Positions 1 through 64,000 of a DNA stretch of 64,000 bases are shown here, piece by piece; the stretch's first letter is position 1, and each line of letters opens with the position of its first letter. The position numbers and the translations under genes are program-made. The stretch comes from an uncultured Anaerolineales bacterium (GTDB taxonomy: Bacteria > Chloroflexota > Anaerolineae > CG2-30-64-16): positions 438-64,437 of the forward strand of contig CAYLZG010000001.1 in NCBI GenBank assembly GCA_964387985.1, read 5' to 3'. The notes beneath the pieces are model-generated. The model saw only the letters and a program-made list of their open reading frames with translations. It was not told the origin of the DNA and did not search any database.

Positions 1-2235
1 GTCGCCAACCCTGGTTTTTCGGCTGCGCTCGTGTCGCTGGGCGGGCCCATCGGGAACGGATTGGGCAACTCGGGCGATGTGGTCTCCCTGGTAGACGGGA
101 GCGGAGGAATCATCGACGCGATGAGCTATGGCTCCGATGCCAGTGCATTCGATCCGCCTTGCCCCGACGTGAACGAAGGCCAGTCACTGGCGCGCCAACC
201 GGTGGATGCGGATAGCAACAGCGCGGCCGACTGGGTGACGGGCACGCCCACGCCGGGAGGAGCATCCGAGCCACCGCCTCCAGCCACCGGCACGCCCACA
301 TGGACCTTCACGCCGCCTGCCACTCCTATCTGCATGACTCGGCCGCCGCCTGCCACTCCCAGCAGCCAACCTACGGCGACACCGTCCACCACCGCAACGC
401 CACCGCCGACCTCAACTTCGGCGCCCTCGCCCACGCCGACCAGCGGCGACACGCCTGTCCCCACGCCCACCGAACAGGCAACCGGCACCCCGACGCCCAC
501 CATCACACCTGCCGCCACGCTCACCAACACGCAGGCCCCTACCGCGACATCGACTGTCCCGGGCGGATGGCCCAGGCTGCTGCTTTCCGAGGTGCTTTAC
601 GATGCGGTGCAGGGAGGAACAGACAGCGAATACGAATGGGTCGAGGTCCACAACCCGACGACAGCCACCGTGGCGCTGGCCGGTTGGTGGATCGAGGATA
701 ACGCCGGCCAGGATGAGCTGCCGTCATTCGAATTGGCGCCGGGCGAATTCGCGGTGATCGCAGCGAGGGCGACCATGTTCATCGAAGAGCATCCTGCCTT
801 CTCCGGCAAGCTGGTTGGCTTGAAGGGAACCATCGGCAATGGGCTCAGCAACAGCGGCGATGCCGTCCGGCTGCTGGCGCCCGACAGCAGCGTGATCGAT
901 GCGATGAGCTACGGGACGAACAACGACATCTTCGATCCGCCCTGCAGCGCCGTCGATCCAGGCCAATCTCTCGCCCGGATCGACGGCGTTCCGGATAGCG
1001 ACACGGCCCTGGACTGGCAGGTGCAGGTGACACCCAATCCGGGAGAGCCTGCGATCCCTGCTACACCTACCCCAACACCTACCCCATCCGCGACGCCGAC
1101 CCTGGGAACGCCGACAACGCCCACGGCAACAACAACTGCAACCGCGACATCAACTCTCCCGCCGCCTCAGATGCTCCAGATCACCTTGAACGAAGCCCTT
1201 CCCGATCCTGAGCGGGTCGACTGGGATGGCGACGGCGAGGCCAACTTCATGGATGAGTGGATCGAGCTGTACAGCGCTGCAGATCTGCCCGCGGCACTGG
1301 ATGGCTGGAGCATCTCGGATGATAGCGGCACATACAGGATTCCTGCGGGCACGGTCATCTGGCCGCACGGATACCTCCTTTTGTATCGAACGCAGACACG
1401 CTTATCGCTCGGAGATTGGCGCGACACCATCACCTTGACACGAAGCGACGGGTCGGCGGCAGATCAGTTCGCCTACAATGGAGGCCCCGGCAATGATCGC
1501 AGTTACTGCCGCGACGAAGACGGTTGGGGCTCATGGACAAGCGACTGCGAGGTCACCCCGGGGGCCGCGAACCGGCGGCGGCCGGACTCGCCACCAACCC
1601 AGACAAGCTACGCTGCGCCCACCGCGACGGTCCCCCAAACCGTTGCTGCTGCCCGCATGGCACCCGAGGACACGCGCGCAACCATCACAGGTGTCATCAC
1701 GCTGCCGCCAGGGCTCATTGCAAGGACGATCTATGTGCAGGACGCGACGGGAGGCATCAAGATCTACCTGCGATCCGGCGAATATGGTGACCTGGTCCTG
1801 GGCGACCAGGTGCGGGTGACGGGCTGGACGCGCCAATTCTACGGCGAGACAGAGTTATCCGTCCCGGATCCAGCCTACGTGACGTACCTCGGGCCCGGCA
1901 CACCGGTCTCTCCGCTGCCCATAACTTCAGCCGGCCTCACCGAGGCAAACGAAGGCCGCCTGGTGCAGGTAGTTGGATCTGTCGTCAAGTTCGAGCCCCA
2001 GGCGCTGGTTTTCGGGGACAGGAGCGGCGCCATCCGCATCTACTTTCCGGAGAGCTTGCCCTGGCGACGACCTTATGTCAATATCGGAGAGCTGTGGGCC
2101 GCGCAAGGTGTGCTGGCGCAGCACAGCGGGGAGAAGGTGACCGGCAGCGGCTACCAGATCATCCCCCGCTTCCGGTCGGATGTGGTCAGTGGGCCGGCCT
2201 TTCTGCCAGTGACGGGCGCGCGAACAGGCCCCTGA
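1..2235 (+). CDS. Secreted multidomain protein, 5'-partial: lamin-tail-domain (LTD)-like modules separated by Pro/Thr-rich linkers, with a C-terminal OB-fold-like module
   Basis: Frame 1 is open from base 1, so the gene runs off the window. One partial and two complete LTD-like modules (GNGLGNSGDVVSLVD...IDAMSYGSD; EWVEVHNPT...GNGLSNSGDAVRLL...IDAMSYGTN; EWIELYS...ITLTRSDGSAADQFAY). Long P/T/A linkers. The C-terminal TITGVITLPPG...IYVQDATGGIKIYL...GDQVRVTGW..YGETEL resembles the OB module of ExeM/NucH-type extracellular nucleases. Confidence 0.7.
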   Translation, partial: VANPGFSAALVSLGGPIGNGLGNSGDVVSLVDGSGGIIDAMSYGSDASAFDPPCPDVNEGQSLARQPVDADSNSAADWVTGTPTPGGASEPPPPATGTPTWTFTPPATPICMTRPPPATPSSQPTATPSTTATPPPTSTSAPSPTPTSGDTPVPTPTEQATGTPTPTITPAATLTNTQAPTATSTVPGGWPRLLLSEVLYDAVQGGTDSEYEWVEVHNPTTATVALAGWWIEDNAGQDELPSFELAPGEFAVIAARATMFIEEHPAFSGKLVGLKGTIGNGLSNSGDAVRLLAPDSSVIDAMSYGTNNDIFDPPCSAVDPGQSLARIDGVPDSDTALDWQVQVTPNPGEPAIPATPTPTPTPSATPTLGTPTTPTATTTATATSTLPPPQMLQITLNEALPDPERVDWDGDGEANFMDEWIELYSAADLPAALDGWSISDDSGTYRIPAGTVIWPHGYLLLYRTQTRLSLGDWRDTITLTRSDGSAADQFAYNGGPGNDRSYCRDEDGWGSWTSDCEVTPGAANRRRPDSPPTQTSYAAPTATVPQTVAAARMAPEDTRATITGVITLPPGLIARTIYVQDATGGIKIYLRSGEYGDLVLGDQVRVTGWTRQFYGETELSVPDPAYVTYLGPGTPVSPLPITSAGLTEANEGRLVQVVGSVVKFEPQALVFGDRSGAIRIYFPESLPWRRPYVNIGELWAAQGVLAQHSGEKVTGSGYQIIPRFRSDVVSGPAFLPVTGARTGP

Positions 2236-2240
2236 TCGCT

Positions 2241-5200
2241 TCAGGCGGCGCCAGGCACATCCAGAAAAGCCCTCGCCGCCACCAGGTCGGGAGCATCAAA
2301 GCCCTCGGTGAACCAGCCAACGATCTCGGCCAGTCGCCTTCTCGCCTCAACCTTCACGTCCGATCGCTGGGAGAGGCGAGCGCGGCTCAGAGCGGCGCGC
2401 AATTCCAGCGATCGTGATCCTTGCCGGCGGGCGAGGGAGAGGGATCGCTGGAAACAGGCCTCGGCATCGCCAGAGCCCTGGCGCGCCAGCAGCTCGCCCT
2501 TGACTCGATATATCTCCGGCGCCCATTCCAGTTCGCCCAGTCGGTGTGCTTTCTCCAGCAGTTCAGTAACCATTGCCAGGCCTTCTACCAGCTCGCCGCC
2601 CAGCCCAAGACCCTCGGCAAGGATGGTTGCATAGCGCAACTGGATCATCTCTGCTTGCAGCGTCGCCTCGAAGCCCTGGCGCAGATCGGCCAGGCCCTGC
2701 TGTATCTGCCCCAGCGAGAACAATGCCCAGCCCCGGTAAAGGGTCCCAACCGCCACCCACTGTCCAAACCCGTGCATCTGGCTGTACGCGATCGTTCGCT
2801 CTGCAAATCCCAGGGTCGTCTCCGCATCACGCATGCGCTGGTACAAGCCCGTAGTGAAGATCAGGGCATAGGCGATGGTAGCAGTGTGCTGGTGCTCCTC
2901 AGCACGCGCCAACGCCTCATTCATCCGGGCCCGGGCTTGATCGGCGTAGCCTAAGTACCACAAGACCTGCGCCTCATTGGCCGGACAACTGACCCCAGGA
3001 TCCTGGCCATAGAGGTGGGCATAAGAGCGATGCCGGTCGGCATCGTAGAGCTGCCCACCTCTGGCCAGGTACTTCTGCGCCCGTCTCATCCTGCCGGTCC
3101 GGTAGAGCGTGCAGCCCAGGGCCTCGCAAGTCTGCATCACAAGCGAAGTCTCCCCCATCTTCTGCGCGATCTGCAGGCACTCCTGGGCGAGGGCAAGGCT
3201 GGCAAGGGCATCGCCGCGCACCAGGTGCAAGCGCCACAGGCCCCACAGACCACGAAACAGTCGGGGCAGATCGTTCAGTTCACGGCAAAGCTGGTTCGAT
3301 CGCAGAAGTGCATCTTGCACGGGCAATGCAGTGTGCCTGTCAGCCATGGCGAGGGCCGTGGCGAGCCCCATTTGCAGATCCACTTCCAATGACCTGTGTT
3401 GGCCAGCAGCCGGAAGCTGGCCGAGCATCGCCAGGCCCCAGCGATAATAGGCGACCGCCTCTTCATTGGCCGACATCTGTAACGCGCGATCTCCGGCCAG
3501 GCAGGCGTATGGCATGGCCTGTTCGAGCAGATCCGCGCGCTCGAAGTGCTTCGCCAGCTGCCCCGCCACCACAGCAACCTGCTGTGGCTGATCCTGTGTC
3601 CGGGCTTGCAGCGAACGCGCGACTGACTCGTGTAAATGTCGACGCTCAGCAGCATCCAGGCCTTGATAGAGATACCTCTGAAACAGGATGTGCCGGAACC
3701 GGTAGTGCGAGAGATGCCGGCCGCCCACATTCTGGACGTCCACCGCCGTGACAAGTTGGTGTTGGCGACCCAACCCCTTGCTCAACTGGCGTATCAACTC
3801 GCCCACGTCGTGGCCCAGCACATCCGCGACTACCTCGGCCGTAAACTCCTCCCCCTCAACACCCGCTACCTCAAGGACAGCTCGCTGCGCTGGCGGCAGG
3901 CGGTCCATCCTTTCGCCGATCACCGCCTCCAGGCGAGACGGCAGGCCGTCCCAGTTCAGGGCAGGCCCTTCTCGCCAGCAGCCGGCAGCATCCTGAACAA
4001 GACCCTTGCGCTCCCGCATCGTCCGCACCAGCTCGACGGTGAAAAGAGGGTGGCCGTCGCTCAGGCGATGCAGTCTCTTCCGAAAGACCTCGCCGAGCGC
4101 GTTCGGCTCAAGATCGAGGTAGGCATCCACAAAGGGGCGGCTCTCGGCCCGGTCGAGATCGATATGCGATGCATCAAAGCGAGCCTGCAACTCGCGGAGT
4201 ACTTTTTCGAGAGGATGGCGCTCGCCGTTACGGCTCACTGCGACCTCTTCAGGCCGGTAGGTGCCGACGATCAGCAACGGATAACCGGAAAGTCGCTGCC
4301 CGAGGTGAAAAAGCATGGCGCTCGACGCCCGGTCCACCCAGTGCAGGTCATCGATCCACAGTAACAGGGGATTGCGGCATGCAAGCGCCTGCAGAACTCT
4401 CGTGAGTTGATCGAAGAGGGCCCTCTGCCCCGGCGCGGAGGTCCTGGCGTGCGCGAGCGTCTCAAGCTGCTGGCGCCAACGTTGCCCGCCAGGAAGAAGC
4501 GATACGCGAGCCGCCAATCCCTGGCCCGGAATCAGTGTCCCGGCCAGGTCCGGCCCGCAGGCAAGCAGGGCCTCCACAGCATCACCGAACACGGACCACA
4601 GGCGCGCCACGCGGTCCGGACCGATCGCACCCGCAATCCACTGCGCCTCAAGATCGCCAGTGATCTGGGCCAGGATCTCGTGGAATGGGAACAGGGCGTC
4701 GCCGACACCATCGTGACTACTGCAGGCGCCGCCGACCGCCACCAACCGAGCATGCTTTGTCTGCGCACGGGCGGCAAACGCCCTCAGGAGAACCGTTTTG
4801 CCTCGCCCTGCTTCGCCGGCCACGAAGACTACATTGCCCTGGCCAGATAGGGCGCGGTCCAGACGAGCATCCAGGAATGCCAGTTCACCTTCACGAGCCA
4901 GGCAGAGGGGTTCGAGCTGTGGAACGGCCGATGGCTCGGTGAGGAAGGCCGGCAACGTAACTGGCATGCCAGACCCGGCTGTTGGTCCGAACACAGTGCC
5001 CTCACCGCGACCGGTGGCATCCCTTGGGTAACGGCCGGCCTTGATTCGCTCATAGAGCTCGGTCATCTCTCGAGACGGGGTCGCGCCCAGCTCGGCTGAA
5101 AGCTGAGCGCGATAGCGAAGGTACTGAGTCAACGCTCCGTTGCTGTCTCCGCTGTTAGCTAACAATCGCACGAGTTGAAGATGACTCTCTTCCAAAAGAG

Positions 5201-5801
5201 GATCCAACTCAAGGCTCCGCCGGGCGTAGCGCTGCGCACTGGAGCTATTGCTGCGTCGTTCGTGCCACCTCGACAGAAAACAGGTTGCCTCGACGACCTT
5301 TCGACGCAGCTGCTCGCGGGTCAGCAACTGCCACTCCTCGAAGGCCGGGCAGCCGTCCAGGTAAAATCCCTCCATGAAATCGCCCCGGTAGAGCGCAACT
5401 GCCTCCTCCAGCCGCCTTGTGGTCTCCGGGGCTGCATCAATCTGCGTACGCTGGGGCAGGATTGAAAGAGTGTCCACTAATGTGGCTACATCCAGCCAGA
5501 AATCGCTCTCGCGATTGAACTGGATGGAATGCCGGTTGCTGATCAGGTAGGGTGAGGCGGTGGGCGCGGGCTCAAGAACCTGGCGCAGGTTTAGCAGAGC
5601 CTGGCGCAAGTAGGTGCGCGCCGCAGTCTCCGGCCAATCGGGCCAAAGCAGACCGGCCAGCTGCAGCCGCGTGTGGAGGCGGTCCTCTACTGCAAGATAG
5701 GCCAGTAATGCTCTGGTCTTGTTGGTTTCAAAGTGGGCGACGCGATTCTCGTTGAGTTGGGCTCGAAACGTACCGAGCAGATAGAGAGAAAACCCGGGCA
5801 T
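2241..5801 (-). CDS. AfsR-like regulator: SARP/BTAD DNA-binding domain + AAA/STAND-type ATPase + TPR repeats
   Basis: The N-terminus LLGTFRAQLNENRVAHFETNKTRALLAYLAV...YLRQALLNLRQVL is a winged helix. The BTAD-like segment is ALYRGDFMEGFYLDGCPAFEEWQLLTREQLR. Walker A is VAGEAGRGKT and Walker B-like is LLLWIDDLHW. The long helical C-terminal half is TPR-like. Confidence 0.85.
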   Translation of the reverse strand: MPGFSLYLLGTFRAQLNENRVAHFETNKTRALLAYLAVEDRLHTRLQLAGLLWPDWPETAARTYLRQALLNLRQVLEPAPTASPYLISNRHSIQFNRESDFWLDVATLVDTLSILPQRTQIDAAPETTRRLEEAVALYRGDFMEGFYLDGCPAFEEWQLLTREQLRRKVVEATCFLSRWHERRSNSSSAQRYARRSLELDPLLEESHLQLVRLLANSGDSNGALTQYLRYRAQLSAELGATPSREMTELYERIKAGRYPRDATGRGEGTVFGPTAGSGMPVTLPAFLTEPSAVPQLEPLCLAREGELAFLDARLDRALSGQGNVVFVAGEAGRGKTVLLRAFAARAQTKHARLVAVGGACSSHDGVGDALFPFHEILAQITGDLEAQWIAGAIGPDRVARLWSVFGDAVEALLACGPDLAGTLIPGQGLAARVSLLPGGQRWRQQLETLAHARTSAPGQRALFDQLTRVLQALACRNPLLLWIDDLHWVDRASSAMLFHLGQRLSGYPLLIVGTYRPEEVAVSRNGERHPLEKVLRELQARFDASHIDLDRAESRPFVDAYLDLEPNALGEVFRKRLHRLSDGHPLFTVELVRTMRERKGLVQDAAGCWREGPALNWDGLPSRLEAVIGERMDRLPPAQRAVLEVAGVEGEEFTAEVVADVLGHDVGELIRQLSKGLGRQHQLVTAVDVQNVGGRHLSHYRFRHILFQRYLYQGLDAAERRHLHESVARSLQARTQDQPQQVAVVAGQLAKHFERADLLEQAMPYACLAGDRALQMSANEEAVAYYRWGLAMLGQLPAAGQHRSLEVDLQMGLATALAMADRHTALPVQDALLRSNQLCRELNDLPRLFRGLWGLWRLHLVRGDALASLALAQECLQIAQKMGETSLVMQTCEALGCTLYRTGRMRRAQKYLARGGQLYDADRHRSYAHLYGQDPGVSCPANEAQVLWYLGYADQARARMNEALARAEEHQHTATIAYALIFTTGLYQRMRDAETTLGFAERTIAYSQMHGFGQWVAVGTLYRGWALFSLGQIQQGLADLRQGFEATLQAEMIQLRYATILAEGLGLGGELVEGLAMVTELLEKAHRLGELEWAPEIYRVKGELLARQGSGDAEACFQRSLSLARRQGSRSLELRAALSRARLSQRSDVKVEARRRLAEIVGWFTEGFDAPDLVAARAFLDVPGAA

Positions 5802-5852
5802 GGTCTTGCAGCCTCTCTAACCGGCGCTCAACTACGATATTCCTACGCTAGG

Positions 5853-5861
5853 ATTATACCA
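5853..5861 (-). promoter_or_regulatory. Extended -10 promoter element (TGgTATAAT) for the SARP regulator
   Basis: The minus strand reads TGGTATAAT about 52 nt upstream of the ATG at 5801. GAGG lies 11 nt before the ATG. The -35 is poor (GGCAAT/GGGCAA). Confidence 0.45.
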
Positions 5862-5908
5862 TACGGCAGCATCTATTGCCCACATTCATATCACACAGGG
5901 AGGTCCTC

Positions 5909-6811
5909 GTGAAAAAGATTCTGAGACTGGTCTTCATGTTACTGCTGGTCGGACTCCTCGTCGCCACAACCGCGGGCGCCGCCGCTCCCGCGCCAGACAC
6001 TGACCCGGAAGGCGTAATCCGCGCCATCTTCGGCGCGTTGAACGCAGGCGATGTCAAACTGGCAACTTCGTACCTAGCAGAGGATGCGGTGCTCGTCCTG
6101 CTGCCGCCAGCCATCGCTGCGCCTGATCCCAACGTCATCCAGGGAAAGGAGGCCATCTCCAAGTGGTGGACCTTCCTCGTGTCGGACAAGAGCGGCTTCG
6201 ACGTCTCGGGCTTCGACGTTGAGGGAAACAAGGTCACCTGGAAGGCCGCAATGACGGGTGCGTTCTTCACTGCCCTTGGCCTTGCACCCCTGCAGGCCGA
6301 GGGCATGGGAGTCGTCGAAGATGGCCTGCTAAAATCGTATATCTGGAATGTATCCAGCGAATCCATGGCACGTTTGGCTGCTGCTGCAGCACTGGCAGCA
6401 AACAAGGAAGTGGCAAGCAATTGGCTTGTAGCGTGGGAAAAGGGAGACAAGAAGGGGATGGAAGCGCTGCTCGCCAAGGACTTTGTCAACCACACGCCGC
6501 CCCTGCCGGAGGACCGGGAAGGGTTCATTGGGGCGGGAGTTGCTAGTTTCGAGCAGTTCCCCACAGGCAAGTACACCATCCAGAGTCTCATGACAGAGGG
6601 CGACATGGTGTCGGTCTTTGGAACTTTCGAAGGCGACCACACCGGAAAACCGTTCGAGGGAATTCCGGCCACAGGTGCCAAGGCGAACTTCAACTTTGCG
6701 CTGCTCTTCCGCATAAAGGATGGGCAGATTGTGGAGCGTTGGGCAGCATCCGAGAGTGTCACCGGCATGCTGTTGCCCTTGGGGTACCAATTAGTGCCGC
6801 CTCAGAAGTAG
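5909..6811 (+). CDS. Secreted protein with tandem NTF2-like / SnoaL-type (ester cyclase-like) domains
   Basis: Start moved to the GTG at 5909 (GGGAGG 5 nt upstream), giving the signal peptide VKKILRLVFMLLLVGLLVATTAGAAA. The second half (FVNHTPPLPEDREGF...GDHTGKPFEGIPATGAKANFNFALLFRIKDGQIVERW) is a classic SnoaL/ester-cyclase pattern. The first half is NTF2-like. Confidence 0.75.
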   Translation: MKKILRLVFMLLLVGLLVATTAGAAAPAPDTDPEGVIRAIFGALNAGDVKLATSYLAEDAVLVLLPPAIAAPDPNVIQGKEAISKWWTFLVSDKSGFDVSGFDVEGNKVTWKAAMTGAFFTALGLAPLQAEGMGVVEDGLLKSYIWNVSSESMARLAAAAALAANKEVASNWLVAWEKGDKKGMEALLAKDFVNHTPPLPEDREGFIGAGVASFEQFPTGKYTIQSLMTEGDMVSVFGTFEGDHTGKPFEGIPATGAKANFNFALLFRIKDGQIVERWAASESVTGMLLPLGYQLVPPQK

Positions 6812-6822
6812 ACTTGCCCCGA

Positions 6823-6858
6823 GTGGTCCGGCGTGGAGGGCATGGCCCGCCGGACCAC
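6823..6858. terminator. 11-bp perfect inverted repeat between convergent genes (terminator-like)
   Basis: GTGGTCCGGCG (6823-6833), a 14-nt loop, then CGCCGGACCAC (6848-6858). A short CCGG hairpin followed by TTTCTCC comes after it on the plus strand. There is no clean U-tract directly after the main stem. Confidence 0.4.
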
Positions 6859-6884
6859 GAGCCGGCGGGCCGGTTTCTCCTGTC

Positions 6885-9746
6885 TCAGCGCCTCAGGTCA
6901 GCCAGGTTTCCGCCATCGCGCTTGATGACGACACACGTCACATCGTCGGCCGGCTCCGTGTCGTTGATGAAGCCCGCCAGTGCGCCGGTGATCGCCCACA
7001 AGATCTCCTGTGCACTGCCCCCGGCATTTGCCCTTATGACATCGAACAGGCGCTGCTCACCGAATTCCTCGCCGTCGGCATTGAGGGCATCGGTGACGCC
7101 ATCGGTGTAGAGCACCAGAGCATCACCCGGTGCGAGATCCACACGGTCATCCCGCAGGCTGATGTCCTCGAACGTGCCGAGGATGATCCCGCGCTGAGTC
7201 AGCTCGCTCAGCGTGCCACTGGCCGCCCGATAGAGCAAGGGCCGGGTGTGGCCCGCGTTGGTGTAGGCCACGCGGCCGGTGCCGGTTTCGATCACCAGGT
7301 AAACCGCGCTCAGGAACAGGTCGGCCTGGCTGTCGGCCAGGATCAGCTGGTTCGCGCGCATGAGTGCAGACGCCGGACCTCGTCCGGTAAAAGCAACGCT
7401 TCGTATGATCGTCCTGCTCAGGGCCATGAACAACGCAGCAGGCACACCCTTGTCAGCCACGTCCGCAATCACGACGCCAAGGCGGGCCGGCGGACCGGGC
7501 AGGTCGCAGAAGTCGTAAAAATCGCCTCCCACCGTGCGCGCGGCCTGATAGACGGCCTCGAACTGCCATCCTTGAATCTCCGGACACACCTTCGGCAGCA
7601 GGCTCAGCTGGATCTCCCGACCGACCGACAGCTCGGCCAGCTTTCGCGCCAACGCCTCATCCGTCCGACGCAGCAGCAGCATGTTGTGCACCGCGATCGC
7701 CACCTGATCGGCAAAACCAGAAAGAGTCCGCTTATGTTCGTCGGAAAGGCGCGCGCGGCCGGCCGCGTACCCCAACTCCAGCACACCGAGCTGTTCGCCC
7801 CCGGCTGCCAGGGGCAGAAACACGCGCACAAAGCGGTGGAGGCCGAAACGATCGAACAGGGCGCGATCTTGAGCATCTTCACCACCGCGCGTGGTAATCA
7901 TCCGGGCATTCGCCAGCGCAGTCACGGCAGGGTGTTGGCTGTTGAGAGGGAAGTGCGCCTGCGATTGCCATTCCTGGGTGACCACCTTGCCCACGCCGGC
8001 AGCCATATCGAGCTGGCGATGCCCATCATCCGTGAGATACAACACCCCGTAGTCGCACCCCAACGCCTCGGCGATCGTGTCCAGCACGCGCTCGACAGTC
8101 GGCTGCATGGCCTTGGCATCCAGCACGGCCTGTCCGATGGCGCGGTACGCCACGCGCGTGATCACGTTTTCCAGCGCACCCGCTGCATGCTGCAGATAAC
8201 GCAGCAGATCAGGCAGCTCCTCCGGCAATTCGTGAGGATCGCGATCCTGCACGTAATGCTCGACGGTCACCACACCCAGCGGGCGATTGGTCGAGGCAAG
8301 GCAAACCACGAGGCGCGCCTCATCTGTGCTGCCCCGGAGGGCATAGTTACCCAGGTTGAACGTTTGGGCCTCGACGCAGCCAGGGTCGCGCAGGTCGACA
8401 TGCGCAGGCTGCCCGTTTCCTGACGCCGGATGCACTTTCTGCAACTGCGCCGCCGCGGGAAGTGCGCGGTAAATGCTGATGTCCGACAGTCCGAAGCCCA
8501 GCCGGAGCCCATCAGCCAGCAGCCCATACGCCTGCTCCAACGAGTCGCTGGCATAGATCGACTGGACAATAGCCTCAAGAAGCTGAGGACGGGCCAGGTG
8601 GACACGCTGAGGCGCCAGGTAGGCAATGGCCTCCCGCCATCGCCCGGCGATGCGCAGCACATGACCGACCCGATCTGTGCTGAAGTGAGCGGCCAGCCCT
8701 CTCCGATATGCCTCGTTCAAGAAGGTGTAGCATCCGTCCGCCAGCAGGACAGCACCCGAAAGCTGCAGGCGATCTGCCCCGGTTCGCGTGGGCGCCTGGC
8801 GAGAATGGATGCGCGGCAGCGACCCGTTGTCCAGGAGGTGCAGGACATCCAGGATTGTGTCCGGATCCTCTTCGATCATCCGGATCGCGGCACGCACCGG
8901 CGGCGGCGGTCCGTGTGCCACCAGCGCTGCGCCAGCCCGTTCCACGATTGCTGACGTCACACGGTGATACCGGTGGAGACGGACCAATTCGGAAGCATCG
9001 GCACATAGGCGTGAGATCAGGTACCGGTCGCCGGCGGCCCATTTCAGGAGATATTCCATGCCGCGGGACGATGCCGAACACTCGTATGCCTCCAACGAGG
9101 CCTGCACCAGCGCGCGGCTTTGCTCCGCGGTTAGTGGCTCGGCGACCACAGGCTTGGCAATATTGAAGGGCGATGTAGGGCCGGTGGAGAGGCCCACCAG
9201 GTTAATGCCGCCTGCAACCACCGCCACCAGGCTGTGCGGCGCATCTGCTTCGCGCTCCATGTACGCCGCGCGCAGCGCAACAAGCAAGCTATGAACAAGA
9301 TCGTGCGGTAATGCCTGCAGGTGATCGATCAGCAGGGCGAGGTTGGTGTTGCTGCTGTTCGCGGTGAGGGCCAGGTAGCTCTGAAAGCTGCGTGCATCGG
9401 CGATTCCTTCGCCGCGGTCCGAGTGGATGGGCGGTGCGGCGTCGCCCAATTCGCTGTCGATCAAGTCGGCCAGGCTTGTGAAGAAGACCGCCTCATCGTT
9501 CGATCGGGTGCGCCACAGATCGACGTGTAACGGCCGGAAACGCCCGCTTTGCTTCAGTGCTTCGGCCACATCGCGCAACAAATAGCTCTTTTCGCTCATG
9601 GGTGGGCCCAACAGCGCGACACATTCGTCGTTCATCAGCCGGCGGACAACCGTGCGCACCCGCGCCTCATCACGCACCCGCACCCGCTTGAACGGCGATG
9701 CCTCTTCGTACGGAACCACGCGCCAGGGAGGCGCTCCTCTGGACAT
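6885..9746 (-). CDS. Degenerate P-loop NTPase module fused to two GAF-like domains and a SpoIIE/PP2C Ser/Thr phosphatase
   Basis: The C-terminus carries PP2C/SpoIIE motifs (GGDFYDF, VIADVADKGVPAALFM, LVLYTDGVTDA, DDVTCVVIKR). Two central GAF-like regions are present. The N-terminal ~270 aa are colinear with the NTPase core of the upstream gene, but Walker A reads GPPMSEKS and Walker B reads LLIDHLQ. The start is coupled to the upstream stop (TAG ctc ATG) with AAGAGGG 11 nt upstream. Confidence 0.8.
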   Translation of the reverse strand: MSRGAPPWRVVPYEEASPFKRVRVRDEARVRTVVRRLMNDECVALLGPPMSEKSYLLRDVAEALKQSGRFRPLHVDLWRTRSNDEAVFFTSLADLIDSELGDAAPPIHSDRGEGIADARSFQSYLALTANSSNTNLALLIDHLQALPHDLVHSLLVALRAAYMEREADAPHSLVAVVAGGINLVGLSTGPTSPFNIAKPVVAEPLTAEQSRALVQASLEAYECSASSRGMEYLLKWAAGDRYLISRLCADASELVRLHRYHRVTSAIVERAGAALVAHGPPPPVRAAIRMIEEDPDTILDVLHLLDNGSLPRIHSRQAPTRTGADRLQLSGAVLLADGCYTFLNEAYRRGLAAHFSTDRVGHVLRIAGRWREAIAYLAPQRVHLARPQLLEAIVQSIYASDSLEQAYGLLADGLRLGFGLSDISIYRALPAAAQLQKVHPASGNGQPAHVDLRDPGCVEAQTFNLGNYALRGSTDEARLVVCLASTNRPLGVVTVEHYVQDRDPHELPEELPDLLRYLQHAAGALENVITRVAYRAIGQAVLDAKAMQPTVERVLDTIAEALGCDYGVLYLTDDGHRQLDMAAGVGKVVTQEWQSQAHFPLNSQHPAVTALANARMITTRGGEDAQDRALFDRFGLHRFVRVFLPLAAGGEQLGVLELGYAAGRARLSDEHKRTLSGFADQVAIAVHNMLLLRRTDEALARKLAELSVGREIQLSLLPKVCPEIQGWQFEAVYQAARTVGGDFYDFCDLPGPPARLGVVIADVADKGVPAALFMALSRTIIRSVAFTGRGPASALMRANQLILADSQADLFLSAVYLVIETGTGRVAYTNAGHTRPLLYRAASGTLSELTQRGIILGTFEDISLRDDRVDLAPGDALVLYTDGVTDALNADGEEFGEQRLFDVIRANAGGSAQEILWAITGALAGFINDTEPADDVTCVVIKRDGGNLADLRR

Positions 9747-9749
9747 GAG

Positions 9750-11288
9750 CTAGATGCCCTCTTGAAGTACTTTGCGGAACAGATAGTCCACGTCGTAGTT
9801 CTCGCTCAGCATGCGCGGGAAGACCGGCGTGGCGAATCGAAACAAAGGGCCGCGCGAAGTGAACGTGCCGGCCAGTTCCAGGTTACGACAAGCCAGATCC
9901 AGATCGGAAAGCGGAATCTCAACCCCGCGGCGTTCCAAAGCCCCGTCGATCTGCTGCACGCCGAAGGGATGCTCTGCGCCCAGGTCGGCCATTACGGCGA
10001 ACACGATGGCCTTTTCCAGATGGGTCGTGTTATCCATGAAGGTGCTCAGCACAAACGCCCGGAAGTCGTCATTGCCGTACACATCGAACAGGCTCTCAGG
10101 CGACACTCTCCGGCTGCCGTCGCGGTCCAGGCGCTCCACGAGGATGCTGCAGTAGAACTGGATCAGGTTCGGCTGGCCGGCGGTTTCATCGAAAACACGA
10201 TTGACAACATCGTTCCGGCGCTCGAATTGAACACCCAGCCGCTCGAGAGGTCCGAGGATCATCGCGGCAGCCTGTTCTCGACTGAATTCTTTAAGCCGGA
10301 CCGGCCTGGCGAAGTTGTACAACGGTGAATCGAGATCGCTGAATGCGCGCATCACCTCGCGAAAGCCGCCGACGATGTAGCGTGAGTGACCCTGGTTGCT
10401 GGACGCGCGCAGTGCATTGAGCAGAGCATCATCCTCATAATGCCATGTGAGCACCTTATCGAATTCGTCGAGGAAGAATACGATGGGGCCACCGTAGCGC
10501 TGCGACATCCTTTGGAGGAAATCGGGAAAGAAGATGGGATACTGCTTGGACGAGAGGCGCGTCAGTTCCTGGGGCCGCAGCTTGCGCACGACCTCCTGGA
10601 TGAAGTTATTCGGCGACGCGATCGCACTGCAATCCATGAAGATGATGCGCTCCAGGGATTCCTCGCTTTCCGCATCTTGCGCCTGTTCCTTGAGCTGCCG
10701 CTCGATCTCGCGCATCAACGATGTCTTGCCGATGCGCCGGATCCCCATGATCGCAAAGTTGCTGTCAGGTGTCTGGAGAATGCGACGCACCTCGAACTCG
10801 CGGCCGAAGAATCGCGAGCCAGTGACAGGCTTGCTGGTCTCGTAAGGCGTAAGCAGGGAGAGATCCAGCTGTGGCGCAAGGCGATCGAGCAGCTCGCCCG
10901 AAGGCCGGCGCGACTCGCGTATGGCCCGAACGTCCGTCTCATCCAGCACCAACAGCGGCTGGTAGGTGGCACGCAACTGCTCCTTCAGCGCGTCTCCCGG
11001 ACCCTGCACGACAAGAATGGTGTTTCGCTCTGCCAGCGACTGCGCGCGCACCAGGTCGGTGAGCCCCTGGGCCAGGTCGCGCGCGCTCATCTCTGCCAGG
11101 TCCGACTCCTTCACATAGATCAGGGGCGTGCGGTCGGAGAAACGCAGCTTCCAATCCGACAAGTCGACCAGGTACAGATCATAGCCCAGCACTTCTTTGT
11201 GCAGCTTGACCTTGTGCCCGAGGGTCCCATCAAGCAACTGCAGGAATTCCGGCATCGACTGACGCCACGAGGTTTTGACCGCGGTCAT
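9750..11288 (-). CDS. P-loop NTPase (ORC/Cdc6- or STAND-like, archaeal-ATPase type) with an unassigned ~160-aa N-terminal domain
   Basis: Walker A is IMGIRRIGKTSL and Walker B is VFFLDEFD. Helical/winged-helix-like C-terminal region. SD GAGGGGAG lies 5 nt before the ATG. Confidence 0.75.
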   Translation of the reverse strand: MTAVKTSWRQSMPEFLQLLDGTLGHKVKLHKEVLGYDLYLVDLSDWKLRFSDRTPLIYVKESDLAEMSARDLAQGLTDLVRAQSLAERNTILVVQGPGDALKEQLRATYQPLLVLDETDVRAIRESRRPSGELLDRLAPQLDLSLLTPYETSKPVTGSRFFGREFEVRRILQTPDSNFAIMGIRRIGKTSLMREIERQLKEQAQDAESEESLERIIFMDCSAIASPNNFIQEVVRKLRPQELTRLSSKQYPIFFPDFLQRMSQRYGGPIVFFLDEFDKVLTWHYEDDALLNALRASSNQGHSRYIVGGFREVMRAFSDLDSPLYNFARPVRLKEFSREQAAAMILGPLERLGVQFERRNDVVNRVFDETAGQPNLIQFYCSILVERLDRDGSRRVSPESLFDVYGNDDFRAFVLSTFMDNTTHLEKAIVFAVMADLGAEHPFGVQQIDGALERRGVEIPLSDLDLACRNLELAGTFTSRGPLFRFATPVFPRMLSENYDVDYLFRKVLQEGI

Positions 11289-11315
11289 AGCGCTCCCCTC
11301 AATCGCATCGATCCT

Positions 11316-12704
11316 CTACGTCTCCAACAACAACGGCTCACGAGCGGTGCTCATGCGAACCAGGTCGAACTGAACCATCACCCAACACAGGCGGGGCAGC
11401 ACCACCGCAGGAATGCCCACCTGTTCGGCAAGAGAGATCACCCGTTCTTTGCTGAGCGAACTGCCGTTTTCGGGAAGCAGATCATAGAGACGGGCGGCGA
11501 GGCGCGCCGTTTGCTCGACACCGATCGGCGCGCTGTCCCAACGACCACGACCGGCATTCCACACGCAGGTGAGCCGGCCGGCTTCACGCTCGGTGCGGGC
11601 TGCGCTGCGCCCGACCTGGGCTACGCTCTCCCACCAACCGACAGGCACGGTTGTGCTGCGATGGTCGAGCCGCCAGTCACCTTCATTGATACGCCAGTCG
11701 CCGCGTTTCATGATGAGCCGGCCATTGACATAAACAGTCGGCTTCTTGACTATCATATCGCAATGGACCACCGATTCGACATCGCCGCCCAGGCCTGCAC
11801 TGTTGCCGAGCGCGATGTGGATCGTGTGATCCTTCTTCTCATCCACGACACCCACGCCTGTTAGCTCGTGCACGGCCGGATTCAGGCCAAAGCCGACTTC
11901 GGCGAGATTCGACCAGTTGGTATCGCCCCGGCGCTCGGCATGAGAAAACTGCGACTCAGAGAGGTAGCGCGCAACCGGGCTGTCCCCCGGCTCAATCGCC
12001 GCCAGCCTGCCCTCGCGGAACGTCAGCAGCATTTCCTCGCCCGGACCAAGCACCTTGCCGGGAACAGAGCCATTGATCACAATGCAGCCATCGCCATCGC
12101 GGGGCACAAAATTGACCTCGCCGGGCGGAAGTGTGCTCCACGAGCCTTCGCGAATCACACCGTCATTGATACCCGGCGGATAGGCCCAGCCGCCCACCCT
12201 CACATTAAGCCGGTGCTCACGGCGGCGGCTGTCCGTCGTCACGATTTCGATCCGCTTGCCCAGGATCAGGGCCAGGCTGAGAATCTGGGCCTGCTCGCCG
12301 ATTGCGGCATAGTCCGTGTCCACCGTTTTCAGCATCTCGACGTTCAGACCCGGGGCATGGGCCAGCTTGGCCCGGCGGCCCCAACTGGCATGCAACACGC
12401 GCATCCGGTAGTGCAGATGCTCGGGGTGATCGGACAGGCAGCTCAAAATCGCATCCGCTTCGCGCACCGCCGCCTCAGTAGGCAGCGGCAGGCTTTCAAA
12501 GGGTCCCATGTCGAGCTGCAACACCCGCGGCACAAAAAAGGCGGTCGTTGAAATGCGGAGATCGCGCGCGACCCGCGCCACAATCTCGATCACGTCCAGC
12601 GATGCAACGTCCGCAAAAACCAGCAGGTTCTGATCCCGTCTCAGGCCGAAAGAGCCGACCAGGAGGTTATGTACGGCGCGGGACAGCTTGGCATTGTCAG
12701 TCAC
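11316..12704 (-). CDS. M29 (aminopeptidase T/PepS)-like protein with an extra ~100-aa C-terminal extension
   Basis: The pattern LPPGEVNFVP..DG.IVINGSV...FREGRL...NLAEVGFGLNP...VVDEKKDHTIHIALGN matches the M29 thermophilic metalloprotease family as I remember it. GTG start with GGAG 6 nt upstream, 3 nt after the stop of the upstream gene. Confidence 0.65.
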   Translation of the reverse strand: MTDNAKLSRAVHNLLVGSFGLRRDQNLLVFADVASLDVIEIVARVARDLRISTTAFFVPRVLQLDMGPFESLPLPTEAAVREADAILSCLSDHPEHLHYRMRVLHASWGRRAKLAHAPGLNVEMLKTVDTDYAAIGEQAQILSLALILGKRIEIVTTDSRRREHRLNVRVGGWAYPPGINDGVIREGSWSTLPPGEVNFVPRDGDGCIVINGSVPGKVLGPGEEMLLTFREGRLAAIEPGDSPVARYLSESQFSHAERRGDTNWSNLAEVGFGLNPAVHELTGVGVVDEKKDHTIHIALGNSAGLGGDVESVVHCDMIVKKPTVYVNGRLIMKRGDWRINEGDWRLDHRSTTVPVGWWESVAQVGRSAARTEREAGRLTCVWNAGRGRWDSAPIGVEQTARLAARLYDLLPENGSSLSKERVISLAEQVGIPAVVLPRLCWVMVQFDLVRMSTAREPLLLET

Positions 12705-12707
12705 GAA

Positions 12708-13664
12708 CTACTCCAGGACTTTCGTGATCGTCGAGTCGCCCGCCATTGCTTCAAGCACCGGCAGGCCGAACCCTTCATACTCGCTGAGAAACAACACGCC
12801 TTCTGCGAGGGCGTAGAGGGCAGGCTTGTCTGCCTCCTCCACCCAACCCGCAAGGTGCACGTGCTCACCCAGACCAAGCTCAGCAACCATCAACCTGGGA
12901 TCCGGCACGACTGCCGAATCGACCGCCGGCAGCCTGCCCGCAATGACGAGCATGGGACAAGGGGTTCCTTCGGCAGAGCAGCGGACAACAAGGCGAGTAT
13001 AGCCCTCAAGCGTCCGCCGGAGGTTCTTGCGCGCGTCAAAGCCACCTAAGTATAACAAAAAAGGCCCTTCGGGCAGCCTGTAGCGGGACCGCACGGCCGC
13101 CAGGTGCTCGGGCGCAGGCGGGATGCTGGCGGACGGCGCAACAGCCAGGTGGATCGCATGAACTCGTTTTGCAGGAATAGACAGATAACGGACGATGTCT
13201 TGACGGCTCGCCTCGGAATCGGTCAGAACGGCCGATGCTCGACGCGCGGTTCGGGACACCAGTCGCGTGTATGCGCGTTGGGCAGCCCCGCCCCGATAAA
13301 GCGGGAGCAGTAAGGGAATCAGATCATGCACAGTCACAACGACCGGGCACGGCCGCCACCAGGGCGAACCCCAGTAGGGCACGAACGCCACATCCGCTTG
13401 ATTTCGAACACATGTTCGCGGAAAGGTCACCTGCTCGAACCAAAGCTTTGCCAGGTCCGGGTTGACCCGATCGAAGGGCGTTGCCACATCAACCACCTGC
13501 CAACCCTCTGGCAACGGGCCTGTGCGCGAATTGGTCCGGGAGCAGACCAGGGTGAGCTGATGAGAGCGGTCCGTACGTGGCAGCGACTCCGCCAGCGCAG
13601 CCAGATACTGTCCGCTTCCAGCAGCCATCTGTTCCCAGAACCAACCATTGACGACAATTCGCAT
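12708..13664 (-). CDS. Glycosyltransferase family 4 (GT-B), apparently C-terminally truncated (possible pseudogene)
   Basis: The start is taken at MRIVVNGWFW (13664), which avoids overlap with the upstream GH2 gene. Typical GT4 blocks are present (PFLLYLGGFDARKN, SEYEGFGLPVLEAMA). The ORF stops 10 residues after EAMA, where homologues normally continue for several dozen residues. Confidence 0.7.
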   Translation of the reverse strand: MRIVVNGWFWEQMAAGSGQYLAALAESLPRTDRSHQLTLVCSRTNSRTGPLPEGWQVVDVATPFDRVNPDLAKLWFEQVTFPRTCVRNQADVAFVPYWGSPWWRPCPVVVTVHDLIPLLLPLYRGGAAQRAYTRLVSRTARRASAVLTDSEASRQDIVRYLSIPAKRVHAIHLAVAPSASIPPAPEHLAAVRSRYRLPEGPFLLYLGGFDARKNLRRTLEGYTRLVVRCSAEGTPCPMLVIAGRLPAVDSAVVPDPRLMVAELGLGEHVHLAGWVEEADKPALYALAEGVLFLSEYEGFGLPVLEAMAGDSTITKVLE

Positions 13665-13702
13665 ATGATTCCCGGAGAGAATAGTCGATCCGAAACGATA
13701 TG

Positions 13703-15988
13703 TCAACCGATTCGCAACATCAGGTCTGCACCCCGGCGCAGCAGCCATGCCCGTACGGTCTGCCGCGGCGGCTGATAGACTCCGAGATCGTAGCAGTTGC
13801 TCGCGATGATACGTTCATTCTCAGCCAGGGCCAGCTCCAGTTGTGACGGACACGCCGCCAGGGTCACGGCAAAGGAGCCCACCAGCTGGGCAGCAAGCGG
13901 GCGGATCACCAGGTCGCCAACTGCCAGGACGACCTCACCGTCCAACGCCGCCTTGACCGCGCATCCCTCGAAGCTTTGGGGCCCGTCGTTGACCCACCAG
14001 ATTTCCGCCTCGAACTTCTCGCCGGGCCGCCACGCACGCCAATCGAACATGGCGGCAATCAGCAGCGGCTGGTACGATCGGCAGAGCATCGCGTATGCGC
14101 CCTTTGGACGCCCATGCCGGTCCACCACTGCCCAGGTCACCGCGGGCCACGGCTCATTGAATTGCCAAAACGCGACGCCGCCACATGGACTTCGGTGCCC
14201 CGAGCCCTCCCTCCTCAGGCGACTGGCCTCGATTCCCCTTTGGAGTCCTGCTGCCTGGGCGCGTTGCGTGGCCCCAATTGTGGCCACCAAGTCACGCTCG
14301 TCCAGCGGCCCGCTGTAATAGCGGATCTTGGCGGCCTGCAGCTTGCGTTGAGCCCAACGCGCATCGTCCAGCGATCGGGGCGCGCTTCCCTCAAAAAAAG
14401 TCCGAACGGTATCCGCATGCGGCAGCGCCTGCAGGCCGAACTCGCTCATAAACGGCGCCCTGACCCGGCCGAGAGATTCCCAGGGCGCCAGGCCGTGCCA
14501 CACATCCCACTGGTGCACGTCGCCCTGCGAAGGCGAGGCAGAAATCCAGGGTCGCGTCCCATCCTCGGCCCCAATCACCTGCTCAATAATACGCAGCGGG
14601 AGCCGTTCACGTCGCGGATTGACCTCATTGCCGCCGCACCAGGCGATCAGGGAAGGACGTCCGCGCAGCGCAGCCACGATGCCCCGGGCTTCGGAAGCGA
14701 GCGCGCCGAGGTACTGCTCATCGCGGGGATAGTGGTCCAAGAACGCACAGGCGAGCGGGAACTCCTGCATGGCCATGATGCCCCGGCGGTCACACTGCTC
14801 CCAGAACGCGGCCTTCTCGCGGATGCCGCCTCCCCAAACGCGCAGGAAGTTGATGCCTGCATCCCGTGCGAGGCCGGCCATGCGCGCGTAATCACTGGGG
14901 CTCACACGGCCGGGCAGGATATCTCCGGGAACCCAGTTGGCGCCACGCAGAAACACGGGACGACCATTGACGATGAAGCGCCATGGATGCCCGTTCGCCA
15001 GCCGGTCGCGTGACACGGAGCGAACCCCCGCCGTGATCTCGATCTCATCCAGGGGGCCGGACTCGTCGTTGATGCGGATGATGATCCGGTAGAGGTGAGG
15101 ATGGCCCTGGTCCCACGGCCACCAGCGTCGCGCGGCGGGCATATCGACGGTGAATGACTGGATCACCTCATCTGTCAGGGCATACGGACCTGCCGTTGCC
15201 CCATCGCCATCGCCTCCGGCATCGCAGATCGCCAGGTCCAGCCAGGGCGCAGCCTCTTGCACTCGCTGAACCCGCACCCGGATGTGCCAGCGGACCGGCG
15301 TCGGATCGCCGGATTCGGACAGTGGTTCAGCCCAGGCCCAGGCGTCGGCGAGGTAGGCACGCCGGCAGCGCACCAATCGGATATCGTCCCAGATGCCGGT
15401 GCTCAGGACGCGCGGAGAGAAGTCCCAACCAAAGCCAAACTGCGCCTTCGGTGTTGCCATCCGGTCGGGAAAGTACTCGGTGGCCATGCCACGCCTGCAC
15501 AACAGGCCGCGCACCACGCGACGTGATCGGGAATCCGTCGGGAGCGGCAGCGCTCCGCCGCCCCAAATCCGAATCGCCAGCTCGTGCGGACCGGCTCCGT
15601 TCAGGTGCGGCGAGAGGACTATCGATTGCCGGGCGAACATGCCGGCATTCTGCGCAAGGCATGCCCCATCGAGCCAGACGCTACTGGCGTAATCGATGCC
15701 GTCTGCCTCCAGCACGACTGTCGTGTCGCTGCCGGCTGCTTCGAGCGTAGTGCGATACCACCAATCGTAATCATCGACCCATGCACTCTGTGCGATGCCC
15801 TCCGGTGTGTCCAGAGAGGTGATGCGACCGGCTGCCAGGAGGTCTGCGCGGATATCGCCCGGAACGCGTGCGGGCAGCCACGAGGCAACCGTTGAACGGT
15901 CGTCGACGGGCTGGAGCATGAATGGTTGGCGGTCGACCTGGCCCACCTGCCAACCAGCGGATGCAAGATCGAGAATGTCACGCGCCAT
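13703..15988 (-). CDS. Glycoside hydrolase family 2 (beta-mannosidase-like)
   Basis: GH2 blocks are WCGGNEVNP (acid/base Glu) and FMSEFGLQALP (nucleophile Glu). The start is moved to the ATG at 15988 (MARDILDL) because a TGcTATCAT extended -10 lies inside the longer GTG-initiated extension. Confidence 0.8.
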   Translation of the reverse strand: MARDILDLASAGWQVGQVDRQPFMLQPVDDRSTVASWLPARVPGDIRADLLAAGRITSLDTPEGIAQSAWVDDYDWWYRTTLEAAGSDTTVVLEADGIDYASSVWLDGACLAQNAGMFARQSIVLSPHLNGAGPHELAIRIWGGGALPLPTDSRSRRVVRGLLCRRGMATEYFPDRMATPKAQFGFGWDFSPRVLSTGIWDDIRLVRCRRAYLADAWAWAEPLSESGDPTPVRWHIRVRVQRVQEAAPWLDLAICDAGGDGDGATAGPYALTDEVIQSFTVDMPAARRWWPWDQGHPHLYRIIIRINDESGPLDEIEITAGVRSVSRDRLANGHPWRFIVNGRPVFLRGANWVPGDILPGRVSPSDYARMAGLARDAGINFLRVWGGGIREKAAFWEQCDRRGIMAMQEFPLACAFLDHYPRDEQYLGALASEARGIVAALRGRPSLIAWCGGNEVNPRRERLPLRIIEQVIGAEDGTRPWISASPSQGDVHQWDVWHGLAPWESLGRVRAPFMSEFGLQALPHADTVRTFFEGSAPRSLDDARWAQRKLQAAKIRYYSGPLDERDLVATIGATQRAQAAGLQRGIEASRLRREGSGHRSPCGGVAFWQFNEPWPAVTWAVVDRHGRPKGAYAMLCRSYQPLLIAAMFDWRAWRPGEKFEAEIWWVNDGPQSFEGCAVKAALDGEVVLAVGDLVIRPLAAQLVGSFAVTLAACPSQLELALAENERIIASNCYDLGVYQPPRQTVRAWLLRRGADLMLRIG

Positions 15989-15999
15989 GTGAGACCGGC

Positions 16000-16008
16000 A
16001 TGATAGCA
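16000..16008 (-). promoter_or_regulatory. Extended -10 promoter (TGcTATCAT) for the GH2-GT4-cassette operon; very short leader
   Basis: The minus strand reads TGCTATCAT. There are 11 nt between the hexamer and the ATG at 15988. Confidence 0.5.
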
Positions 16009-16046
16009 CAGCGAAAGGAAGCACAGGAAAACGGAAGAGAGATGCC

Positions 16047-16075
16047 TTGGGAGCGGACGTGCGGTGTGCTATACT
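16047..16075 (+). promoter_or_regulatory. Sigma70-type promoter TTGGGA-17-TGcTATACT for the M50 protease operon
   Basis: The -35 TTGGGA is at 16047-16052, the spacer is 17 nt, TG is at 16067-68 and the -10 TATACT is at 16070-16075. Confidence 0.6.
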
Positions 16076-16104
16076 GGCCGCAAGAATGCCAACTGGAGTA
16101 TCCT

Positions 16105-16737
16105 TTGTACGATCTTGATCTCCCGACCCTTCTGGCGAAACTCGTCATTCTGCTGGTCGGGTTTCCGATTCATGAACTGGCACACGCCTGGGTGGCGCAC
16201 AAGCTCGGCGACAACACTGCGAAATACCAGGGCCGGTTGACGCTCAATCCGCTCAAGCACCTTGATCCCCTGGGATCGCTGTTGCTGCTTGTCAGCGTCA
16301 TCGGTTGGGCTAAGCCTGTGCCCGTCAATCCATACAACCTGCGCTATGGACCCCGCGTCGGCCATGCGATCGTCTCGGCGGCCGGCCCGCTGAGCAACCT
16401 GCTGATGGCCGCGCTCATCGCAGTTCCCTGGCGGCTGGGGCTCTTTGCGGATGCTTCACCGGGAGTCGTGCGCTTCGCGATCATCTTTGTCGGTGTGAAC
16501 GTCGCACTCTTCCTCTTCAATCTCATCCCGCTGGCGCCGCTGGACGGAAACAGCGTGCTCAGCGGAGTCGTTGGAGAGAGCGCAGCGCGTATGCTGCGGC
16601 CATTGCAGGCTTATGGCCCTCTCATCCTGATGGGCCTGTTCATGTTGAGCTGGGTGTCGCCGCAGCTTAACATCCTTGGTCGCTACCTGGGACAAGGCGT
16701 CACCAGCGTCTCCAGGTTTCTGCTGGGCATCCAGTGA
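16105..16737 (+). CDS. Site-2 protease family (M50) zinc metalloprotease
   Basis: HELAHAWVAHKLGDNTAKYQGRLTLNPLKHLDPLGS (HExxH plus the conserved RLTLNPL block). Polytopic. Start placed at the TTG at 16105 (GGAG 6 nt upstream), downstream of the predicted promoter. The ATG at 16042 would lie upstream of the -10. Confidence 0.8.
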   Translation: MYDLDLPTLLAKLVILLVGFPIHELAHAWVAHKLGDNTAKYQGRLTLNPLKHLDPLGSLLLLVSVIGWAKPVPVNPYNLRYGPRVGHAIVSAAGPLSNLLMAALIAVPWRLGLFADASPGVVRFAIIFVGVNVALFLFNLIPLAPLDGNSVLSGVVGESAARMLRPLQAYGPLILMGLFMLSWVSPQLNILGRYLGQGVTSVSRFLLGIQ

Positions 16738-17291
16738 GTGCCATTCTGCCGCGCCGCGCCGCCTATCGCGTTCAGCAGTTCGGTCGGGCGCTCCTGGCTG
16801 CCTGGCGCGCGCCGGATCAGGCGGAGCTTGTAGAAGCGCGGCGCTGGCTGCCGGCGTCAGGCTGGCAGCTATTTGCAGAGATGCCGCGGCCGGAGCAGCG
16901 ACACGCGCTGAACGTGTGGCATTCGTTGAAATCAGCGGGGTATGAGCAATCCGAGCTGGCGCAGGCGGCGCTCCTGCACGATGTCGCCAAATATCGCGGG
17001 GGCGTCAAGCTGTTTCACCGGGTGGCCGTCGTCCTGATCAAGGCCTTTGCGCCCGGTATATGGCAGCAATTGAAGGAGCTGGCCGAACCGTCACGCACAG
17101 ATTGGCGTTACCCGCTCTGGGCGCATGCCAACCACCCAGCGGGCAGCGCAGCCCTCGCCGCAGCCGCCGGCTGCTCACCCGAGGCCGTCGACCTGATCCG
17201 CCGGCACCAGGAAGTTCTGGCGCCTTCACAATCCCACACCCCGGCTGAAACACTCCTCGCAGCGTTGCAGGCCGCGGATGATGAGAACTAG
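16734..17291 (+). CDS. HD-domain protein (metal-dependent phosphohydrolase)
   Basis: The HDVAKY motif is present. The GTG start overlaps the M50 stop (GTGA). Confidence 0.6.
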   Translation: MSAILPRRAAYRVQQFGRALLAAWRAPDQAELVEARRWLPASGWQLFAEMPRPEQRHALNVWHSLKSAGYEQSELAQAALLHDVAKYRGGVKLFHRVAVVLIKAFAPGIWQQLKELAEPSRTDWRYPLWAHANHPAGSAALAAAAGCSPEAVDLIRRHQEVLAPSQSHTPAETLLAALQAADDEN

Positions 17292-17303
17292 AAAGAGCAC
17301 ACC

Positions 17304-18305
17304 ATGCCTGACAAACTAAATGTTGGAATCGTGGGCCTCGGCCTCGTTGGTGCATCCGCCGGTCTGGCGCTGCACAGGTTTCCGGAAAAAGTGACCGTGG
17401 TCGGTCATGACCGCAGCCCTGAGGTCGCGAGCACTGCGAAGAGGCTCGGCGCGGTAGATCGCACAGAATGGAACCTGATCAGCACGGTGGCAAAGGCAGA
17501 CCGGATCATTCTGGCGCTGCCGCTCGAGGAGATGCGCGACACCTTGGACGCGATCAAGCAGGATCTGCGACCGGGCTGCGTCATCATCGATACCGCGAAC
17601 GTAAAGGGACCGGTGATGGAGTGGGCGGCCGAATTGCTGCCGCCTGAAGTCCACTTCGTCGGCGGCCATCCTATCGTACTGACAGATCGCCTGGATGTTG
17701 ATGGCGCGCGGGCCAACCTTTTCGAGAACAGGCTCTTCTGCCTCACGCCAGACAACCGCACCGATGACACCGCCGTTCGCCTGGCCGCGGATGTCATCGA
17801 AGCCATGGGCGCCAAGCCCTTCTTCATGGACGCGCAGGAACACGATGGCCTGGCTGCCGCGGTGGAGCATCTGCCCTCGCTTCTCGCCGCTGCCCTCCTG
17901 ACAGTCACCTCCCGTAGCGCCGGGTGGCAGGACATGCGGAAGCTTGCAGGCAACCAGTACTATGCCAGCACACTGATGCTGTCGGGATCAGGGAAGGATG
18001 CCATTGCGGGGCCGCGGGCAAATCGAGAGCATGTCGTTCATTGGCTGGATGCCCTGATCGAAGAGCTGTCAGCGTATCGGGAGCAGTTGCTGGCCGAAGA
18101 GCCCACGGATCTCGTAGCAGATATCGATCGCGGCCTGGCTGCCGGGCACGGTTGGCTGGCTGCCAGCCTGAGCGGCAACTGGGATGCCGAAGGGCCGCGG
18201 CCGGAAGTTCCCACCGCTGGCTCAGCGTTCCGCGATATGTTCTTCGGAGGCCTGGGCAGGCACCGCGAAAGAACAAAACAAGGCGAACAGAAAGCGCGAA
18301 AATAG
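17304..18305 (+). CDS. tyrA: Prephenate/arogenate dehydrogenase
   Basis: N-terminal Rossmann VGIVGLGLVGASAGLAL. The middle HPI..T and C-terminal dimerisation-domain layout is typical of TyrA. Confidence 0.75.
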   Translation: MPDKLNVGIVGLGLVGASAGLALHRFPEKVTVVGHDRSPEVASTAKRLGAVDRTEWNLISTVAKADRIILALPLEEMRDTLDAIKQDLRPGCVIIDTANVKGPVMEWAAELLPPEVHFVGGHPIVLTDRLDVDGARANLFENRLFCLTPDNRTDDTAVRLAADVIEAMGAKPFFMDAQEHDGLAAAVEHLPSLLAAALLTVTSRSAGWQDMRKLAGNQYYASTLMLSGSGKDAIAGPRANREHVVHWLDALIEELSAYREQLLAEEPTDLVADIDRGLAAGHGWLAASLSGNWDAEGPRPEVPTAGSAFRDMFFGGLGRHRERTKQGEQKARK

Positions 18306-18325
18306 GAAGGCGGGTCGGGCGCTCG

Positions 18326-19066
18326 CTAGTAAACCATCTCGCCGCGGACGAATGCCGAGGTCCGCGGATCCTTCGGGTGTTCGAAGAAGGCCTCGGTCTT
18401 CTCGACCTCGACGATTCTGCCGTCAAGAATCAGGGCGATGCGGTGCGCCAGCCGTCGCGCCTGAAAAACGTTGTGCGTGACCAGGACCACTGTCGTACCT
18501 TGCTCCTCGTTCAGTCGACGCACTGCATCTTCGATGACCCCGACATTGTAGGGATCGAGGTTGGCAGTCGGCTCATCGAGCAGCAAGACGTCGGGCCGGA
18601 TGACCATCGCGCGAGCCAATGCGACGCGTTGTGCCTCGCCGCCTGAAAGGGTGCGTGCCGGCTGCCCTTCCAGCGCAGCCAGGCCCACCTTCTCCAGGGC
18701 TGAACGCACCTCTCCTGCACTATCGCGCTGACCTCGCAGGCGCAAGCCGAATTCAACATTCGCCCTGACCGAGCGATTGAGAAGAATGGGGCGTTGCGCC
18801 ACCGTTGTCACGCTGCGGCGAATCTCCAGTGAAACATCCTTATCTGCTTCGAACTGCTCGCCCCGGAAGCTGATGGCGCCTGCACTCGGAGGCTCCAGAA
18901 AATTGAGCAGGCGCAGCAGAGTGCTCTTCCCGGAACCACTCGGACCCACGATGGCCAGGATCTCTCCAGGGTGGATGTCCAGCCGGTCGATTCCAAGGAC
19001 CTGCCGGCCGCCATAGACTTTGGTCAGGTTTTGGACGTAGTAAGAGGGGTTCATGTCCAGATTCAT
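18326..19066 (-). CDS. ABC transporter ATP-binding protein (tungstate/phosphate-type, TupC-like)
   Basis: Walker A GPSGSGKST, signature LSGGEAQRV, Walker B LLLDEPTANLD. Overlaps the permease stop by 4 nt. Confidence 0.85.
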   Translation of the reverse strand: MNLDMNPSYYVQNLTKVYGGRQVLGIDRLDIHPGEILAIVGPSGSGKSTLLRLLNFLEPPSAGAISFRGEQFEADKDVSLEIRRSVTTVAQRPILLNRSVRANVEFGLRLRGQRDSAGEVRSALEKVGLAALEGQPARTLSGGEAQRVALARAMVIRPDVLLLDEPTANLDPYNVGVIEDAVRRLNEEQGTTVVLVTHNVFQARRLAHRIALILDGRIVEVEKTEAFFEHPKDPRTSAFVRGEMVY

Positions 19067-19737
19067 TCGCTGAAAGCCCTTCCCTGCATGCGCAACATGG
19101 CCACGTTGATCACAAACGTGATTGCAAGCAGGATGGCGCCTAGCGCGAGCGCCAGGTCGAAGTTACCCTGGCGCGTCTCGAGCACGATGGCCGTTGTCAA
19201 AACACGAGTCCGGCCTTCGATGTTGCCACCCACGAGCATGACCGCACCGACTTCGGAGATGATGCCTCCGAAACCAGCAATGATCGAAACGATCACGCCG
19301 ACGCGCGCCTCCAGCAGCACCGTCAGCGTCGTCTGCCAGTCTGTCGCACCGAGCGATCGCACCTGCTGGCGCAGGCCAGGGTCGACGCCCATGACGGCAG
19401 CCATGGTGAATCCGGCGACCAACGGAAAGGCGATGATGCACTGGGCGATGACCATCGCGCCGGGCGTAAACAGGTCCGGGACCAGGGGCGAATCGAGCCG
19501 GCCGAGCGGGCCACTGCGCGAGAGCAGCAGGTATACAAAAAGCCCCACAACCACCGGCGGAAATCCCATGCCGGTGTACATGAGCGCGACCAGCGCACGG
19601 CGGCCCAAGAAACGGCCCAGCCCCAACACGGCGCCCAGCGGAATACCGATCAGCGTGCTAAACGCAAGTGCAATGCCCGATACCCGCAGCGATAGCAGAA
19701 CGATCTCAAAAAGACCTGAATCGCCACCGAAAATCAA
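19063..19737 (-). CDS. ABC transporter permease (TupB-like)
   Basis: Permease with MetI-type fold. The block VMLVGGNIEGRTRVLTTAIVLETRQGNFDLALALG is as I recall for tungstate-type permeases. The start is uncertain (see finding). Confidence 0.7.
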   Translation of the reverse strand: MIFGGDSGLFEIVLLSLRVSGIALAFSTLIGIPLGAVLGLGRFLGRRALVALMYTGMGFPPVVVGLFVYLLLSRSGPLGRLDSPLVPDLFTPGAMVIAQCIIAFPLVAGFTMAAVMGVDPGLRQQVRSLGATDWQTTLTVLLEARVGVIVSIIAGFGGIISEVGAVMLVGGNIEGRTRVLTTAIVLETRQGNFDLALALGAILLAITFVINVAMLRMQGRAFSE

Positions 19738-19799
19738 ACGGAAAGCTTCAATAATGTCCCTCTTGCCCGCGCAGAAGCGCGTATGATTGTACTGGTGTG

Positions 19800-19827
19800 A
19801 TTATAGTTGCGCATGGGCTTCTGTCAA
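19800..19827 (-). promoter_or_regulatory. Consensus sigma70 promoter TTGACA-16-TATAAT for the ABC pair
   Basis: The minus strand reads TTGACAgaagcccatgcgcaacTATAAT, with the -35 at 19822-19827 and the -10 at 19800-19805. Confidence 0.7.
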
Positions 19828-19847
19828 AACCCTTGCGTTGCGGCATA

Positions 19848-19875
19848 TTGACACTCCCATGAAGAAGGGTACAAT
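19848..19875 (+). promoter_or_regulatory. Near-consensus promoter TTGACA-16-TACAAT; leaderless or near-leaderless transcript
   Basis: The -35 is at 19848-19853 and the -10 at 19870-19875. Only 6 nt separate the hexamer from the ATG at 19882. Confidence 0.65.
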
Positions 19876-19881
19876 GACCGC

Positions 19882-21654
19882 ATGACGATAGGGCGCCGCT
19901 TTCGACGCGCCAGAACGGCGCCTGGTGGGCAGGCAGCGCTGGATGAGCTTGCCCAGCTGGTGCAGACCTCAGAGACTGCTGCACCGGCCCTCGATCGCGG
20001 CCGCTATCTGCGCGTTGCCTCCTTTTTTGCCCGCGTTTTTCTTTCATTCATTGCCTGGGACCTGATACTGGGGAGACTGCCCGGCTTCCGCACCTATGCG
20101 CGCGCCACAAGAAAGTCACGCTGGCGCACACATGCGCAGCGTTTTCGCGCGCTTGCGCTGCATTATGGCGGAGTCCTGATCAAGCTCGGCCAGTTTCTCA
20201 GCATTCGCGTGGACGTCCTGCCATCGGAGGTCACCGCAGAGCTGCGCGGCCTCCAGGATGAAGTGCCAGCAGAGACGATGGACGACATGCGGACCGTCAT
20301 CGAAGGAGAATTCAAGCGACCGGTCGAAGAGGTCTTTGCCTGGTTCTCTCCGGTTCCCCAGGCTGCAGCATCGTTGGCTCAGGTGCACCAGGCGCGGTTA
20401 CACAACGGGGAGGAAGTGGTGGTCAAGGTGCAGCGACCACGGATCGAGTTGCTCGTTGAGACCGATCTGGCAGCGCTGCGGCTAGCGGCCAACTGGCTCA
20501 AGCTTTACCGGCCGGTCACCCGCCACGCAGACCTCGACAGGCTGTATGAGGAATTCGCACGCACCACGCGCAAGGAACTGGATTTCGTCGCAGAAGGACG
20601 CCACGCAGACCGCTTTGCCAGCGATTTCAGCCAGGATCGCGGCATCTACATCGCGGATGTCTTCTGGGAGTACACCTCACGACGCGTCCTAACCCTGGAG
20701 AACGTTGCCAGCATCAAGATCGACGACCTGGAGGCGATCGAGGCGGCCGGCATCAGGCGGTCCGAGGTCGCGCGCCGGCTGTATGATGTCTACCTCGAAC
20801 AGATCTTCGTCCACAGTTTTGTCCATGCCGATCCGCATCCAGGCAACTTGTTCGTGCACCCTCTGGATCCCGATCCTGGCGCTCCACCCGGTGCATCCCG
20901 GCCATTCTGGCTCATCTTTGTTGACTTCGGAATGATTGCCGAGATCCCCGAGAGCATGCGCGGCGCCATGCGGGATGTGGCCATTGCGGTGGGCACCCGC
21001 GATGCGCGGCGGATGGTCCAGGCGTACTATGATGCCGGAGTACTGCTGCCTGGAGCGGACCGGCAGCGAATCGTGGAACTACACGAAGACTTGTTCGCGC
21101 GTTTCGGCGGCGTGCGGATGGGGCAACTGAGCGACATCGCCATGCAGCAGGCCGAGTCCCTGGTGCGCGAGTATGGCGACCTGGTCTTCCAGATGCCGTT
21201 CCAGTTCCCAACGGATGTGCTTTTTGCCATACGAGCGGTTGCCATCCTCTCCGGCATGGCAACCACCCTGGATCCCCACTTCGACCCATGGGCCGCGACC
21301 CTGCCCTTCGCCGAGCGACTGGCCTCTGCCCAGATCACGCGTGACTGGCGCGCCATCCTCGATGAGCTGGGCAAGCTGGTGCAGTTGGCGCTCGTGCTGC
21401 CGGCGCGGCTGGACCGGCTTCTGTCTGCGGCAGAGCGCGGGGAGTTGGCGCAACCGGCCTCGCTGGCTCCGGATGCTGCGAAAGCCGTGCGCCGTGTCGA
21501 ACGCGCGGTGAACAGGCTCACCTGGGCGATCCTGGCCACAGGCCTGTTGATCTCGGGGGTGATCCTGCACGCGGCAGACGGCTCTACAACGATCACGACC
21601 GGGCTTTTCGTCGCCGCAGCAGCCGCCTTCCTCTGGAGCCTGACGCGGCGGTGA
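19882..21654 (+). CDS. ABC1/UbiB (AarF) family atypical kinase with C-terminal TM helices
   Basis: Family blocks: KLGQFLSIRVDVLP, AAASLAQVHQARL..GEEVVVKVQRP, HADPHPGNLFV, VDFGMI. Confidence 0.85.
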   Translation: MTIGRRFRRARTAPGGQAALDELAQLVQTSETAAPALDRGRYLRVASFFARVFLSFIAWDLILGRLPGFRTYARATRKSRWRTHAQRFRALALHYGGVLIKLGQFLSIRVDVLPSEVTAELRGLQDEVPAETMDDMRTVIEGEFKRPVEEVFAWFSPVPQAAASLAQVHQARLHNGEEVVVKVQRPRIELLVETDLAALRLAANWLKLYRPVTRHADLDRLYEEFARTTRKELDFVAEGRHADRFASDFSQDRGIYIADVFWEYTSRRVLTLENVASIKIDDLEAIEAAGIRRSEVARRLYDVYLEQIFVHSFVHADPHPGNLFVHPLDPDPGAPPGASRPFWLIFVDFGMIAEIPESMRGAMRDVAIAVGTRDARRMVQAYYDAGVLLPGADRQRIVELHEDLFARFGGVRMGQLSDIAMQQAESLVREYGDLVFQMPFQFPTDVLFAIRAVAILSGMATTLDPHFDPWAATLPFAERLASAQITRDWRAILDELGKLVQLALVLPARLDRLLSAAERGELAQPASLAPDAAKAVRRVERAVNRLTWAILATGLLISGVILHAADGSTTITTGLFVAAAAAFLWSLTRR

Positions 21655-24187
21655 TTTGTTGCGGATAAATCAACAGCCAATGACGCGCGCGTCGCTCCAC
21701 ATCCTTCCGTGCATAGAGCATCGGATGGTACTGTCCCTTGAACCATGCCTCGATCTGATCGTCGTAGTGCGGGCTGTCGGGCCGGCCAGAATTGCCCGGC
21801 GCCAACAGGCCATAGCACTTCGATAGGTCAGATAAATCGGCGATGAACTTGAACGGTGGACCGACGACCGCGGTGCTTGCTTCCACGGTCAGCCCCGCGC
21901 CGGTTGCCCAGATGGTATTGCCGTCGCCCCCGATCGGGTACGGGCCGCGATTGTAGTGTCGCGCCAGGGCCGCCAAACGACCGGCCACATGCGCGAAGGT
22001 CAGCATGTGCAGCCGTCCCCACGCCCAATTACGATAGTCCGGGGCCTGAGGTTCGCCCAGCCGGTCTCGCAGGTAGTCATAGGTTCGACGCAACGCCACA
22101 CGCATCACATCGTCGCGCCTCTCATCGCCGCCCAGGTCAAACCAGTGCCAGTCCGGCCGTTCGAGCGCAGCGTACATCCACTCCCACAAGCGATGTGAGA
22201 AGAAAGTGGCATCCTGGATGCCTGGCGTGGGTCCCACCCCCAGGACACGCGCGGAAAGGGTATGCCCGGCGCAGTCTGGCTGCCGCCCCGCGTCGAGCTT
22301 CGCCTGCATTACTACTTTTTGCAGCAGCAAGCCGAACACCTCGCACACGGCTGTTGCCGGGCTGTCGATCGACAGACGGCCATCCCACTGGCTGACCAGG
22401 GTCACCAGGCCCTGCAGTGCAGAATCGTCCACTTCGAGGTCAGCCAGACGCCGCGCGAGCCGGTTCAGGGAGGGAGAAAACTGGTCCAGGTGCATCCGGC
22501 GCATGTCAGTGACATCCATCGGCGAGGCGGCCTCGATCAAGGCAAGGATGCGCTCGGCCCGGTCGCCCATCCCGTATTCACGACCCAGAAAGTGAGGGTA
22601 GCTGTCGTCGACTACCCTGTTGTTAGCGGAAATCACGTAACCGCAGGCCGGGTTCGCCTGGTGGGGCAATTCATCGTACGGGATATAGCCGGCCCATTCA
22701 TGCTCGCCCGTCCAACCCGGCACGGGCACCCGGCCATCGCCCCTTGCACGGATAGGCACACGACCGGGATAGCTGTACCCGATATCGCCCTGTGTGTCCG
22801 CATAGACAACATTCTGCACCGGCGCCACCCAGCCGCGCAGCGCCTCCCGAAACTCGGCACAGGTCCGGCTGCGATTCATCACACGCAAGGCCTCGACCAT
22901 CGCTGCAGGATCGAGGGAGGTCCATCGCAGTGCAAGAGGCTGTTCGGGCAGGCCATCAGGCCCTGGACCCGCAGCCAGGCCGGGGGCTAACTCATTGATG
23001 ACCGGACCGTGGCGGGTCACGATCACCTCCTGAACCACGGACGGGCCGCCTTTGACCCGTATCTCTTCCCGGCGCACCTCCGCATCGAGCCACTCACCGG
23101 CGAACTCGAACTGCACGCCATCAGGAGTGCGGCGCAAATGCTCGATATAGAGGTCCTGCACGTCGGGGTAACCGTTGGTGAAGCCCCAGGCCACCCGCCC
23201 ATTATGACCCGCCACCACGTAAGGTATGCCAGGGAAGGTGACGCCGGTGACGTCAAGTGCGCCGGTCTCCCCGGTCGCCACCAGGTGATTCTCGTACCAG
23301 ATGGCGGGTGCGCTGAGCGGCAGATGCATGTCATTGACAAGAAGCGGTCTGCCGGTGGCAGTACGGGAGCCGGCGAGGACCCAGTTGTTGCTGCCCGGCA
23401 AGCCTCTCCCTGACGGGAGGTCAGGACCAGCTTTTTTGGCGCTGGACGGCTGCACGCCCCGGTCATCTTCATCTGCCGCGCTTGGCGCCGCGTACGCCGC
23501 GAACTCCTGCCGCAAGCGAGCGTCTTGTCCGGGGCTGCGCTCAGCGAGTTGACCGCCCAGGCCAGGCATGACGGTTGGCCATGTGGCAAACGGCGGCGGT
23601 GGCTCCAGCTCAGCAGCGCGCTCGGGCCCCAACTCGGCAATGAGACGCGCGCGCAGCAATTCCGTCTCCCAGTTGATGGAAAGGCCCCACGAGATCATTT
23701 TCGCCCAGCACAGTGAATCTGCCAGTGTCCACGGCTCAGGTTGATACCGCAGCAGTGTGAATTCAACCGGGAGTGGCTGCTGCGCAATGCTCGCGTTGAC
23801 ACCAGCCGCATATGCCGCCAACTCGGCCCGGCTCTCCTCGCCGAGCAGGCTCACTTCCGCTGCGGCAACGCCATACATACCGAGGATACGAAGACTGCGG
23901 TCGTTCTGGAGCGCGGCATCTCCCAGCACCTCGGCCAGCCGGCCGGCAACCACTCGCCGTTGAAAGTCCATCTGCCAGAGCCGGTCCTGCGCATGGACGA
24001 AACCTTGTGCGAAGAAGAGGTCATGCGCGTTGCGTGCGTAGATGTGGGGAACACCCCACGGGTCGCGTAAGATTTCGACCCATTCGTACAGCCCGCCCAG
24101 GCGCAGGCGCCCGGCAGCTTTCGGCCGCCGGGTGCGCTCGAGGGTGGTCAGCGTGACGTGCAACGCGGTGGTAACCGTTCGATTCAA
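21593..24187 (-). CDS. Penicillin/AHL acylase family Ntn-hydrolase (S45)
   Basis: The beta-subunit N-terminal nucleophile context is GSNNWVLAGSRTATGRPLLVNDMHL, with family-wide colinearity. TTG start with GGAGGA 6 nt upstream. The 3' end overlaps the ubiB-like gene by 62 nt. Confidence 0.85.
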   Translation of the reverse strand: MNRTVTTALHVTLTTLERTRRPKAAGRLRLGGLYEWVEILRDPWGVPHIYARNAHDLFFAQGFVHAQDRLWQMDFQRRVVAGRLAEVLGDAALQNDRSLRILGMYGVAAAEVSLLGEESRAELAAYAAGVNASIAQQPLPVEFTLLRYQPEPWTLADSLCWAKMISWGLSINWETELLRARLIAELGPERAAELEPPPPFATWPTVMPGLGGQLAERSPGQDARLRQEFAAYAAPSAADEDDRGVQPSSAKKAGPDLPSGRGLPGSNNWVLAGSRTATGRPLLVNDMHLPLSAPAIWYENHLVATGETGALDVTGVTFPGIPYVVAGHNGRVAWGFTNGYPDVQDLYIEHLRRTPDGVQFEFAGEWLDAEVRREEIRVKGGPSVVQEVIVTRHGPVINELAPGLAAGPGPDGLPEQPLALRWTSLDPAAMVEALRVMNRSRTCAEFREALRGWVAPVQNVVYADTQGDIGYSYPGRVPIRARGDGRVPVPGWTGEHEWAGYIPYDELPHQANPACGYVISANNRVVDDSYPHFLGREYGMGDRAERILALIEAASPMDVTDMRRMHLDQFSPSLNRLARRLADLEVDDSALQGLVTLVSQWDGRLSIDSPATAVCEVFGLLLQKVVMQAKLDAGRQPDCAGHTLSARVLGVGPTPGIQDATFFSHRLWEWMYAALERPDWHWFDLGGDERRDDVMRVALRRTYDYLRDRLGEPQAPDYRNWAWGRLHMLTFAHVAGRLAALARHYNRGPYPIGGDGNTIWATGAGLTVEASTAVVGPPFKFIADLSDLSKCYGLLAPGNSGRPDSPHYDDQIEAWFKGQYHPMLYARKDVERRARHWLLIYPQQITAASGSRGRRLLRRRKARS

Positions 24188-24208
24188 CGAAGATCCTCCA
24201 TGCCACTT

Positions 24209-25351
24209 CTAGCGCCTGGTCAACTCCCTGGCAATGATCACGCGCTGAATCTGGCTCGTCCCCTCATAGATCTGGTAGATCTTGGCGTCCCGCATCAGCT
24301 TCTCGACCGGGTATTCGACGCTGACCCCGTAGCCTCCAAAGATCTGAACCGCGTCGGTGGTGGTCCTCATGCATGCGTCGGCCGCGAAGGCCTTTGCCAT
24401 TGCCGCTTCCTTCACATTGGCAGAACCGCGATCGACCAACCAGGCCGAGTGACGCACCAGGTGTTCGGCGGCCTCGACATTCATAGCCATATCCGCCAGC
24501 ATAAAGCCCACGCCCTGGTGTGCGACGATGGGCTTGCCGAAGGATTTCCGTTCCATCGCGTATCGGGTGGCTTCATCAAGGGCGCGGCGAGCAACACCGA
24601 CCGCAGCCGCGGCCACGGGTGGCCGGGAACGGTCGAACACCTTCATAGCGATCGCAAAGCCGTCGCCTTCGTTCCCCACGCGGTTCTCCAAAGGCACGCG
24701 CACATCTTCCATGACGATCTCGCCCGCCCACGCTGCGTGTTGGCCCATCTTTTTCATTGGCTTGCCCAACGTGACACCTTGCGAATCCCGATCCACGATG
24801 AAGGCACTGATGCCGCGATGCCTCGCCCCCGGGTCAGTTTTGGCGAAAATTACGAAGAAGCTGGCAACCGGCGCGTTCGTGATCCAGGTCTTTGTGCCGT
24901 TGAGGAGATACTCATCGCCCTGCCTGGTGGCTGACGTGAGGATGCCGGACACATCCGATCCTGCAGCAGGTTCCGTCAGGGCATAGGCTGCCAACTCTCC
25001 GCCCTGCGTGAGCCTCGGCAGGTATCGCTGTCTCTGGTCCTCAGTCCCCACCAGGATTAGCGGCCAGGCCGCCACGTTGTTCAACATCAGCGCAGTCTGA
25101 ATGCCGGAGCAGGCCCAGGCGAGCTCTTCGTTGATGATACACTCTTCAAGGACTCCGAAACCAGGGCCGCCATAGCGCTCGGGGACGTTTGAACTGATCA
25201 GCCCGACCTTGTGGGCCTTCTTGATGATGGGCCAGGGGTATTCATCGTTGCGGTCGTAGAGCTCGGCGACGGGCAGGATTTCCTTCTTGGCGAAGCTCCG
25301 GGCCAGGTCCCGGATCATCTCCTGTTCTTCGGTCAGCGTGTAGTCCAGCAT
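24209..25351 (-). CDS. Acyl-CoA dehydrogenase (short-chain/butyryl-CoA type)
   Basis: Full-length ACAD colinearity, ending IYQIYEGTSQIQRVIIAREL (catalytic Glu context). Confidence 0.9.
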   Translation of the reverse strand: MLDYTLTEEQEMIRDLARSFAKKEILPVAELYDRNDEYPWPIIKKAHKVGLISSNVPERYGGPGFGVLEECIINEELAWACSGIQTALMLNNVAAWPLILVGTEDQRQRYLPRLTQGGELAAYALTEPAAGSDVSGILTSATRQGDEYLLNGTKTWITNAPVASFFVIFAKTDPGARHRGISAFIVDRDSQGVTLGKPMKKMGQHAAWAGEIVMEDVRVPLENRVGNEGDGFAIAMKVFDRSRPPVAAAAVGVARRALDEATRYAMERKSFGKPIVAHQGVGFMLADMAMNVEAAEHLVRHSAWLVDRGSANVKEAAMAKAFAADACMRTTTDAVQIFGGYGVSVEYPVEKLMRDAKIYQIYEGTSQIQRVIIARELTRR

Positions 25352-25408
25352 GGCATTGCTCCGTTCGACACACAGTCGCGGTTGCGGCCGATAGCAGCCT
25401 TTGCAGCC

Positions 25409-25437
25409 AGTTTAGCATTCCGGCCCCACCATGTCAA
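25409..25437 (-). promoter_or_regulatory. Promoter TTGACA-17-TGcTAAACT for the acyl-CoA dehydrogenase / acylase operon
   Basis: The minus strand reads TTGACAtggtggggccggaatgcTAAACT. GGAG lies 8 nt before the ATG at 25351. Confidence 0.65.
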
Positions 25438-25444
25438 CGAGAAT

Positions 25445-25471
25445 AAAAAAGCCCCGAGCAAAACTCGGGGC
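25445..25471 (-). terminator. Rho-independent terminator of the cNMP-domain gene
   Basis: The minus strand reads GCCCCGAG-ttttg-CTCGGGGC followed by TTTTTT, 22 nt after the TAG at 25493. Confidence 0.85.
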
Positions 25472-25492
25472 TCAATCCAGAGGTGTTGTGGC

Positions 25493-27259
25493 CTAGAAAT
25501 TCTTCTGGAAGATCACGTTGAAGGAATTATGGAACAGGGTGTTGCCACCTCCGCCCGAGCTGCACTCAGCCTCATCGGTGAAGTTCGAGTGAAGCGGCTG
25601 CGCGATCTGGCTGTTCCCGGGATTCACCCCATCGCCGCTCACATAGACGCTATACTCGGCCATCTTCCACATCAGGAACTCCGCCTGACCCGGCCCCTTG
25701 GAGCCCGACACCTGCTTATCCAACACGTTGCCAGGCTGTCCGTGCGGTGTCTGCACCAGCATAACACCATCGACCGGATTGCCTGCTGCGTCCACTACCT
25801 TGACAAAGATGTTGTGCATGCCGCGATTCTCGCAAGGGGTAAGCCGGCGAGATTCAATCACGGTGAACTGCGTGCTCGGCTTGGGTGCAGCGGCTACCGC
25901 AGCCTGAACTGCAGGCGCAGGCGCTGCAGCGGCAACTACCCTGACCGGAACGCGCGTCGGCACTGGTGTGGCGGTCGGCGGCACCGGCGTAGCGGTCGGC
26001 GGCACCGGCGTGTCGGTTGGGACCGGCGTCTCCGTGGGTGTTGCAGTTGGCGTAAATGTAGCGGTCGGAATAGGCGTCTCGGTCGGCCAAGGCGTGTAGG
26101 TTGCTGTCACATCCACCGGCAGATCCGCGGCGAGCGCCACACGAACGGCACGTTCCTGGAACCCAGCAGCGATAGGCGCCGAGCGGCTCACGCCCGTGTT
26201 CTGTGCGACCAGCGAGTTGATCACCGCAATCGCGGCCGCGCCGAGCACCCAGAGCAAGAGCACGATCACAGCAATCAGGCGCACCTTGGCGCCCGTGCTG
26301 CTTTGGCTCCACCAGGAGGGCCGCGCTTCAGCCGCACGATGAAGACCGGTAAGCGCCCCTGGCACCGCCGAAGGAGCCACGGCAGGCGATGGCGCCGCGG
26401 GAGCAACCGCCGACATAGAAGGGATAGCAGAAGCCACAACCGGTGCAGGTGCCATAACAGCAGCGGCAGAACGAAGATTGCGCTCGCGCAGGCGGCGGCT
26501 CATCATCCGGCTGAGGTTCAACGCCAGGGACGGATAATGCAAAGCCAATTGCTCGAAATCGTTCCGGCCGAGCGACCAGCCGATTACGTCGGTCAGCGCT
26601 GTAGTGGTCGTGCTGCGGGGCTCTCCGGTCAGGAAGGCGCCCTCGCCAAAGACTTCGCTGGCACCGACTGTCGCAAGAACGCCCACTGCGTTGCTGACCT
26701 GAACCTGGCCCTGGTCAACGAGGTAGAGCGTCTCCCCCTCCGTACCTTGGCGGTAAACGGTCTGACCGGCGTCCCAGTGCTCGGGACGCAGATGCGCAGC
26801 CACATCGTGCAACTCGTGAGGCTGCAATCCGTGCATCAGCTCGAGCTTACGCAGGTGCCGCTCAAGCGCCTGATCCTCGCTCACCCCCAATGCGACCTTG
26901 AGTGCCCGTGCGATGGCGGGATTCTGCTCGAAGATGGCTTTCAGGTCCGCATCACGCAAGGCCCACAGTGATAGATCGGACGCTGCCTCCGCGGAGACGC
27001 TGTAGCTCCGGCCGAGGACCATATCGGTTTCACCCAGCAGCGAGCCTGCGCCCACATTGCTGAGCACACCGAGCTGGTCGCTGAGCAGGCGAGCCCAGCC
27101 GGAACGGATCAGGTAAAGGGCTGAAGCGGGTCGCCCCTGCAGGTACACGATCTCGCCGGCAAGGCGAGTCTCGGGAACCATTCGGTCTGCGATCAGGGAA
27201 CGCTGCTCCTCGGTCAGAACCGAGAAAAGCGGCGTGTTCTCCATCATAGATTCTTTCAC
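25493..27259 (-). CDS. Single-pass membrane protein: two cytoplasmic CAP-type cNMP-binding domains, TM helix, Pro/Thr linker, unassigned extracytoplasmic C-terminal domain
   Basis: Two cNMP-binding-like units (LFSVLTEEQRSLIA...GSLLGETDMV and LMHGLQPHELHDVA...SEVFGEGAFLTGEPRS). TM helix VRLIAVIVLLLWVLGAAAIAVI. Linker PTETPIPTATFTPTATPTETPVPTDTPVPPTATPVPPTATPVPT. GTG start with GGAG 8 nt upstream. Confidence 0.75.
   Translation of the reverse strand: MKESMMENTPLFSVLTEEQRSLIADRMVPETRLAGEIVYLQGRPASALYLIRSGWARLLSDQLGVLSNVGAGSLLGETDMVLGRSYSVSAEAASDLSLWALRDADLKAIFEQNPAIARALKVALGVSEDQALERHLRKLELMHGLQPHELHDVAAHLRPEHWDAGQTVYRQGTEGETLYLVDQGQVQVSNAVGVLATVGASEVFGEGAFLTGEPRSTTTTALTDVIGWSLGRNDFEQLALHYPSLALNLSRMMSRRLRERNLRSAAAVMAPAPVVASAIPSMSAVAPAAPSPAVAPSAVPGALTGLHRAAEARPSWWSQSSTGAKVRLIAVIVLLLWVLGAAAIAVINSLVAQNTGVSRSAPIAAGFQERAVRVALAADLPVDVTATYTPWPTETPIPTATFTPTATPTETPVPTDTPVPPTATPVPPTATPVPTRVPVRVVAAAAPAPAVQAAVAAAPKPSTQFTVIESRRLTPCENRGMHNIFVKVVDAAGNPVDGVMLVQTPHGQPGNVLDKQVSGSKGPGQAEFLMWKMAEYSVYVSGDGVNPGNSQIAQPLHSNFTDEAECSSGGGGNTLFHNSFNVIFQKNF
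25971..26012 (-). repeat. Tandem 21-bp direct repeat inside the coding Pro/Thr linker
   Basis: gcggtcggcggcaccggcgtA is followed by gcggtcggcggcaccggcgtG (20/21 identical). It encodes PPTATPV twice. Confidence 0.8.
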
Positions 27260-27288
27260 TAACTATTCTCCCTTGCTTCCTGCCGCAG

Positions 27289-28590
27289 CTAGTACGCGCG
27301 GCGGAAAGTGACTGTCCAAGAATGATGACCAGAACAACCGTTCGATCTTAGGAACGCATCGCAAGTTCCATCCTCTGTGCAGAAACCTGCTCCCAAGAGG
27401 ACTTCGCGAGGGATATCGCCTGAAGTGGTAGAAAGTCCTGCCACATAATCGCTAGTCACGTTCTGACCGTTCACATCGCGGATAATCGAAATCTCCTGAC
27501 CTCCACCAAGAACAAACTCAGCTTCGCCCGGGACTCCCTTATGTCCAGTGACAATCTCTTCTTTGGCCTCACCCAAATGCGCTTTGACAGTGACGCCGTT
27601 GAGTGGACTACCCCCGGCGTCGAGCACGCGCACGTGCAGTTCGCGCCTGTAGCCACAATTCACGGAAGAACCACTATGGAAGCCACCAATTTCCTCTACA
27701 GTCCACAAGTGCTTCTCGACAACGCTGAATGTCGGTCCTGCCGGCGCGGCGGGAGGCGCAGTCGGTTGGGGCGCGGCAGTCGGTTGCGGAGCCGCAGTTG
27801 GCGGCGGGGGAATATTCTTTGCCACAGCAACTGTGTCGATCGCGCCCAGAACGCGGACCACCGTGCCGGCAACCCATGCCTGGCTTGCGCCTGCAGACTC
27901 AATCTGCCACCAATCACCACTTGCGTTGCGGCCGATGATCGGCATTTCCTGGCCCCCGCGTAACTGGCCGATCACAGGATAGGCCCGACCTGGCCCACTG
28001 CGCAGGTTTACATTGCTGTCTGCAATAACGCGTGGTTCCTGCGGCTCGGGCGTCGAGCTGGCAGTAGGCGGCGGCTCGGTGGCAGTAGGCGCCGGTGTCG
28101 CGGTCTCAACGCGCGTGGGCGACGGAGGGACAGGCGAAGACGGTTCAGCCGTCGCGACCACCACTGTCGGAGCCTCCGTTGGCGGGACCACGTCCTGTGT
28201 TGGGGCAGGAACCACTGTCGGCGAGAGATAGGCCGTGAGCTTCTGACTCCGCGCTCCCAGAATCTCGGCAAGTGAGGCAGTGGCCTCAATTTCCTCGCGA
28301 GCGCGACCCGCGGCGATGTCCGCCTCGGCCAGGGACACAAGCAACTGGCCCGGGTTGGCCAGATTCAGCCTGTCCAGACCGGCCTGCGCCTGCTCCAGGT
28401 CACCCGTACGGTCATACTCTGCAGCAATCTGTCGCAGGGATGCCTCCCGAGCTGTTGCAGAACCTGAACCGCCCCCAGATGAAGAACATGCAGCAACGAA
28501 AATGATGATAACCAGGGGCAGAAGAAAGGAGCTCAAACCAAATGACCGCAAGCCCATCGGGCCGCGGCTGAAGCTTCGATGTTCTGACAT
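27289..28590 (-). CDS. Lipoprotein with an SH3b domain, Pro-rich linkers and the same unassigned C-terminal domain as the downstream gene
   Basis: Signal/lipobox GLRSFGLSSFLLPLVIIIFVAAC. SH3b-like NLRSGPGRAYPVIGQLRGGQEMPIIGRNASGDWWQIE. The track ORF (to 28938) runs through a tRNA and its promoter, so the start is moved to the ATG at 28590. The ATG at 28557 is equally possible. Confidence 0.7.
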   Translation of the reverse strand: MSEHRSFSRGPMGLRSFGLSSFLLPLVIIIFVAACSSSGGGSGSATAREASLRQIAAEYDRTGDLEQAQAGLDRLNLANPGQLLVSLAEADIAAGRAREEIEATASLAEILGARSQKLTAYLSPTVVPAPTQDVVPPTEAPTVVVATAEPSSPVPPSPTRVETATPAPTATEPPPTASSTPEPQEPRVIADSNVNLRSGPGRAYPVIGQLRGGQEMPIIGRNASGDWWQIESAGASQAWVAGTVVRVLGAIDTVAVAKNIPPPPTAAPQPTAAPQPTAPPAAPAGPTFSVVEKHLWTVEEIGGFHSGSSVNCGYRRELHVRVLDAGGSPLNGVTVKAHLGEAKEEIVTGHKGVPGEAEFVLGGGQEISIIRDVNGQNVTSDYVAGLSTTSGDIPREVLLGAGFCTEDGTCDAFLRSNGCSGHHSWTVTFRRAY

Positions 28591-28823
28591 ATGACTTTCG
28601 TACTGAGATTCTGGGTTCTGCTCCCTCGCCGTCTCGTGACTCATGAGAGACGGATCGGGCGCTCCGCCCAAAGCATCATGCATTTGATCAAGATTCCCAT
28701 GTGCTTGTTTGGGATGCAGGCTTTGCCTGGTACGCGACAAGGCTGCTATAATGGCTCCACATGGGCGGCAGCGGGCCCCGCATTCGAATGAGATAAAGTG
28801 ATCTGCGAGGATTCCGCCAAAAG

Positions 28824-28906
28824 TGCCGAAGGTGGGAATCGAACCCACATGGGGCAACCCCCAACGGTGTTTGAGACCGTCGCGTCTACCGTTCCGCCAC
28901 TTCGGC
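28824..28906 (-). tRNA. tRNA-Leu (anticodon CAA), class II with long variable arm; CCA not encoded
   Basis: The minus strand reads GCCGAAG-TG-GCGGAACGGTAGACGC-G-ACGGT-CTCAAAC-ACCGT-TGGGGGTTGCCCCAT-GTGGG-TTCGATT-CCCAC-CTTCGGC-A. The acceptor is 7 bp. T33 and A37 flank CAA. The T-loop is canonical. Confidence 0.92.
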
Positions 28907-28919
28907 GTAGCAAGAGACG

Positions 28920-28948
28920 AGTATAACAGAAGGCGCATGTCGCGTCAA
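28920..28948 (-). promoter_or_regulatory. Promoter TTGACG-17-TGtTATACT driving tRNA-Leu
   Basis: The minus strand reads TTGACGcgacatgcgccttctgtTATACT. The tRNA 5' end lies 12 nt after the hexamer. Confidence 0.7.
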
Positions 28949-28959
28949 GTTCATTCTCA

Positions 28960-29691
28960 TTGCAGCCGGTGATTCGGATGTTTGATCTCCACAAATTGGC
29001 CTGGCAGGCCAGCGCCTCCCTCGTCGTGCTGGCGACGTCGCTGGCAGATGACGGGTTTCGCGGCGGACGCCGCGGGTCGCCGGGCAGGCCCGAATATGAC
29101 GAGGCAGCCCTGCTTGCTGCCGCGCAACGTGGAGACCTTCCGGCATTCAATCAGCTGGTGCTCCACTATCAAAGCCTCGCCTACAACATTGCCTACCGCC
29201 TGACCGGGGATGCAGACCTGTCTGAGGACGCCACGCAGGATGCCTTTGTCAAAGCGTTCCAGCGGCTGAGCCAGTATCGAGGCGGTTCCTTCAAGTCCTG
29301 GCTGCTGCGCATCGTAACGAATACGTGCTATGACGCACTGCGTGCGCGCAAACGGCGCCCGACGACGCCGCTGGAAAGCGACGAGGACAACGATGATCCA
29401 GAGTACGATTCGCGGCTGATCGACAACGCAGAGCGACCTGAAGCGTATGTGATGCGGCAGGAGCTGGCGGCGGTGATCCAGAAGGCAATCGGGCAATTGC
29501 CGCCCGACCAGCGAACCGCTCTGGTGCTCTCCGATGTCGAAGGACTGGATTATCAGGAGATTGCGGACGCGACCGGCGCGGCGCTGGGTACCGTCAAGTC
29601 CCGGCTCAGCCGCGCTCGCGCCAAGGTGCGTGACCTTCTGATGGAGCACCAGGAACTTTTACCGGCGAGCTACCGTCTCACTGACAGTTAG
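28960..29691 (+). CDS. ECF (sigma-70 family, RpoE-like) sigma factor
   Basis: Region 2 is AFNQLVLHYQSLAYNIAYRLTGDADLSEDATQDAFVKAF. Region 4 is LPPDQRTALVLSDVEGLDYQEIADATGAALGTVKSRLSRARAKV. The start is ambiguous (TTG 28960, GTG 28969 or ATG 28978). Confidence 0.85.
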   Translation: MQPVIRMFDLHKLAWQASASLVVLATSLADDGFRGGRRGSPGRPEYDEAALLAAAQRGDLPAFNQLVLHYQSLAYNIAYRLTGDADLSEDATQDAFVKAFQRLSQYRGGSFKSWLLRIVTNTCYDALRARKRRPTTPLESDEDNDDPEYDSRLIDNAERPEAYVMRQELAAVIQKAIGQLPPDQRTALVLSDVEGLDYQEIADATGAALGTVKSRLSRARAKVRDLLMEHQELLPASYRLTDS

Positions 29692-29790
29692 CACATAGAG
29701 CATGGGCATATCTAACGGAGGCCAGTTCTGCCTGCCCTCAGTTTGTCCGTGTAACTGACAAATCTTGAATTTCTTGATCGTGAGTCATCC

Positions 29791-31800
29791 ATGAGATCAA
29801 TTTTCGGAGGGCCGGTCCGGGGCCACATCCAGGTCGAGCAACTTTCGGCTTACCTGGATCAGCAGGTTTCTCCGGCCGAGCGAGCCACCATAGACGCGCA
29901 CCTGCAACAGTGCTCGGAATGCCGTGCAGAGCTGGAAAGCCTGCGCCAGACCGTAGTCATGTTGCACGCGTTGCCGCGCGTCGCGGTTCCTCGCGCATTC
30001 ACCCTGTCAGAGGTCCAGGCCGGCATACGCCGGCCGGCCGCTGCGCCAGGCTGGTTTGGAGGGCTTGCACGCGGTTTGGGTGCGGTCGCAGCCATCGCTC
30101 TTGTAGCGTTCATAACCGTTTCAGTGCTGCGCCCCGAACAGGTTCCATGGCAGCCCAACCAGACCATCGCGCGCGCGCAGCCGACTCCTGCAGCGCCCAC
30201 GGCGGCGCCGGCTGTAGCTGTCCCGATAGCGCCGGCCGCGGCGGAGGCGCCCCTGGCCAAATCGCAAGAGCAGCTGCCGGCTGCGGCAGTCGAGCCTTCA
30301 CCAGAGCCTGCCGTGGCGATGATGGCAGTACCTGAGGCCGCACCTGAAGGAGCACCTGATACGCAGGCGCCGGCCGCCAGGGAAGTCGCGCCTGCCAGCG
30401 TGGCGGATGCTACAGAACCTGCAGCAGATCTCGCCACTGCAGCGGCCACCGCGCCGTCAGATGCGATCGCGGCACCCGTGCCGGCCGCACCCGTGCCGGC
30501 GGCATCCGTGCCGGCCGAACCCATGCCAATGGCAAAGGCCGCTCCGGATGAACCCGTTACGGAGATGGCGGCAGCTGCAATGGGGCGCGGTGGCGGCGGT
30601 GGACCAGATGAACCGGTGGGCATCGCACCCGAGCTGTTAACCCCCGAGCCAGCGCCGCCACCGGCCGTCGTGCCGCCGGGTATCCGGTTTGCCTACGCGG
30701 ATCTCAACGCGCTCTGGGCAGTGGACAGCGATGGTGGGACGCGACAACTCGTGCAGGGACGCGGAATCAACACGCCGCAACTCTCGCCGGACCAAAGCTG
30801 GATCGTCTACCGCACCTATGACGATGCGGGCTTGAAAATCTGGGCCGTTCGTTGGGTCGGGGGAGAACCTAAGCTGCTGCTCGACGACGCAGCGATGCCA
30901 ACTGACCGGTTGCCAACAGGCTACAGCAGGCGCGGCATCCATGACACAAGATGGGCGCCACAGGGAAACATCCTGTCCGTCACCCTGTCCCTGATTCCCG
31001 ATCCTCAGCAGCCCGAGCTGCCGACGAAGATCGAACTATGGCGGATCGACGTCGAGACGGGAAAACTGAGCTTCGTAAACGAGTTGGGGCGCGCATACCG
31101 GCCCTATGACTCGCCTGATGGCACGCAGTATCTTACAATTCAATACGGCACGGAGGCGAATCCCGAAGGCAGCGTGAGTCTCCATGACGCGGCCAGCGGC
31201 AAGGGGCGAACCGTGCTCACCTTTCCGGCCAGCCCTGGCAAGAACAGCTATGAAAGCCAGGTTGCCTGGACTCCCGACAGCAAGGCTGCCTGGGTAGCCA
31301 TTCCTGAGCCCGATTATGGTCTCCCGGTGCCGCCGAACGGTACGACACTCTACAAGGTAACCAAGACGGGTAAGGTGGATGTGGCCGGCACGGTCGATGC
31401 ATTTCAGGTCTACTGGTCTCCCCTTGGCGACCGGCTGGCCTATACCCGATTCATCTCGGAATCATCGACCATGAATGAACTTCACCTCGCCGAGAAGGAT
31501 GGCACAAACGCACAACTCTACACCACCATGGCGCAGGGGGAATTCATAAGCTGGTCGCCGCAAGGCGATCGTTTTCTATATCAGGACAATTTCCAGGTGT
31601 TCGTCGGTGAGCCTGGTGAGGAGCCGCGGCGCCTGACCAATAGCGTGAGCATGGTCGGCCCACGCTGGATATCGGACACTGAGATGATGGCATTCCACGA
31701 TACGGGCAAAGGCTGGCTCCTGACCTTGCGGGACATTGTCGGAGAAGCAGTGACCCTGCTCTCCCTGCCGCGCGAAGCGATGTGGGATGTCGGACACTGA
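29791..31800 (+). CDS. Anti-sigma factor: zf-HC2 N-terminus, TM helix, Ala/Pro-rich spacer, TolB-like beta-propeller
   Basis: zf-HC2 motif HLQQCSECRAELESLRQ. TM helix LGAVAAIALVAFITVSVL. C-terminal repeats of the WD40-like/TolB type (SPDQSWIVYRT, WAPQGNILSV, SPDGTQYLT, WTPDSKAAWV, WSPLGDRLAY, WSPQGDRFLY). Confidence 0.75.
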   Translation: MRSIFGGPVRGHIQVEQLSAYLDQQVSPAERATIDAHLQQCSECRAELESLRQTVVMLHALPRVAVPRAFTLSEVQAGIRRPAAAPGWFGGLARGLGAVAAIALVAFITVSVLRPEQVPWQPNQTIARAQPTPAAPTAAPAVAVPIAPAAAEAPLAKSQEQLPAAAVEPSPEPAVAMMAVPEAAPEGAPDTQAPAAREVAPASVADATEPAADLATAAATAPSDAIAAPVPAAPVPAASVPAEPMPMAKAAPDEPVTEMAAAAMGRGGGGGPDEPVGIAPELLTPEPAPPPAVVPPGIRFAYADLNALWAVDSDGGTRQLVQGRGINTPQLSPDQSWIVYRTYDDAGLKIWAVRWVGGEPKLLLDDAAMPTDRLPTGYSRRGIHDTRWAPQGNILSVTLSLIPDPQQPELPTKIELWRIDVETGKLSFVNELGRAYRPYDSPDGTQYLTIQYGTEANPEGSVSLHDAASGKGRTVLTFPASPGKNSYESQVAWTPDSKAAWVAIPEPDYGLPVPPNGTTLYKVTKTGKVDVAGTVDAFQVYWSPLGDRLAYTRFISESSTMNELHLAEKDGTNAQLYTTMAQGEFISWSPQGDRFLYQDNFQVFVGEPGEEPRRLTNSVSMVGPRWISDTEMMAFHDTGKGWLLTLRDIVGEAVTLLSLPREAMWDVGH

Positions 31801-31813
31801 AGTAAAGCGCGAT

Positions 31814-31856
31814 CGCCGGTGGCCTGGCCGATCGAGGCCGCGCCGCCGGCGTTTTT
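31814..31856 (+). terminator. Rho-independent terminator after the anti-sigma gene
   Basis: 10-bp stem CGCCGGUGGC/GCCGCCGGCG (31814-31823 / 31842-31851), an 18-nt loop with an inner GGCC hairpin, then TTTTT. Confidence 0.8.
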
Positions 31857-31874
31857 GTGTTGTAGATACAACAA

Positions 31875-32744
31875 ATGCCTGAGCTTCCCGAAGTTGAGAC
31901 CGTGGCCGCCGACCTGCGTACGGAGCTGGTTGACCGGCGCTTTGTGGGCGCACACATCCTGTGGCCGCGCACCCTGGCAGCACCTGACGCCCGAGAACTG
32001 GTCGAAAGGATCCAGGGACGGCAAGTCATCGATGTGGGCCGACGCGGCAAATTCATACTGATCCGCCTCGATGACGGGCAGACACTCGTGGTGCACCTGC
32101 GCATGACCGGGAGTCTGGCGGTGGTTGCCTGTGAAGAGCCGCAGCCAGCCAATAACCACATCAGGGCGTGGTTTCCCCTGGCTGACGGCGATGCGCTTGT
32201 TTTCACCGATCCCCGGAAGTTCGGCCGCATCTGGTTGGTTGCCGATATCAATGAGGTGACGGGCAAGCTGGGACCGGAGCCGTTGGCGTGGGATTTCACC
32301 TTTCAGGAGTTCTCCGATCGCCTCCGCAGGCGCAAGGTTGCCATCAAGGCGCTGCTGCTGGATCAAACGGTCGTTGCCGGTGTAGGGAATATCTATGCGG
32401 ACGAGTCCCTCTTCCGCGCAGGCATCCACCCGCTGCGCAGGTCGTCTTCGCTATCGGACCAGGAACTCGAGCGCCTCTTTCTCAGCATGCGGCAGGTGCT
32501 CAAAGAAGCGATCAACAAGCGGGGCACACTTTTGCGCGATTATCGAACTCCGTACGGCGAGGACGGCTATTTCCGCAACGATTTGCGGGTTTACGGCCGC
32601 CTGGATAGACCGTGCCCGAATTGCGGCACGCCCATCATGCGCATCCGCGTGACCCAACGCAGCACGCACTTCTGCCCGCACTGCCAATGCGATAAAAATG
32701 AATTGCCCCCCCAGGAAGATGCACCTATAATCGATGAAATTTAG
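31875..32744 (+). CDS. mutM: Formamidopyrimidine-DNA glycosylase
   Basis: The N-terminus MPELPEVETV carries the catalytic Pro2/Glu3. H2TH region. C-terminal zinc finger CPNCGTPI...THFCPHCQ. Confidence 0.92.
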   Translation: MPELPEVETVAADLRTELVDRRFVGAHILWPRTLAAPDARELVERIQGRQVIDVGRRGKFILIRLDDGQTLVVHLRMTGSLAVVACEEPQPANNHIRAWFPLADGDALVFTDPRKFGRIWLVADINEVTGKLGPEPLAWDFTFQEFSDRLRRRKVAIKALLLDQTVVAGVGNIYADESLFRAGIHPLRRSSSLSDQELERLFLSMRQVLKEAINKRGTLLRDYRTPYGEDGYFRNDLRVYGRLDRPCPNCGTPIMRIRVTQRSTHFCPHCQCDKNELPPQEDAPIIDEI

Positions 32745-32763
32745 CGACACCCACTGAGGCTAC

Positions 32764-34365
32764 ATGGAAACCAATACACCATTGCGCGCACCGCTGCATG
32801 CACCGCGGCTGTGGGCGGCGACACTGATTGTCTTTATCTCAAGCGCGTGCATGATGACCCTGGAGTTGGTCGCAGGCCGCATCGTCGCGCCCTACGTCGG
32901 GGTGTCCCTTTACACCTGGACCTCGGTCATCGGCATCATCCTGGCCGGCATGAGCCTGGGCAACTACATCGGCGGACGGCTGGCCGACCGCTGGGCATCG
33001 TATCGCTTGCTGGGCATACTGTTCCTCCTTGGAGGCCTGACCAGCATCGGCGTCCTTCTGGTAGATACGATGGGCACGCGGCTGCCCAACGAATGGCCCA
33101 TCGTCCTCCGAATCATCATCTTGGTCACGGCGCTCTTTTTCATCCCATCCACCCTGCTCGGCACAATTTCACCCGTGGTGACCAAGTTATCGGTGCTCGA
33201 CCTTGCGCGCACGGGCAGCACGGTGGGCCGGATTTCTGCCGCCGGGACGGCCGGCAGCATCATTGGGACATTCGCCACAGGCTTTCTGCTGATCGCCTGG
33301 TTCGGCACCCACGCAATTATCTGGGGAGTGGCAGTTGTCCTGCTCGCCATGGCTGCCGTGTTTTTCCTCACCGGCTTGCAGACGCGCAAGCGCGTTATTG
33401 CGGCCATCCTTTCCGTCATCCTGATAGGAGTAGCTACCACGGTGGCTACTGTCCAGGGTTGGACGAGCTCTCGTTGCTCGCTGGAAACCAATTACTTCTG
33501 TATCACCGTGCATGAAAGCGAACATGCAGGCAAGCCAATGCGCACCCTCGTCCTCGACCGGCTGGTGCACAGCTACAGCTCGCTGGAGGACCCCACTCAA
33601 CTGGTCTACGGCTACGAGAAAGTGTACGCCGAAGCGACCCACTATCAATCCTTGAGGCACAACAGGCTGGCCGCGCTCTTCATCGGTGGCGGTGGCTACA
33701 CGTTTCCGCGCTACATGGAGGCGCTTTATCCTGACAGCGAGCTGGATGTGATCGAGATTGACCCAGGGGTGACACAGACAGCCTACTCTTCGCTGGGCCT
33801 GGCCCGCGACAGCCGGATCAAAAGTTATAACGAGGATGCGCGCATGTTCCTGGAGCGACAGCCCGACAAGCGATACTCGTTGATCATGGGGGACGCGTTC
33901 AATGACTACTCCGTGCCTTATCATCTGACGACGCTGGAGTTCAACGAGCGGGTCCGGACCTGGTTAGCGGATGATGGCCTGTACCTCGTCAACCTGATCG
34001 ACGGCCCGCGCCGCGATTTCCTGCGCTCATATACCGCCACCCTTGCGAAGACCTTCGATTACATCTACATTGTGCCAGCGCTGCGGGGATGGCGGGAATC
34101 TCCCCGGGTGACTTTCGTGATCATCGCATCCGATCAGCCGCTCGACCTCGAACGGTTCCGCGACATCGACGCAGGCGATGGCGAGACACTGCTGGCCGAT
34201 ACGGTGCTGCCGGACACGGACCGGGATGCCCTTCTCTCAGAGGATAAGTTGGTACTTTTAACAGATCAGTACGCGCCGGTCGACCAGATGCTCGCGCCGG
34301 TCGTTCGAGGCGAGACGGTGCGCCCCGATGCGCCATCGCTCCAAGGCGGTTCGACGGCTCAATGA
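32764..34365 (+). CDS. Fused polytopic membrane domain + spermidine synthase-like methyltransferase-fold protein
   Basis: About 7 N-terminal TM helices, followed by LFIGGGGYTFPRY...VIEIDPGV...GDAFND, which is typical of spermidine-synthase-like proteins. Confidence 0.7.
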   Translation: METNTPLRAPLHAPRLWAATLIVFISSACMMTLELVAGRIVAPYVGVSLYTWTSVIGIILAGMSLGNYIGGRLADRWASYRLLGILFLLGGLTSIGVLLVDTMGTRLPNEWPIVLRIIILVTALFFIPSTLLGTISPVVTKLSVLDLARTGSTVGRISAAGTAGSIIGTFATGFLLIAWFGTHAIIWGVAVVLLAMAAVFFLTGLQTRKRVIAAILSVILIGVATTVATVQGWTSSRCSLETNYFCITVHESEHAGKPMRTLVLDRLVHSYSSLEDPTQLVYGYEKVYAEATHYQSLRHNRLAALFIGGGGYTFPRYMEALYPDSELDVIEIDPGVTQTAYSSLGLARDSRIKSYNEDARMFLERQPDKRYSLIMGDAFNDYSVPYHLTTLEFNERVRTWLADDGLYLVNLIDGPRRDFLRSYTATLAKTFDYIYIVPALRGWRESPRVTFVIIASDQPLDLERFRDIDAGDGETLLADTVLPDTDRDALLSEDKLVLLTDQYAPVDQMLAPVVRGETVRPDAPSLQGGSTAQ

Positions 34366-35507
34366 CTGGTGCAAACCAAAACAAACCCGTGAAGCTTCTG
34401 ATGTGGTGCTTTTCGATGCTCGTCTGGATCGCAGCGGGCGCCGCATCTTACTTGTTTGTCCTGAACCGTCTGCTGATCCAGTTGCGCGACAGGCGGCACA
34501 AGAGCTTCCTCGTTCGTGCAGGAGGACTGCTCTCTGTCGGTTTCAGCGCGCTGCTCGGCGCGCGGGCGAACCGCACTGGGTGGAGGATGCTGCCTGCCGC
34601 CGCATTGGTGCTGGCCTTTGCCGGTGAGGTGCGGCGGCTACTCCTGCGCACCCGGCACCGAGGGGCTCCGCCGGTTGCCGAAGAAGGGCCGAGCGTCCGG
34701 CTGAACAGGCCACAGACCACTACCGATCTCGTGCTGCGACAGTATGAGGTTCGCATGCCGAAATGGCGCGGACCTGCGGTGCGCGTCGCGCACGTCAGCG
34801 ACTTCCACCTGAACAGCCATCTTCCACTCAGCTACTTCCAGGATGCCATGCATCGCATTGCAGCAAAGCAGCCCGATCTCGTACTGATCACCGGCGATTT
34901 CGTTACCCATGCCGAGTTCATCCCGCTGCTTGCAGAAGTGCTGCCCCTGGCGCAGGGACGGCTTGGCTCGTTCGGCGTGTTGGGCAATCACGATACATGG
35001 GCCGACGCGGCGGCCGTTCAAGAAACTGCCAATGCAGCAGGGGTTTGCATGTTGAGCAATGGCAGCGTGCGCATTCCCCTGGGCGATGGCGCTTCAATCC
35101 TCCTGGCCGGCGATGAACACCCTTGGGTAGATGGGGCGTGGCATGAGCCGGATCGGATGCCGGGAGAGCTGGCGTTTCTGCTGACCCATACGCCAGACAA
35201 TATCCACCGTCCACAGGGAGCCATGTTCGATGCGGTGTTCGCGGGGCACTATCACGGCGGTCAGATTCGCATGCCCGGCATTGGCGCCCTGGTGATGCCG
35301 TCGAAGTATGGCAGGCAATATGACGGCAGCCATTTTGTCTTCGGTCGCACGCACCTGTTTGTCACCGCCGGTGTCGGCTCTGCTGAACCGCCCCTACGGA
35401 TCTGGTGCCCGCCCGATATCCTGCTCGTCGATTTCCTGCCAGATGGAGATGGTGTAAGCTTCGGAGCAACCCCCCAAGCGGATCGCTCCGAAGCTCCCGG
35501 GCTATAG
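34362..35507 (+). CDS. Membrane-anchored metallophosphoesterase
   Basis: Calcineurin-like motifs VAHVSDFHL, ITGDF, GNHD and GHYHGG. The start overlaps the upstream stop (ATGA). Confidence 0.8.
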   Translation: MTGANQNKPVKLLMWCFSMLVWIAAGAASYLFVLNRLLIQLRDRRHKSFLVRAGGLLSVGFSALLGARANRTGWRMLPAAALVLAFAGEVRRLLLRTRHRGAPPVAEEGPSVRLNRPQTTTDLVLRQYEVRMPKWRGPAVRVAHVSDFHLNSHLPLSYFQDAMHRIAAKQPDLVLITGDFVTHAEFIPLLAEVLPLAQGRLGSFGVLGNHDTWADAAAVQETANAAGVCMLSNGSVRIPLGDGASILLAGDEHPWVDGAWHEPDRMPGELAFLLTHTPDNIHRPQGAMFDAVFAGHYHGGQIRMPGIGALVMPSKYGRQYDGSHFVFGRTHLFVTAGVGSAEPPLRIWCPPDILLVDFLPDGDGVSFGATPQADRSEAPGL

Positions 35508-37076
35508 GCGGTCCAACTCGAGAGGATCGAGCTCGACCAGGTCGGGGTCATCCTGGAGGATCTCCAGCGCGAAGTCCTCAGCGATGCGCTGGTACCCTTT
35601 GGCTCCCACGATCGCCGTGTAAGCCTCGCCGCGCGGCAGGGGGGTGTCGGTCGTGTAGACACCTTCGGCATCCGTTACACCGAAGGAAAGCACCGAACCA
35701 GTCTTGCCTTCGCTATTGTCTGCGTCGAAGTCGTCAACCACCAGGTCAGGGAACAGGAAGACAACGACCGCTCCCTGGATGGGTCGCTGCGTGGCATAAT
35801 CGACAACGGTCCCGGTGATGATCACGCCATCGTCTGCGGACGGTTTTGGCTTCTGTGGCGGACGATTGTTGGCCTGCTGTGTTCCGACTGTGAAGCCCGC
35901 CTCCTGGACAAGATCGTCTCGTATATAGACCTGCAGATTGTAGCTGCCATCGGTCAGGCCCTTCTTGCCGCTCAGACTAAGGTCAAGAATGCCGGACGCA
36001 CCATACTCCCACTCCAGATCAGTATCGCCGGCGATATCCTGTCCTTCGTACTGCCAGGCGTAGCTCCAATCCATGCCGTCACGCATGCCTTCGTAAGGCA
36101 GCCCTGCATGCACCTCGGCAGTGCCGGACCGGAAGCTCGTGGCCTCGCCCAGGACACCTTCGCTCTCGTCGAAGGCCGTCCCAAAAACGATCTCGCCAAA
36201 GGTTGCCTTGCCGGTCGGCCTGGCCGCCGCACCGCTGGGCGGCCGGGTGACGATCTGACCGCCGCTGGCGCCAATCTTGCGCGCCTCTTCGATGTAGGGC
36301 ACTGCACGGTTCGTGGGGCGAATCAGGTAGATAACATTGCCCGCCCGGTCCTGGATGCGCGCCGTGGGCACACCGATCAGCTCACCTGCTTCGTTGATCG
36401 CAGCTCCACCCGAGTTGCCCTGGTTGACCAACACGTCGGTCTTGAACCAGTCGAACTCATCGTCACCATCTTCATCCACGAAACCCGAAATGCGACCTTC
36501 AGTCGCGGTCACAGTGTCGCCCGCGATCCCGGGATATCCCACCACGATCACATCATCGAGCACCTCGACTGCATCCGAGTCCGCGAGGTCCATCGAGACG
36601 ACGGGCAGCGTGGGTGTGATCTTCTGTTTGCTGTTGTAATATGCGACGATCTTGAGCACCGCAATGTCGAGATCCGCATCGTAGGATAGGGCTTGGGCAA
36701 TATAAGCTGGCTTTGGGAGCTTGCGAGCGTCATCGGTGACGGCAACCACAGAGAGACCCTTGGCATTGAAGAAGTCGCCGGGCTGTAAACCCAATTCGTC
36801 CAGCTCCGAATCCGCACCTCCGGATGTCGGGTAACCGATGCAATGGAAGTTCGTCAGAATATAGCCTTCCTGATCGAGCATCGTGCCCGAGCAGAGGCTG
36901 CCTGCGTTTTCGTCCGCATCGAAAGGCGTCATGAGCTTTATTGAGGATCGCAGGACGCGCTGGGCGACATCGCGGTCCAGCGCCTGGACCTGTGGTGCGC
37001 TGCCAACGAGTCCGGCGGCAAATGAGAGCAAGGTCAAAACTGCAAACAGGATCGTCCGGTTCTGGCGTCTCATCAT
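35502..37076 (-). CDS. Secreted trypsin-like serine protease (S1 family) with C-terminal beta-rich domains
   Basis: The catalytic triad contexts are TNFHCIG, DIAVLKI and GNSGGAAIN. Signal peptide ILFAVLTLLSFAAG. No obvious PDZ domain. Confidence 0.8.
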   Translation of the reverse strand: MMRRQNRTILFAVLTLLSFAAGLVGSAPQVQALDRDVAQRVLRSSIKLMTPFDADENAGSLCSGTMLDQEGYILTNFHCIGYPTSGGADSELDELGLQPGDFFNAKGLSVVAVTDDARKLPKPAYIAQALSYDADLDIAVLKIVAYYNSKQKITPTLPVVSMDLADSDAVEVLDDVIVVGYPGIAGDTVTATEGRISGFVDEDGDDEFDWFKTDVLVNQGNSGGAAINEAGELIGVPTARIQDRAGNVIYLIRPTNRAVPYIEEARKIGASGGQIVTRPPSGAAARPTGKATFGEIVFGTAFDESEGVLGEATSFRSGTAEVHAGLPYEGMRDGMDWSYAWQYEGQDIAGDTDLEWEYGASGILDLSLSGKKGLTDGSYNLQVYIRDDLVQEAGFTVGTQQANNRPPQKPKPSADDGVIITGTVVDYATQRPIQGAVVVFLFPDLVVDDFDADNSEGKTGSVLSFGVTDAEGVYTTDTPLPRGEAYTAIVGAKGYQRIAEDFALEILQDDPDLVELDPLELDRL

Positions 37077-37082
37077 CGTCTC

Positions 37083-37688
37083 CTACTTCAGCTCAAGCGA
37101 GCCAAGGATGCGACCCCACACGCCATCGAGGCCCTTGAACGCGTCTGCCGAAGCCAGCATACTTGCCACGGTCATGACGTCATCCTGGCGGATCAGCACG
37201 TCTGCACCCTCAGCGACGATGGGAACGCTATTGGGCGTGGCAATCACCGGCTCCGCGACATAGACATAATCCACCCGCACAGCATTCTTGCCGCGCACCT
37301 GGGTTTCTCCGATGCTCAACACCTTGTAGCCGAGCAGGTCCTTTGCCTTGCGATCCGCCCACTTGAGGGCGAAGTCGCCGAGCGTCTGAGCACTCGTGCT
37401 GATTTCCGTCACCGGCATCTGCCGGAGCACGAAGCGCGCCGGAAAGAGCCCGGCGTCGAACGATTCACTGACGACAAGCACTTCGTCAGCCGAGTCGCCT
37501 TTCGCTTGAGCCCAGGAGGCCGGATAGCTGACAGACACGTTGGCATCGCTGAAAGCGGACGATCGATTTACTACGATGGTGCGTGCGATGAGCCCCACGG
37601 CCAACAGGATGATAACGAGGGCCCAAACTAACCATTCCGGTTCTTCCTCGCGGAACAGGGTGCGCCGGAGCATTGAGCGGGTTGTCAT
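37083..37688 (-). CDS. Single-pass membrane protein, function unknown
   Basis: TM helix WLVWALVIILLAVGLIA followed by a soluble domain. The start is placed at MTTRS (AAGGA 9 nt upstream), which removes the overlap with prsW. Confidence 0.5.
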   Translation of the reverse strand: MTTRSMLRRTLFREEEPEWLVWALVIILLAVGLIARTIVVNRSSAFSDANVSVSYPASWAQAKGDSADEVLVVSESFDAGLFPARFVLRQMPVTEISTSAQTLGDFALKWADRKAKDLLGYKVLSIGETQVRGKNAVRVDYVYVAEPVIATPNSVPIVAEGADVLIRQDDVMTVASMLASADAFKGLDGVWGRILGSLELK

Positions 37689-37701
37689 GGGTGCCATTCC
37701 T

Positions 37702-38628
37702 TTACGCAGAAGCAGCGCCGGGCCGCGCACTGCGTCGCATGATGATGAACAAGGTGAGGAACGTGGCTGCAGCTACGACTGAGGCAAATATCAGGCCATT
37801 CAGCGGCGTGGGGCGCAGGCCGCTGCGCGTGATTTCACTGAGCAGTGTGCTGACGACGCCGTTCAGAATCGCAGCGAGCAGGAGCCCAGCCGGCAGCCAG
37901 AAGGGACCACGGTTCTCGAATTTGGCGCGACCCAAGAAATAGCCGGTCACACCGGCAAACGAAGCATGTGCCAATGCGATGACGGCAATACGGACTGCGC
38001 CGATCCCCAGATCGACACCGCCGTTCTGCAGGACATATTGGACGTTCAAGAGGGTGGCATAGCCCAAACCGGCAGCAGCGCCGTAAATGATGCCGTCAAT
38101 GCGCTCGTCAAATTCGACGCTGCGGAAGATGCTGTAACGAACGGCAGCATACTTAAGAAACTCCTGCGTGACGCCCACGATGCAGATGCCTGCCAGCAGC
38201 TGCAGGAAGAGACTGCTGCCAGCCCACTTGTTCACCCCAAACACATCCTGGATCAACGGCTGGCCCACCGCGGCTGCCAGAAGAACACCCAGAATAAAGA
38301 CTCCGATGACGAATTGCTTCGGCTCCGGCTCAGCGCGGTCCTGAAGATAGAATACGCCCAACCAGGCGGCCGCCGGAACCAGCGCCAACAGGAGACCGGC
38401 AATGGTAAGCCAGGGGCCTTGCAGATTGGTGCGTAGGGCCGGTGCGCCGAAGAACACTGCTGCCACAAACGCGGCAAGGCCGATGATCAGAACCAACATG
38501 GCCAGCCACATGCCGCGACGATTCTGGCCCAACCGGGCATAGTGATCATCGCAAAAGGACCGACCGCCGAACATTCTGGCCGCGCCAGCAATTGACTTAT
38601 TGCACACGCAGCAAGTTTCGCCCGCCAT
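37702..38628 (-). CDS. prsW: PrsW-family intramembrane protease with N-terminal zinc-ribbon
   Basis: Motifs DRAEPEPK and QEFLKYAAVR, a His-containing C-terminal helix, and a polytopic layout. N-terminal CCVC...CDDH. SD AAGGAGG lies 8 nt before the ATG. Confidence 0.75.
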   Translation of the reverse strand: MAGETCCVCNKSIAGAARMFGGRSFCDDHYARLGQNRRGMWLAMLVLIIGLAAFVAAVFFGAPALRTNLQGPWLTIAGLLLALVPAAAWLGVFYLQDRAEPEPKQFVIGVFILGVLLAAAVGQPLIQDVFGVNKWAGSSLFLQLLAGICIVGVTQEFLKYAAVRYSIFRSVEFDERIDGIIYGAAAGLGYATLLNVQYVLQNGGVDLGIGAVRIAVIALAHASFAGVTGYFLGRAKFENRGPFWLPAGLLLAAILNGVVSTLLSEITRSGLRPTPLNGLIFASVVAAATFLTLFIIMRRSARPGAASA

Positions 38629-38703
38629 AAGTGCATTCCTCCTTTGAAGAGACGGCCTCTGTGATTGCCAGGGGAGAAATCGAGCCGGGCCCTGCCGGTC
38701 GGG

Positions 38704-38958
38704 CTACTTCAGGCGTGCACGCACCTGGCCGATGATGAATTCGTTGGTGGTGTGAATGCCGGTGGCAGCCTTCGAATAGATCAACTCGTCATCGACGGTC
38801 ACTTCGTACCGGCCATTGCCCGAAGGAATCAGCACGATCGACTCAATGGGGTGTTGCCCTCCGACGAAAGGCTTGAATGTGTTGACCAATGTTTCCGCCA
38901 AACTGACGGCCCGGGGCGTGTAGTTTCACGCCACACAAAATTCAATCGAGATACGCAT
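38704..38958 (-). CDS. SelW/Rdx-family selenoprotein (84 aa) with in-frame UGA = Sec in a CxxU motif
   Basis: Reading the minus strand from the ATG at 38958 gives MRISIEFCVA-U-NYTPRAVSLAETLVNTFKPF...GNGRYEVTVDDELIYSKAATGIHTTNEFI. The UGA is at 38926-38928, in frame with track ORF 38704..38901. GGAG lies 9 nt before the ATG. Confidence 0.85.
38895..38909 (-). promoter_or_regulatory. Candidate bacterial SECIS stem-loop
   Basis: The RNA is CCGUC-AGUUU-GGCGG (5 bp including one G-U, 5-nt loop containing GU). It begins 16 nt after the UGA. The alternative hairpin GCGUG-AAACUA-CACGC spans the UGA itself. Confidence 0.4.
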
Positions 38959-39119
38959 GTTTTCTACTCCGTGCCTGGATGGGGTTGTTTCAACCATGCG
39001 CGGGCCCCGGACTGTTTTAAAGTCCAAACAGGGCGCCGCGCTGGCGGTAATAACTTGCGGACCGGCGAACGAAGGCAGATAAATTTCGCGACAAAACGCG
39101 GGCGGAGCCGGATCTCCCT

Positions 39120-39341
39120 TTACAGAATCGGCCGATCGGGCTGGCGCGCCTGGGCAAACTGGGATTCGAGTTCCGCGCGTCGTTCTGCCGAGGCGCGCTT
39201 GCCCTCGTCGATCACCATATTCAACCGCTGCTTGATTGTCTCCTGCATGTCATGACCCGACTTGGGCGCCATCAGTGAAGTTACCGCCGCGCCGGTCAAC
39301 GCACCCAAAAGCAAACCTTCAACAAACTTCCCAACACTCAT
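39120..39341 (-). CDS. YtxH-domain small membrane-associated protein
   Basis: MSVGKFVEGLLLGALTGAAVTSLMAPKSGHDMQETIKQRL is a typical YtxH N-terminus. The start is moved to the ATG at 39341 (AAGGAG 7 nt upstream). Confidence 0.75.
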   Translation of the reverse strand: MSVGKFVEGLLLGALTGAAVTSLMAPKSGHDMQETIKQRLNMVIDEGKRASAERRAELESQFAQARQPDRPIL

Positions 39342-39399
39342 GTATTGCTCCTTCTTTCCGTGCAACCGGTGAACTCGCGCTCATCGATAAGGCAGCGCA

Positions 39400-39426
39400 A
39401 GTATAGCATATCGCCCCCCCGGTCAA
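39400..39426 (-). promoter_or_regulatory. Promoter TTGACC-15-TGcTATACT upstream of ytxH
   Basis: The minus strand reads TTGACCgggggggcgatatgcTATACT. The extended -10 may compensate for the short spacer. Confidence 0.55.
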
Positions 39427-39454
39427 AAACAGTTCCGGCGCCATGGAATCCGTG

Positions 39455-41183
<1,729 letters not shown>

Positions 41184-41185
<2 letters not shown>

Positions 41186-41909
41186 GCAACCTCAGACCGT
41201 CGCAGCGCTCTTGGCGCTGAATCAGCGGTTCTACGCCCGTTTCGCCGGCGACTTTGCCCGTACGCGGCGAACCTGGCCTCCGGGCTTCGACCGTATTCTA
41301 CCTTATCTGCAGACTGCTTCCAACGTATTGGATTTGGGCTGCGGGAATGCCCGGCTGCTCACTTTCCTGGGCGCGAGTAAGTGGCAAGGGCAGTATGACG
41401 GACTGGACAGCAGCGAAAACCTTCTCGTAGAGGCGCGTGCGGCCGCCCAGGCACACCCCCAGAACCCCGCGCACTTTATCGTCGCGGACCTGTATACGGA
41501 TAGCTGGCCCCAGGCCATGCGAGGCCCCTACGACGCGCTGGTCAGTCTCGCCGTCCTGCACCACATCCCAGGCGCCATGAACCGAAGGCACTTCCTGATG
41601 CAATGTGCGGACCTGCTCAGACCCGGTTGCCACCTGATCGTGTCGACCTGGCAGTTCATGACGTCTGAACGGTTGCGAAAGCGTATCGTGCCCTGGGAAG
41701 CAGCGGGGATCGCGGAGGCCGACGTAGAATCAGGCGATTACCTCATGGGCTGGGGAGAGGGTGCGCCAGGTCTCCGTTACTGCGCGTTCATCGATGAGCC
41801 TGAGCTGGTAGATATGGCAACCGAAGCGGGTCTGAGCTGCACTGAGACCTTCTTCTCCGATGGCCACGAGGGAAATCTGAATCTCTACGGGGTGTTTACC
41901 GCCAGGTGA
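41184..41909 (+). CDS. Class I SAM-dependent methyltransferase, Trm9-like
   Basis: FARTRRTWPPGFDRILPYL...VLDLGCGNARLL, ...YDALVSLAVLHHIPGAMNRRHFLMQCADLLRPGCHLIVSTWQF and the tail ...LRYCAFIDEPEL...NLNLYGVF parallel yeast Trm9 blocks as I recall them. The ATG at 41184 overlaps the elp3 ATG. A TTG at 41208 is an alternative start. Confidence 0.65.
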
Positions 41910-43023
41910 AGCGCCGGCCCCCACTGGGCGGGCTGACAATGTCACCGGGCTCGTCCGGACCGCCCTTGCGGACCTGCACACGCCATGTGTAGTCAACCCC
42001 CGCGCTCCCGGTGGGGCGATAATCGTCCGGCAATCGCCAGGATGTACTCTTCGTCCACCAGGTAACGATCGGCGTCTCTTTCTCCGGTGACTTGAGCGTC
42101 ACCACGTACCATTCATCCTGCGCCAGCACACCCACAGATGTCCAGCTTAGCAACGCCGAGTCTTCACTGCCGATGATCTCAGCATCACCAGGCGTCAGGA
42201 GCCGAGGCGCCGCCAATCCTGGTGTCGGCGTGGGCGTGTCAGGCAAAGGGGTGACAGGCACTGTCGGCGTCAGGGTTGGAGTCGCGGGTATCAACGGGAT
42301 CAACAGGGCGCGGCCGATGTGTAGCGTCTCGCCCGGCTGCATGCCGTTTGCCTGCATGATCCAATCGATCCGTGAGTTGTGGCGCTCGGCTAACCCGCTG
42401 ATCGTGTCACCTGACTTCACAGTGACCATCAGGCCTTCCGGTCCGGGCGTTGTGGTGGGTCCTGCGCCACCCAATCCGCCGACCGCGGGTATCAACAGTT
42501 CCTGGCCCACGCTCAGCCGCCCGTCAGCGGGCAAACCGTTGGCCTGGATGATCTCGCCGATGGTTGAACCATAGAGGCTCGCAATCCCGTAAACCGTATC
42601 GCCCGACTTGACTGTATGCCGGGCCGGTCCGACCGGCGTCAGTGGGGGAGGAGCTGGCGTCACTGCAGGCAGAGCAGTTGCGGTCGGCTCCGGCGCGGGT
42701 TGGGGCGTGGCCGTTGGGTCATCCAGCGCAAGCGCTGCTACGAGGGCGACGGTCGGCGTTGCGATCGTCCGTTGGGAGCTGAGGGCGTTCTGGCGCGTGT
42801 CCGGGGACTCAGGCGCATGCAACCACCAGACTGCCAAAACGCCAGCAATCGCGGCGAAAAGGAAGAGGTCGGCCCAGGGCAGACGCAAGTGACGCCGCGG
42901 TGCGGTGTCAAGAACTGTACCGCAGAAGAAACAGGTTTCTGCTTTCTGAGCAACTCGTGTCCCGCAATGGGGACAACTACGTTGTTGGCCGTATAACGGC
43001 CGGGGTAACTCCGGCTGGCTCAT
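41896..43023 (-). CDS. Membrane-anchored protein with N-terminal zinc ribbon and two LysM domains
   Basis: Zinc ribbon CPHCGTRVAQKAETCFFCG. One TM helix. The two LysM domains are HTVKSGDTVYGIASLYGSTIGEIIQANGL and VTVKSGDTISGLAERHNSRIDWIMQANGM. Confidence 0.8.
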   Translation of the reverse strand: MSQPELPRPLYGQQRSCPHCGTRVAQKAETCFFCGTVLDTAPRRHLRLPWADLFLFAAIAGVLAVWWLHAPESPDTRQNALSSQRTIATPTVALVAALALDDPTATPQPAPEPTATALPAVTPAPPPLTPVGPARHTVKSGDTVYGIASLYGSTIGEIIQANGLPADGRLSVGQELLIPAVGGLGGAGPTTTPGPEGLMVTVKSGDTISGLAERHNSRIDWIMQANGMQPGETLHIGRALLIPLIPATPTLTPTVPVTPLPDTPTPTPGLAAPRLLTPGDAEIIGSEDSALLSWTSVGVLAQDEWYVVTLKSPEKETPIVTWWTKSTSWRLPDDYRPTGSAGVDYTWRVQVRKGGPDEPGDIVSPPSGGRRFTWR

Positions 43024-43053
43024 AAGTAAAGAGATTATAGCGATCCGGTGCGC

Positions 43054-44916
43054 TTAACGCAAATTCCCCTGTCCCCGCAAGGGGTCGCGCCGTCTCCATT
43101 GCAGGGCAAACAGCAGCAAAACCCCCACCAGTCCTAAGCCGGAAAGCAAGGCCCCGGCCACCCTGGGAGGCGTCGGCCCGAAAGACACGGCTACCTCATG
43201 CTCCCCCGGAGGCACGTCCAGGGCAATCAGACCGTTTGGCCCATCCGGCCTGATCTCAACGGGATTGCCGTCGATCGTTCCACGCCAACCCGCGAAATAG
43301 TACGTATAGAAGTGTAGGGTAACTCCAGCATCCGAACGCACCCGGGCCCGCGCAAACAGCGCGCCGGAATCCTGGTCCAGGATATCACCCGTCCCTGATG
43401 AGATGGCTGCCTTCTTCAGCGGCTCACCGGCGAGATATTGGGCGATCAGCGGTGAATCCGCGTCTGTGGGCAGTCGTTGAGAAAAGCTCGTCATGCCCCG
43501 CATATTGGGGTAAGTCATCTCGAAATCCAATACTGCAAGTGGGCTTTCGTCCACCGGCCGCAAGGGGACGAGCTCAGGCCGTATGTATGGCACGCTGCCC
43601 AACACCAGCACCAATCCGATCACATAGATGTAAGGACTCGGCACTCCGGTTGTCGTTGACCCATCGCGGCTGCTTAGCCAGTCAACGCCGGCGGCGGCAA
43701 GGAGCGCGCCGGTGAACACCGTGACCGACAGCAGCCGCCAGGGAAACTGGACCATTGCGAGAAGCGGCAGGACATCCCATAGCCGTCCGGACAGGGGCGT
43801 CATCATGAAGATCGCAATCGCTGTAGCCATCACAAAATACACGGCAAGCGCTCGCGGCATCGGATGCCCGGCCCGTTTGCCCAACGCTGCCGCAGCCCCC
43901 AAGGCGCCCAGCACGAACGCCACGATGCCTATCTGAAAACTCATCCCGTCGCCGGGACCGTCGACCGAGTAGCCGTAGCCCCACGTCGGATCGAGAAATT
44001 GGCTGGGATAGACGAAGTGCAGGCGGTAGCTGTAGGTCTCATTCACCCACTGCCATTGGGCCACGCCAGCTCGATCCAGTAGCAGAGGAACGAAGAAAAT
44101 GCTCGCAAGCAGTCCGGTCAATGCCAGCGCGAGCAGCGTCCATCCGGTGGCAGGCGTGCGGACCTGTGCGAAGAAACCCTGCCCCGAAGATCTACCTCGC
44201 CCAAGATCCCGCAGGAATAATACGATCAGCAGACCGGCCAACAAGGGTATAAAGGTCAGCGTTGACACGGTGTGAAATAACATCAAGGCTGCCAGGGACA
44301 GAGCGGCAAGTGCCGCGCGGCGTGGACCGGGATCTTCCCACAGCAGAAGGAGCGCCAGTGCGGTCCAGGGCAGCCAGGCCATCGCCATGAACTCGGCCAA
44401 TGCAGCGCGGACATAGATCTGTGACAGGTGATAGGGGGCGTAGGTGAAAGCAAGGCTGGCGACCATTGCAATCGCCGGGCTGAACCAAACCCGGGCAAGC
44501 CGGTATACGCCTGTAGCGCCAACCAAAAAGCCGAGCGCCCAGGTGGCTTTGATTGCGGTCGCGAAGCCCATGCCCAGAAGATGAAAGATCTCGCCCACAT
44601 AGTAGGCCAGTGGCGCATAGACCAGGAACGTCGGGTAACCAAAGCCCACGGAGTGATCCGGCCCCCAGATGGGCCACAACGCGCCCTCACGAATGCTCTG
44701 ATCAAACTCGACGAGGAAGAAGATGCTGTGCCGCGCATCGTGCGCCTTCATGAAGTAGCTGGGAGCGAGCAATGTGAGCATCGCAGGCACTGCGAGCAGC
44801 AAGGCGAGCCACAGATGGCGATCCACATGGCTGATTCGCGGGTGAGCGTCGCGATGTGACGCGATGTGCGATAAAGACGGCGTCGAGCCGGTCGAATGGT
44901 TGGATGAGGTGTTCAT
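43054..44916 (-). CDS. Large polytopic membrane protein, GT-C-like (family often auto-annotated PTPS-related membrane protein), paralogue A
   Basis: About 12 TM helices. The N-terminal block SYFMKAHDARHSIFFLVEFDQSIREGALWPIWGPDHSVGFGYPTFLVYAPLAYY is paralogous to 51674..53599. The start is taken at MNTSS (44916), 7 nt after the upstream stop. Confidence 0.6.
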   Translation of the reverse strand: MNTSSNHSTGSTPSLSHIASHRDAHPRISHVDRHLWLALLLAVPAMLTLLAPSYFMKAHDARHSIFFLVEFDQSIREGALWPIWGPDHSVGFGYPTFLVYAPLAYYVGEIFHLLGMGFATAIKATWALGFLVGATGVYRLARVWFSPAIAMVASLAFTYAPYHLSQIYVRAALAEFMAMAWLPWTALALLLLWEDPGPRRAALAALSLAALMLFHTVSTLTFIPLLAGLLIVLFLRDLGRGRSSGQGFFAQVRTPATGWTLLALALTGLLASIFFVPLLLDRAGVAQWQWVNETYSYRLHFVYPSQFLDPTWGYGYSVDGPGDGMSFQIGIVAFVLGALGAAAALGKRAGHPMPRALAVYFVMATAIAIFMMTPLSGRLWDVLPLLAMVQFPWRLLSVTVFTGALLAAAGVDWLSSRDGSTTTGVPSPYIYVIGLVLVLGSVPYIRPELVPLRPVDESPLAVLDFEMTYPNMRGMTSFSQRLPTDADSPLIAQYLAGEPLKKAAISSGTGDILDQDSGALFARARVRSDAGVTLHFYTYYFAGWRGTIDGNPVEIRPDGPNGLIALDVPPGEHEVAVSFGPTPPRVAGALLSGLGLVGVLLLFALQWRRRDPLRGQGNLR

Positions 44917-44923
44917 GCCGTGG

Positions 44924-45517
44924 TCAGGATCGATCCTCACCGATGACGCGCGCACCGCGCGGTGTATCCTTGCCGGGAGCGAGGATCACCCCGCCTCCGC
45001 CTGCACCCACTGCCTTGTCCAGCGGACTTTCATCTGCCTGCTCACGGGCAGATGAAGCTGCCGCCGGCTTCTCGAGCCGGCTTATGAACCCGCGTAGAAT
45101 CTCCACCTCGATAACGGTTACGCCGTAGCGCTCGCTATGTGCGAGCAGAAAACGGCTCATATCGAGCAGGAACGCTCTGCGCAGACCAGCGTAATTGCCA
45201 TACGCGCGCCAATCCAGCGGAAGGTTGTCTTGCAGGAAGACCTGGCAGGCGGGGGTGCGGCTTCCTTCAGCCGCATAGGCGGCGATGGGCTTCTCCGTAC
45301 GTCGCGCCCACCACAGCTCTAGACCGACCGGGGCAACGATGTCACGGCCGAGCACCAGGACAAACAAGTGACACTCAGCCACAGAATCGATGTCCGGCGT
45401 GCGTTTGATGATCCAGCCGACGTTTACGGGAAACTCCGCAAGAGCGCGACCGAGAAGTTCTCTCGCTCCATCTTCTGCGGGCGCAGCACTGATGAACAGG
45501 CGAACCTGTGTTGCCAC
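44924..45517 (-). CDS. Hypothetical cytoplasmic protein (197 aa)
   Basis: GTG start with GAGG 8 nt upstream, below a TGaTATAAT promoter. I can make no confident family assignment. Confidence 0.5.
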   Translation of the reverse strand: MATQVRLFISAAPAEDGARELLGRALAEFPVNVGWIIKRTPDIDSVAECHLFVLVLGRDIVAPVGLELWWARRTEKPIAAYAAEGSRTPACQVFLQDNLPLDWRAYGNYAGLRRAFLLDMSRFLLAHSERYGVTVIEVEILRGFISRLEKPAAASSAREQADESPLDKAVGAGGGGVILAPGKDTPRGARVIGEDRS

Positions 45518-45556
45518 GAAGTGAACCTCACGAAAGGTCTATCAACAGCACGGGGC

Positions 45557-45565
45557 ATTATATCA
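45557..45565 (-). promoter_or_regulatory. Extended -10 promoter TGaTATAAT for the 197-aa gene / GT-C-like A / LysM operon
   Basis: The minus strand reads TGATATAAT. The -35 is weak. Confidence 0.5.
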
Positions 45566-45576
45566 TACGCGCTTGT

Positions 45577-45605
45577 TTGCCCGGATGCCCGCCTGGCGGT
45601 AAGAT
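45577..45605 (+). promoter_or_regulatory. Candidate promoter TTGCCC-17-TAAGAT for the class-V aminotransferase gene
   Basis: Hexamers at 45577-45582 and 45600-45605. AGGAG lies 7 nt before the ATG at 45638. Confidence 0.4.
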
Positions 45606-45637
45606 CAGGCCACTTTCATCCGGGCAGGAGTCGCAGA

Positions 45638-46903
45638 ATGTCACACTTCGATCTTTCCTTTGTCCGCAGTCAGTTCCCGGCGCTCTCGCTGAGTGACGCC
45701 GGCCGGCCGGCGGTCTACTTCGATGGCCCAGGCGGCACGCAGGTCCCGCAGCGGGTGATCGACGCCATGGCACACTACCTGATCCACACGAACGCCAATC
45801 ATGGAGGCGTCTTTCGCACCAGTCGCGAAAGCGATGCGCTGCTGCACGCCGCGCATGAGGCCATGGCCGATCTGCTTAATGCAGCCTCGCCGCGTGAGAT
45901 CGTCTTCGGTCCCAATATGACCACCCTGACGTTCGCCATGAGCCGCGCAATCGGACGCGAACTCAAGGAAGGCGACGAGATTCTCATCACGCGGCTCGAC
46001 CACGACGCCAATCGCGCCCCATGGCAGGCTTTGGCGGAGAAGGGCGTGGTCATCAAAGAGGTCGACTTCGACCCCCGTGACTGCACCCTCCGGCTGGACG
46101 ACTTGCAGAGCAAGCTCAGTCCGCGAACAAGGCTGGTGGCGGTCGGTTATGCCTCTAATGCCGTCGGCACCATCAACCCCATCGCTGAAATCGCTCAGAT
46201 GGTCCACCGGAACGGTACACTTCTGTGGGTGGATGCAGTGCACTACGTTCCGCACGGACCAGTGGATGTGCAGGCCCTCGAATGCGACTTCCTGGTATGC
46301 TCGCCCTACAAGTTCTTTGGACCGCACTCCGGCGTGCTCTGGGGGCGCCTCGACTTGCTGGAAGGGCTGCGCGCCTACAAGGTGCGTCCAGCCGGCGACG
46401 GAGCGCCAGACAAGTTCGAGACCGGCACCCAGGTCCATGAGGCGCAGGCCGGCGTACTGGCCACGGTGGATTACCTGGCGGAGCTGGGTGCGCAAGATGC
46501 TGGCTCGGCCGAAGGACAATCCTCTGGCTTCACCGGTCGACGCCTGGCGCTGAAGCGGGCCATGGTAGCCATAAGAAGCTATGAATGCGACCTGTTCACC
46601 GCCTTCACCGAAGGATTACTGGCCATTCCTGGACTGACCTTCTACGGCATCCGTGAGCCTGGCAGATTTGGCTCGCGAACCCCCACGGCTGCCTTCCGGA
46701 TCGAAGGAAGGCACCCGGATGAAGTCGCCGAGCATCTGGCGCGGCGCGGTGTGTATGTCTGGTCGGGCAACTTCTACGCCATCGCCGTGACGGAGCGGTT
46801 GGGGCTCGAAGAGCGCGGCGGCGTCGTGCGCGCGGGGCTGGTGCACTACAATACGCGGCAAGAAGTGGACTACTGCCTGGCGTGTCTCCGAGAAATAGCA
46901 TAA
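45638..46903 (+). CDS. Aminotransferase class V / cysteine desulfurase-like PLP enzyme
   Basis: FPALSL....VYFDGPGGTQVPQRVIDAM, ASNAVGTINPI, VDAVHYVPH, and the PLP-Lys context CSPYKFFGPH. The start is moved to the ATG at 45638 on SD evidence. Confidence 0.8.
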   Translation: MSHFDLSFVRSQFPALSLSDAGRPAVYFDGPGGTQVPQRVIDAMAHYLIHTNANHGGVFRTSRESDALLHAAHEAMADLLNAASPREIVFGPNMTTLTFAMSRAIGRELKEGDEILITRLDHDANRAPWQALAEKGVVIKEVDFDPRDCTLRLDDLQSKLSPRTRLVAVGYASNAVGTINPIAEIAQMVHRNGTLLWVDAVHYVPHGPVDVQALECDFLVCSPYKFFGPHSGVLWGRLDLLEGLRAYKVRPAGDGAPDKFETGTQVHEAQAGVLATVDYLAELGAQDAGSAEGQSSGFTGRRLALKRAMVAIRSYECDLFTAFTEGLLAIPGLTFYGIREPGRFGSRTPTAAFRIEGRHPDEVAEHLARRGVYVWSGNFYAIAVTERLGLEERGGVVRAGLVHYNTRQEVDYCLACLREIA

Positions 46904-46920
46904 GCCAGTTCCACCGGTGC

Positions 46921-46967
46921 AAACCGGCTTTGGCTGTGTTGCAGACGGACAGCCAGAGCCGGTTTTT
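46921..46967 (+). terminator. Rho-independent terminator (17-bp stem) between convergent genes
   Basis: AAACCGGCTTTGGCTGT, an 11-nt loop, then ACAGCCAGAGCCGGTTT (one G-U pair) followed by TTTTT. It overlaps the stop of the minus-strand gene. Confidence 0.8.
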
Positions 46968-49158
46968 ATGAGCCGGCAGCCAGGATATTTCCTGCCTCGA
47001 CGACAGCGTTCTCCACCCACTTTTCGAGCGGCCAATCCGGTGCAGCCACCCAACGCAGCCGCTCGCTTCGTGGAGGCAGCAAAACGATCCTGGCTGGACT
47101 GACGGAGAGCGCCTCGATCAGATCGAGCGTCACCTCGCCGTCCCATGCGCCGGGGATCATCACATCCGACGGCGCCAGGATTCCGACTGCCCGAGCCAAC
47201 GCATCGCCCGGTATGGCAGGTGGTTCATCGCCCAGCCCTTCCAGCATGGCCACCTGCGCGGCCGCATTAAGCCCCATCGGCCACAGCACTGCACCGGGGA
47301 ACGCCGCACGCAGTGCGGCGAGGAGCGCAGCGCCCACCACGCCGTCACCGCCATCTATGACAGCCAGCGCCCTGGCAGGATGGCTCGCCGTCTCAATTGC
47401 CAGGCCGGATTCGATGGCAGCTGCTGGTAGTTCCTCTCGACGATACTGTCGCATCCCGGTCGCGGCAGGCGGCTCGGCCACGGGGGCAAAAAACGACCCC
47501 GCGGGCAGAGCGCTGTCCGGCGCCTCTGAAGCAGCCGGCGCCGGCAGGACCGCAGGTACAGGGGGTGCGACCGAGTATCCAGGTAGCGAAACCGAAGACG
47601 CGTGCGGCGCAGCCGGAGACGCTGATGCAACTACCGGGACCTCCGCCGCCAGCCAGCGCAGGTCCCCGCGCAAGGTAAGACCGTGCACCAACGTCCAGAA
47701 GAGCGCCACCAGGGCAGCAGCGGTCGCGCCCGCCACGGCCGCGCGAACTCCTCCAAGTGCAGCCGCTGACTGCCAGTTTAATGCCATGAACGCGCCGAAA
47801 CCTGCTGCAGCGACAACGACTACTGAACCGGCAAGCACGGCCGCGATGAGGTAGACGCGGCGGATAACCGATGCTCTTTCGTGATGGCCCTGCGTCCCAG
47901 CAGCACGTGCGCGGGTCTGTTGCGACCACCAGTGACCCCACCAGGACGGCGCGCCAACGAGCAGGAACGCGGCCGAAGTGGCGAAGCTCTGCACCCACTG
48001 GGCTGCAGTCGCACTGCTGGCTTCGGCGCCCAAAAACACCTGCAGGATGAGACGAGCGAACTGTGTCAAGCCGTACCAGAACGCGGCCAGCGATGCAGCC
48101 GCCAACAGGTAGCGCACAACCCGGCGGATCGTTGCAGTCCGCGACCGCTCTCCCCCCCAGGCGGCATCGACCCGTACGCCGCTGGAGAAACTGATCCAGG
48201 TCGCTGCGGCAACAGGCAGATATGCCAGCGCCCAGGGCCAGTCAAAAATGCCCAACAATGGCCGGCCGGCTGCGCCCTCAGGCCGGCTGATCGCGCGCAA
48301 GATAACCTGCTCTATCAAATAACCCAACGCCACCAGGGTTACGAGCGTGGCAGCCAGCACCCCGGCATAGCGCAGCAGGACACGGCTGAGTACGTTAACC
48401 TCGGAGGCAGGATGCGCGCTTGCTGCGCGATTTGCCACACCCCACGCCAGGCTGGCAAGCGGCAGTCCCAGGACCAATGCTGCCAACGCCCCTGCTGCGG
48501 GTACGTGCCACGACGTATCGCCGCTGAGGGGGGTCAGAAGGAGGCGGATGCCCACACGCAGGAGCTCGCCGCCGCCGCCAAATGCCAACAAGGCGCCAGC
48601 CAGTGCTGCCAGGTAAGTGTAGGCGCGCCGCCACCTTGCAGCGCTGCCCTGCTCTTGTCCCAGGTCACCATCACGGCGAGCCTCGTGCCGCAAGTACAGC
48701 CAATACGCCAGGCTAGCCGCCACACCGGTCACCAGAGCGACCGGCCATGCCGCCTGTTCTGCCAACCCATCCACGCCGCCATCGAGGAACGAAGCAACCA
48801 CCGCGCGGATCAGCAGCCAAAGCTGGCCGACCAGGGCGGCCACAGCAGCCAGTCGCCCCATGTAGAGATAGGCCTTGCGCTCAGGTGACACGCGCTCGAC
48901 AGCCGCGGCCATGGTAAGAGGCCGTGCGGCCTGATTGGCCATGACGATATGAAAAATCCAGGTGGCGAGTGCCAGCAGAAACAGGAGCAACCACGGCAGC
49001 GCAGACGTGCTCAGCACGCCTCCCGGTGGCTCAGCGCCCAAAAGCAAGGCTGCGCGGCCACTTACAACGCGCCACAGAAAGAAGACCAGGCCGGTTAGCG
49101 AGACCACCAGACCAAACAGGGCCACGCTGTAGAGATAAGTCCGGCGACTACGGCTCAT
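46966..49158 (-). CDS. Polytopic membrane protein with six internal repeats and a soluble C-terminal domain
   Basis: The start is moved to the ATG at 49158 (GGGAGGAGG 7 nt upstream). Repeats are anchored on RRTYLY / RKAYLY / RRAYTY / SRVLLRY / RRVVRY / RRVYLI. The C-terminal LAVIDGGDGVVGAALLAALRAAFPG... resembles DUF3842 from memory. Confidence 0.6.
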   Translation of the reverse strand: MSRSRRTYLYSVALFGLVVSLTGLVFFLWRVVSGRAALLLGAEPPGGVLSTSALPWLLLFLLALATWIFHIVMANQAARPLTMAAAVERVSPERKAYLYMGRLAAVAALVGQLWLLIRAVVASFLDGGVDGLAEQAAWPVALVTGVAASLAYWLYLRHEARRDGDLGQEQGSAARWRRAYTYLAALAGALLAFGGGGELLRVGIRLLLTPLSGDTSWHVPAAGALAALVLGLPLASLAWGVANRAASAHPASEVNVLSRVLLRYAGVLAATLVTLVALGYLIEQVILRAISRPEGAAGRPLLGIFDWPWALAYLPVAAATWISFSSGVRVDAAWGGERSRTATIRRVVRYLLAAASLAAFWYGLTQFARLILQVFLGAEASSATAAQWVQSFATSAAFLLVGAPSWWGHWWSQQTRARAAGTQGHHERASVIRRVYLIAAVLAGSVVVVAAAGFGAFMALNWQSAAALGGVRAAVAGATAAALVALFWTLVHGLTLRGDLRWLAAEVPVVASASPAAPHASSVSLPGYSVAPPVPAVLPAPAASEAPDSALPAGSFFAPVAEPPAATGMRQYRREELPAAAIESGLAIETASHPARALAVIDGGDGVVGAALLAALRAAFPGAVLWPMGLNAAAQVAMLEGLGDEPPAIPGDALARAVGILAPSDVMIPGAWDGEVTLDLIEALSVSPARIVLLPPRSERLRWVAAPDWPLEKWVENAVVEAGNILAAGS

Positions 49159-49195
49159 GAGGCCGCCTCCTCCCAATAAAAAACACATGCAACAT

Positions 49196-49228
49196 CAAAA
49201 CGAGGGAACTCAAGAATAAGTTCCCTCG
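49196..49228 (-). terminator. Hairpin plus short T-run after the ABC-2 permease gene (terminator or attenuator)
   Basis: The minus strand reads CGAGGGAAC-ttattcttga-GTTCCCTCG-TTTTG, 24 nt after the TGA at 49253 and 38 nt before the next ATG. Confidence 0.55.
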
Positions 49229-49252
49229 CGCACTTTTGTCCGTAGCCTGGCA

Positions 49253-50044
49253 TCACTTCCAGCGCGTCAGGATGGTTTCCCGCTGAAAGAGCTTGACACC
49301 CAGGTAAACCAGGACCACATCCGCAATCAGGGCGATCAATGCGCTGATCCAGAAGGTCGTGCTGCTGAGCTGGATGAACCCGACCATCGGACCGAGGAAA
49401 AGGATCATCAGCGGCACGATGATCAGGCTGCCCAGTTGCTCCGCGGCGCGCGGGTCCGACGTCCGGCTGCTGACGATGATGCCCACGTTCACGGCCATGA
49501 TGGTCAACAACGGTGCCAGGACCAGCATGGCAACCAGCCACATGGGATTGATGAAGATGTCAAACACCCGGTCACTGACCGCGAAGATGCGCGCGCCGAT
49601 CAGGAACAGCCCATAGCTCACCCAGGCAGTTACGATCCCGGGGAGTGCAGCGGCCAATCCCTTGGCCAGCAGCAGCTTGGTGGTGCTGATCGGTGTGGCC
49701 AGGAGTGGCTCCAGCGAGCGGGTCACCTTCTCCCCAACGATGCTGTAGGCCGCGATGGTGACAGGCACCATCAGCGGCATCATCAAGAAGAGCACCAGGA
49801 AGTTGGAGGCCATGACCGACTGCATGGCCTCGACCGGGCTGAGCTCCGCAAAGATCGGATTGTTCAGCATCCGGCCCAATTCCTCATAATCGCTCTGGCT
49901 GACCCCCACACGCCCCATCAATGCGAGCATAACCAGCGGGATGGCCGTCATCAGCAGCGGCACGAACAACACGACCGACAACACGAGCTTGTTCTTGCGG
50001 ACCTCAGCCCATTCCTTCTTGATGATCGTCATCACAGCGTTCAT
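49253..50044 (-). CDS. ABC-2 type transporter permease
   Basis: Six-TM ABC-2 layout. The start overlaps the ATPase stop by 4 nt. Confidence 0.75.
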   Translation of the reverse strand: MNAVMTIIKKEWAEVRKNKLVLSVVLFVPLLMTAIPLVMLALMGRVGVSQSDYEELGRMLNNPIFAELSPVEAMQSVMASNFLVLFLMMPLMVPVTIAAYSIVGEKVTRSLEPLLATPISTTKLLLAKGLAAALPGIVTAWVSYGLFLIGARIFAVSDRVFDIFINPMWLVAMLVLAPLLTIMAVNVGIIVSSRTSDPRAAEQLGSLIIVPLMILFLGPMVGFIQLSSTTFWISALIALIADVVLVYLGVKLFQRETILTRWK

Positions 50045-51009
50045 TGCGCACCCCGCTGATTCTCAGCATCTGCGTGGATCAGGCTCAAGTAGACATCCTC
50101 CAGGGAATGCTTGAGCTCATTGACAAACTGAACGTCTGCTCCGTGCTCGATCAGAGCCCGCACGATGGCCGGGTTCTGGTTTGCCGGATCGCTCAGGCTG
50201 ATGACCAATTGCAGGGAGCCGCCATCCTCAGGCGCCAGCGGCTGCACATGCTTCACACCCGGCACACTGCTCACGACGCGAGCCAATCGATCCGGTTGGT
50301 CGATCGGTGCCAGTTGGACAACCGTTTGCCGGCCAAACAACTGCCGGCGCAAGGCATCCGGCGCGTCGACTGCGATCAGCCTCTGTTTGAACACCCCAAT
50401 GCGATCACAGAGCCGCTCGGCTTCATCCAGGTTATGAGTACACAGGAAGATGGTCCGGCCCTGGCCGCGAAGCGTCTCGATAAACTCCCGCACTGTTTTT
50501 GCGGACTCAGGATCCAGGGCCGCCGTGGGTTCATCGAGAAACACAACGGGCGGCTCGTGGAGCAGCGCGCGTGCAATCGCCAGCTTCTGTTTCATCCCCT
50601 TGGAAAAAGTGCCGGCTTCGGTGTCACGGCGGTCCCAGAGATCCAGCAGGCGCAGATACTTCTGAACCTGGCCGCGCGGATCTCGACAGCCATACAATTC
50701 TGCAAAGATCTCCAGGTTGTAGCGGGCGCTCAGGCGCTCGTACAGCCCGGGGGACTCGGTCAGAATCCCCACGCTCGCGCGGATCCGCTCATCCTCCCGG
50801 CCCAACTCAAGGCCGTTCACCCAGGCGCGGCCGCTTGTGGGTGCTATCAGGCCGGTGAGCAGGCGCACCGTCGTCGTCTTACCCGCGCCGTTGGGACCCA
50901 GAAAACCGAACACTTCGCCTTCGCGCACCTGCAGATCCAGGCCGTCGACCGCGCGAATCTCGCGGCCGTCGCTCCGAAAATGCTTGGTCAAGCCCTCTAT
51001 TCTGATCAT
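50041..51009 (-). CDS. ABC transporter ATP-binding protein (ABC-2/DrrA-like exporter type)
   Basis: Walker A GPNGAGKTT, signature FSKGMKQKLA, Walker B VVFLDEPTAALD. The start is moved to MIRIEGLTKHF (GAGGGAG just upstream). Confidence 0.85.
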   Translation of the reverse strand: MIRIEGLTKHFRSDGREIRAVDGLDLQVREGEVFGFLGPNGAGKTTTVRLLTGLIAPTSGRAWVNGLELGREDERIRASVGILTESPGLYERLSARYNLEIFAELYGCRDPRGQVQKYLRLLDLWDRRDTEAGTFSKGMKQKLAIARALLHEPPVVFLDEPTAALDPESAKTVREFIETLRGQGRTIFLCTHNLDEAERLCDRIGVFKQRLIAVDAPDALRRQLFGRQTVVQLAPIDQPDRLARVVSSVPGVKHVQPLAPEDGGSLQLVISLSDPANQNPAIVRALIEHGADVQFVNELKHSLEDVYLSLIHADAENQRGAQ

Positions 51010-51032
51010 TGCTCCCTCATGAGAACGCACAC

Positions 51033-51038
51033 ATTATC
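51033..51038 (-). promoter_or_regulatory. Possible -10 hexamer (GATAAT) for an internal promoter of the ABC-2 genes
   Basis: The minus strand reads TTGCTAGATAATG in the 113-nt gap after the GNAT gene. There is no convincing -35. Confidence 0.3.
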
Positions 51039-51122
51039 TAGCAATACGAAAGAAATCCGTCCGGGTTGCCCGCGCGGCCGCTGAGTGATCTGGTGAGGGG
51101 AAAAAGCTGCAGCCGTGAAGCC

Positions 51123-51677
51123 TCATTCGGGAGAGGCTTCCCACTCGCTGCGGAGAATACCGTAGAGATACATGTCGTAGCGCCGGCCTTCGCGCTGCAT
51201 GAATTCGCGATAGACACCCTCCCGGCGAAAGCCAACCTTCTCATAGAGCCTGATCGCGCGCTCGTTGTACTCGAACACAGTCAGCTGCACGCGATGCAGA
51301 TTGAGTTCGCGAAACGCATAGCCGAGCACCAGGGCCATCGCATCTCGGCCATAGCCCTTTCCCCATTCGTCACGATCCCCAATACCGATGCCGAGCCAGG
51401 CCACCCCGTGCGACCAGAGGATGTCTTCGAGTGAAACGCAAGCCACCATGTAATCGCTGTCGAGCGGGCGCACCGCGAAGACCAGGGTCCGCTCGCTCTT
51501 CTGCCATTCTTCGAACCATTTCAGGATCTCGTCTTCGGAGCGCGGCCGCGCCACCGCGGCATCGAACAGGCGTAAAAAGCCAGCATCGTTATGCCAACCT
51601 GAGAACGTCCTGGCATCCTCCTTGTTGAGGCCGGTCAGCCGAACGAGTTGCCCAACCCAAAGGTTATCAGAGATCAC
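51123..51677 (-). CDS. GNAT family N-acetyltransferase (RimJ/RimL-like)
   Basis: LGIGIGDRDEWGKGYGRDAMALVLGYAFRELNLHRVQLTVFEYNERAIRLYEKVGF. GTG start overlapping the upstream TGA (GTGA) with GGGAGG upstream. The 337-aa track ORF is an antisense-free but spurious extension into the upstream gene. Confidence 0.8.
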   Translation of the reverse strand: MISDNLWVGQLVRLTGLNKEDARTFSGWHNDAGFLRLFDAAVARPRSEDEILKWFEEWQKSERTLVFAVRPLDSDYMVACVSLEDILWSHGVAWLGIGIGDRDEWGKGYGRDAMALVLGYAFRELNLHRVQLTVFEYNERAIRLYEKVGFRREGVYREFMQREGRRYDMYLYGILRSEWEASPE

Positions 51678-53599
51678 ATGCCCTCCCTCGACCGCCGTCG
51701 GAGGACGGTCCAACCAACAACAAGCAATAGGGTGAAAGCCGTGGCGTAAGTGACCCACCTGGCAGCTGTGCGCAGCGGAGTGTCCTCGAACCGCAACAGG
51801 ATGTAGCCCTGACCGGCCGGGATCGGGATGACGACCCGGGCCAGGGGACCATCCTCGCGCTGGACTGCCAGCTTGCCGACCGGCCGGCCATTCTTGCCGT
51901 CGAGCAGCCAGGCAGTCCAGCCCGGATACCAGAAACGATTGAACGTGATGGACTGGCCTGGATCTTTGGCATAGAAGAATATCTGCTCGTGTGCAGTGCC
52001 GACATCCTCCGAGTTTACGGCCAGGGTCTCGTTCTGCGGAACGCGGGAGTAGTCGACTCGCGTGGTCACTTCCTTCCCCTGCACCCACAGTTCCGCCATA
52101 TCCGACCACATCGGCCGCCGGACAGGATCGACCCATGCGGTAACCCCGGTCATCTCATCGCTAGTGCGCTGGAAGCGCATGAGTGCAGCCATGGATACGG
52201 GACCCTGCTCGGGCGTCGGCTCACGGATCTCGACCTTCAGATAGGGATAGCTTGACAGCAGGAGTAAAGAGCTGAGCAGGATAGCGGGCCAGAGGCTGGA
52301 GGCGCCCGGCGAGACGGCCTCGCCGTCCCCTGGTCGCTGTGAGCCAAGCGCCACGAGCGCTGCAGGAAGGATGCTCAACGGCAGGATCGCCAGCATCAGA
52401 TACCGCCAGGGGAACTGGGCATAACCCACAATGGGAACGGTTCGCCACAGGAACACGGAAGCCGGCAGGGTCAGGAATACGCTCACCAGCAGCCAGGCGC
52501 CCCAGAAGCGTAACTCACCGCGCAGACGCGGTCTGAAGCGGCTGCTGAGCGCCAGGCTGACGAGCGCGAAGAGCGTGGCTGCCACGCCCAGCTGATAGCT
52601 CAGGCTGCCCTGGGCCGCATCATCCGGCCCGGGCTGGCTGATCCCGAACCCCCACGAGGGATCGAATAACTGGTTGAAGTAAACAAAGTGCTGTTCGGGA
52701 TTGTAGTACTCACCAAACCACTGGGTCTTGTTGATGTAGCCCTGCTCTATCAGCGCCGGAACGAAGAACGCGGCGCTGAGCCCCAGGCCCACCGCCAGGG
52801 CCAGCCCAGGGGCGATGACCGAGCGCAGGGTCGCACCCGTCCACAGCGCGCGCCAGGGACTGCCGGCAGCCCCGCCCTCGGCCCGCCGGCGCAGCGCCTC
52901 GAGCAGGATCAGCGCAACGACATAAGCTGCCAGCGCCGGCGTGAACACAAGGGCAACAAGGTTGCTGGTCCACATGAGCGCCCCGAACGCCAGCCCAGCG
53001 GCGATGACGGATCCTAGCCGGGGCCGGCAGACGGCCTCTCGAAAGCCCCAGAGCACCAGCGGCAGCAACGCCAGGGCAAAACATTCTGCCATCGCCGCGC
53101 GCACGAAGACGTTCACAAGGTGATACGGAACCACCATGTAGGCCACTGCCGCCACCAGTCCGCTGCGGCGCCCGAGGAAGGAGCGCACAAAACCGTACAT
53201 CGCCAGGCCGGAACCGATCATGGACAGTGCCAGCACGGCCTTTACGCTGGCTTCGTAGCCCAAACCTATCACCTGATTGAACAGGACCCCGATAAATGTC
53301 GCAAGGGGCGCATAGATCGTGAAGAAGGGGTACCCGTAGCCGTACGCCCAGTCGGGCGACCAGCGCGGCCAAAGGATGCCTTCTTTGAAGGAGAGTCCGT
53401 ACTGAAAGATGAAGTAGACGTCATGGCGCGCATCGTGCGCACCCCAAAAATAACCGGGCTGCAGCAGAGGTGAGATAGCGGCCAGTCCGAAAAGCAGCAA
53501 GAGGCCAATGACCAACCATTCCCGCCGCGCAGCGGAATGCGCGTTCGCGGTCTCGGCCACCTGCTGGGTCTCGCGGTTCGATTTCGGTTGCACAGTCAC
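51674..53599 (-). CDS. Large polytopic membrane protein, GT-C-like, paralogue B
   Basis: PGYFWGAHDARHDVYFIFQYGLSFKEGILWPRWSPDWAYGYGYPFFTIYAPLATF is colinear with paralogue A. The C-terminal beta-rich domain plus terminal TM helix also match (FWYPGWTAWLLDG... versus YYFAGWRGTIDG...). Confidence 0.6.
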   Translation of the reverse strand: MTVQPKSNRETQQVAETANAHSAARREWLVIGLLLLFGLAAISPLLQPGYFWGAHDARHDVYFIFQYGLSFKEGILWPRWSPDWAYGYGYPFFTIYAPLATFIGVLFNQVIGLGYEASVKAVLALSMIGSGLAMYGFVRSFLGRRSGLVAAVAYMVVPYHLVNVFVRAAMAECFALALLPLVLWGFREAVCRPRLGSVIAAGLAFGALMWTSNLVALVFTPALAAYVVALILLEALRRRAEGGAAGSPWRALWTGATLRSVIAPGLALAVGLGLSAAFFVPALIEQGYINKTQWFGEYYNPEQHFVYFNQLFDPSWGFGISQPGPDDAAQGSLSYQLGVAATLFALVSLALSSRFRPRLRGELRFWGAWLLVSVFLTLPASVFLWRTVPIVGYAQFPWRYLMLAILPLSILPAALVALGSQRPGDGEAVSPGASSLWPAILLSSLLLLSSYPYLKVEIREPTPEQGPVSMAALMRFQRTSDEMTGVTAWVDPVRRPMWSDMAELWVQGKEVTTRVDYSRVPQNETLAVNSEDVGTAHEQIFFYAKDPGQSITFNRFWYPGWTAWLLDGKNGRPVGKLAVQREDGPLARVVIPIPAGQGYILLRFEDTPLRTAARWVTYATAFTLLLVVGWTVLRRRSREGM

Positions 53600-53615
53600 A
53601 ATACCTGTCCAGTGC

Positions 53616-55235
53616 CTACGGTGTGATCACGTATTTGTCCTGGTCGTCCACGGCCAGCCGTTCGCCCGTTTCGCCCAGATACCAGCCCAGCCAATAACGA
53701 TAATCGGGACCACTCGGCGCGCCAGGCGAGAGGGCGGCCTCGTAGCGATCCACGACGATCTCTCCCGGAAGCCAATGTGTCGTGGGCAATTGGGCATCCT
53801 GCGGCATGCCGTCGTGTTGAGCGTAGCGCTGCCCATCCGCTGCCACGACATGGAAGAACACAGTGTAGTCGTGCGCCAGGGGCCGGAGCGCCTGCCAGCG
53901 CACCTCAAGCGCCACGCGGCCGCCAGGAACGAGCACACCCTCTGTCTCCACACCCAGCAGGGCAATCTCATTATCACCATAGATGGCTAGGGGAGCGCGA
54001 CCGGTCAGTTCCGTCGTCGTCACCGGCCGCCAATCGACGTAAGCCTCCAGGACAACGAGGACCAGAACCCCGGCAAGAAGCGGCGCCATGGCAGCTATCT
54101 GCGGGGCAGGAGACAACAGTACACCAAGCCGCCGTGCACCCAGCCCGGCCAGCCAGGCGAGCCACGGCCCAGCCAGCAGCAGCAACTGCCAGGGATAAGT
54201 CAGCGATCTTGCAAGGAATGGCAGCCCGCGCCACAGTGGCGCAGACAGGCTCACCGACAGAAACGCCAACACGACGACGCTGGCGAGGGCGAAATTGCGT
54301 GTTCGCCACAGGTCGCTGACCCGGGTCACTTCACGGGAATCCTGAGACAAGGCCGGTGGAGCCAGGAAGGCGAACAAGGCCAGGCCGGACGCGACCACTC
54401 CGAGGCCCAATCCTGGCGCCATGCTCTGCTCGGACATGCCGGCGATTTCGTGCAAGCCCATGAACTGTCCAAGGAAGTCGACCGGGGTCGCACCTCCGAG
54501 GCCCTTGCCCAGAAACGCGGGCAGCAGCCCCAATATCCCTATCAAAAGGCCGGCCATGAGCACCGCTGCGGTCTGCGCCCTGCGCACCGTGCGGCCAGCA
54601 TCACCCGGAACGATCGCCAGGATGTAGGCCAGCAGGACGGCCAGAAACCACAACGTGAGCCCGGCCTGCGTCCAGAGAGCCGCGGCCACGCCAGCGATGA
54701 GCCCGATCGCTGCCAGTCTCGCTCCCGACAATAACGCGTCCGTCGACCACAGAATCCACGGCGCCAATCCCAACAAGACGGCTTCACCCAGAGCGCCTCG
54801 ACCGTAGATCGTCACAAGGGCGATCGGGCTGCAGATGTAAGCCATCGCAGCGACCAGGGCCGGCCACTTGCCCAGCCTGCGTCGCGCCCAGCCGTACATC
54901 CCGACGCTCGCCGCAAGCAGAGAAATACCAAACACCCACTTGGTCGCGTTCGCCGGAGATTCGCCAAGTGCGGCGGGCAGTGCGCCCAGAAGGTAAGGCA
55001 GGATGTGTTCCCCGCGTAACAAGTCATGGCCCCTGCCGATCACCGGCGCCCAGCCCCAGTCGCCGAAGTGAGCGAGAAGGTCCGCCAGGTTGAATACGGG
55101 CAAGAAGCCGCTACGAAACACAAAATAGCCAGGGTAGGTCAAAGGGGCCCAGGCGAAGACCGGAAGCACAAAAACCAGTAACAGCGCCGGATCGCAACTC
55201 CGGGCGCCGGAAGAACGTGCAGTTTGGTGCATCAT
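53616..55235 (-). CDS. Polytopic membrane protein, GT-C/ArnT-like, more divergent paralogue C
   Basis: The N-terminus reads PLTYPGYFVFRSGFLP. About 11 TM helices. The C-terminal soluble block ALEVRWQALRPLAHDYTVFFHVVAADGQRYAQHDGMP...THWLPGEIVVDRY is common in carrier-lipid-dependent glycosyltransferases as I recall. Confidence 0.55.
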   Translation of the reverse strand: MMHQTARSSGARSCDPALLLVFVLPVFAWAPLTYPGYFVFRSGFLPVFNLADLLAHFGDWGWAPVIGRGHDLLRGEHILPYLLGALPAALGESPANATKWVFGISLLAASVGMYGWARRRLGKWPALVAAMAYICSPIALVTIYGRGALGEAVLLGLAPWILWSTDALLSGARLAAIGLIAGVAAALWTQAGLTLWFLAVLLAYILAIVPGDAGRTVRRAQTAAVLMAGLLIGILGLLPAFLGKGLGGATPVDFLGQFMGLHEIAGMSEQSMAPGLGLGVVASGLALFAFLAPPALSQDSREVTRVSDLWRTRNFALASVVVLAFLSVSLSAPLWRGLPFLARSLTYPWQLLLLAGPWLAWLAGLGARRLGVLLSPAPQIAAMAPLLAGVLVLVVLEAYVDWRPVTTTELTGRAPLAIYGDNEIALLGVETEGVLVPGGRVALEVRWQALRPLAHDYTVFFHVVAADGQRYAQHDGMPQDAQLPTTHWLPGEIVVDRYEAALSPGAPSGPDYRYWLGWYLGETGERLAVDDQDKYVITP

Positions 55236-55245
55236 GCAAGAAACC

Positions 55246-55274
55246 AGTATAGTTTATGTCTGGGGCAGGGTCAA
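55246..55274 (-). promoter_or_regulatory. Promoter TTGACC-17-TATACT for the GT-C-like/GNAT/ABC-2 operon; very short leader
   Basis: The minus strand reads TTGACCctgccccagacataaacTATACT, with 10 nt to the ATG at 55235. Confidence 0.65.
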
Positions 55275-55287
55275 ACAAAAGTTGAAG

Positions 55288-55315
55288 TGACACAGGCGGC
55301 TGAAAGGAGTATGAT
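55288..55315 (+). promoter_or_regulatory. Candidate promoter TGACAC-16-TATGAT for corA
   Basis: Hexamers at 55288-55293 and 55310-55315. AAGGTG lies 8 nt before the ATG at 55350. Confidence 0.45.
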
Positions 55316-55349
55316 GTGCGCAACAAGGTGATGACAAGGTGACGACACG

Positions 55350-56396
55350 ATGAGAACCCTGATCATTTGCCAGAACGGCAGCTTTTCGAGCGACCTTGCG
55401 CCGCATGCCATCAGCGATATGCTCGCTGCCCCGGATACGGTGATCTGGCTCGACATTCAGTCCCCCAACGATGACGACATCAGGCTGCTGCGCGAGGAAT
55501 TCGGATTTCATCCTCTGGCGATCGAGGACGCCACGCGCGCTCACGAACGACCGAAAGTGGATGCTTACGAACATGCGGTCCTGCAGCATCCCCTTGGGCC
55601 CGAAGAAGACCACATGTCCCAGCCCGAAGTCCCGGCTCCGCCAGGACGACAGGCCTACTACTTCATCGTGGTCTATGAGGCGCGCTTCGATCCCGCGCAG
55701 GATCATGTCCTGACTGAACCGATCAACATGTTCGTCGGGCAAAACTACCTTGTCACGGTGCACCAGGGCGACATCGAACACGTCCGCGATACCCTAACAC
55801 GTTGGCAGATGCCCGACAGCCCGCTGGGCAATACTGTCGGTGCGCTCGTGCATTCGTTCCTGGATGCCGTCGTCGATGATTATTTTCCGCTCATGGATCG
55901 CGTGGCCGATCGGGTGGAAGAACTGGAAGACACCATCTTTGAGGAATTCAACGAAGCGGCCATTCAGAGCATCTTCGGTCTCAAAAAGGACCTGCTTTCC
56001 ATGCGCCGGATCGTTGCGCCCGAACGGGATGTGCTCAACGTGCTCTTGCGCCGGGAGCTGCCGATCTTTCGACCCGAGGATGTCGCATACCTGCAGGATG
56101 TCTACGATCATATCGTGCGCGTTACGGAGAACATCGACACCTATCGCGATCTGTTGTCCAGCGCACTGGACTCCTATCTCTCCCTCCAGTCCAACCACCT
56201 GAACCAGATCGTGAAGGTGCTGACCATTGCGTCGATCATCCTGATGGCCGCCAGCCTGATCACGGGTTTCTACGGGATGAACTTCCAGCATATGCCCGAG
56301 TTGCGCTGGGGCTTGGGCGCCTTATGGGCGCTCTCCCTCATCGCCGCTGTCACGGCGGCCCTGGTCATCTACTTCAAGCGCAAGGGGTGGCTGTAG
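55350..56396 (+). CDS. corA: Magnesium/cobalt transporter CorA
   Basis: The signature GFYGMNF lies before the last TM helix, on a typical CorA cytoplasmic domain. Confidence 0.9.
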   Translation: MRTLIICQNGSFSSDLAPHAISDMLAAPDTVIWLDIQSPNDDDIRLLREEFGFHPLAIEDATRAHERPKVDAYEHAVLQHPLGPEEDHMSQPEVPAPPGRQAYYFIVVYEARFDPAQDHVLTEPINMFVGQNYLVTVHQGDIEHVRDTLTRWQMPDSPLGNTVGALVHSFLDAVVDDYFPLMDRVADRVEELEDTIFEEFNEAAIQSIFGLKKDLLSMRRIVAPERDVLNVLLRRELPIFRPEDVAYLQDVYDHIVRVTENIDTYRDLLSSALDSYLSLQSNHLNQIVKVLTIASIILMAASLITGFYGMNFQHMPELRWGLGALWALSLIAAVTAALVIYFKRKGWL

Positions 56397-58162
56397 GCGC
56401 CGCAGGCTGCGCCGATCAGGGCGTCGCTGATCCCGGTCGGACGGAAGAAAAACCGCGCGATGACCGGGTCATGGTCTGAGGTGCGCCCAACTTCTCCCGG
56501 GAGCGGCTCCCCGAAGTCCGCATTCAGGTGGACAGCACCGCCATCTGCATAGTACCGGTCCAACTCAGGCGAAATGATGATGTGGTCCACGGCCTGGGCG
56601 CGCCCACTGTAGATATAGCTATAGCGGCCGGCGGGCGAGATGTGTCGTTGATACAGGTTAACGAACGACTCGAACTGGGCCATCGGCTGCGATCCGAGGT
56701 CATCGTTGAAGTCGCCCAGGGCGATGGCATGCGGGGCATCCAGCAAAGAGGCCACGTGTCTTGCCTGTTGCACACGCCGGCCGAGGTTCTCGGCCTCATC
56801 TCCGCGCTTTGATTTCAGATGCACCACTACCAGGCGCACCTCCATGCGCCTGTCGCCCGCAGCGTTCGCCACCACGAGGTCCGCGACATACGGGGGCCGG
56901 TCATACAGGGGATAGGTTCCGCCTGCGCAGGGTTCCCCCTGCACGCGGGGGCCTCGCGCCGCGGTGACATCCACTCCGTAGTCCACATCGCCACATGCCT
57001 GGAATGACGCGCTGCTCCGCAGCTCGACGCGTGCAGCATCGTACAGCATCCCCACGGTGATGTCCCGTACGTCCGCGCTTTCCCAGTAGTCGAAGCGGTA
57101 CCGCGGTCCAGCGGCGCGCGCCAGGTCCGCCCATACGGCATCCTTCCCTTCCACCTCCTGCAGGCCGACGATCGTGCAGCCGCCCAATGCGTCGCGGAGC
57201 AACCTGGCGGTGGCATCGATATCCCGGCGATATGCAGCTGTATGAGCCGGCGTCCAGTCTCCCAAATCGCCGTCACCATCGTCGACTGCATCGAAGAGGT
57301 TCTTGATGTTGAAAGTGCAGGCGGTCCACTCGTCTGATCCAGACGGCGCAGCAGTTGCGGTCTCGACGCTGGCAGAAGCGAGCCTCAGGGGACCGGGATC
57401 ATCCACCAGGAGGACATAGCGACCGAACTGGTAGGCAAGGATTCCTGTCAGCGCCTCAGCCGTGAGGCGATCAAACGTGCCCGCCTGCGGTAGATCGACT
57501 CCCAGGCCGCCCGAAAGCGCCAGGCCGCCGCGATCGATGGGCAGTTCTCCGGCAAAGATGCGTTGGCCATAATACGGGCTGCCGCTTCCTACGATAGTGA
57601 TTTCCGGGTCACCAGCAGGATGGCGGGACTCGAAGCGCTGCGTCGGACCGGCAACCGATGTATCGAGATCGACGATCACGCGCTGGCCTTCGACCGCTTC
57701 ATATCGTGCGGACAGGTTCTCGTTGGGATCCACCGCCACTGCGATGCGCACCGGCGCGGGCAGCTTGCAGCTGCCGAGCACGCGGTAGGTCTGGGCCTTA
57801 TCATCCCTCAAGCCGGCTATCTCGGTCTGGCTGTAATACTCCTGCACCTCGTAACGGGTGATTTCGACCAGATCGCCGGGCTTCAACTTGCGCGGGTTCA
57901 TCCACTTGCTGTAACGGTAGACATAAACGCCATCGGAGGTGCGTACGTCCCCATCGCCAGCGGGGTCCTGCATGAAGAAGCCCTCGGCCGTCACACCCGT
58001 GATGCACCCGCGCAACGGGGTTGCAAGCTGCTGGCCGGCATAGGGGGATGTCAGGCCTGGGCCCTGAATCTCTGGGACCGTTATCACAGGTGGCGCAGGC
58101 TGGACGAGCACAGAGTAGGGAGCCAGGAGGAAACAAAGAAGTAGAATGAGAGCTCGATGCAT
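56369..58162 (-). CDS. Secreted endonuclease/exonuclease/phosphatase (EEP) family nuclease with N-terminal OB-like module (ExeM/NucH-like)
   Basis: Signal peptide MHRALILLLCFLLAPYSVLV. OB-like segment GCITGVTAEGFFMQDPAGDGD...GDLVEITRYEVQEYYSQTEI. EEP C-terminal motifs FNIKNLF, GLQEVE, GDFND and SDHDPV. Confidence 0.75.
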   Translation of the reverse strand: MHRALILLLCFLLAPYSVLVQPAPPVITVPEIQGPGLTSPYAGQQLATPLRGCITGVTAEGFFMQDPAGDGDVRTSDGVYVYRYSKWMNPRKLKPGDLVEITRYEVQEYYSQTEIAGLRDDKAQTYRVLGSCKLPAPVRIAVAVDPNENLSARYEAVEGQRVIVDLDTSVAGPTQRFESRHPAGDPEITIVGSGSPYYGQRIFAGELPIDRGGLALSGGLGVDLPQAGTFDRLTAEALTGILAYQFGRYVLLVDDPGPLRLASASVETATAAPSGSDEWTACTFNIKNLFDAVDDGDGDLGDWTPAHTAAYRRDIDATARLLRDALGGCTIVGLQEVEGKDAVWADLARAAGPRYRFDYWESADVRDITVGMLYDAARVELRSSASFQACGDVDYGVDVTAARGPRVQGEPCAGGTYPLYDRPPYVADLVVANAAGDRRMEVRLVVVHLKSKRGDEAENLGRRVQQARHVASLLDAPHAIALGDFNDDLGSQPMAQFESFVNLYQRHISPAGRYSYIYSGRAQAVDHIIISPELDRYYADGGAVHLNADFGEPLPGEVGRTSDHDPVIARFFFRPTGISDALIGAACGAYSHPLRLK

Positions 58163-58201
58163 GAGAACCGCTTCTCCCCGGATGCTGCGCTGGTATCAGC
58201 A

Positions 58202-58230
58202 ATGATGCCATGAATCGCGAGGCGAAGCAA
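58202..58230 (-). promoter_or_regulatory. Weak candidate promoter TTGCTT-17-TGgCATCAT for the nuclease gene
   Basis: The minus strand reads TTGCTTcgcctcgcgattcatggCATCAT. Both hexamers match 4/6. Confidence 0.3.
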
Positions 58231-58282
58231 TTCGTCCCTCAGGCAGGGCAAGTGCACAGCTGGTCAGGTTGCGGGTCAGCCT

Positions 58283-59239
58283 TCAATCGTAGCGCTTCTG
58301 CGGACAGGATATATCGTTCCACAGATCGCGAAGCCCATCACCCAGCAGGTTCAGTCCCACCACAGTAAACGTCATGCTGAGGCCAGGGTAGACTGCCAGC
58401 CAGGGCGCAGTATCCATGTGTGACCGTCCGGCAGCCAGCAGCGCGCCCCATTCCGGACTGGGCGGCTGTGCACCGAGCCCCACAAAGCTCAGACCACCCA
58501 CGGCCAAGATCGCCGTGCCAGCGCGCATCGTGGCAAAAACGACAAGCGACGATGTAAGGTTTGGCAGGATATGGCGCACCAAAACGCGCCCCTCGCTGCA
58601 TCCAACCGCGGTAGCGGCTTCTACGTAGGCCATCCTACGCGCTGAGAGGGCGAGGCCCCGCGCCAGACGATAGAAACCCGGCGCGCCGAGCAGTCCGACC
58701 GCTATGATGGCGTTTGTAAGTGTTGGACCCAGCCGCGCCACAACGACCAAGGCCAGCAGCAGACCCGGGAACGCCAGCCAGACATCGATAAGGCGCGAGA
58801 GTAAGCGGTCGAGCCAGCCCCCGCGATAACCGGCCAGCAAGCCTGGTGGAATGCCGAGCAACGCCGCGATTCCCATGCCCACGACGGCGGCTCGCACTGC
58901 GATGGCAGCTCCGAACAGCACACGGCTGAACATGTCTCGCCCAAGGGTATCGGTGCCGAATGGGTGTGTTTGACTGGGAGGCGCCAGGCGCGGGCCGGCC
59001 CGGACCTGGTCTGGCGCAAAGGATGTCACGACCGGCGCGGCCACGGCCGTGAACAAGAACAGCGCGACGATCAGACCCCCCACAATCAGGCTCATGGAAG
59101 TATGACGAAACCAGCGCCGTTCGCATCGACGCCCACCGTCATACGCGTCCTCACAAACATCCGGGCGGACACCCCGCACAGCCAGCAGGCGCGCGCACCG
59201 CGTTCGTGCGGAAGAGATCATCAGAGTGGGCAGCGCCAT
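58283..59239 (-). CDS. Peptide/nickel-type ABC transporter permease (DppC/OppC-like)
   Basis: BPD-transport fold with blocks such as ARLGPTLTNAIIAVGL and AYVEAATAVGCSEGRVLVRHILPN. The start lies 1 nt after the upstream stop. Confidence 0.85.
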   Translation of the reverse strand: MALPTLMISSARTRCARLLAVRGVRPDVCEDAYDGGRRCERRWFRHTSMSLIVGGLIVALFLFTAVAAPVVTSFAPDQVRAGPRLAPPSQTHPFGTDTLGRDMFSRVLFGAAIAVRAAVVGMGIAALLGIPPGLLAGYRGGWLDRLLSRLIDVWLAFPGLLLALVVVARLGPTLTNAIIAVGLLGAPGFYRLARGLALSARRMAYVEAATAVGCSEGRVLVRHILPNLTSSLVVFATMRAGTAILAVGGLSFVGLGAQPPSPEWGALLAAGRSHMDTAPWLAVYPGLSMTFTVVGLNLLGDGLRDLWNDISCPQKRYD

Positions 59240-59240
59240 G

Positions 59241-60173
59241 TCAGATCGCCTCTCGGCCCACGCGCGGATCCAGCCAACCGTGCGCTACGTCCACCAGGAG
59301 GTTAACCAGGAGGTACATGGTGGCCGCGACCAGCACCGCACCGAGCACCACCGGCTCGTCGCGATCGAAAATCGCCTGCACTGCCAGCCGGCCCAGGCCC
59401 GGCCAGCCGAAAATCGTCTCTACGATGAAGGCGCCTCCGAGCAGGTGGCCGAGTTGCAGGCCAAGCACCGAGGTCACAGGAACCAGGCCGTTGCGCAGCA
59501 CGTGCCCCACCACGACGCGGTGTGGGGTTAGCCCTTTCGCATGGGCCGTACGGACGTAGTCGGTCCCCAACACATCGAGCAGACCGCTGCGCACCAGACG
59601 CGCCACTGCTGCTGCGGTCGGCAACGCTAGTGTCACCGCAGGAAGGATCAGATGCGCAGGGCCGTCAGCGCCTGTCACCGGCAGCCAGCGCAGATGGAGC
59701 GAGAATAGAAGGATCAGCAGGAGCCCGCTCCAGAAGGTGGGGATGGCCACGCCGAGCGCTGCACCCGCCATGACCATCGTGTCCAGGAGCGTGCCGGAGC
59801 GCAATGCAGCCAGGGTGCCGCCCAGCCCGCCAAGGGCCGCCGCCAGCGTCACCGCAGCCAGTGCCAGCCCAATCGTATAGGGGAGACGCTCCAGTACCAG
59901 CTCGATCACCGGACGGCCGCCGACCAGCGAGCTGCCCAGGTCCCAGCGCGTCACGAGCCCTTCTAAGAATGCACCATAGCGAGCCAGGGGGGCGCGGTCG
60001 AGACCCAAATCTGCGCGCAGGTCAGCCAGCTGTGCGGCCGAGGCGCTGTCGCCCGCCAGCGCAGTCGCAGCATCACCCGGCGCCGAGCCCAACGCCAGAA
60101 AGGCGATCAAACTGACTGCCAGCAGCACGAGGAGCGAACTCGCCGCCCGACGGGCAACGTAGATCAAGATCAC
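59241..60173 (-). CDS. Peptide/nickel-type ABC transporter permease (DppB/OppB-like)
   Basis: N-terminus MILIYVARRAASSLLVLLAVSLIAF. Block DYVRTAHAKGLTPHRVVVGHVLRNGLVPV. Confidence 0.85.
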   Translation of the reverse strand: MILIYVARRAASSLLVLLAVSLIAFLALGSAPGDAATALAGDSASAAQLADLRADLGLDRAPLARYGAFLEGLVTRWDLGSSLVGGRPVIELVLERLPYTIGLALAAVTLAAALGGLGGTLAALRSGTLLDTMVMAGAALGVAIPTFWSGLLLILLFSLHLRWLPVTGADGPAHLILPAVTLALPTAAAVARLVRSGLLDVLGTDYVRTAHAKGLTPHRVVVGHVLRNGLVPVTSVLGLQLGHLLGGAFIVETIFGWPGLGRLAVQAIFDRDEPVVLGAVLVAATMYLLVNLLVDVAHGWLDPRVGREAI

Positions 60174-60203
60174 AGACTCCTACCACATGAGTAGCGCGAG
60201 ATA

Positions 60204-61892
60204 CTAGCGCGCCACCCGCGCGTCGTTCAGCAGCAGCCGGCCCATGTAGCCCACCCTCGCACCATCGACGCGCACACTCATTGCCACCACATCCAATGGC
60301 ACGTAGAGCGGCTGCCAAGGCGCATCTGCCAGGATCAGTTTCTGTGCTTCAACATAGAGGCCGCTGCGCCTGGCTTCATCCAACTCCCGTGCACCCTGGG
60401 CTAAGAGAGCGTCCACTGTCGGATTACTGTAGGCCACCCGGTTGGTGCTGCCGACCCGATCGGAGCCCAGGTAAATGTTCAGCGCGTCGGGATCATTCCA
60501 GTCATAGCGCCACAGAAGCAGGTCGAACTTGCCGGCCGTGGTTGCCTCCATCACGGCCTTGCTATCCAGTTGCTGGATCTCCACCGGCACGCCGATCGCC
60601 TTGAGCTGGCTTTGCAGCAACGAGGCAATAGCGTCATTAGGCGCCCGATTGGAGGTGAGCAGTACGCCCGTGAGAGCCTGTCCCTCTCTTGTCCATGCGG
60701 CATCGCTGCCCCCGGTGAAGCCCGCCTCAGCCAACAAGGCTTGTGCCCTGGCTGGGTCGTAAACAAGCTCATGTTGCGCCAGCGACGCATCAAAGCCTGG
60801 CAGCGTCGGCGGCAGGGGGGCAAAGGCCCTGATACCAACCCCGCCCAATGCTAGCTCCAGGATCTCGTCCTTGTTGACTGCATATGACAACGCCTGGCGC
60901 ACCTTGGGGTCGTCGAAGGGCGCCTTGGCCGTGTTGAAGCCCAAGTAGATCAGACTGTTCAACACTGCCTCTTCAAGGCGAATGCTGGACTCCTGCTTCA
61001 ACTTTGCCAGATGGTCCGGGTTGTTGATGAATATGACGTCAACTTCACCGGCCTGCAATGCGGCGAGCTGCGTGGCTGCATCAGGAATCACCTTGAAGAC
61101 GAACTGCTCCAGATGGGGCGCGCCCCTGTTCTCGGTCAGTTCTGACCCCCAAGCATAAGCCTCATTGCGCAGCAGAGTGATGGACTGGCCGGCCTGCCAC
61201 TCGCCCAGTATGAAGGGACCCGTGCCCACCAACTGAGCCTGTTCGTCGGTGGCGGCCTTTTCCATCGAGGCCGGACTCAGTATCCCTGCGTAGGGCATCG
61301 AGATAGTGCTCCAGAAGTTGGCGGCTGGTTCCTTAAAGCTGAAGCGAACAGTCAGATCATCGCCTACCTCGATCCCGGCGATCTGTTGGATGCCTCCATA
61401 GATTGGCGACTTCACGCCCTTTTGCTTGAAGCGCTCGAAGGTCAAGCGCACGGCGTCGGCGGTCAGCGGGCTGCCGTCGTGGAAAGTGACGCCCGACCGC
61501 AGAGTCATACTGATTGTCTTGCCATCGCTCGCCACCTCCCATTTCTCAGCCAACGCTGGCAACAGGCGGTTATCGACATCGCGCACGACCAGGGTGTCAA
61601 ACAAATAGGGCAGCACCAGGCTGAGCCCTGAGCTGGGTGCGCCCTGTGGGTCAATTGTCGCAGGCTCTGATGTCATGGCGCGCACCAGGGTGCCACCGGA
61701 CACAGGCGTTGCGCTGGACGCCACTGCCGTGGCTTCAGGCATGTCCGATGCAGATGCAGTCGTGATAGCGGGCGCAGTCGTGGCGTCTGCCACCTGCGTG
61801 GGTTGTGCGTCCGGTTGGACTTCCGGCGCACAGCCCGCAGCAACACTAACCAAGACGATTAAAACAAGGGCGAGACGAATACGATGGCTCAT
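60204..61892 (-). CDS. ABC transporter substrate-binding lipoprotein, family 5 (peptide/nickel/heme-type)
   Basis: Lipobox VSVAAGC. Family-5 blocks GGTLVRAMTSEPATIDP, VTFHDGSPLTADAV and YSNPTVDALL. Confidence 0.85.
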   Translation of the reverse strand: MSHRIRLALVLIVLVSVAAGCAPEVQPDAQPTQVADATTAPAITTASASDMPEATAVASSATPVSGGTLVRAMTSEPATIDPQGAPSSGLSLVLPYLFDTLVVRDVDNRLLPALAEKWEVASDGKTISMTLRSGVTFHDGSPLTADAVRLTFERFKQKGVKSPIYGGIQQIAGIEVGDDLTVRFSFKEPAANFWSTISMPYAGILSPASMEKAATDEQAQLVGTGPFILGEWQAGQSITLLRNEAYAWGSELTENRGAPHLEQFVFKVIPDAATQLAALQAGEVDVIFINNPDHLAKLKQESSIRLEEAVLNSLIYLGFNTAKAPFDDPKVRQALSYAVNKDEILELALGGVGIRAFAPLPPTLPGFDASLAQHELVYDPARAQALLAEAGFTGGSDAAWTREGQALTGVLLTSNRAPNDAIASLLQSQLKAIGVPVEIQQLDSKAVMEATTAGKFDLLLWRYDWNDPDALNIYLGSDRVGSTNRVAYSNPTVDALLAQGARELDEARRSGLYVEAQKLILADAPWQPLYVPLDVVAMSVRVDGARVGYMGRLLLNDARVAR

Positions 61893-61906
61893 GCACTTCT
61901 CCTCAT

Positions 61907-63352
61907 TCAGACGAATACTTGAGCGATGATTTTGCCTGCTGTGTCCTGTGCCTGCTTGATGCAGTCCGGCAGGCCCACCCCACGGTAGGGACTGCCGGTG
62001 AGGTGGAGGCCGGCGGGCAGACCGGCTTCCAGCGCGGCGATACGTTCCAGGTGACCCACGTCATACTGCGCGTTGGAGCGATCCCAGCGGTAGATCCGGT
62101 GGAATAGCGGCGGCGCCTCGATGCCCATGAACTCCCGCAACTGTGCTCGCACGGTCGCTAACAGCGCGTCACCGTCCAGCGCCATTGACCGCGGGCTGCG
62201 CGAGCCGCCGAAGAAGACCCTCAGCAACCCGTAGCCCTCGGGAGCTCGATGCTCGAACTTGAGCGAGCTCCAGGTAACCGCGTTGACGGGACGGCGCTCG
62301 CTGCTGGGCACCACCAATCCAAAGCCACGCAGCGGCCGGCGAATATCGGCCAGTCGATAGGCTAGCGAAATCGTACCGGTGCTGACATAACGAATGCTCG
62401 CCAGCCCGCCCGCTACAGCAGGGGCCACATCGCGCGTGAGTGCTTCCGCAATGTAGGCTGGCACAGCCAGGACAACCGCGTCGGCGTGAAGAATCTCTCC
62501 GCGCGCGGTGGTAAGGCTATATCCACCGGTGGGCCCATGCCTCAAGCGTTCGACGCGGGTGTTGAGGCGCAGGTCGCCAGCCAAGCACGCGACGAGCGCG
62601 TCCACCAGTTCACCGGTACCTGCGACCAGTGACATAAAAGCGGAAAGCGGTTTCTGGCCATTGGCGGTGGGCTGTGAAACGTGGCTGTTGCGCCGAGATG
62701 CCAACATGCCGCGCGTCAGGCTACCGTATTTCACCTCCAGATCGCGAAAACGCGGGAAGGTCGCCAACAGACTCTGTTTCTCCGCCTCGGAGTTATAGAT
62801 TCCGGACAACAGCGGTTCGGCGATTTTGTCCAAAGCCTCGGCTCCCAGACGGCGCCGTACGAAGTCGGCCAGCGTCTCGTCCTGTCCATCACGCTTCGGT
62901 GAAATCAACAGATCCAGCCCCATGCGCAGCTTACCCAGGGGCGAAATCAACGACGTGCGAACGAACGGCATGAACTTGGTGGGCACGATCAGCAGCACGC
63001 CGTCCGGCATGGGGGTCGGCTTGCCCCGGTTCAGCACGTAGACCTTGCGCATATGATCGTTGGTGCCCAGGAGCCGCCCAGCCAGGCCTAACTCGCGCGC
63101 CAACTGCACGCCCCACGGCTTCTGAGTGATGAAGGAGTCGGGCCCGGCTTCGACGACGAACGGACCAGCGTCCGTCTCGACCTGCTCAGTAAGGATGTGG
63201 CCGCCCCAACGCGGAGCCGTTTCCAGCACGGTATAGCGCAGCGGTAGCCCGTTCGTTTCAACATGCTGCTGAAGGTAGTACGCCGTGCTCAGCCCGGCGA
63301 TGCCGCCACCGATGATGGCGACGTGATACGATGTCGATAACGTTGGATTCAT
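61907..63352 (-). CDS. hemY: Protoporphyrinogen/coproporphyrinogen III oxidase (HemY/CgoX)
   Basis: FAD fold VAIIGGGIAGLSTAYYL. HemY colinearity through to the C-terminal GVGLPDCI. Confidence 0.85.
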   Translation of the reverse strand: MNPTLSTSYHVAIIGGGIAGLSTAYYLQQHVETNGLPLRYTVLETAPRWGGHILTEQVETDAGPFVVEAGPDSFITQKPWGVQLARELGLAGRLLGTNDHMRKVYVLNRGKPTPMPDGVLLIVPTKFMPFVRTSLISPLGKLRMGLDLLISPKRDGQDETLADFVRRRLGAEALDKIAEPLLSGIYNSEAEKQSLLATFPRFRDLEVKYGSLTRGMLASRRNSHVSQPTANGQKPLSAFMSLVAGTGELVDALVACLAGDLRLNTRVERLRHGPTGGYSLTTARGEILHADAVVLAVPAYIAEALTRDVAPAVAGGLASIRYVSTGTISLAYRLADIRRPLRGFGLVVPSSERRPVNAVTWSSLKFEHRAPEGYGLLRVFFGGSRSPRSMALDGDALLATVRAQLREFMGIEAPPLFHRIYRWDRSNAQYDVGHLERIAALEAGLPAGLHLTGSPYRGVGLPDCIKQAQDTAGKIIAQVFV

Positions 63353-64000
63353 GGAAGCCTGTCGTAACGGGTTAAGCGAGATCGGTGAGATCTGACGGTG
63401 GAGTGAAAAACCTCCGCCAACGCGGCGATCAGAGCAGGAGTGTCGTTGAGCATCGGGGTGCGTTCCATCTCTGTTCCGCAGCGGGCGGCAATCTCCTGCA
63501 AGCCAATATCCAGATCGTACAAGATCTCGACATGGTCGGCGATGAAACCGACGGGCGCGATCAGCAGCTGACGCTCACCGGCTGCGGCCAACTCCGGCAG
63601 AAGTGCTTCAATCTGGGGGCCGAGCCAGGGCACACCGGTCTGCGCAGCGCTCTGGTAGCAGCGCGTCCAGCGATTGGCGCGCAACCCCAGCCGCGCCGAG
63701 ATCAAATGGGCTGTTTCGTCGAGCTGGCTGTCGTAGGGATCGCCTTCGGCCAGAATCGAGGCGGGCAGGCTGTGCGCGGTGAAGATGATTTTTGCTGCAG
63801 CTGGATCCGCGAAACGATGCAGTGTCTCGCGCACGTTGGCCGCGATGCCGTCCAGGTAGGCCGGAACAATGTGCCAGCTCTCGACAAAATCGGTCGTCAT
63901 ACCCTTGCCGGCGGCGGCCAGCGCCTCGTCCAGGCGGCTGCGATATGCGCCGATGCTGAGACGACTGTAGTGCGGGGCCATACATATCGCCACGCAGTGC
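63349..64000 (-). CDS. hemH: Ferrochelatase / coproporphyrin ferrochelatase, partial (N-terminus off window)
   Basis: MAPHYSRLSIGAY, FTAHSLP and ADHVEILYDLD are ferrochelatase blocks. The frame stays open to base 64000. The stop overlaps the hemY start by 4 nt. Confidence 0.85.
   Translation of the reverse strand, partial: HCVAICMAPHYSRLSIGAYRSRLDEALAAAGKGMTTDFVESWHIVPAYLDGIAANVRETLHRFADPAAAKIIFTAHSLPASILAEGDPYDSQLDETAHLISARLGLRANRWTRCYQSAAQTGVPWLGPQIEALLPELAAAGERQLLIAPVGFIADHVEILYDLDIGLQEIAARCGTEMERTPMLNDTPALIAALAEVFHSTVRSHRSRLTRYDRLP

Follow-up and report, generated by a model that had tools for sequence, protein, structure and literature searches.

Organization of the locus

The window, which is the whole stretch of DNA that was analysed, comprises 64,000 nucleotides from an uncultured Anaerolineales bacterium. 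It carries an operon of three genes that follow a glycosyltransferase-type (GT4) gene and a GH2 gene.

13703-16024, (-) strand: GH2 gene (Pfam), upstream of GT4; context, not core
12708-13748, (-) strand: GT4 gene (Pfam), upstream of gene 1; context, not core
11316-12704, (-) strand: gene 1, 462 aa, GTG start; M29/NicX-superfamily metallopeptidase-like
9750-11288, (-) strand: gene 2, 512 aa; stand-alone AAA+/MNS-STAND-type ATPase with intact motifs
6885-9746, (-) strand: gene 3, 953 aa; ATPase-like module, GAF and PP2C
6843-6872, no strand assigned: GC-rich hairpin of 11 pairs, 10 of them G-C, from the terminator scan
2241-5801: SARP gene (Pfam BTAD, AAA_16 and TPR)

All five operon genes are on the (-) strand, and the open reading frames have exactly the coordinates given in the preliminary description. 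Direct reading of the junctions agrees with its account of three co-directional genes separated by 27 nt and 3 nt, each with its own Shine-Dalgarno sequence, below GT4 and GH2 genes of the same strand. The GTG of gene 1 lies 3 nt from the GT4 stop codon with GGAG upstream, gene 2 follows gene 1 after 27 nt with GAGGGGAG 5 nt before its ATG, and gene 3 follows gene 2 after 3 nt with AAGAGGG upstream. The hairpin lies where gene 3 and a SnoaL-like gene converge and, from its match to the consensus, is probably where the operon ends. The SARP gene, whose ATPase had been noted about 1 kb away, is indeed 1084 nt from gene 3, but its suggested link to the operon is not supported since neither the SARP nor the SnoaL gene is present at the loci of relatives; the SARP gene is an insertion specific to this lineage.

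Gene 2 encodes an intact ATPase

10845-11288, (-) strand: N-terminal domain, residues 1-148; orphan alpha/beta domain
10149-10811, (-) strand: AAA+ core, residues about 160-380
10719-10745, (-) strand: Walker A GIRRIGKTS, residues 182-190
10458-10478, (-) strand: Walker B FFLDEFD, residues 271-277
9753-10148, (-) strand: helical/winged-helix C-terminal region, residues 381-512, predicted from the secondary structure of the AF2 model

Gene 2 exceeds the Pfam cut-offs for AAA_22 (43.7 bits) and nSTAND1 (39.6 bits), and two of its homologues have faint nSTAND2 matches. The NTPase core was described as intact, and both Walker motifs are present with residues G182, K188, S190, D274 and E275 invariant in the family (alignment A2); the position of ORC box VII appears to be Asn325. 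The best Foldseek matches of the AF2 model (pLDDT 81.6) are SSO1545 (2fna) and PABY2304 (2qen), with an E value of 6e-10, followed by Orc1/Cdc6/ORC. Sequence matches in the PDB are to ORC4 and those in NCBIfam are to orc1/cdc6. Of all the members of the module, gene 2 is the best conserved. Its core is 79-96% identical in genomes whose gene 1 is only 50-89% identical, and it is under strongly purifying selection, with up to 96% identity between species.

The N-terminal domain, which could not be assigned at first, still has no Pfam match at E<=10 and no sequence match in the PDB. Its AF2 model is confident (pLDDT 88.5, pTM 0.82), and a Foldseek search of the PDB and BFVD returned nothing below E 0.05. 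The weak top neighbours are nucleases of the PD-(D/E)xK/ERCC4 type (MUS81-EME1, EcoO109I and EndoMS), and the domain has no conserved D...(D/E)xK motif. Only 120 matching proteins were found among 1.84 billion representatives; near-full-length matches (about 490-530 aa) carry the domain at the N terminus, and there are a few outliers of other lengths.

Gene 3 joins an eroded paralogue to an output domain

8937-9746, (-) strand: ATPase-like module, residues 1-270, paralogous to the gene 2 core
9585-9608, (-) strand: P-loop GPPMSEKS, residues 47-54
9315-9335, (-) strand: Walker B LLIDHLQ, residues 138-144
8127-8936, (-) strand: helical linker (residues 271-394) and weakly GAF-like region (residues 395-540)
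7683-8102, (-) strand: GAF domain, residues 549-688 (Pfam GAF_2 53.2 bits, GAF_3 45.2, GAF 41.8)
6918-7490, (-) strand: PP2C/SpoIIE-type phosphatase domain, residues 753-943 (Pfam SpoIIE 170.8 bits, E 4e-50)

The three blocks earlier quoted as aligning gene 3 with the gene 2 core were recovered by BLASTP (E 0.005) and by profile-profile alignment. In hhalign, A2 and A3 match with a probability of 98.3% and an E value of 2.2e-14 over 245 columns, so the claim that the NTPase regions are related is not refuted; residues 145-402 of gene 2 align with residues 9-267 of gene 3, and the modules share a PYE motif before the P-loop and a SPLYNF/SPF-NI block. An HMM of the gene 3 N terminus finds gene 2 at E 6e-13 and another STAND ATPase in related loci at 0.0085, and it does not match the AAA_16 domain of the window's SARP protein. 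Homologues of the gene 3 module match ATPase_2 and AAA_35. By these alignments the specific relationship of the two modules as paralogues is solid.

The changes reported in the gene 3 motifs, a Glu before the P-loop Lys and D-H at Walker B, are seen in GPPMSEKS and LLIDHLQ; the module thus lacks both the Gly preceding the Lys and the second Walker B acid. Across the family the residue before the Lys is E, G, N, S, H or R by clade and the second acid also varies by clade, both being canonical (GK[ST]) in the short-PP2C clade and in L046 and L049. Residues G47 and K53 never vary in the family, and the first Walker B acid is nearly always retained; the module in the window still has the P-loop Gly, the Lys-Ser and the first Walker B Asp. 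Since these residues are kept, the module probably retains nucleotide binding and would not be dead, and the label "degenerate" stands in the sense of catalytically eroded, as judged from its motifs. The Glu in the clade of the window could nevertheless abolish nucleotide binding altogether.

The two GAF-like regions of the preliminary description are unequal. Residues 549-688 are a significant match, but residues 395-540 are only weakly GAF-like (hhalign against the GAF domain, probability 59%, E 9e-5). Residues 270-395 weakly match the gene 2 C terminus (probability 24%). Residues 271-540 have no Pfam match and are kept in both PP2C- and kinase-type homologues (tblastn), and they are part of the constant region of the family. 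The fused SpoIIE/PP2C domain is as described: the acidic motifs GGDFYD, ADVADKG, YTDG and DDVT were all found, and the catalytic motifs are intact.

The constant region of about 540 N-terminal residues is joined to four different outputs, which are GAF-PP2C (the type in the window), PP2C alone, one to four GAF domains with a histidine kinase that has an H-box, and Metallophos (calcineurin-like phosphoesterase). At 13 loci of the kinase type, a gene for a receiver-TCAD9 (APH/kinase-like) protein comes next. The proposal that the output is Ser/Thr dephosphorylation fits the intact PP2C domain here, but homologues have a kinase or another phosphoesterase instead, and at least three outputs are interchangeable, dephosphorylation being just one of them. 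In the PP2C clade, none of the neighbouring genes encodes a candidate substrate (for example a conserved kinase or STAS protein).

Gene 1 and its C-terminal extension

11691-12704, (-) strand: gene 1 core, residues 1-338
11319-11690, (-) strand: C-terminal extension, residues 339-462, about 124 aa

Gene 1 had been called M29-like with an extra tail of about 100 aa. The assignment is visible through homologues and profiles, and the tail is about 124 aa, but the protein in the window has no Pfam match even at E<=10. The Peptidase_M29 cut-off (27 bits) is passed by the cassette homologues P0095 (32.1 bits) and P0047 (29.3) and by the L049 homologue (46.8), and the family profile A1 matches NicX (PDB 7cn3, E 6.5e-4). 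The candidate metal ligands E196, E269, H296, H314 and D316 are kept both in the cassette proteins and in plain relatives of about 320 aa. These relatives (317-327 aa) stop at window residue 338-339, and matches to the tail are restricted to loci that also carry gene 2; the extension is specific to the cassette-linked clade. The tail has no significant Pfam or PDB match, its sub-threshold matches are winged-helix domains (MCM WH, DprA_WH and Z-alpha), and homology to the other cassette domains was not detected.

Conservation of the module

The three genes co-occur in conserved order across many genomes. Gene 2 directly follows the tailed M29-like gene on the same strand in all 46 species-level genomes with room downstream. 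When gene 2 is the anchor, the gene 3 module is next in 21 of 23 metagenome loci (those in which the sequence continues for 1 kb or more after gene 2). Most loci have either a gap of 3 nt or an overlap of 4 nt at this junction, and the two genes may therefore be translationally coupled. The same order and strand recur in different Chloroflexota classes and as far as Acidobacteriota and PVC. The peptidase as a fixed partner does not survive: of 27 metagenome loci with room, only 6 have it in front of gene 2 and the other 21 lack it there, and the pair in Ca. Amarolinea also lacks it upstream of gene 2. Since it is missing beside most pairs sampled from metagenomes, no role of it can be essential in cis. 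By this distribution, genes 2 and 3 form the obligate core of the module, and the peptidase-like gene is a frequent accessory outside it.

A proposed signalling module

The operon is real and conserved in filamentous Chloroflexi, and it has apparently not been described before. The favoured reading (probability roughly 0.6) is that it encodes a cytoplasmic signalling module in which two co-made paralogous Orc1/Cdc6-/ATPase_2-like AAA+ (MNS-STAND-type) proteins control an output domain. Gene 2 would be a catalytically competent ATPase; it has a family-specific N-terminal domain, and its predicted C-terminal region corresponds to the winged-helix terminus of Orc1/Cdc6-like ATPases. Residues 1 to about 270 of gene 3 are a duplicate of the gene 2 core, one that probably binds nucleotide but has little or no capacity to hydrolyse it. 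The two proteins would form a hetero-oligomer whose nucleotide state, set by gene 2, is relayed through the helical/GAF linker of gene 3, and information flowing in this direction would toggle the C-terminal output on or off. Here the output would be the PP2C Ser/Thr phosphatase, acting on a presumed substrate, and elsewhere a histidine kinase that signals to the receiver-TCAD9 kinase-like protein, or a calcineurin-like phosphoesterase. For the M29-like protein, providing or tuning the input is the likeliest role; it might, for instance, bind or trim a cue such as a peptide or amino acid, or use its tail to dock on the ATPase pair. Any particular input is a guess because the gene 2 N-terminal domain and the gene 1 tail have no recognisable relatives. 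The earlier idea of an active/degenerate NTPase pair acting as a switch is well supported in its architecture and evolution by an intact ATPase beside an eroded, output-bearing paralogue, while the biochemical mechanism is inferred.

Alternative explanations

It is unlikely that the genes serve GH2 and GT4. In this reading the substrate of the M29-like enzyme would be a glycopeptide or a component of the cell envelope, and the ATPase-PP2C pair would regulate how the filament makes its envelope or exopolysaccharide. The co-directional arrangement and the 3-nt gap to gene 1 agree with this, as does the presence of GT4 upstream in 17 of the closest Anaerolineae cassette loci (gene 1 identity about 56-89%) and of GH2 in 16. 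However, neither gene is found in any cassette locus more distant than those 17, and elsewhere the gene 2/gene 3 pair lies behind unrelated genes, for example those encoding a methyltransferase or NADH dehydrogenase subunits. This lineage might put the module to such a use, but the module as such would still need another explanation.

The chance is slight that the operon is a STAND-type conflict (anti-phage or abortive) system analogous to nSTAND2 operons or Avs, in which the pair senses an invader and the fused domain is the effector. The design fits the nSTAND2 operon (PMC8195603), and the nSTAND matches of gene 2 and its homologues, the weak nuclease-like neighbours of the N-terminal domain and the MmeI-type restriction enzyme, toxin-antitoxin genes and transposases that adjoin the Ca. 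Amarolinea pair point the same way. The outputs, however, are not toxins but domains used in signalling (PP2C, GAF and a histidine kinase paired with its cognate receiver protein), and the N-terminal domain lacks the nuclease motif. PADLOC gave no credible match (the best had E 5e-4 over 30 residues). Close relatives carry the locus in synteny with genes of housekeeping type (for an ABC transporter, an M50 peptidase and prephenate dehydrogenase), and nothing there points to mobility. Together with the purifying selection on gene 2, these observations count against the conflict-module flavour that the operon had been given, and evolution of the module appears housekeeping-like.

An ORC/Cdc6-like nucleic-acid factor is about equally improbable. 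Its winged helices and nuclease-like N-terminal domain would bind DNA, and the phosphatase or kinase would receive a report on the state of the chromosome or nucleoid. Among the structural matches, Orc1/Cdc6-DNA complexes and ORC subunits rank next after the archaeal ATPase_2 proteins; the ORC4 and orc1/cdc6 sequence matches, the predicted winged-helix type of the gene 2 C terminus, the weak fold neighbours of the N-terminal domain and the sub-threshold winged-helix matches of the gene 1 tail are in keeping with this. All these links to nucleic acids are resemblances of fold only, however, and those of the N-terminal domain fall short of significance (E >= 0.05). Winged helices of STAND and ATPase_2 proteins often serve protein contacts, and DNA-metabolism genes are not among the conserved neighbours.

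The null hypothesis of mere operon neighbours with no functional coupling has nothing specific in its favour and is already very unlikely from the comparative data, given the order and strand conserved across phyla and the start and stop codons that are closely spaced or overlapping while the flanking genes all change.

Comparison with known systems

No named partner-switching or defence system matched the cassette, in agreement with the preliminary description. The closest precedent in design is the nSTAND2 two-gene operon, in which an active STAND NTPase is paired with a paralogue that is inactive and carries C-terminal modules of varying type (Kaur et al. 2021, PMC8195603). Like that operon, the locus in the window pairs an intact ATPase with an eroded paralogue that bears the output. 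With its exchangeable outputs, the ATPase pair seems to be an input module of a new kind in bacterial signalling and does not look like a defence system.

Organisation of the locus

The cassette consists of three genes on the minus strand, all located exactly where the preliminary description had placed them. Gene 1 encodes an M29/NicX-like protein, gene 2 an intact AAA+ ATPase and gene 3 a paralogous ATPase-like module fused to GAF and PP2C regions.

Features of the locus (positions within the window)
11316-12704, minus strand: gene 1, M29/NicX-like protein, 462 aa, GTG start
9750-11288, minus strand: gene 2, intact AAA+ ATPase, 512 aa
6885-9746, minus strand: gene 3, ATPase-like module-GAF-PP2C, 953 aa
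6843-6872: GC-rich hairpin between gene 3 and the SnoaL-like gene
5876-6811, plus strand: SnoaL-like gene, convergent with gene 3
2241-5801, minus strand: SARP regulator gene (BTAD-AAA_16-TPR by Pfam), 1186 aa

The junctions were read directly. The stop codon of the GT4 gene is separated by 3 nt from the GTG of gene 1, which has GGAG upstream; 27 nt including GAGGGGAG lie between the stop of gene 1 and the ATG of gene 2; and 3 nt separate the stop of gene 2 from the ATG of gene 3, which has AAGAGGG upstream. The genes upstream of the cassette, GH2 and GT4, were both confirmed by Pfam, and are linked to it (GT4 in 17 loci, GH2 in 16) in the closest cassette loci only. Their longest ORFs share 46 nt (window 13703-13748); public gene calls use later starts for GT4 (318 aa) and GH2 (761 aa), and GH2 is broken into two ORFs in the sister contig L165. 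Long plus-strand antisense ORFs are present opposite genes 3, 2 and 1 at 7248-8423 (391 aa) and 10386-11864 (492 aa). Their translations are of low complexity, rich in Arg, Ala and Gln, and look like the usual artefact of coding sequence with about 62% G+C and not like genes. Two JGI metagenome contigs (Ga0265406_1004709 and Ga0265427_1002635) are nearly identical to the window, with gene 2 being 100% identical, and the closest genome relatives are Anaerolineae-type Chloroflexota MAGs.

Conservation of the cassette

Conservation was examined in both directions. In a scan anchored on gene 1 (one genome per species, parts mapped by tblastn), gene 2 lies directly 3' of the tailed gene-1 homologue on the same strand in all 46 loci with room downstream (31-89% identity), and the gene-3 N-terminal module comes next wherever the contig goes on. 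Neither gene 2 nor gene 3 is present in the 33 loci whose M29-like gene is of the plain type (22-32% identity), lacking the C-terminal tail of gene 1. Co-localisation in other genomes, on which the preliminary description had staked its reading, is thus borne out. The gene 2/gene 3 junction is mostly a 3-nt gap or a 4-nt overlap, and the gene-2 core is the slowest-evolving part, with 79-96% identity where gene 1 has 50-89%. The carriers are Chloroflexota (Anaerolineae, Caldilineae, Promineifilaceae and Ca. Leptovillus) together with single MAGs labelled Acidobacteriota, Thermoanaerobaculia, PVC and Burkholderiales; there was no cultured host among the loci retrieved.

The converse scan of metagenomes was anchored on gene 2, and its loci were reanalysed with HMMs. 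In 21 of the 23 loci that extend 1 kb or more past gene 2, the gene-3 module comes next, and the remaining two contain broken genes. Of the 27 loci with 1.5 kb or more ahead of gene 2, however, just 6 have an M29-like gene in front of it, so the obligate unit is the ATPase pair of genes 2 and 3. Elsewhere, unrelated genes such as a methyltransferase or NADH dehydrogenase subunits occupy the upstream position, and Ca. Amarolinea aalborgensis has the pair without an adjacent gene 1. The tailed M29-like protein is a dependent accessory, and none was seen without the pair. The peptidase partner proposed in the preliminary description therefore keeps its association with the pair and loses its standing as an equal component.

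In Ca. Amarolinea aalborgensis, the region directly upstream of the pair (L167, 1-9720) carries a restriction-modification enzyme of the MmeI type, transposases, and toxin-antitoxin genes (BrnT/CopG and PIN). Where other loci have the M29-like gene, this genome has a stretch that is prone to insertion or resembles a defence island.

The intact ATPase and its N-terminal domain

The Walker A (GIRRIGKTS, residues 182-190) and Walker B (FFLDEFD, residues 271-277) motifs of gene 2 are invariant in 31 family members. Gene 2 exceeds the Pfam cut-offs for AAA_22 (43.7 bits against 27), nSTAND1 (39.6 against 27.1) and TniB (31.2 against 22.4), and reaches 28.7 bits for ATPase_2 (PF01637), under the cut-off of 33.2. 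The best Foldseek matches of its AlphaFold2 model (pLDDT 81.6) were SSO1545 (2fna) and PABY2304 (2qen), at E 6e-10, followed by Orc1/Cdc6 (E 2e-8) and ORC subunits. These matches point to a predicted AAA+ base and lid, with a C-terminal region that overlays the winged-helix end of the matched structures.

The preliminary description could not assign residues 1-160 of gene 2. The domain comprises the first 148 residues, which when modelled alone give a confident alpha/beta fold (pLDDT 88.5, pTM 0.82), and it has indeed no recognisable relative: nothing was found in Pfam or by PDB profile search, and Foldseek returned nothing below E 0.05 from either the PDB or a viral structure set. The best PDB neighbours (E 0.06-0.6) were MUS81-EME1, EcoO109I, EndoMS and FANCM-FAAP24. 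Topology and these weak matches had raised the possibility of a PD-(D/E)xK nuclease, which was dropped for want of a conserved D...(D/E)xK motif; the loop DLSDWKLRFSD was also considered as STAS-like, a reading rejected because of a different predicted topology. A profile of the domain matched 120 proteins among 1.84 billion representatives, and near-full-length members (about 490-530 aa) bear it at the N-terminus, which suggests that the domain is essentially private to the gene-2 family.

The paralogous module of gene 3

Pairwise BLASTP between genes 2 and 3 is marginal (E 0.005). When profiles built from 31 gene-2 homologues and 22 gene-3 N-termini were compared by hhalign, however, they aligned over 245 columns with a probability of 98.3% (E 2.2e-14). 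The alignment joins residues 145-402 of gene 2 to residues 9-267 of gene 3, starting at a common PYE motif before the P-loop. The NTPase motifs quoted in the preliminary description are present in both genes, and the three pairs of blocks that it had aligned all fall inside this alignment. The HMM of the gene-3 N-terminus scores gene 2 of the window at E 6e-13 and another STAND ATPase from related loci at E 0.0085 only, and did not detect the AAA_16 domain of the SARP regulator in the window. Gene-3 homologues also match ATPase_2 (E 3e-6 to 9e-5) and AAA_35 directly. By profile comparison, the gene-2 core and the gene-3 module are evidently specifically related. An active ATPase next to a paralogue that carries the output, the core of the earlier interpretation, was therefore correct as regards paralogy and conserved order.

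Despite this homology, the catalytic motifs in residues 1-270 of gene 3 are not intact in the window's clade, where the P-loop (GPPMSEKS) has Glu for Gly and Walker B (LLIDH) has His for the second acid. Across the family, the P-loop keeps the form G-x5-K-[ST] throughout, with Gly47 and Lys53 invariant. The residue before the Lys is the canonical Gly in the short-PP2C clade, in the kinase-type locus L046 and in an Acidobacteriota protein; it is Glu in the window's clade, and kinase-clade members have N, S, H or R. In Walker B the first acid is kept (Asp, occasionally Glu), with His, Ser or Asp in the second place. This pattern of conservation suggests that the gene-3 site still binds nucleotide and that efficient hydrolysis has been lost in several lineages, although the Glu before the P-loop Lys could still block binding in the window's clade. 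The module was earlier termed degenerate, which fits the eroded catalytic residues, but the invariant Gly47 and Lys53 are not the signature of a dead relic.

More distant operons (L127, 354-3460; L153, L154 and L143) contain two consecutive ATPase_2-like paralogues of about 490-516 aa, the second of which scores E 1e-16 to 1e-23 with the HMM of the gene-3 N-terminus. These pairs lack the N-domain, no M29-like gene was detected next to them, and nothing is fused to the second gene as an output. They may represent an ancestral bare pair.

Outputs of gene 3

The constant part of gene 3, approximately 540 residues, is fused to differing C-termini. The census of outputs was taken from the fetched loci. 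A search of 5.8 billion proteins with the gene-3 N-terminal profile returned 32 proteins, mostly short or fragmentary and useless for this purpose.

Outputs fused to the gene-3 constant part
GAF-PP2C: about 940-1000 aa; window's clade
PP2C alone: about 780 aa
1-4 GAF domains and histidine kinase: 764-1639 aa; recognisable H-box before HATPase_c
Calcineurin-like phosphoesterase (Metallophos): Acidobacteriota and PVC versions

In the window, the PP2C/SpoIIE domain (PF07228, residues 753-943; 170.8 bits, E 4e-50) has all of its acidic metal-binding motifs intact (GGDFYD, ADVADKG, YTDG and DDVT). Of the two GAF-like regions noted previously, residues 549-688 form a significant GAF (GAF_2, 53.2 bits by Pfam), while residues 395-540 have no Pfam match and align only weakly to GAF by hhalign (probability 59%, E 9e-5). 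The Ser/Thr dephosphorylation output once proposed for the cassette as such thus fits the window's clade and the versions with PP2C alone, the output of the others being a kinase or a calcineurin-like phosphoesterase.

The histidine-kinase versions of gene 3 (L022, L024, L027, L031-L033, L035, L038, L040, L041, L044, L046, L050 and L167) are followed by a gene that joins a receiver to TCAD9, a domain resembling APH and protein kinases. This arrangement was counted in 13 kinase-type loci, and an AAA_16-type STAND gene recurs in 11 of these. The one example scanned with Pfam, that of L046, has a C-terminal Trans_reg_C domain; the STAND gene of L167 has AAA_16 only. This suggests a system of five genes in the kinase versions, with a kinase-like effector and possibly a transcription factor of the STAND type at its end. 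With PP2C as one output and a kinase with receiver-TCAD9 as the other, both main variants of gene 3 point to control of a downstream phosphorylation state.

Some gene-3 homologues are only 400-491 aa long (L009, L015, L018 and L024; also P0242-P0249). In several MAGs the constant part is a separate ORF of about 480-490 aa with GAF-PP2C encoded further downstream. This is a real split or else the product of frameshifts in assemblies of long reads.

The M29/NicX-like protein

Gene 1 of the window has no match in Pfam (even at E<=10), NCBIfam or PDB sequence searches, and its apparent M29/NicX affinity is visible solely through homologues and profiles. Three homologues exceed the 27-bit Peptidase_M29 cut-off (P0095, 32.1 bits; P0047, 29.3; the protein of L049, 46.8), homologues are annotated as aminopeptidase T with PF02073 or PF26233 (NicX) matches, and the family profile matches NicX (PDB 7cn3) at E 6.5e-4. 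Residues E196 (PPGE), E269 (AEVGFGLNP), H296 (TIHIALG), and H314 and D316 (HCD) are kept in both the cassette proteins and plain relatives of 317-327 aa from Bacillota, Ignavibacteria and archaea. These Glu, Glu, His, His and Asp residues, which are candidate metal ligands by analogy to AmpS/AmpT structures, would make up a complete putative metal site.

The plain proteins stop at window residue 338-339 in the alignment, and the tail of gene 1 is therefore about 124 aa (residues 339-462). The preliminary description had proposed an M29-like protein with an extra tail of about 100 aa; the tail proves somewhat longer, and the M29 affinity is seen through homologues and profiles, the window protein itself escaping Pfam. 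The tail occurs only where gene 2 follows, as mapped by tblastn. It gave sub-threshold winged-helix-like matches only against Pfam and PDB, and hhalign detected no relation to gene 2, gene 3 or the N-domain. The M29-like protein reaches 850-880 aa in the Thermoanaerobaculia (L047, 748-3390) and Acidobacteriota (L049, 8795-11353) versions, with about 400 additional N-terminal residues without a Pfam match.

A proposed sensory role for the ATPase pair

Tight coupling, specific paralogy, strong constraint on gene 2 and swapping of outputs are best fitted by a heteromeric AAA+ switch. Gene 2 would supply ATP turnover, and the gene-3 module would act as a non-hydrolysing partner that relays its state via a helical/GAF linker to the output domain, in the window an active-looking PP2C with intact motifs. 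The M29-like protein may supply the input or modulate it.

What is known of bacterial signalling centres mostly on small input domains that bind ligands (PAS, GAF and Cache, for example). In the cassette, the conserved input is an ATPase machine of two subunits, which different lineages have wired to three chemically different outputs; the sensor or timer therefore seems to be the ATPase pair itself. The pair may be a class of cytoplasmic sensor that had not been recognised before in the phospho-signalling of bacteria, a tentative reading that, taken whole and with its target included, we place at a probability of roughly 0.3. The sensor would be an ORC/ATPase_2-like AAA+ heteromer that uses the N-domain and a dedicated M29-like co-factor to detect an intracellular cue, e.g., a peptide or N-terminus, possibly nucleic acid, and that evolution has plugged interchangeably into two-component, PP2C and PPP-type outputs. 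Both main variants would end by setting how far a downstream target is phosphorylated on Ser/Thr, in the kinase clade through the histidine kinase and the receiver-TCAD9 kinase and in the window's clade through PP2C. A STAND-type transcription factor could be that target: AAA_16-type STAND genes recur in kinase-clade loci, and the window has an AfsR-like SARP gene beside its PP2C gene.

The preliminary description had pointed out this SARP gene 1 kb away; a link between it and the module was rejected. The SARP and SnoaL-like genes are missing from every related cassette locus, with weak matches in two distant metagenome loci only. In L001 an LTD-domain gene directly follows gene 3, while in L164 (the window's own contig) SnoaL and SARP are wedged between them; the two genes (window 2241-6811) look like a lineage-specific insertion. 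Any echo between SARP and the AAA_16-type STAND genes of the kinase clade is thematic and unsupported.

If the sensor reading is true, a two-gene ATPase-pair design so far described for predicted conflict systems only extends to ordinary regulation, with an unexplained metallopeptidase-like co-factor and a domain without recognisable relatives as further additions. The hosts, among them Ca. Amarolinea and MAGs placed in Promineifilaceae and Ca. Leptovillus, belong to the filamentous Chloroflexi that abound in wastewater and sediments. As a conserved and so far uncharacterised module, the cassette is informative about evolution; its individual parts are familiar and its function is inferred throughout.

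Comparison with known systems

The preliminary description could match the cassette to no named system, and neither partner-switching genes, PADLOC nor the literature provided a match. Its suggestion of a conflict module was not supported. In PADLOC-DB 2.0, genes 1 and 3 matched no defence-system model and gene 2 had just two P-loop matches of marginal score (E 5e-4, over about 30 residues only, and 7e-4), the outputs are those of signalling, and the context in close relatives is housekeeping-like.

Partner-switching (RsbU/V/W, SpoIIE/AA/AB) is the regulatory scheme of RsbU/RsbP/SpoIIE-family PP2C phosphatases, among which RsbQ-RsbP is an enzyme-plus-sensor pair. Gene 3 belongs to the same catalytic family with its motifs intact; it likewise has a regulatory region at its N-terminus, and the product of a separate partner gene is expected to govern its activity. 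In both cases an enzyme-like protein is encoded alongside as an accessory (RsbQ with RsbP, the M29-like protein with gene 3). However, the regulator in the cassette is an ATPase pair in place of RsbT, a PAS domain or the stressosome, and unlike in Rsb systems the same regulator drives histidine kinases in other species. In L164, Pfam revealed no STAS antagonist or anti-sigma Ser kinase gene in the 10 kb flanking gene 2 on each side, nor were STAS or anti-sigma genes present among conserved neighbours of 47 loci, and the partner-switching reading was rejected.

Gene 1 appears to share its fold family with the M29 aminopeptidases (AmpS/AmpT/PepS) and the NicX dioxygenase. Its E, E, H, H, D pattern falls at positions that align with plain M29-like proteins, and E269, H314 and D316 align with NicX His265, His318 and Asp320 (HMM alignment). 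Unlike those proteins, gene 1 of the window is below Pfam detection and has a C-terminal extension that is confined to the cassette-linked clade.

The closest structural counterparts of gene 2, the archaeal ATPase_2 proteins SSO1545 and PABY2304 (MNS clade of STAND NTPases) and Orc1/Cdc6, appear to share with it the AAA+ base and lid and the winged helix at the C-terminus (Foldseek E 6e-10 to 1e-7), at a sequence identity of just 12-17%. ORC also combines active and degenerate ATPase subunits, as the gene 2/gene 3 pair does. In contrast, the archaeal ATPase_2 proteins are stand-alone, functionally uncharacterised proteins, and have no N-domain, output-bearing paralogous partner or peptidase-like neighbour.

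The closest precedent of the pair is the nSTAND2 two-gene operon, described by Kaur, Iyer, Burroughs and Aravind (2021) in their section on GT4 domains as an active STAND NTPase with an inactive paralogue fused to variable effectors (PMC8195603; eLife 10:e70394). As described there, both designs have adjacent paralogous STAND-type NTPase genes, one intact and one eroded, with the eroded copy fused to variable C-terminal modules, and heteromeric assembly is predicted in both. The NTPase family differs: gene 2 matches AAA_22, nSTAND1 and ATPase_2, genes 2 and 3 of the window have no nSTAND2 match at E<=0.01, and faint precomputed nSTAND2 (PF20702) matches occur in two homologues only. The variable modules are PP2C, histidine kinase, Metallophos and GAF in the cassette versus the GT4/HEPN effectors of that section. 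Unlike the nSTAND2 operons as presented there, the cassette locus is highly conserved, not mobile and syntenic with housekeeping genes in close relatives, and is set apart by its M29-like partner and unique N-domain. With the same design but a different NTPase family, modules, context and partners, the cassette would be a variant on the nSTAND2-type design.

Follow-up and report, generated by a model that had tools for sequence, protein, structure and literature searches.

Bacterial SelW-like selenoproteins and the present locus

SelW-like proteins carrying a CXXU redox motif have been catalogued in bacteria through selenoproteome surveys of the Sargasso Sea, the GOS collection and complete genomes (PMC1088965, PMC1794560, PMC2398784). 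In the Sargasso Sea data they made up the most abundant selenoprotein family, with 48 genes (PMC1088965), and they are listed for many complete bacterial genomes, the selenocysteine (Sec) form having been suggested as the original one (PMC1088965, PMC1794560). The Sec form predominates in this family, and Cys homologues are few in organisms that decode Sec (PMC1794560). Our literature search returned no bacterial SelW-like member with a demonstrated substrate or an experimentally shown function, and nothing specific on SelW-like proteins in the Chloroflexi.

Two further groups of described proteins bear on the comparison. The bacterial crystal structures of the Cys type (Atu0228, 2FA8; SAV_2001, 3DEX; and the proteins of P. 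fluorescens, 2OBK, B. parapertussis, 2OJL, and V. cholerae, 2P0G) share the fold and the motif position with the protein described here, but carry CxxC (CTQC) in place of CxxU, are 21-31% identical to it, and are encoded without an in-frame UGA or a SECIS element. Mammalian selenoprotein W (mouse SelW, 2NPB), SelT, SelH and MIEN1/Rdx12 likewise present CxxU or CxxC on a thioredoxin-like beta-alpha-beta-beta-beta-alpha core. These eukaryotic relatives are more distant in both sequence and structure, however, and their SECIS element, located in the 3' UTR, is built differently (PMC1088965). The known SelW partners, glutathione and 14-3-3, are also eukaryotic and are no guide to what the bacterial proteins do.

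Here we describe a member of the bacterial group encoded on the minus strand at 38958-38704 of the window, by which we mean the whole 64,000-nucleotide stretch of DNA analyzed; the host is represented by a metagenome-assembled genome (MAG) of the Anaerolineae (Chloroflexota) from anaerobic reactors. On sequence comparisons we consider it very likely that this gene specifies an 84-residue SelW-like selenoprotein with Sec inserted at the UGA of codon 11, a reading that draws together the gene structure, the family membership, the conservation of the UGA, a covarying hairpin, the Sec machinery of the genome and the predicted fold. The locus resembles the catalogued bacterial SelW-like CXXU genes in its Rdx domain, its length of about 80 aa, its N-terminal CxxU and a candidate SECIS element right after the UGA with a G in a small apical loop. 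It shows no difference in kind from them, being set apart by its Anaerolineae lineage and by a six-residue insert between helix 1 and strand 2. Bacterial SelW-like selenoproteins have been recognized since 2005, and the present gene corrects a truncated gene model without adding new biology.

Gene structure, family membership and fold

The ORF list for the window contains an entry at 38704..38901 on the minus strand, 65 aa long and opening with a TTG codon, just as a previous sequence-only reading of this DNA had reported. That reading carried the frame upstream through a single TGA to an ATG at 38958, and the raw sequence bears out this extension in every coordinate: the 84-codon frame runs on the minus strand from the ATG (38958-38956) through one TGA (38928-38926, codon 11) to a TAG (38706-38704). 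With the TGA translated as U, the product is MRISIEFCVAUNYTPRAVSLAETLVNTFKPFVGGQHPIESIVLIPSGNGRYEVTVDDELIYSKAATGIHTTNEFIIGQVRARLK. The GGAG that the same reading placed upstream of the ATG also stands, at 38970-38967, although its spacer measures 8 nt and not 9. The features of the gene are as follows.

38704..38958, minus strand: coding sequence of the putative SelW-like/Rdx selenoprotein, 84 codons plus the stop TAG (from translation, Pfam, NCBIfam, AlphaFold and Foldseek)
38967..38970, minus strand: Shine-Dalgarno motif GGAG, read directly, 8 nt from the ATG, with GGAG/GGAGG-type motifs at the equivalent site in most orthologues
38935..38937, minus strand: TGT codon of Cys8, the putative resolving cysteine of CxxU, opposite the first Cys of CTQC in 3DEX and 2FA8
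38926..38928, minus strand: in-frame UGA, predicted to be read as selenocysteine (U11), in the same column in relatives and opposite the second Cys of CxxC in the solved homologues
38899..38901, minus strand: TTG (Leu20), apparent false start chosen by ORF callers, lying within the putative SECIS hairpin

Membership in the Rdx/SelW family, proposed initially from the motif pattern, is confirmed by profile searches. Pfam Rdx (PF10262) aligns with the 84-aa reading over positions 1-73 of its 74, scoring 60.3 bits where the cut-off is 22.6, and the NCBIfam model TIGR02174 (CXXU_selWTH) is passed as well, with 42.3 bits where 34.2 are required. The best-scoring NCBIfam model is NF041051 (SelTWH_Campy), at 63.4 bits; this lies below the equivalog cut-off of 88, and the protein thus falls outside that narrow group. 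Names assigned by JGI to close relatives, "predicted Rdx family selenoprotein" or "selenoprotein W-related protein", are of the same kind. Cys8 and position 11 are both invariant in our alignments A2 and A3. Alignment with the solved homologues 3DEX and 2FA8 begins at residue 2 and places C-T-Q-C opposite C-V-A-U, and the one Cys form found among the wider relatives discussed below (locus L088) has TGC for the second position; Cys-containing homologues carry their cysteine where the present frame has its TGA.

The 84-aa product is predicted to adopt a thioredoxin-like, Rdx-family fold. An AlphaFold2 model built from a 32-sequence alignment (pLDDT 94.7, pTM 0.84) orders its elements as beta1 (residues 2-8), the CxxU loop, alpha1 (14-27), beta2, beta3, beta4 and alpha2, so that the CxxU motif (C8-V-A-U11) occupies the beta1/alpha1 junction. 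In Foldseek searches with this model, the top 21 PDB matches are all bacterial SelW-related structures (2FA8, 2OBK, 3DEX, 2OJL, 2P0G, 2OKA), with TM scores of 0.80-0.86 and rmsd values of 1.0-1.5 A; mouse SelW (2NPB, TM 0.64), MIEN1 and thioredoxins rank after them. The six-residue insert (KPxVGxxHPI) maps to residues ~30-38 (window 38845-38870, minus strand) between helix 1 and strand 2, and distinguishes the Anaerolineae clade from homologues of other phyla.

Selenocysteine machinery and genetic code of the genome

Decoding of UGA as Sec implies that selA, selB, selD and selC exist elsewhere in the genome, as the sequence-only reading had pointed out, and all four are found. A single tRNA-Sec with anticodon UCA is identified by ARAGORN on another contig (C92) and scores 73.7 bits with Rfam RF01852 against a cut-off of 47. 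The selA gene is present at 570 bits, and selB at 293 bits plus a match to its C-terminal part, in a frame of 647 aa. Two selD genes are also present, each with a UGA at the active-site pattern ...AG-U-A[AS]K... and each followed by a downstream hairpin with GU in its loop; they could be paralogues, or one could derive from a co-binned strain. Both lie outside the window (loci L009-L011, L043 and L044).

C42:4466-5401, plus strand: selD copy
C18:1030-1970, minus strand: selD copy, broken by a run of N

The genome is a MAG, 89% complete with 2.7% estimated contamination, and the Sec genes are therefore assigned to the same organism as the window through binning and composition: the contigs that carry them resemble the contig of the window, with a GC content of 61-64% and tetranucleotide distances that do not stand out. 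ARAGORN recovers only 27 tRNA genes from this MAG, which at 89% estimated completeness means that the assembly clearly lacks part of the tRNA set.

The presence of this machinery bears most directly on the possibility that the UGA is translated as an amino acid other than Sec (Trp, Gly or Cys), whether by code reassignment, by a suppressor tRNA or by read-through with a near-cognate tRNA. UGA at Sec codons can indeed be read through with Cys or Trp when selenium is limiting, which lends this explanation some general plausibility. A reassigned genetic code is, however, ruled out for this genome, since TGA is its commonest stop codon, ending 1733 of the 3349 open frames that are 300 codons or longer, or about half of them, and since prfB, encoding RF2, is present (500 bits); the code is therefore the standard one. 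Moreover, homologues have a redox Cys opposite codon 11, a residue that Sec is known to replace, and the genome dedicates a tRNA-Sec, SelA, SelB and SelD to Sec insertion, with a SECIS-type hairpin bearing a conserved loop G at the gene itself. With these points against it, translation of the UGA as a residue other than Sec appears very unlikely, and Sec at codon 11 continues to be our favored assignment.

Conservation of the UGA and of the upstream frame

A six-frame search of 60 relatives yielded orthologues, 36-87% identical, in 28 genomes drawn from the organism's own genus, family and class. All 28 orthologues have exactly one in-frame TGA over the full-length match, and in each it occupies the same column, within the pattern ...[EF][FY]C-x-x-TGA-[NG]Y... 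The ten codons that precede the TGA are conserved as protein, M-[RK]-[IV]-[ST]-I-E-[FY]-C-x-x, and in each of the 27 intact orthologues an ATG or GTG stands 7-8 codons ahead of the CxxU Cys, mostly with a Shine-Dalgarno motif (GGAG/GGAGG). The upstream frame closes just before this ATG or GTG in many orthologues, so that the start is unambiguous there. A wider scan, taking one genome per species, gave 562 relatives, the best 80 of which were inspected at the TGA position. Among these, the codon is TGA at 78 of 79 loci and TGC at one (L088); the set is biased to the subfamily of the query, and the 78:1 ratio is thus no estimate for the Rdx family as a whole. The wider loci come from the Chloroflexota (Anaerolineae, Caldilineaceae), Actinomycetota, Gemmatimonadota, Fimbriimonadales, Fictibacillus and others. 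Coding sequence is conserved on both sides of the TGA, the point to which the sequence-only reading had appealed.

These comparisons decide against a second explanation, in which translation does end at the TGA, the functional product comes from the 65-aa ORF beginning at TTG 38901, and the ten codons upstream belong to a leader or a tiny ORF. Every public gene caller models the gene and its relatives in this way: the 104 public protein relatives are without exception truncated calls of ~65 aa, covering ~77% of the query. The 65-aa ORF by itself also exceeds the Pfam Rdx cut-off, at 31.4 vs 22.6 bits. That match, however, spans profile positions 20-73 only and lacks the redox motif, whereas the codons upstream of the TTG fill profile positions 1-19. 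The ten codons before the TGA are, furthermore, conserved as protein and provided in orthologues with their own start and Shine-Dalgarno motif, none of the orthologues begins at the TTG, and the TTG corresponds to Leu20 within helix 1 and within the hairpin, such that a product initiated there would be devoid of beta1 and the active site. Termination at the TGA is accordingly an explanation of still lower probability.

We give next to no credence to the idea that the locus is a pseudogene whose TGY Cys codon recently mutated to TGA, for although TGC or TGT to TGA is a single-base change and one relative carries a frameshift further downstream, the TGA recurs at over 100 loci in several phyla, a Cys codon is the exception (1 of 79 among the best 80 of 562), and the frame downstream is open and under purifying selection. 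In keeping with such selection, a strain co-occurring in one sequencing run differs at six sites, and all six (6/6) are synonymous third positions of the 84-codon frame. The frameshifted relative, an orthologue in a same-genus MAG (G001; L041/L064, locus ~1501-1752), keeps both the TGA and the hairpin and loses the frame after ~codon 45; this could reflect true pseudogenization or, alternatively, an indel error in a long-read assembly.

An assembly error at the TGA was also considered and is ruled out, since four independent studies, of bioreactors, digesters and manure, yielded contigs that are identical over 38650-39050.

A covarying hairpin downstream of the UGA

The selenoprotein reading calls for a SECIS element, and a candidate, written as CCGUC-AGUUU-GGCGG and placed 16 nt after the UGA, had been put forward in the sequence-only reading. 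A hairpin is indeed found there, spanning nt 20-34 when counted from the U of the UGA.

38895..38909, minus strand: putative SECIS hairpin CCGUCA-GUU-UGGCGG, with a 5-6 bp stem, a small apical loop and an invariant G at 38903

The UGA-to-loop distance is ~21 nt, which we take to be within the accepted range for bacterial SECIS elements. A single-sequence RNA fold of 38931-38868 has a minimum free energy no better than that of shuffled sequences (z = -0.44), and it sets the proposed hairpin within a different global fold. Because the single-sequence fold is no more stable than shuffles, the case for the hairpin is a comparative one.

This comparative evidence is of several kinds. Across 27 orthologues, the stem formed by nt 20-25 and 29-34 is 99.4% paired, and three of its six pairs show two-sided changes (C-G to G-C, G-C to A-U and C-G to U-A). 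None of 500 shuffles attains this degree of pairing or covariation, pairing falls to 26-53% when the 3' partners are slid by 1-3 nt, and RNAalifold independently predicts the identical helix. When the comparison is widened to 96 distinct sequences from all phyla in which the gene was found, stem pairing stands at 92.9%, vs 25-52% in the slid registers, and the loop G at nt 26 (38903) is invariant (96/96). Third codon positions are 78-97% fixed within the stem vs 36-53% just 3' of it. In L088, the sole Cys form among the best 80 of 562 relatives, only three of five stem pairs are kept. The proposed hairpin is thus upheld by covariation, by the slid-register controls and by RNAalifold, and these lines of evidence support its identification as a bacterial SECIS element, a short one of 5-6 bp.

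One base pair illustrates how the putative element and the protein constrain each other. The pair between nt 23 and 31 is U-A in 32 of the 96 sequences, C-G in 34 and U-G in 30, with no mismatch in any. Its two partners are base 2 of codon 18 and base 1 of codon 21, and the protein consequently co-varies with it: residues 18 and 21 are Ala/Ala in 33 sequences, Val/Thr in 29 and Val/Ala in 29, while Ala/Thr, which would impose a C.A mismatch, occurs in none of the 96. The locus therefore offers a clean example of an in-frame SECIS element acting on protein sequence, in which two residues vary jointly such that a single base pair is held.

Proposed mechanism and significance

From the established bacterial Sec pathway and from the chemistry of thioredoxin folds, we infer that selenium is inserted at codon 11 and that Cys8 and Sec11 engage in redox chemistry. 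SelB carrying Sec-tRNA(Sec) would bind the hairpin within the coding sequence and deliver Sec at codon 11 in competition with RF2. Cys8 and Sec11, brought together at the beta1/alpha1 junction, would then most likely constitute a thiol/selenol pair capable of forming a reversible selenenylsulfide, through which the protein may act as a small oxidoreductase, reducing or modifying a substrate.

The value of the finding lies in annotation. In public databases, this gene and no fewer than 104 of its relatives appear as 65-aa fragments devoid of the active site, and selenoproteome counts and metaproteomic databases built from such MAGs consequently miss the real protein. With the corrected gene model, the Anaerolineae of anaerobic digesters and sludge would join the lineages whose SelW-like protein contains Sec. 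The understanding of selenocysteine decoding, and of the SelW-like family, is unchanged.

Gene neighbourhood and distribution

Three genes on the same strand flank the Rdx gene, two upstream and one downstream.

39455-41185, minus strand: Elp3-like radical SAM protein, 576 aa, with Radical_SAM and Radical_SAM_C domains, upstream of the Rdx gene
39120-39365, minus strand: small YtxH-like protein, upstream of the Rdx gene
37702-38628, minus strand: PrsW-family intramembrane metalloprotease (Pfam, 85.6 bits), beginning 75 nt downstream of the Rdx stop and preceded by its own AGGAGG

The PrsW gene is probably co-transcribed with the Rdx gene. Its product has a Cys-rich, zinc-ribbon-like segment at the N-terminus (CCVC...FCDDH). 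The order Elp3-like, YtxH, Rdx, PrsW is kept in the genus and in part of the family (about a dozen family-level relatives), and is absent from the other phyla examined. We considered the neighbourhood as evidence of functional coupling and rejected it, since an order limited to the genus and part of the family gives no reliable functional lead. A more specific proposal, prompted by the conserved neighbours and the six-residue insert, is that the Anaerolineae SelW-like protein serves as a redox partner or sensor of a PrsW-type regulated-proteolysis switch; we regard this as improbable, and if true it would for the first time give a bacterial SelW-like protein a physiological function.

Among public sequencing runs, the stretch occurs in DNA metagenomes only, neither of the two listed RNA runs holding it. 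The segment 38650-39050 recurs in near-identical form in metagenomes of bioreactors, anaerobic digesters, sludge, manure and wastewater (X1-X20) from more than a dozen studies, and this recurrence identifies the organism as a widespread member of engineered anaerobic systems.
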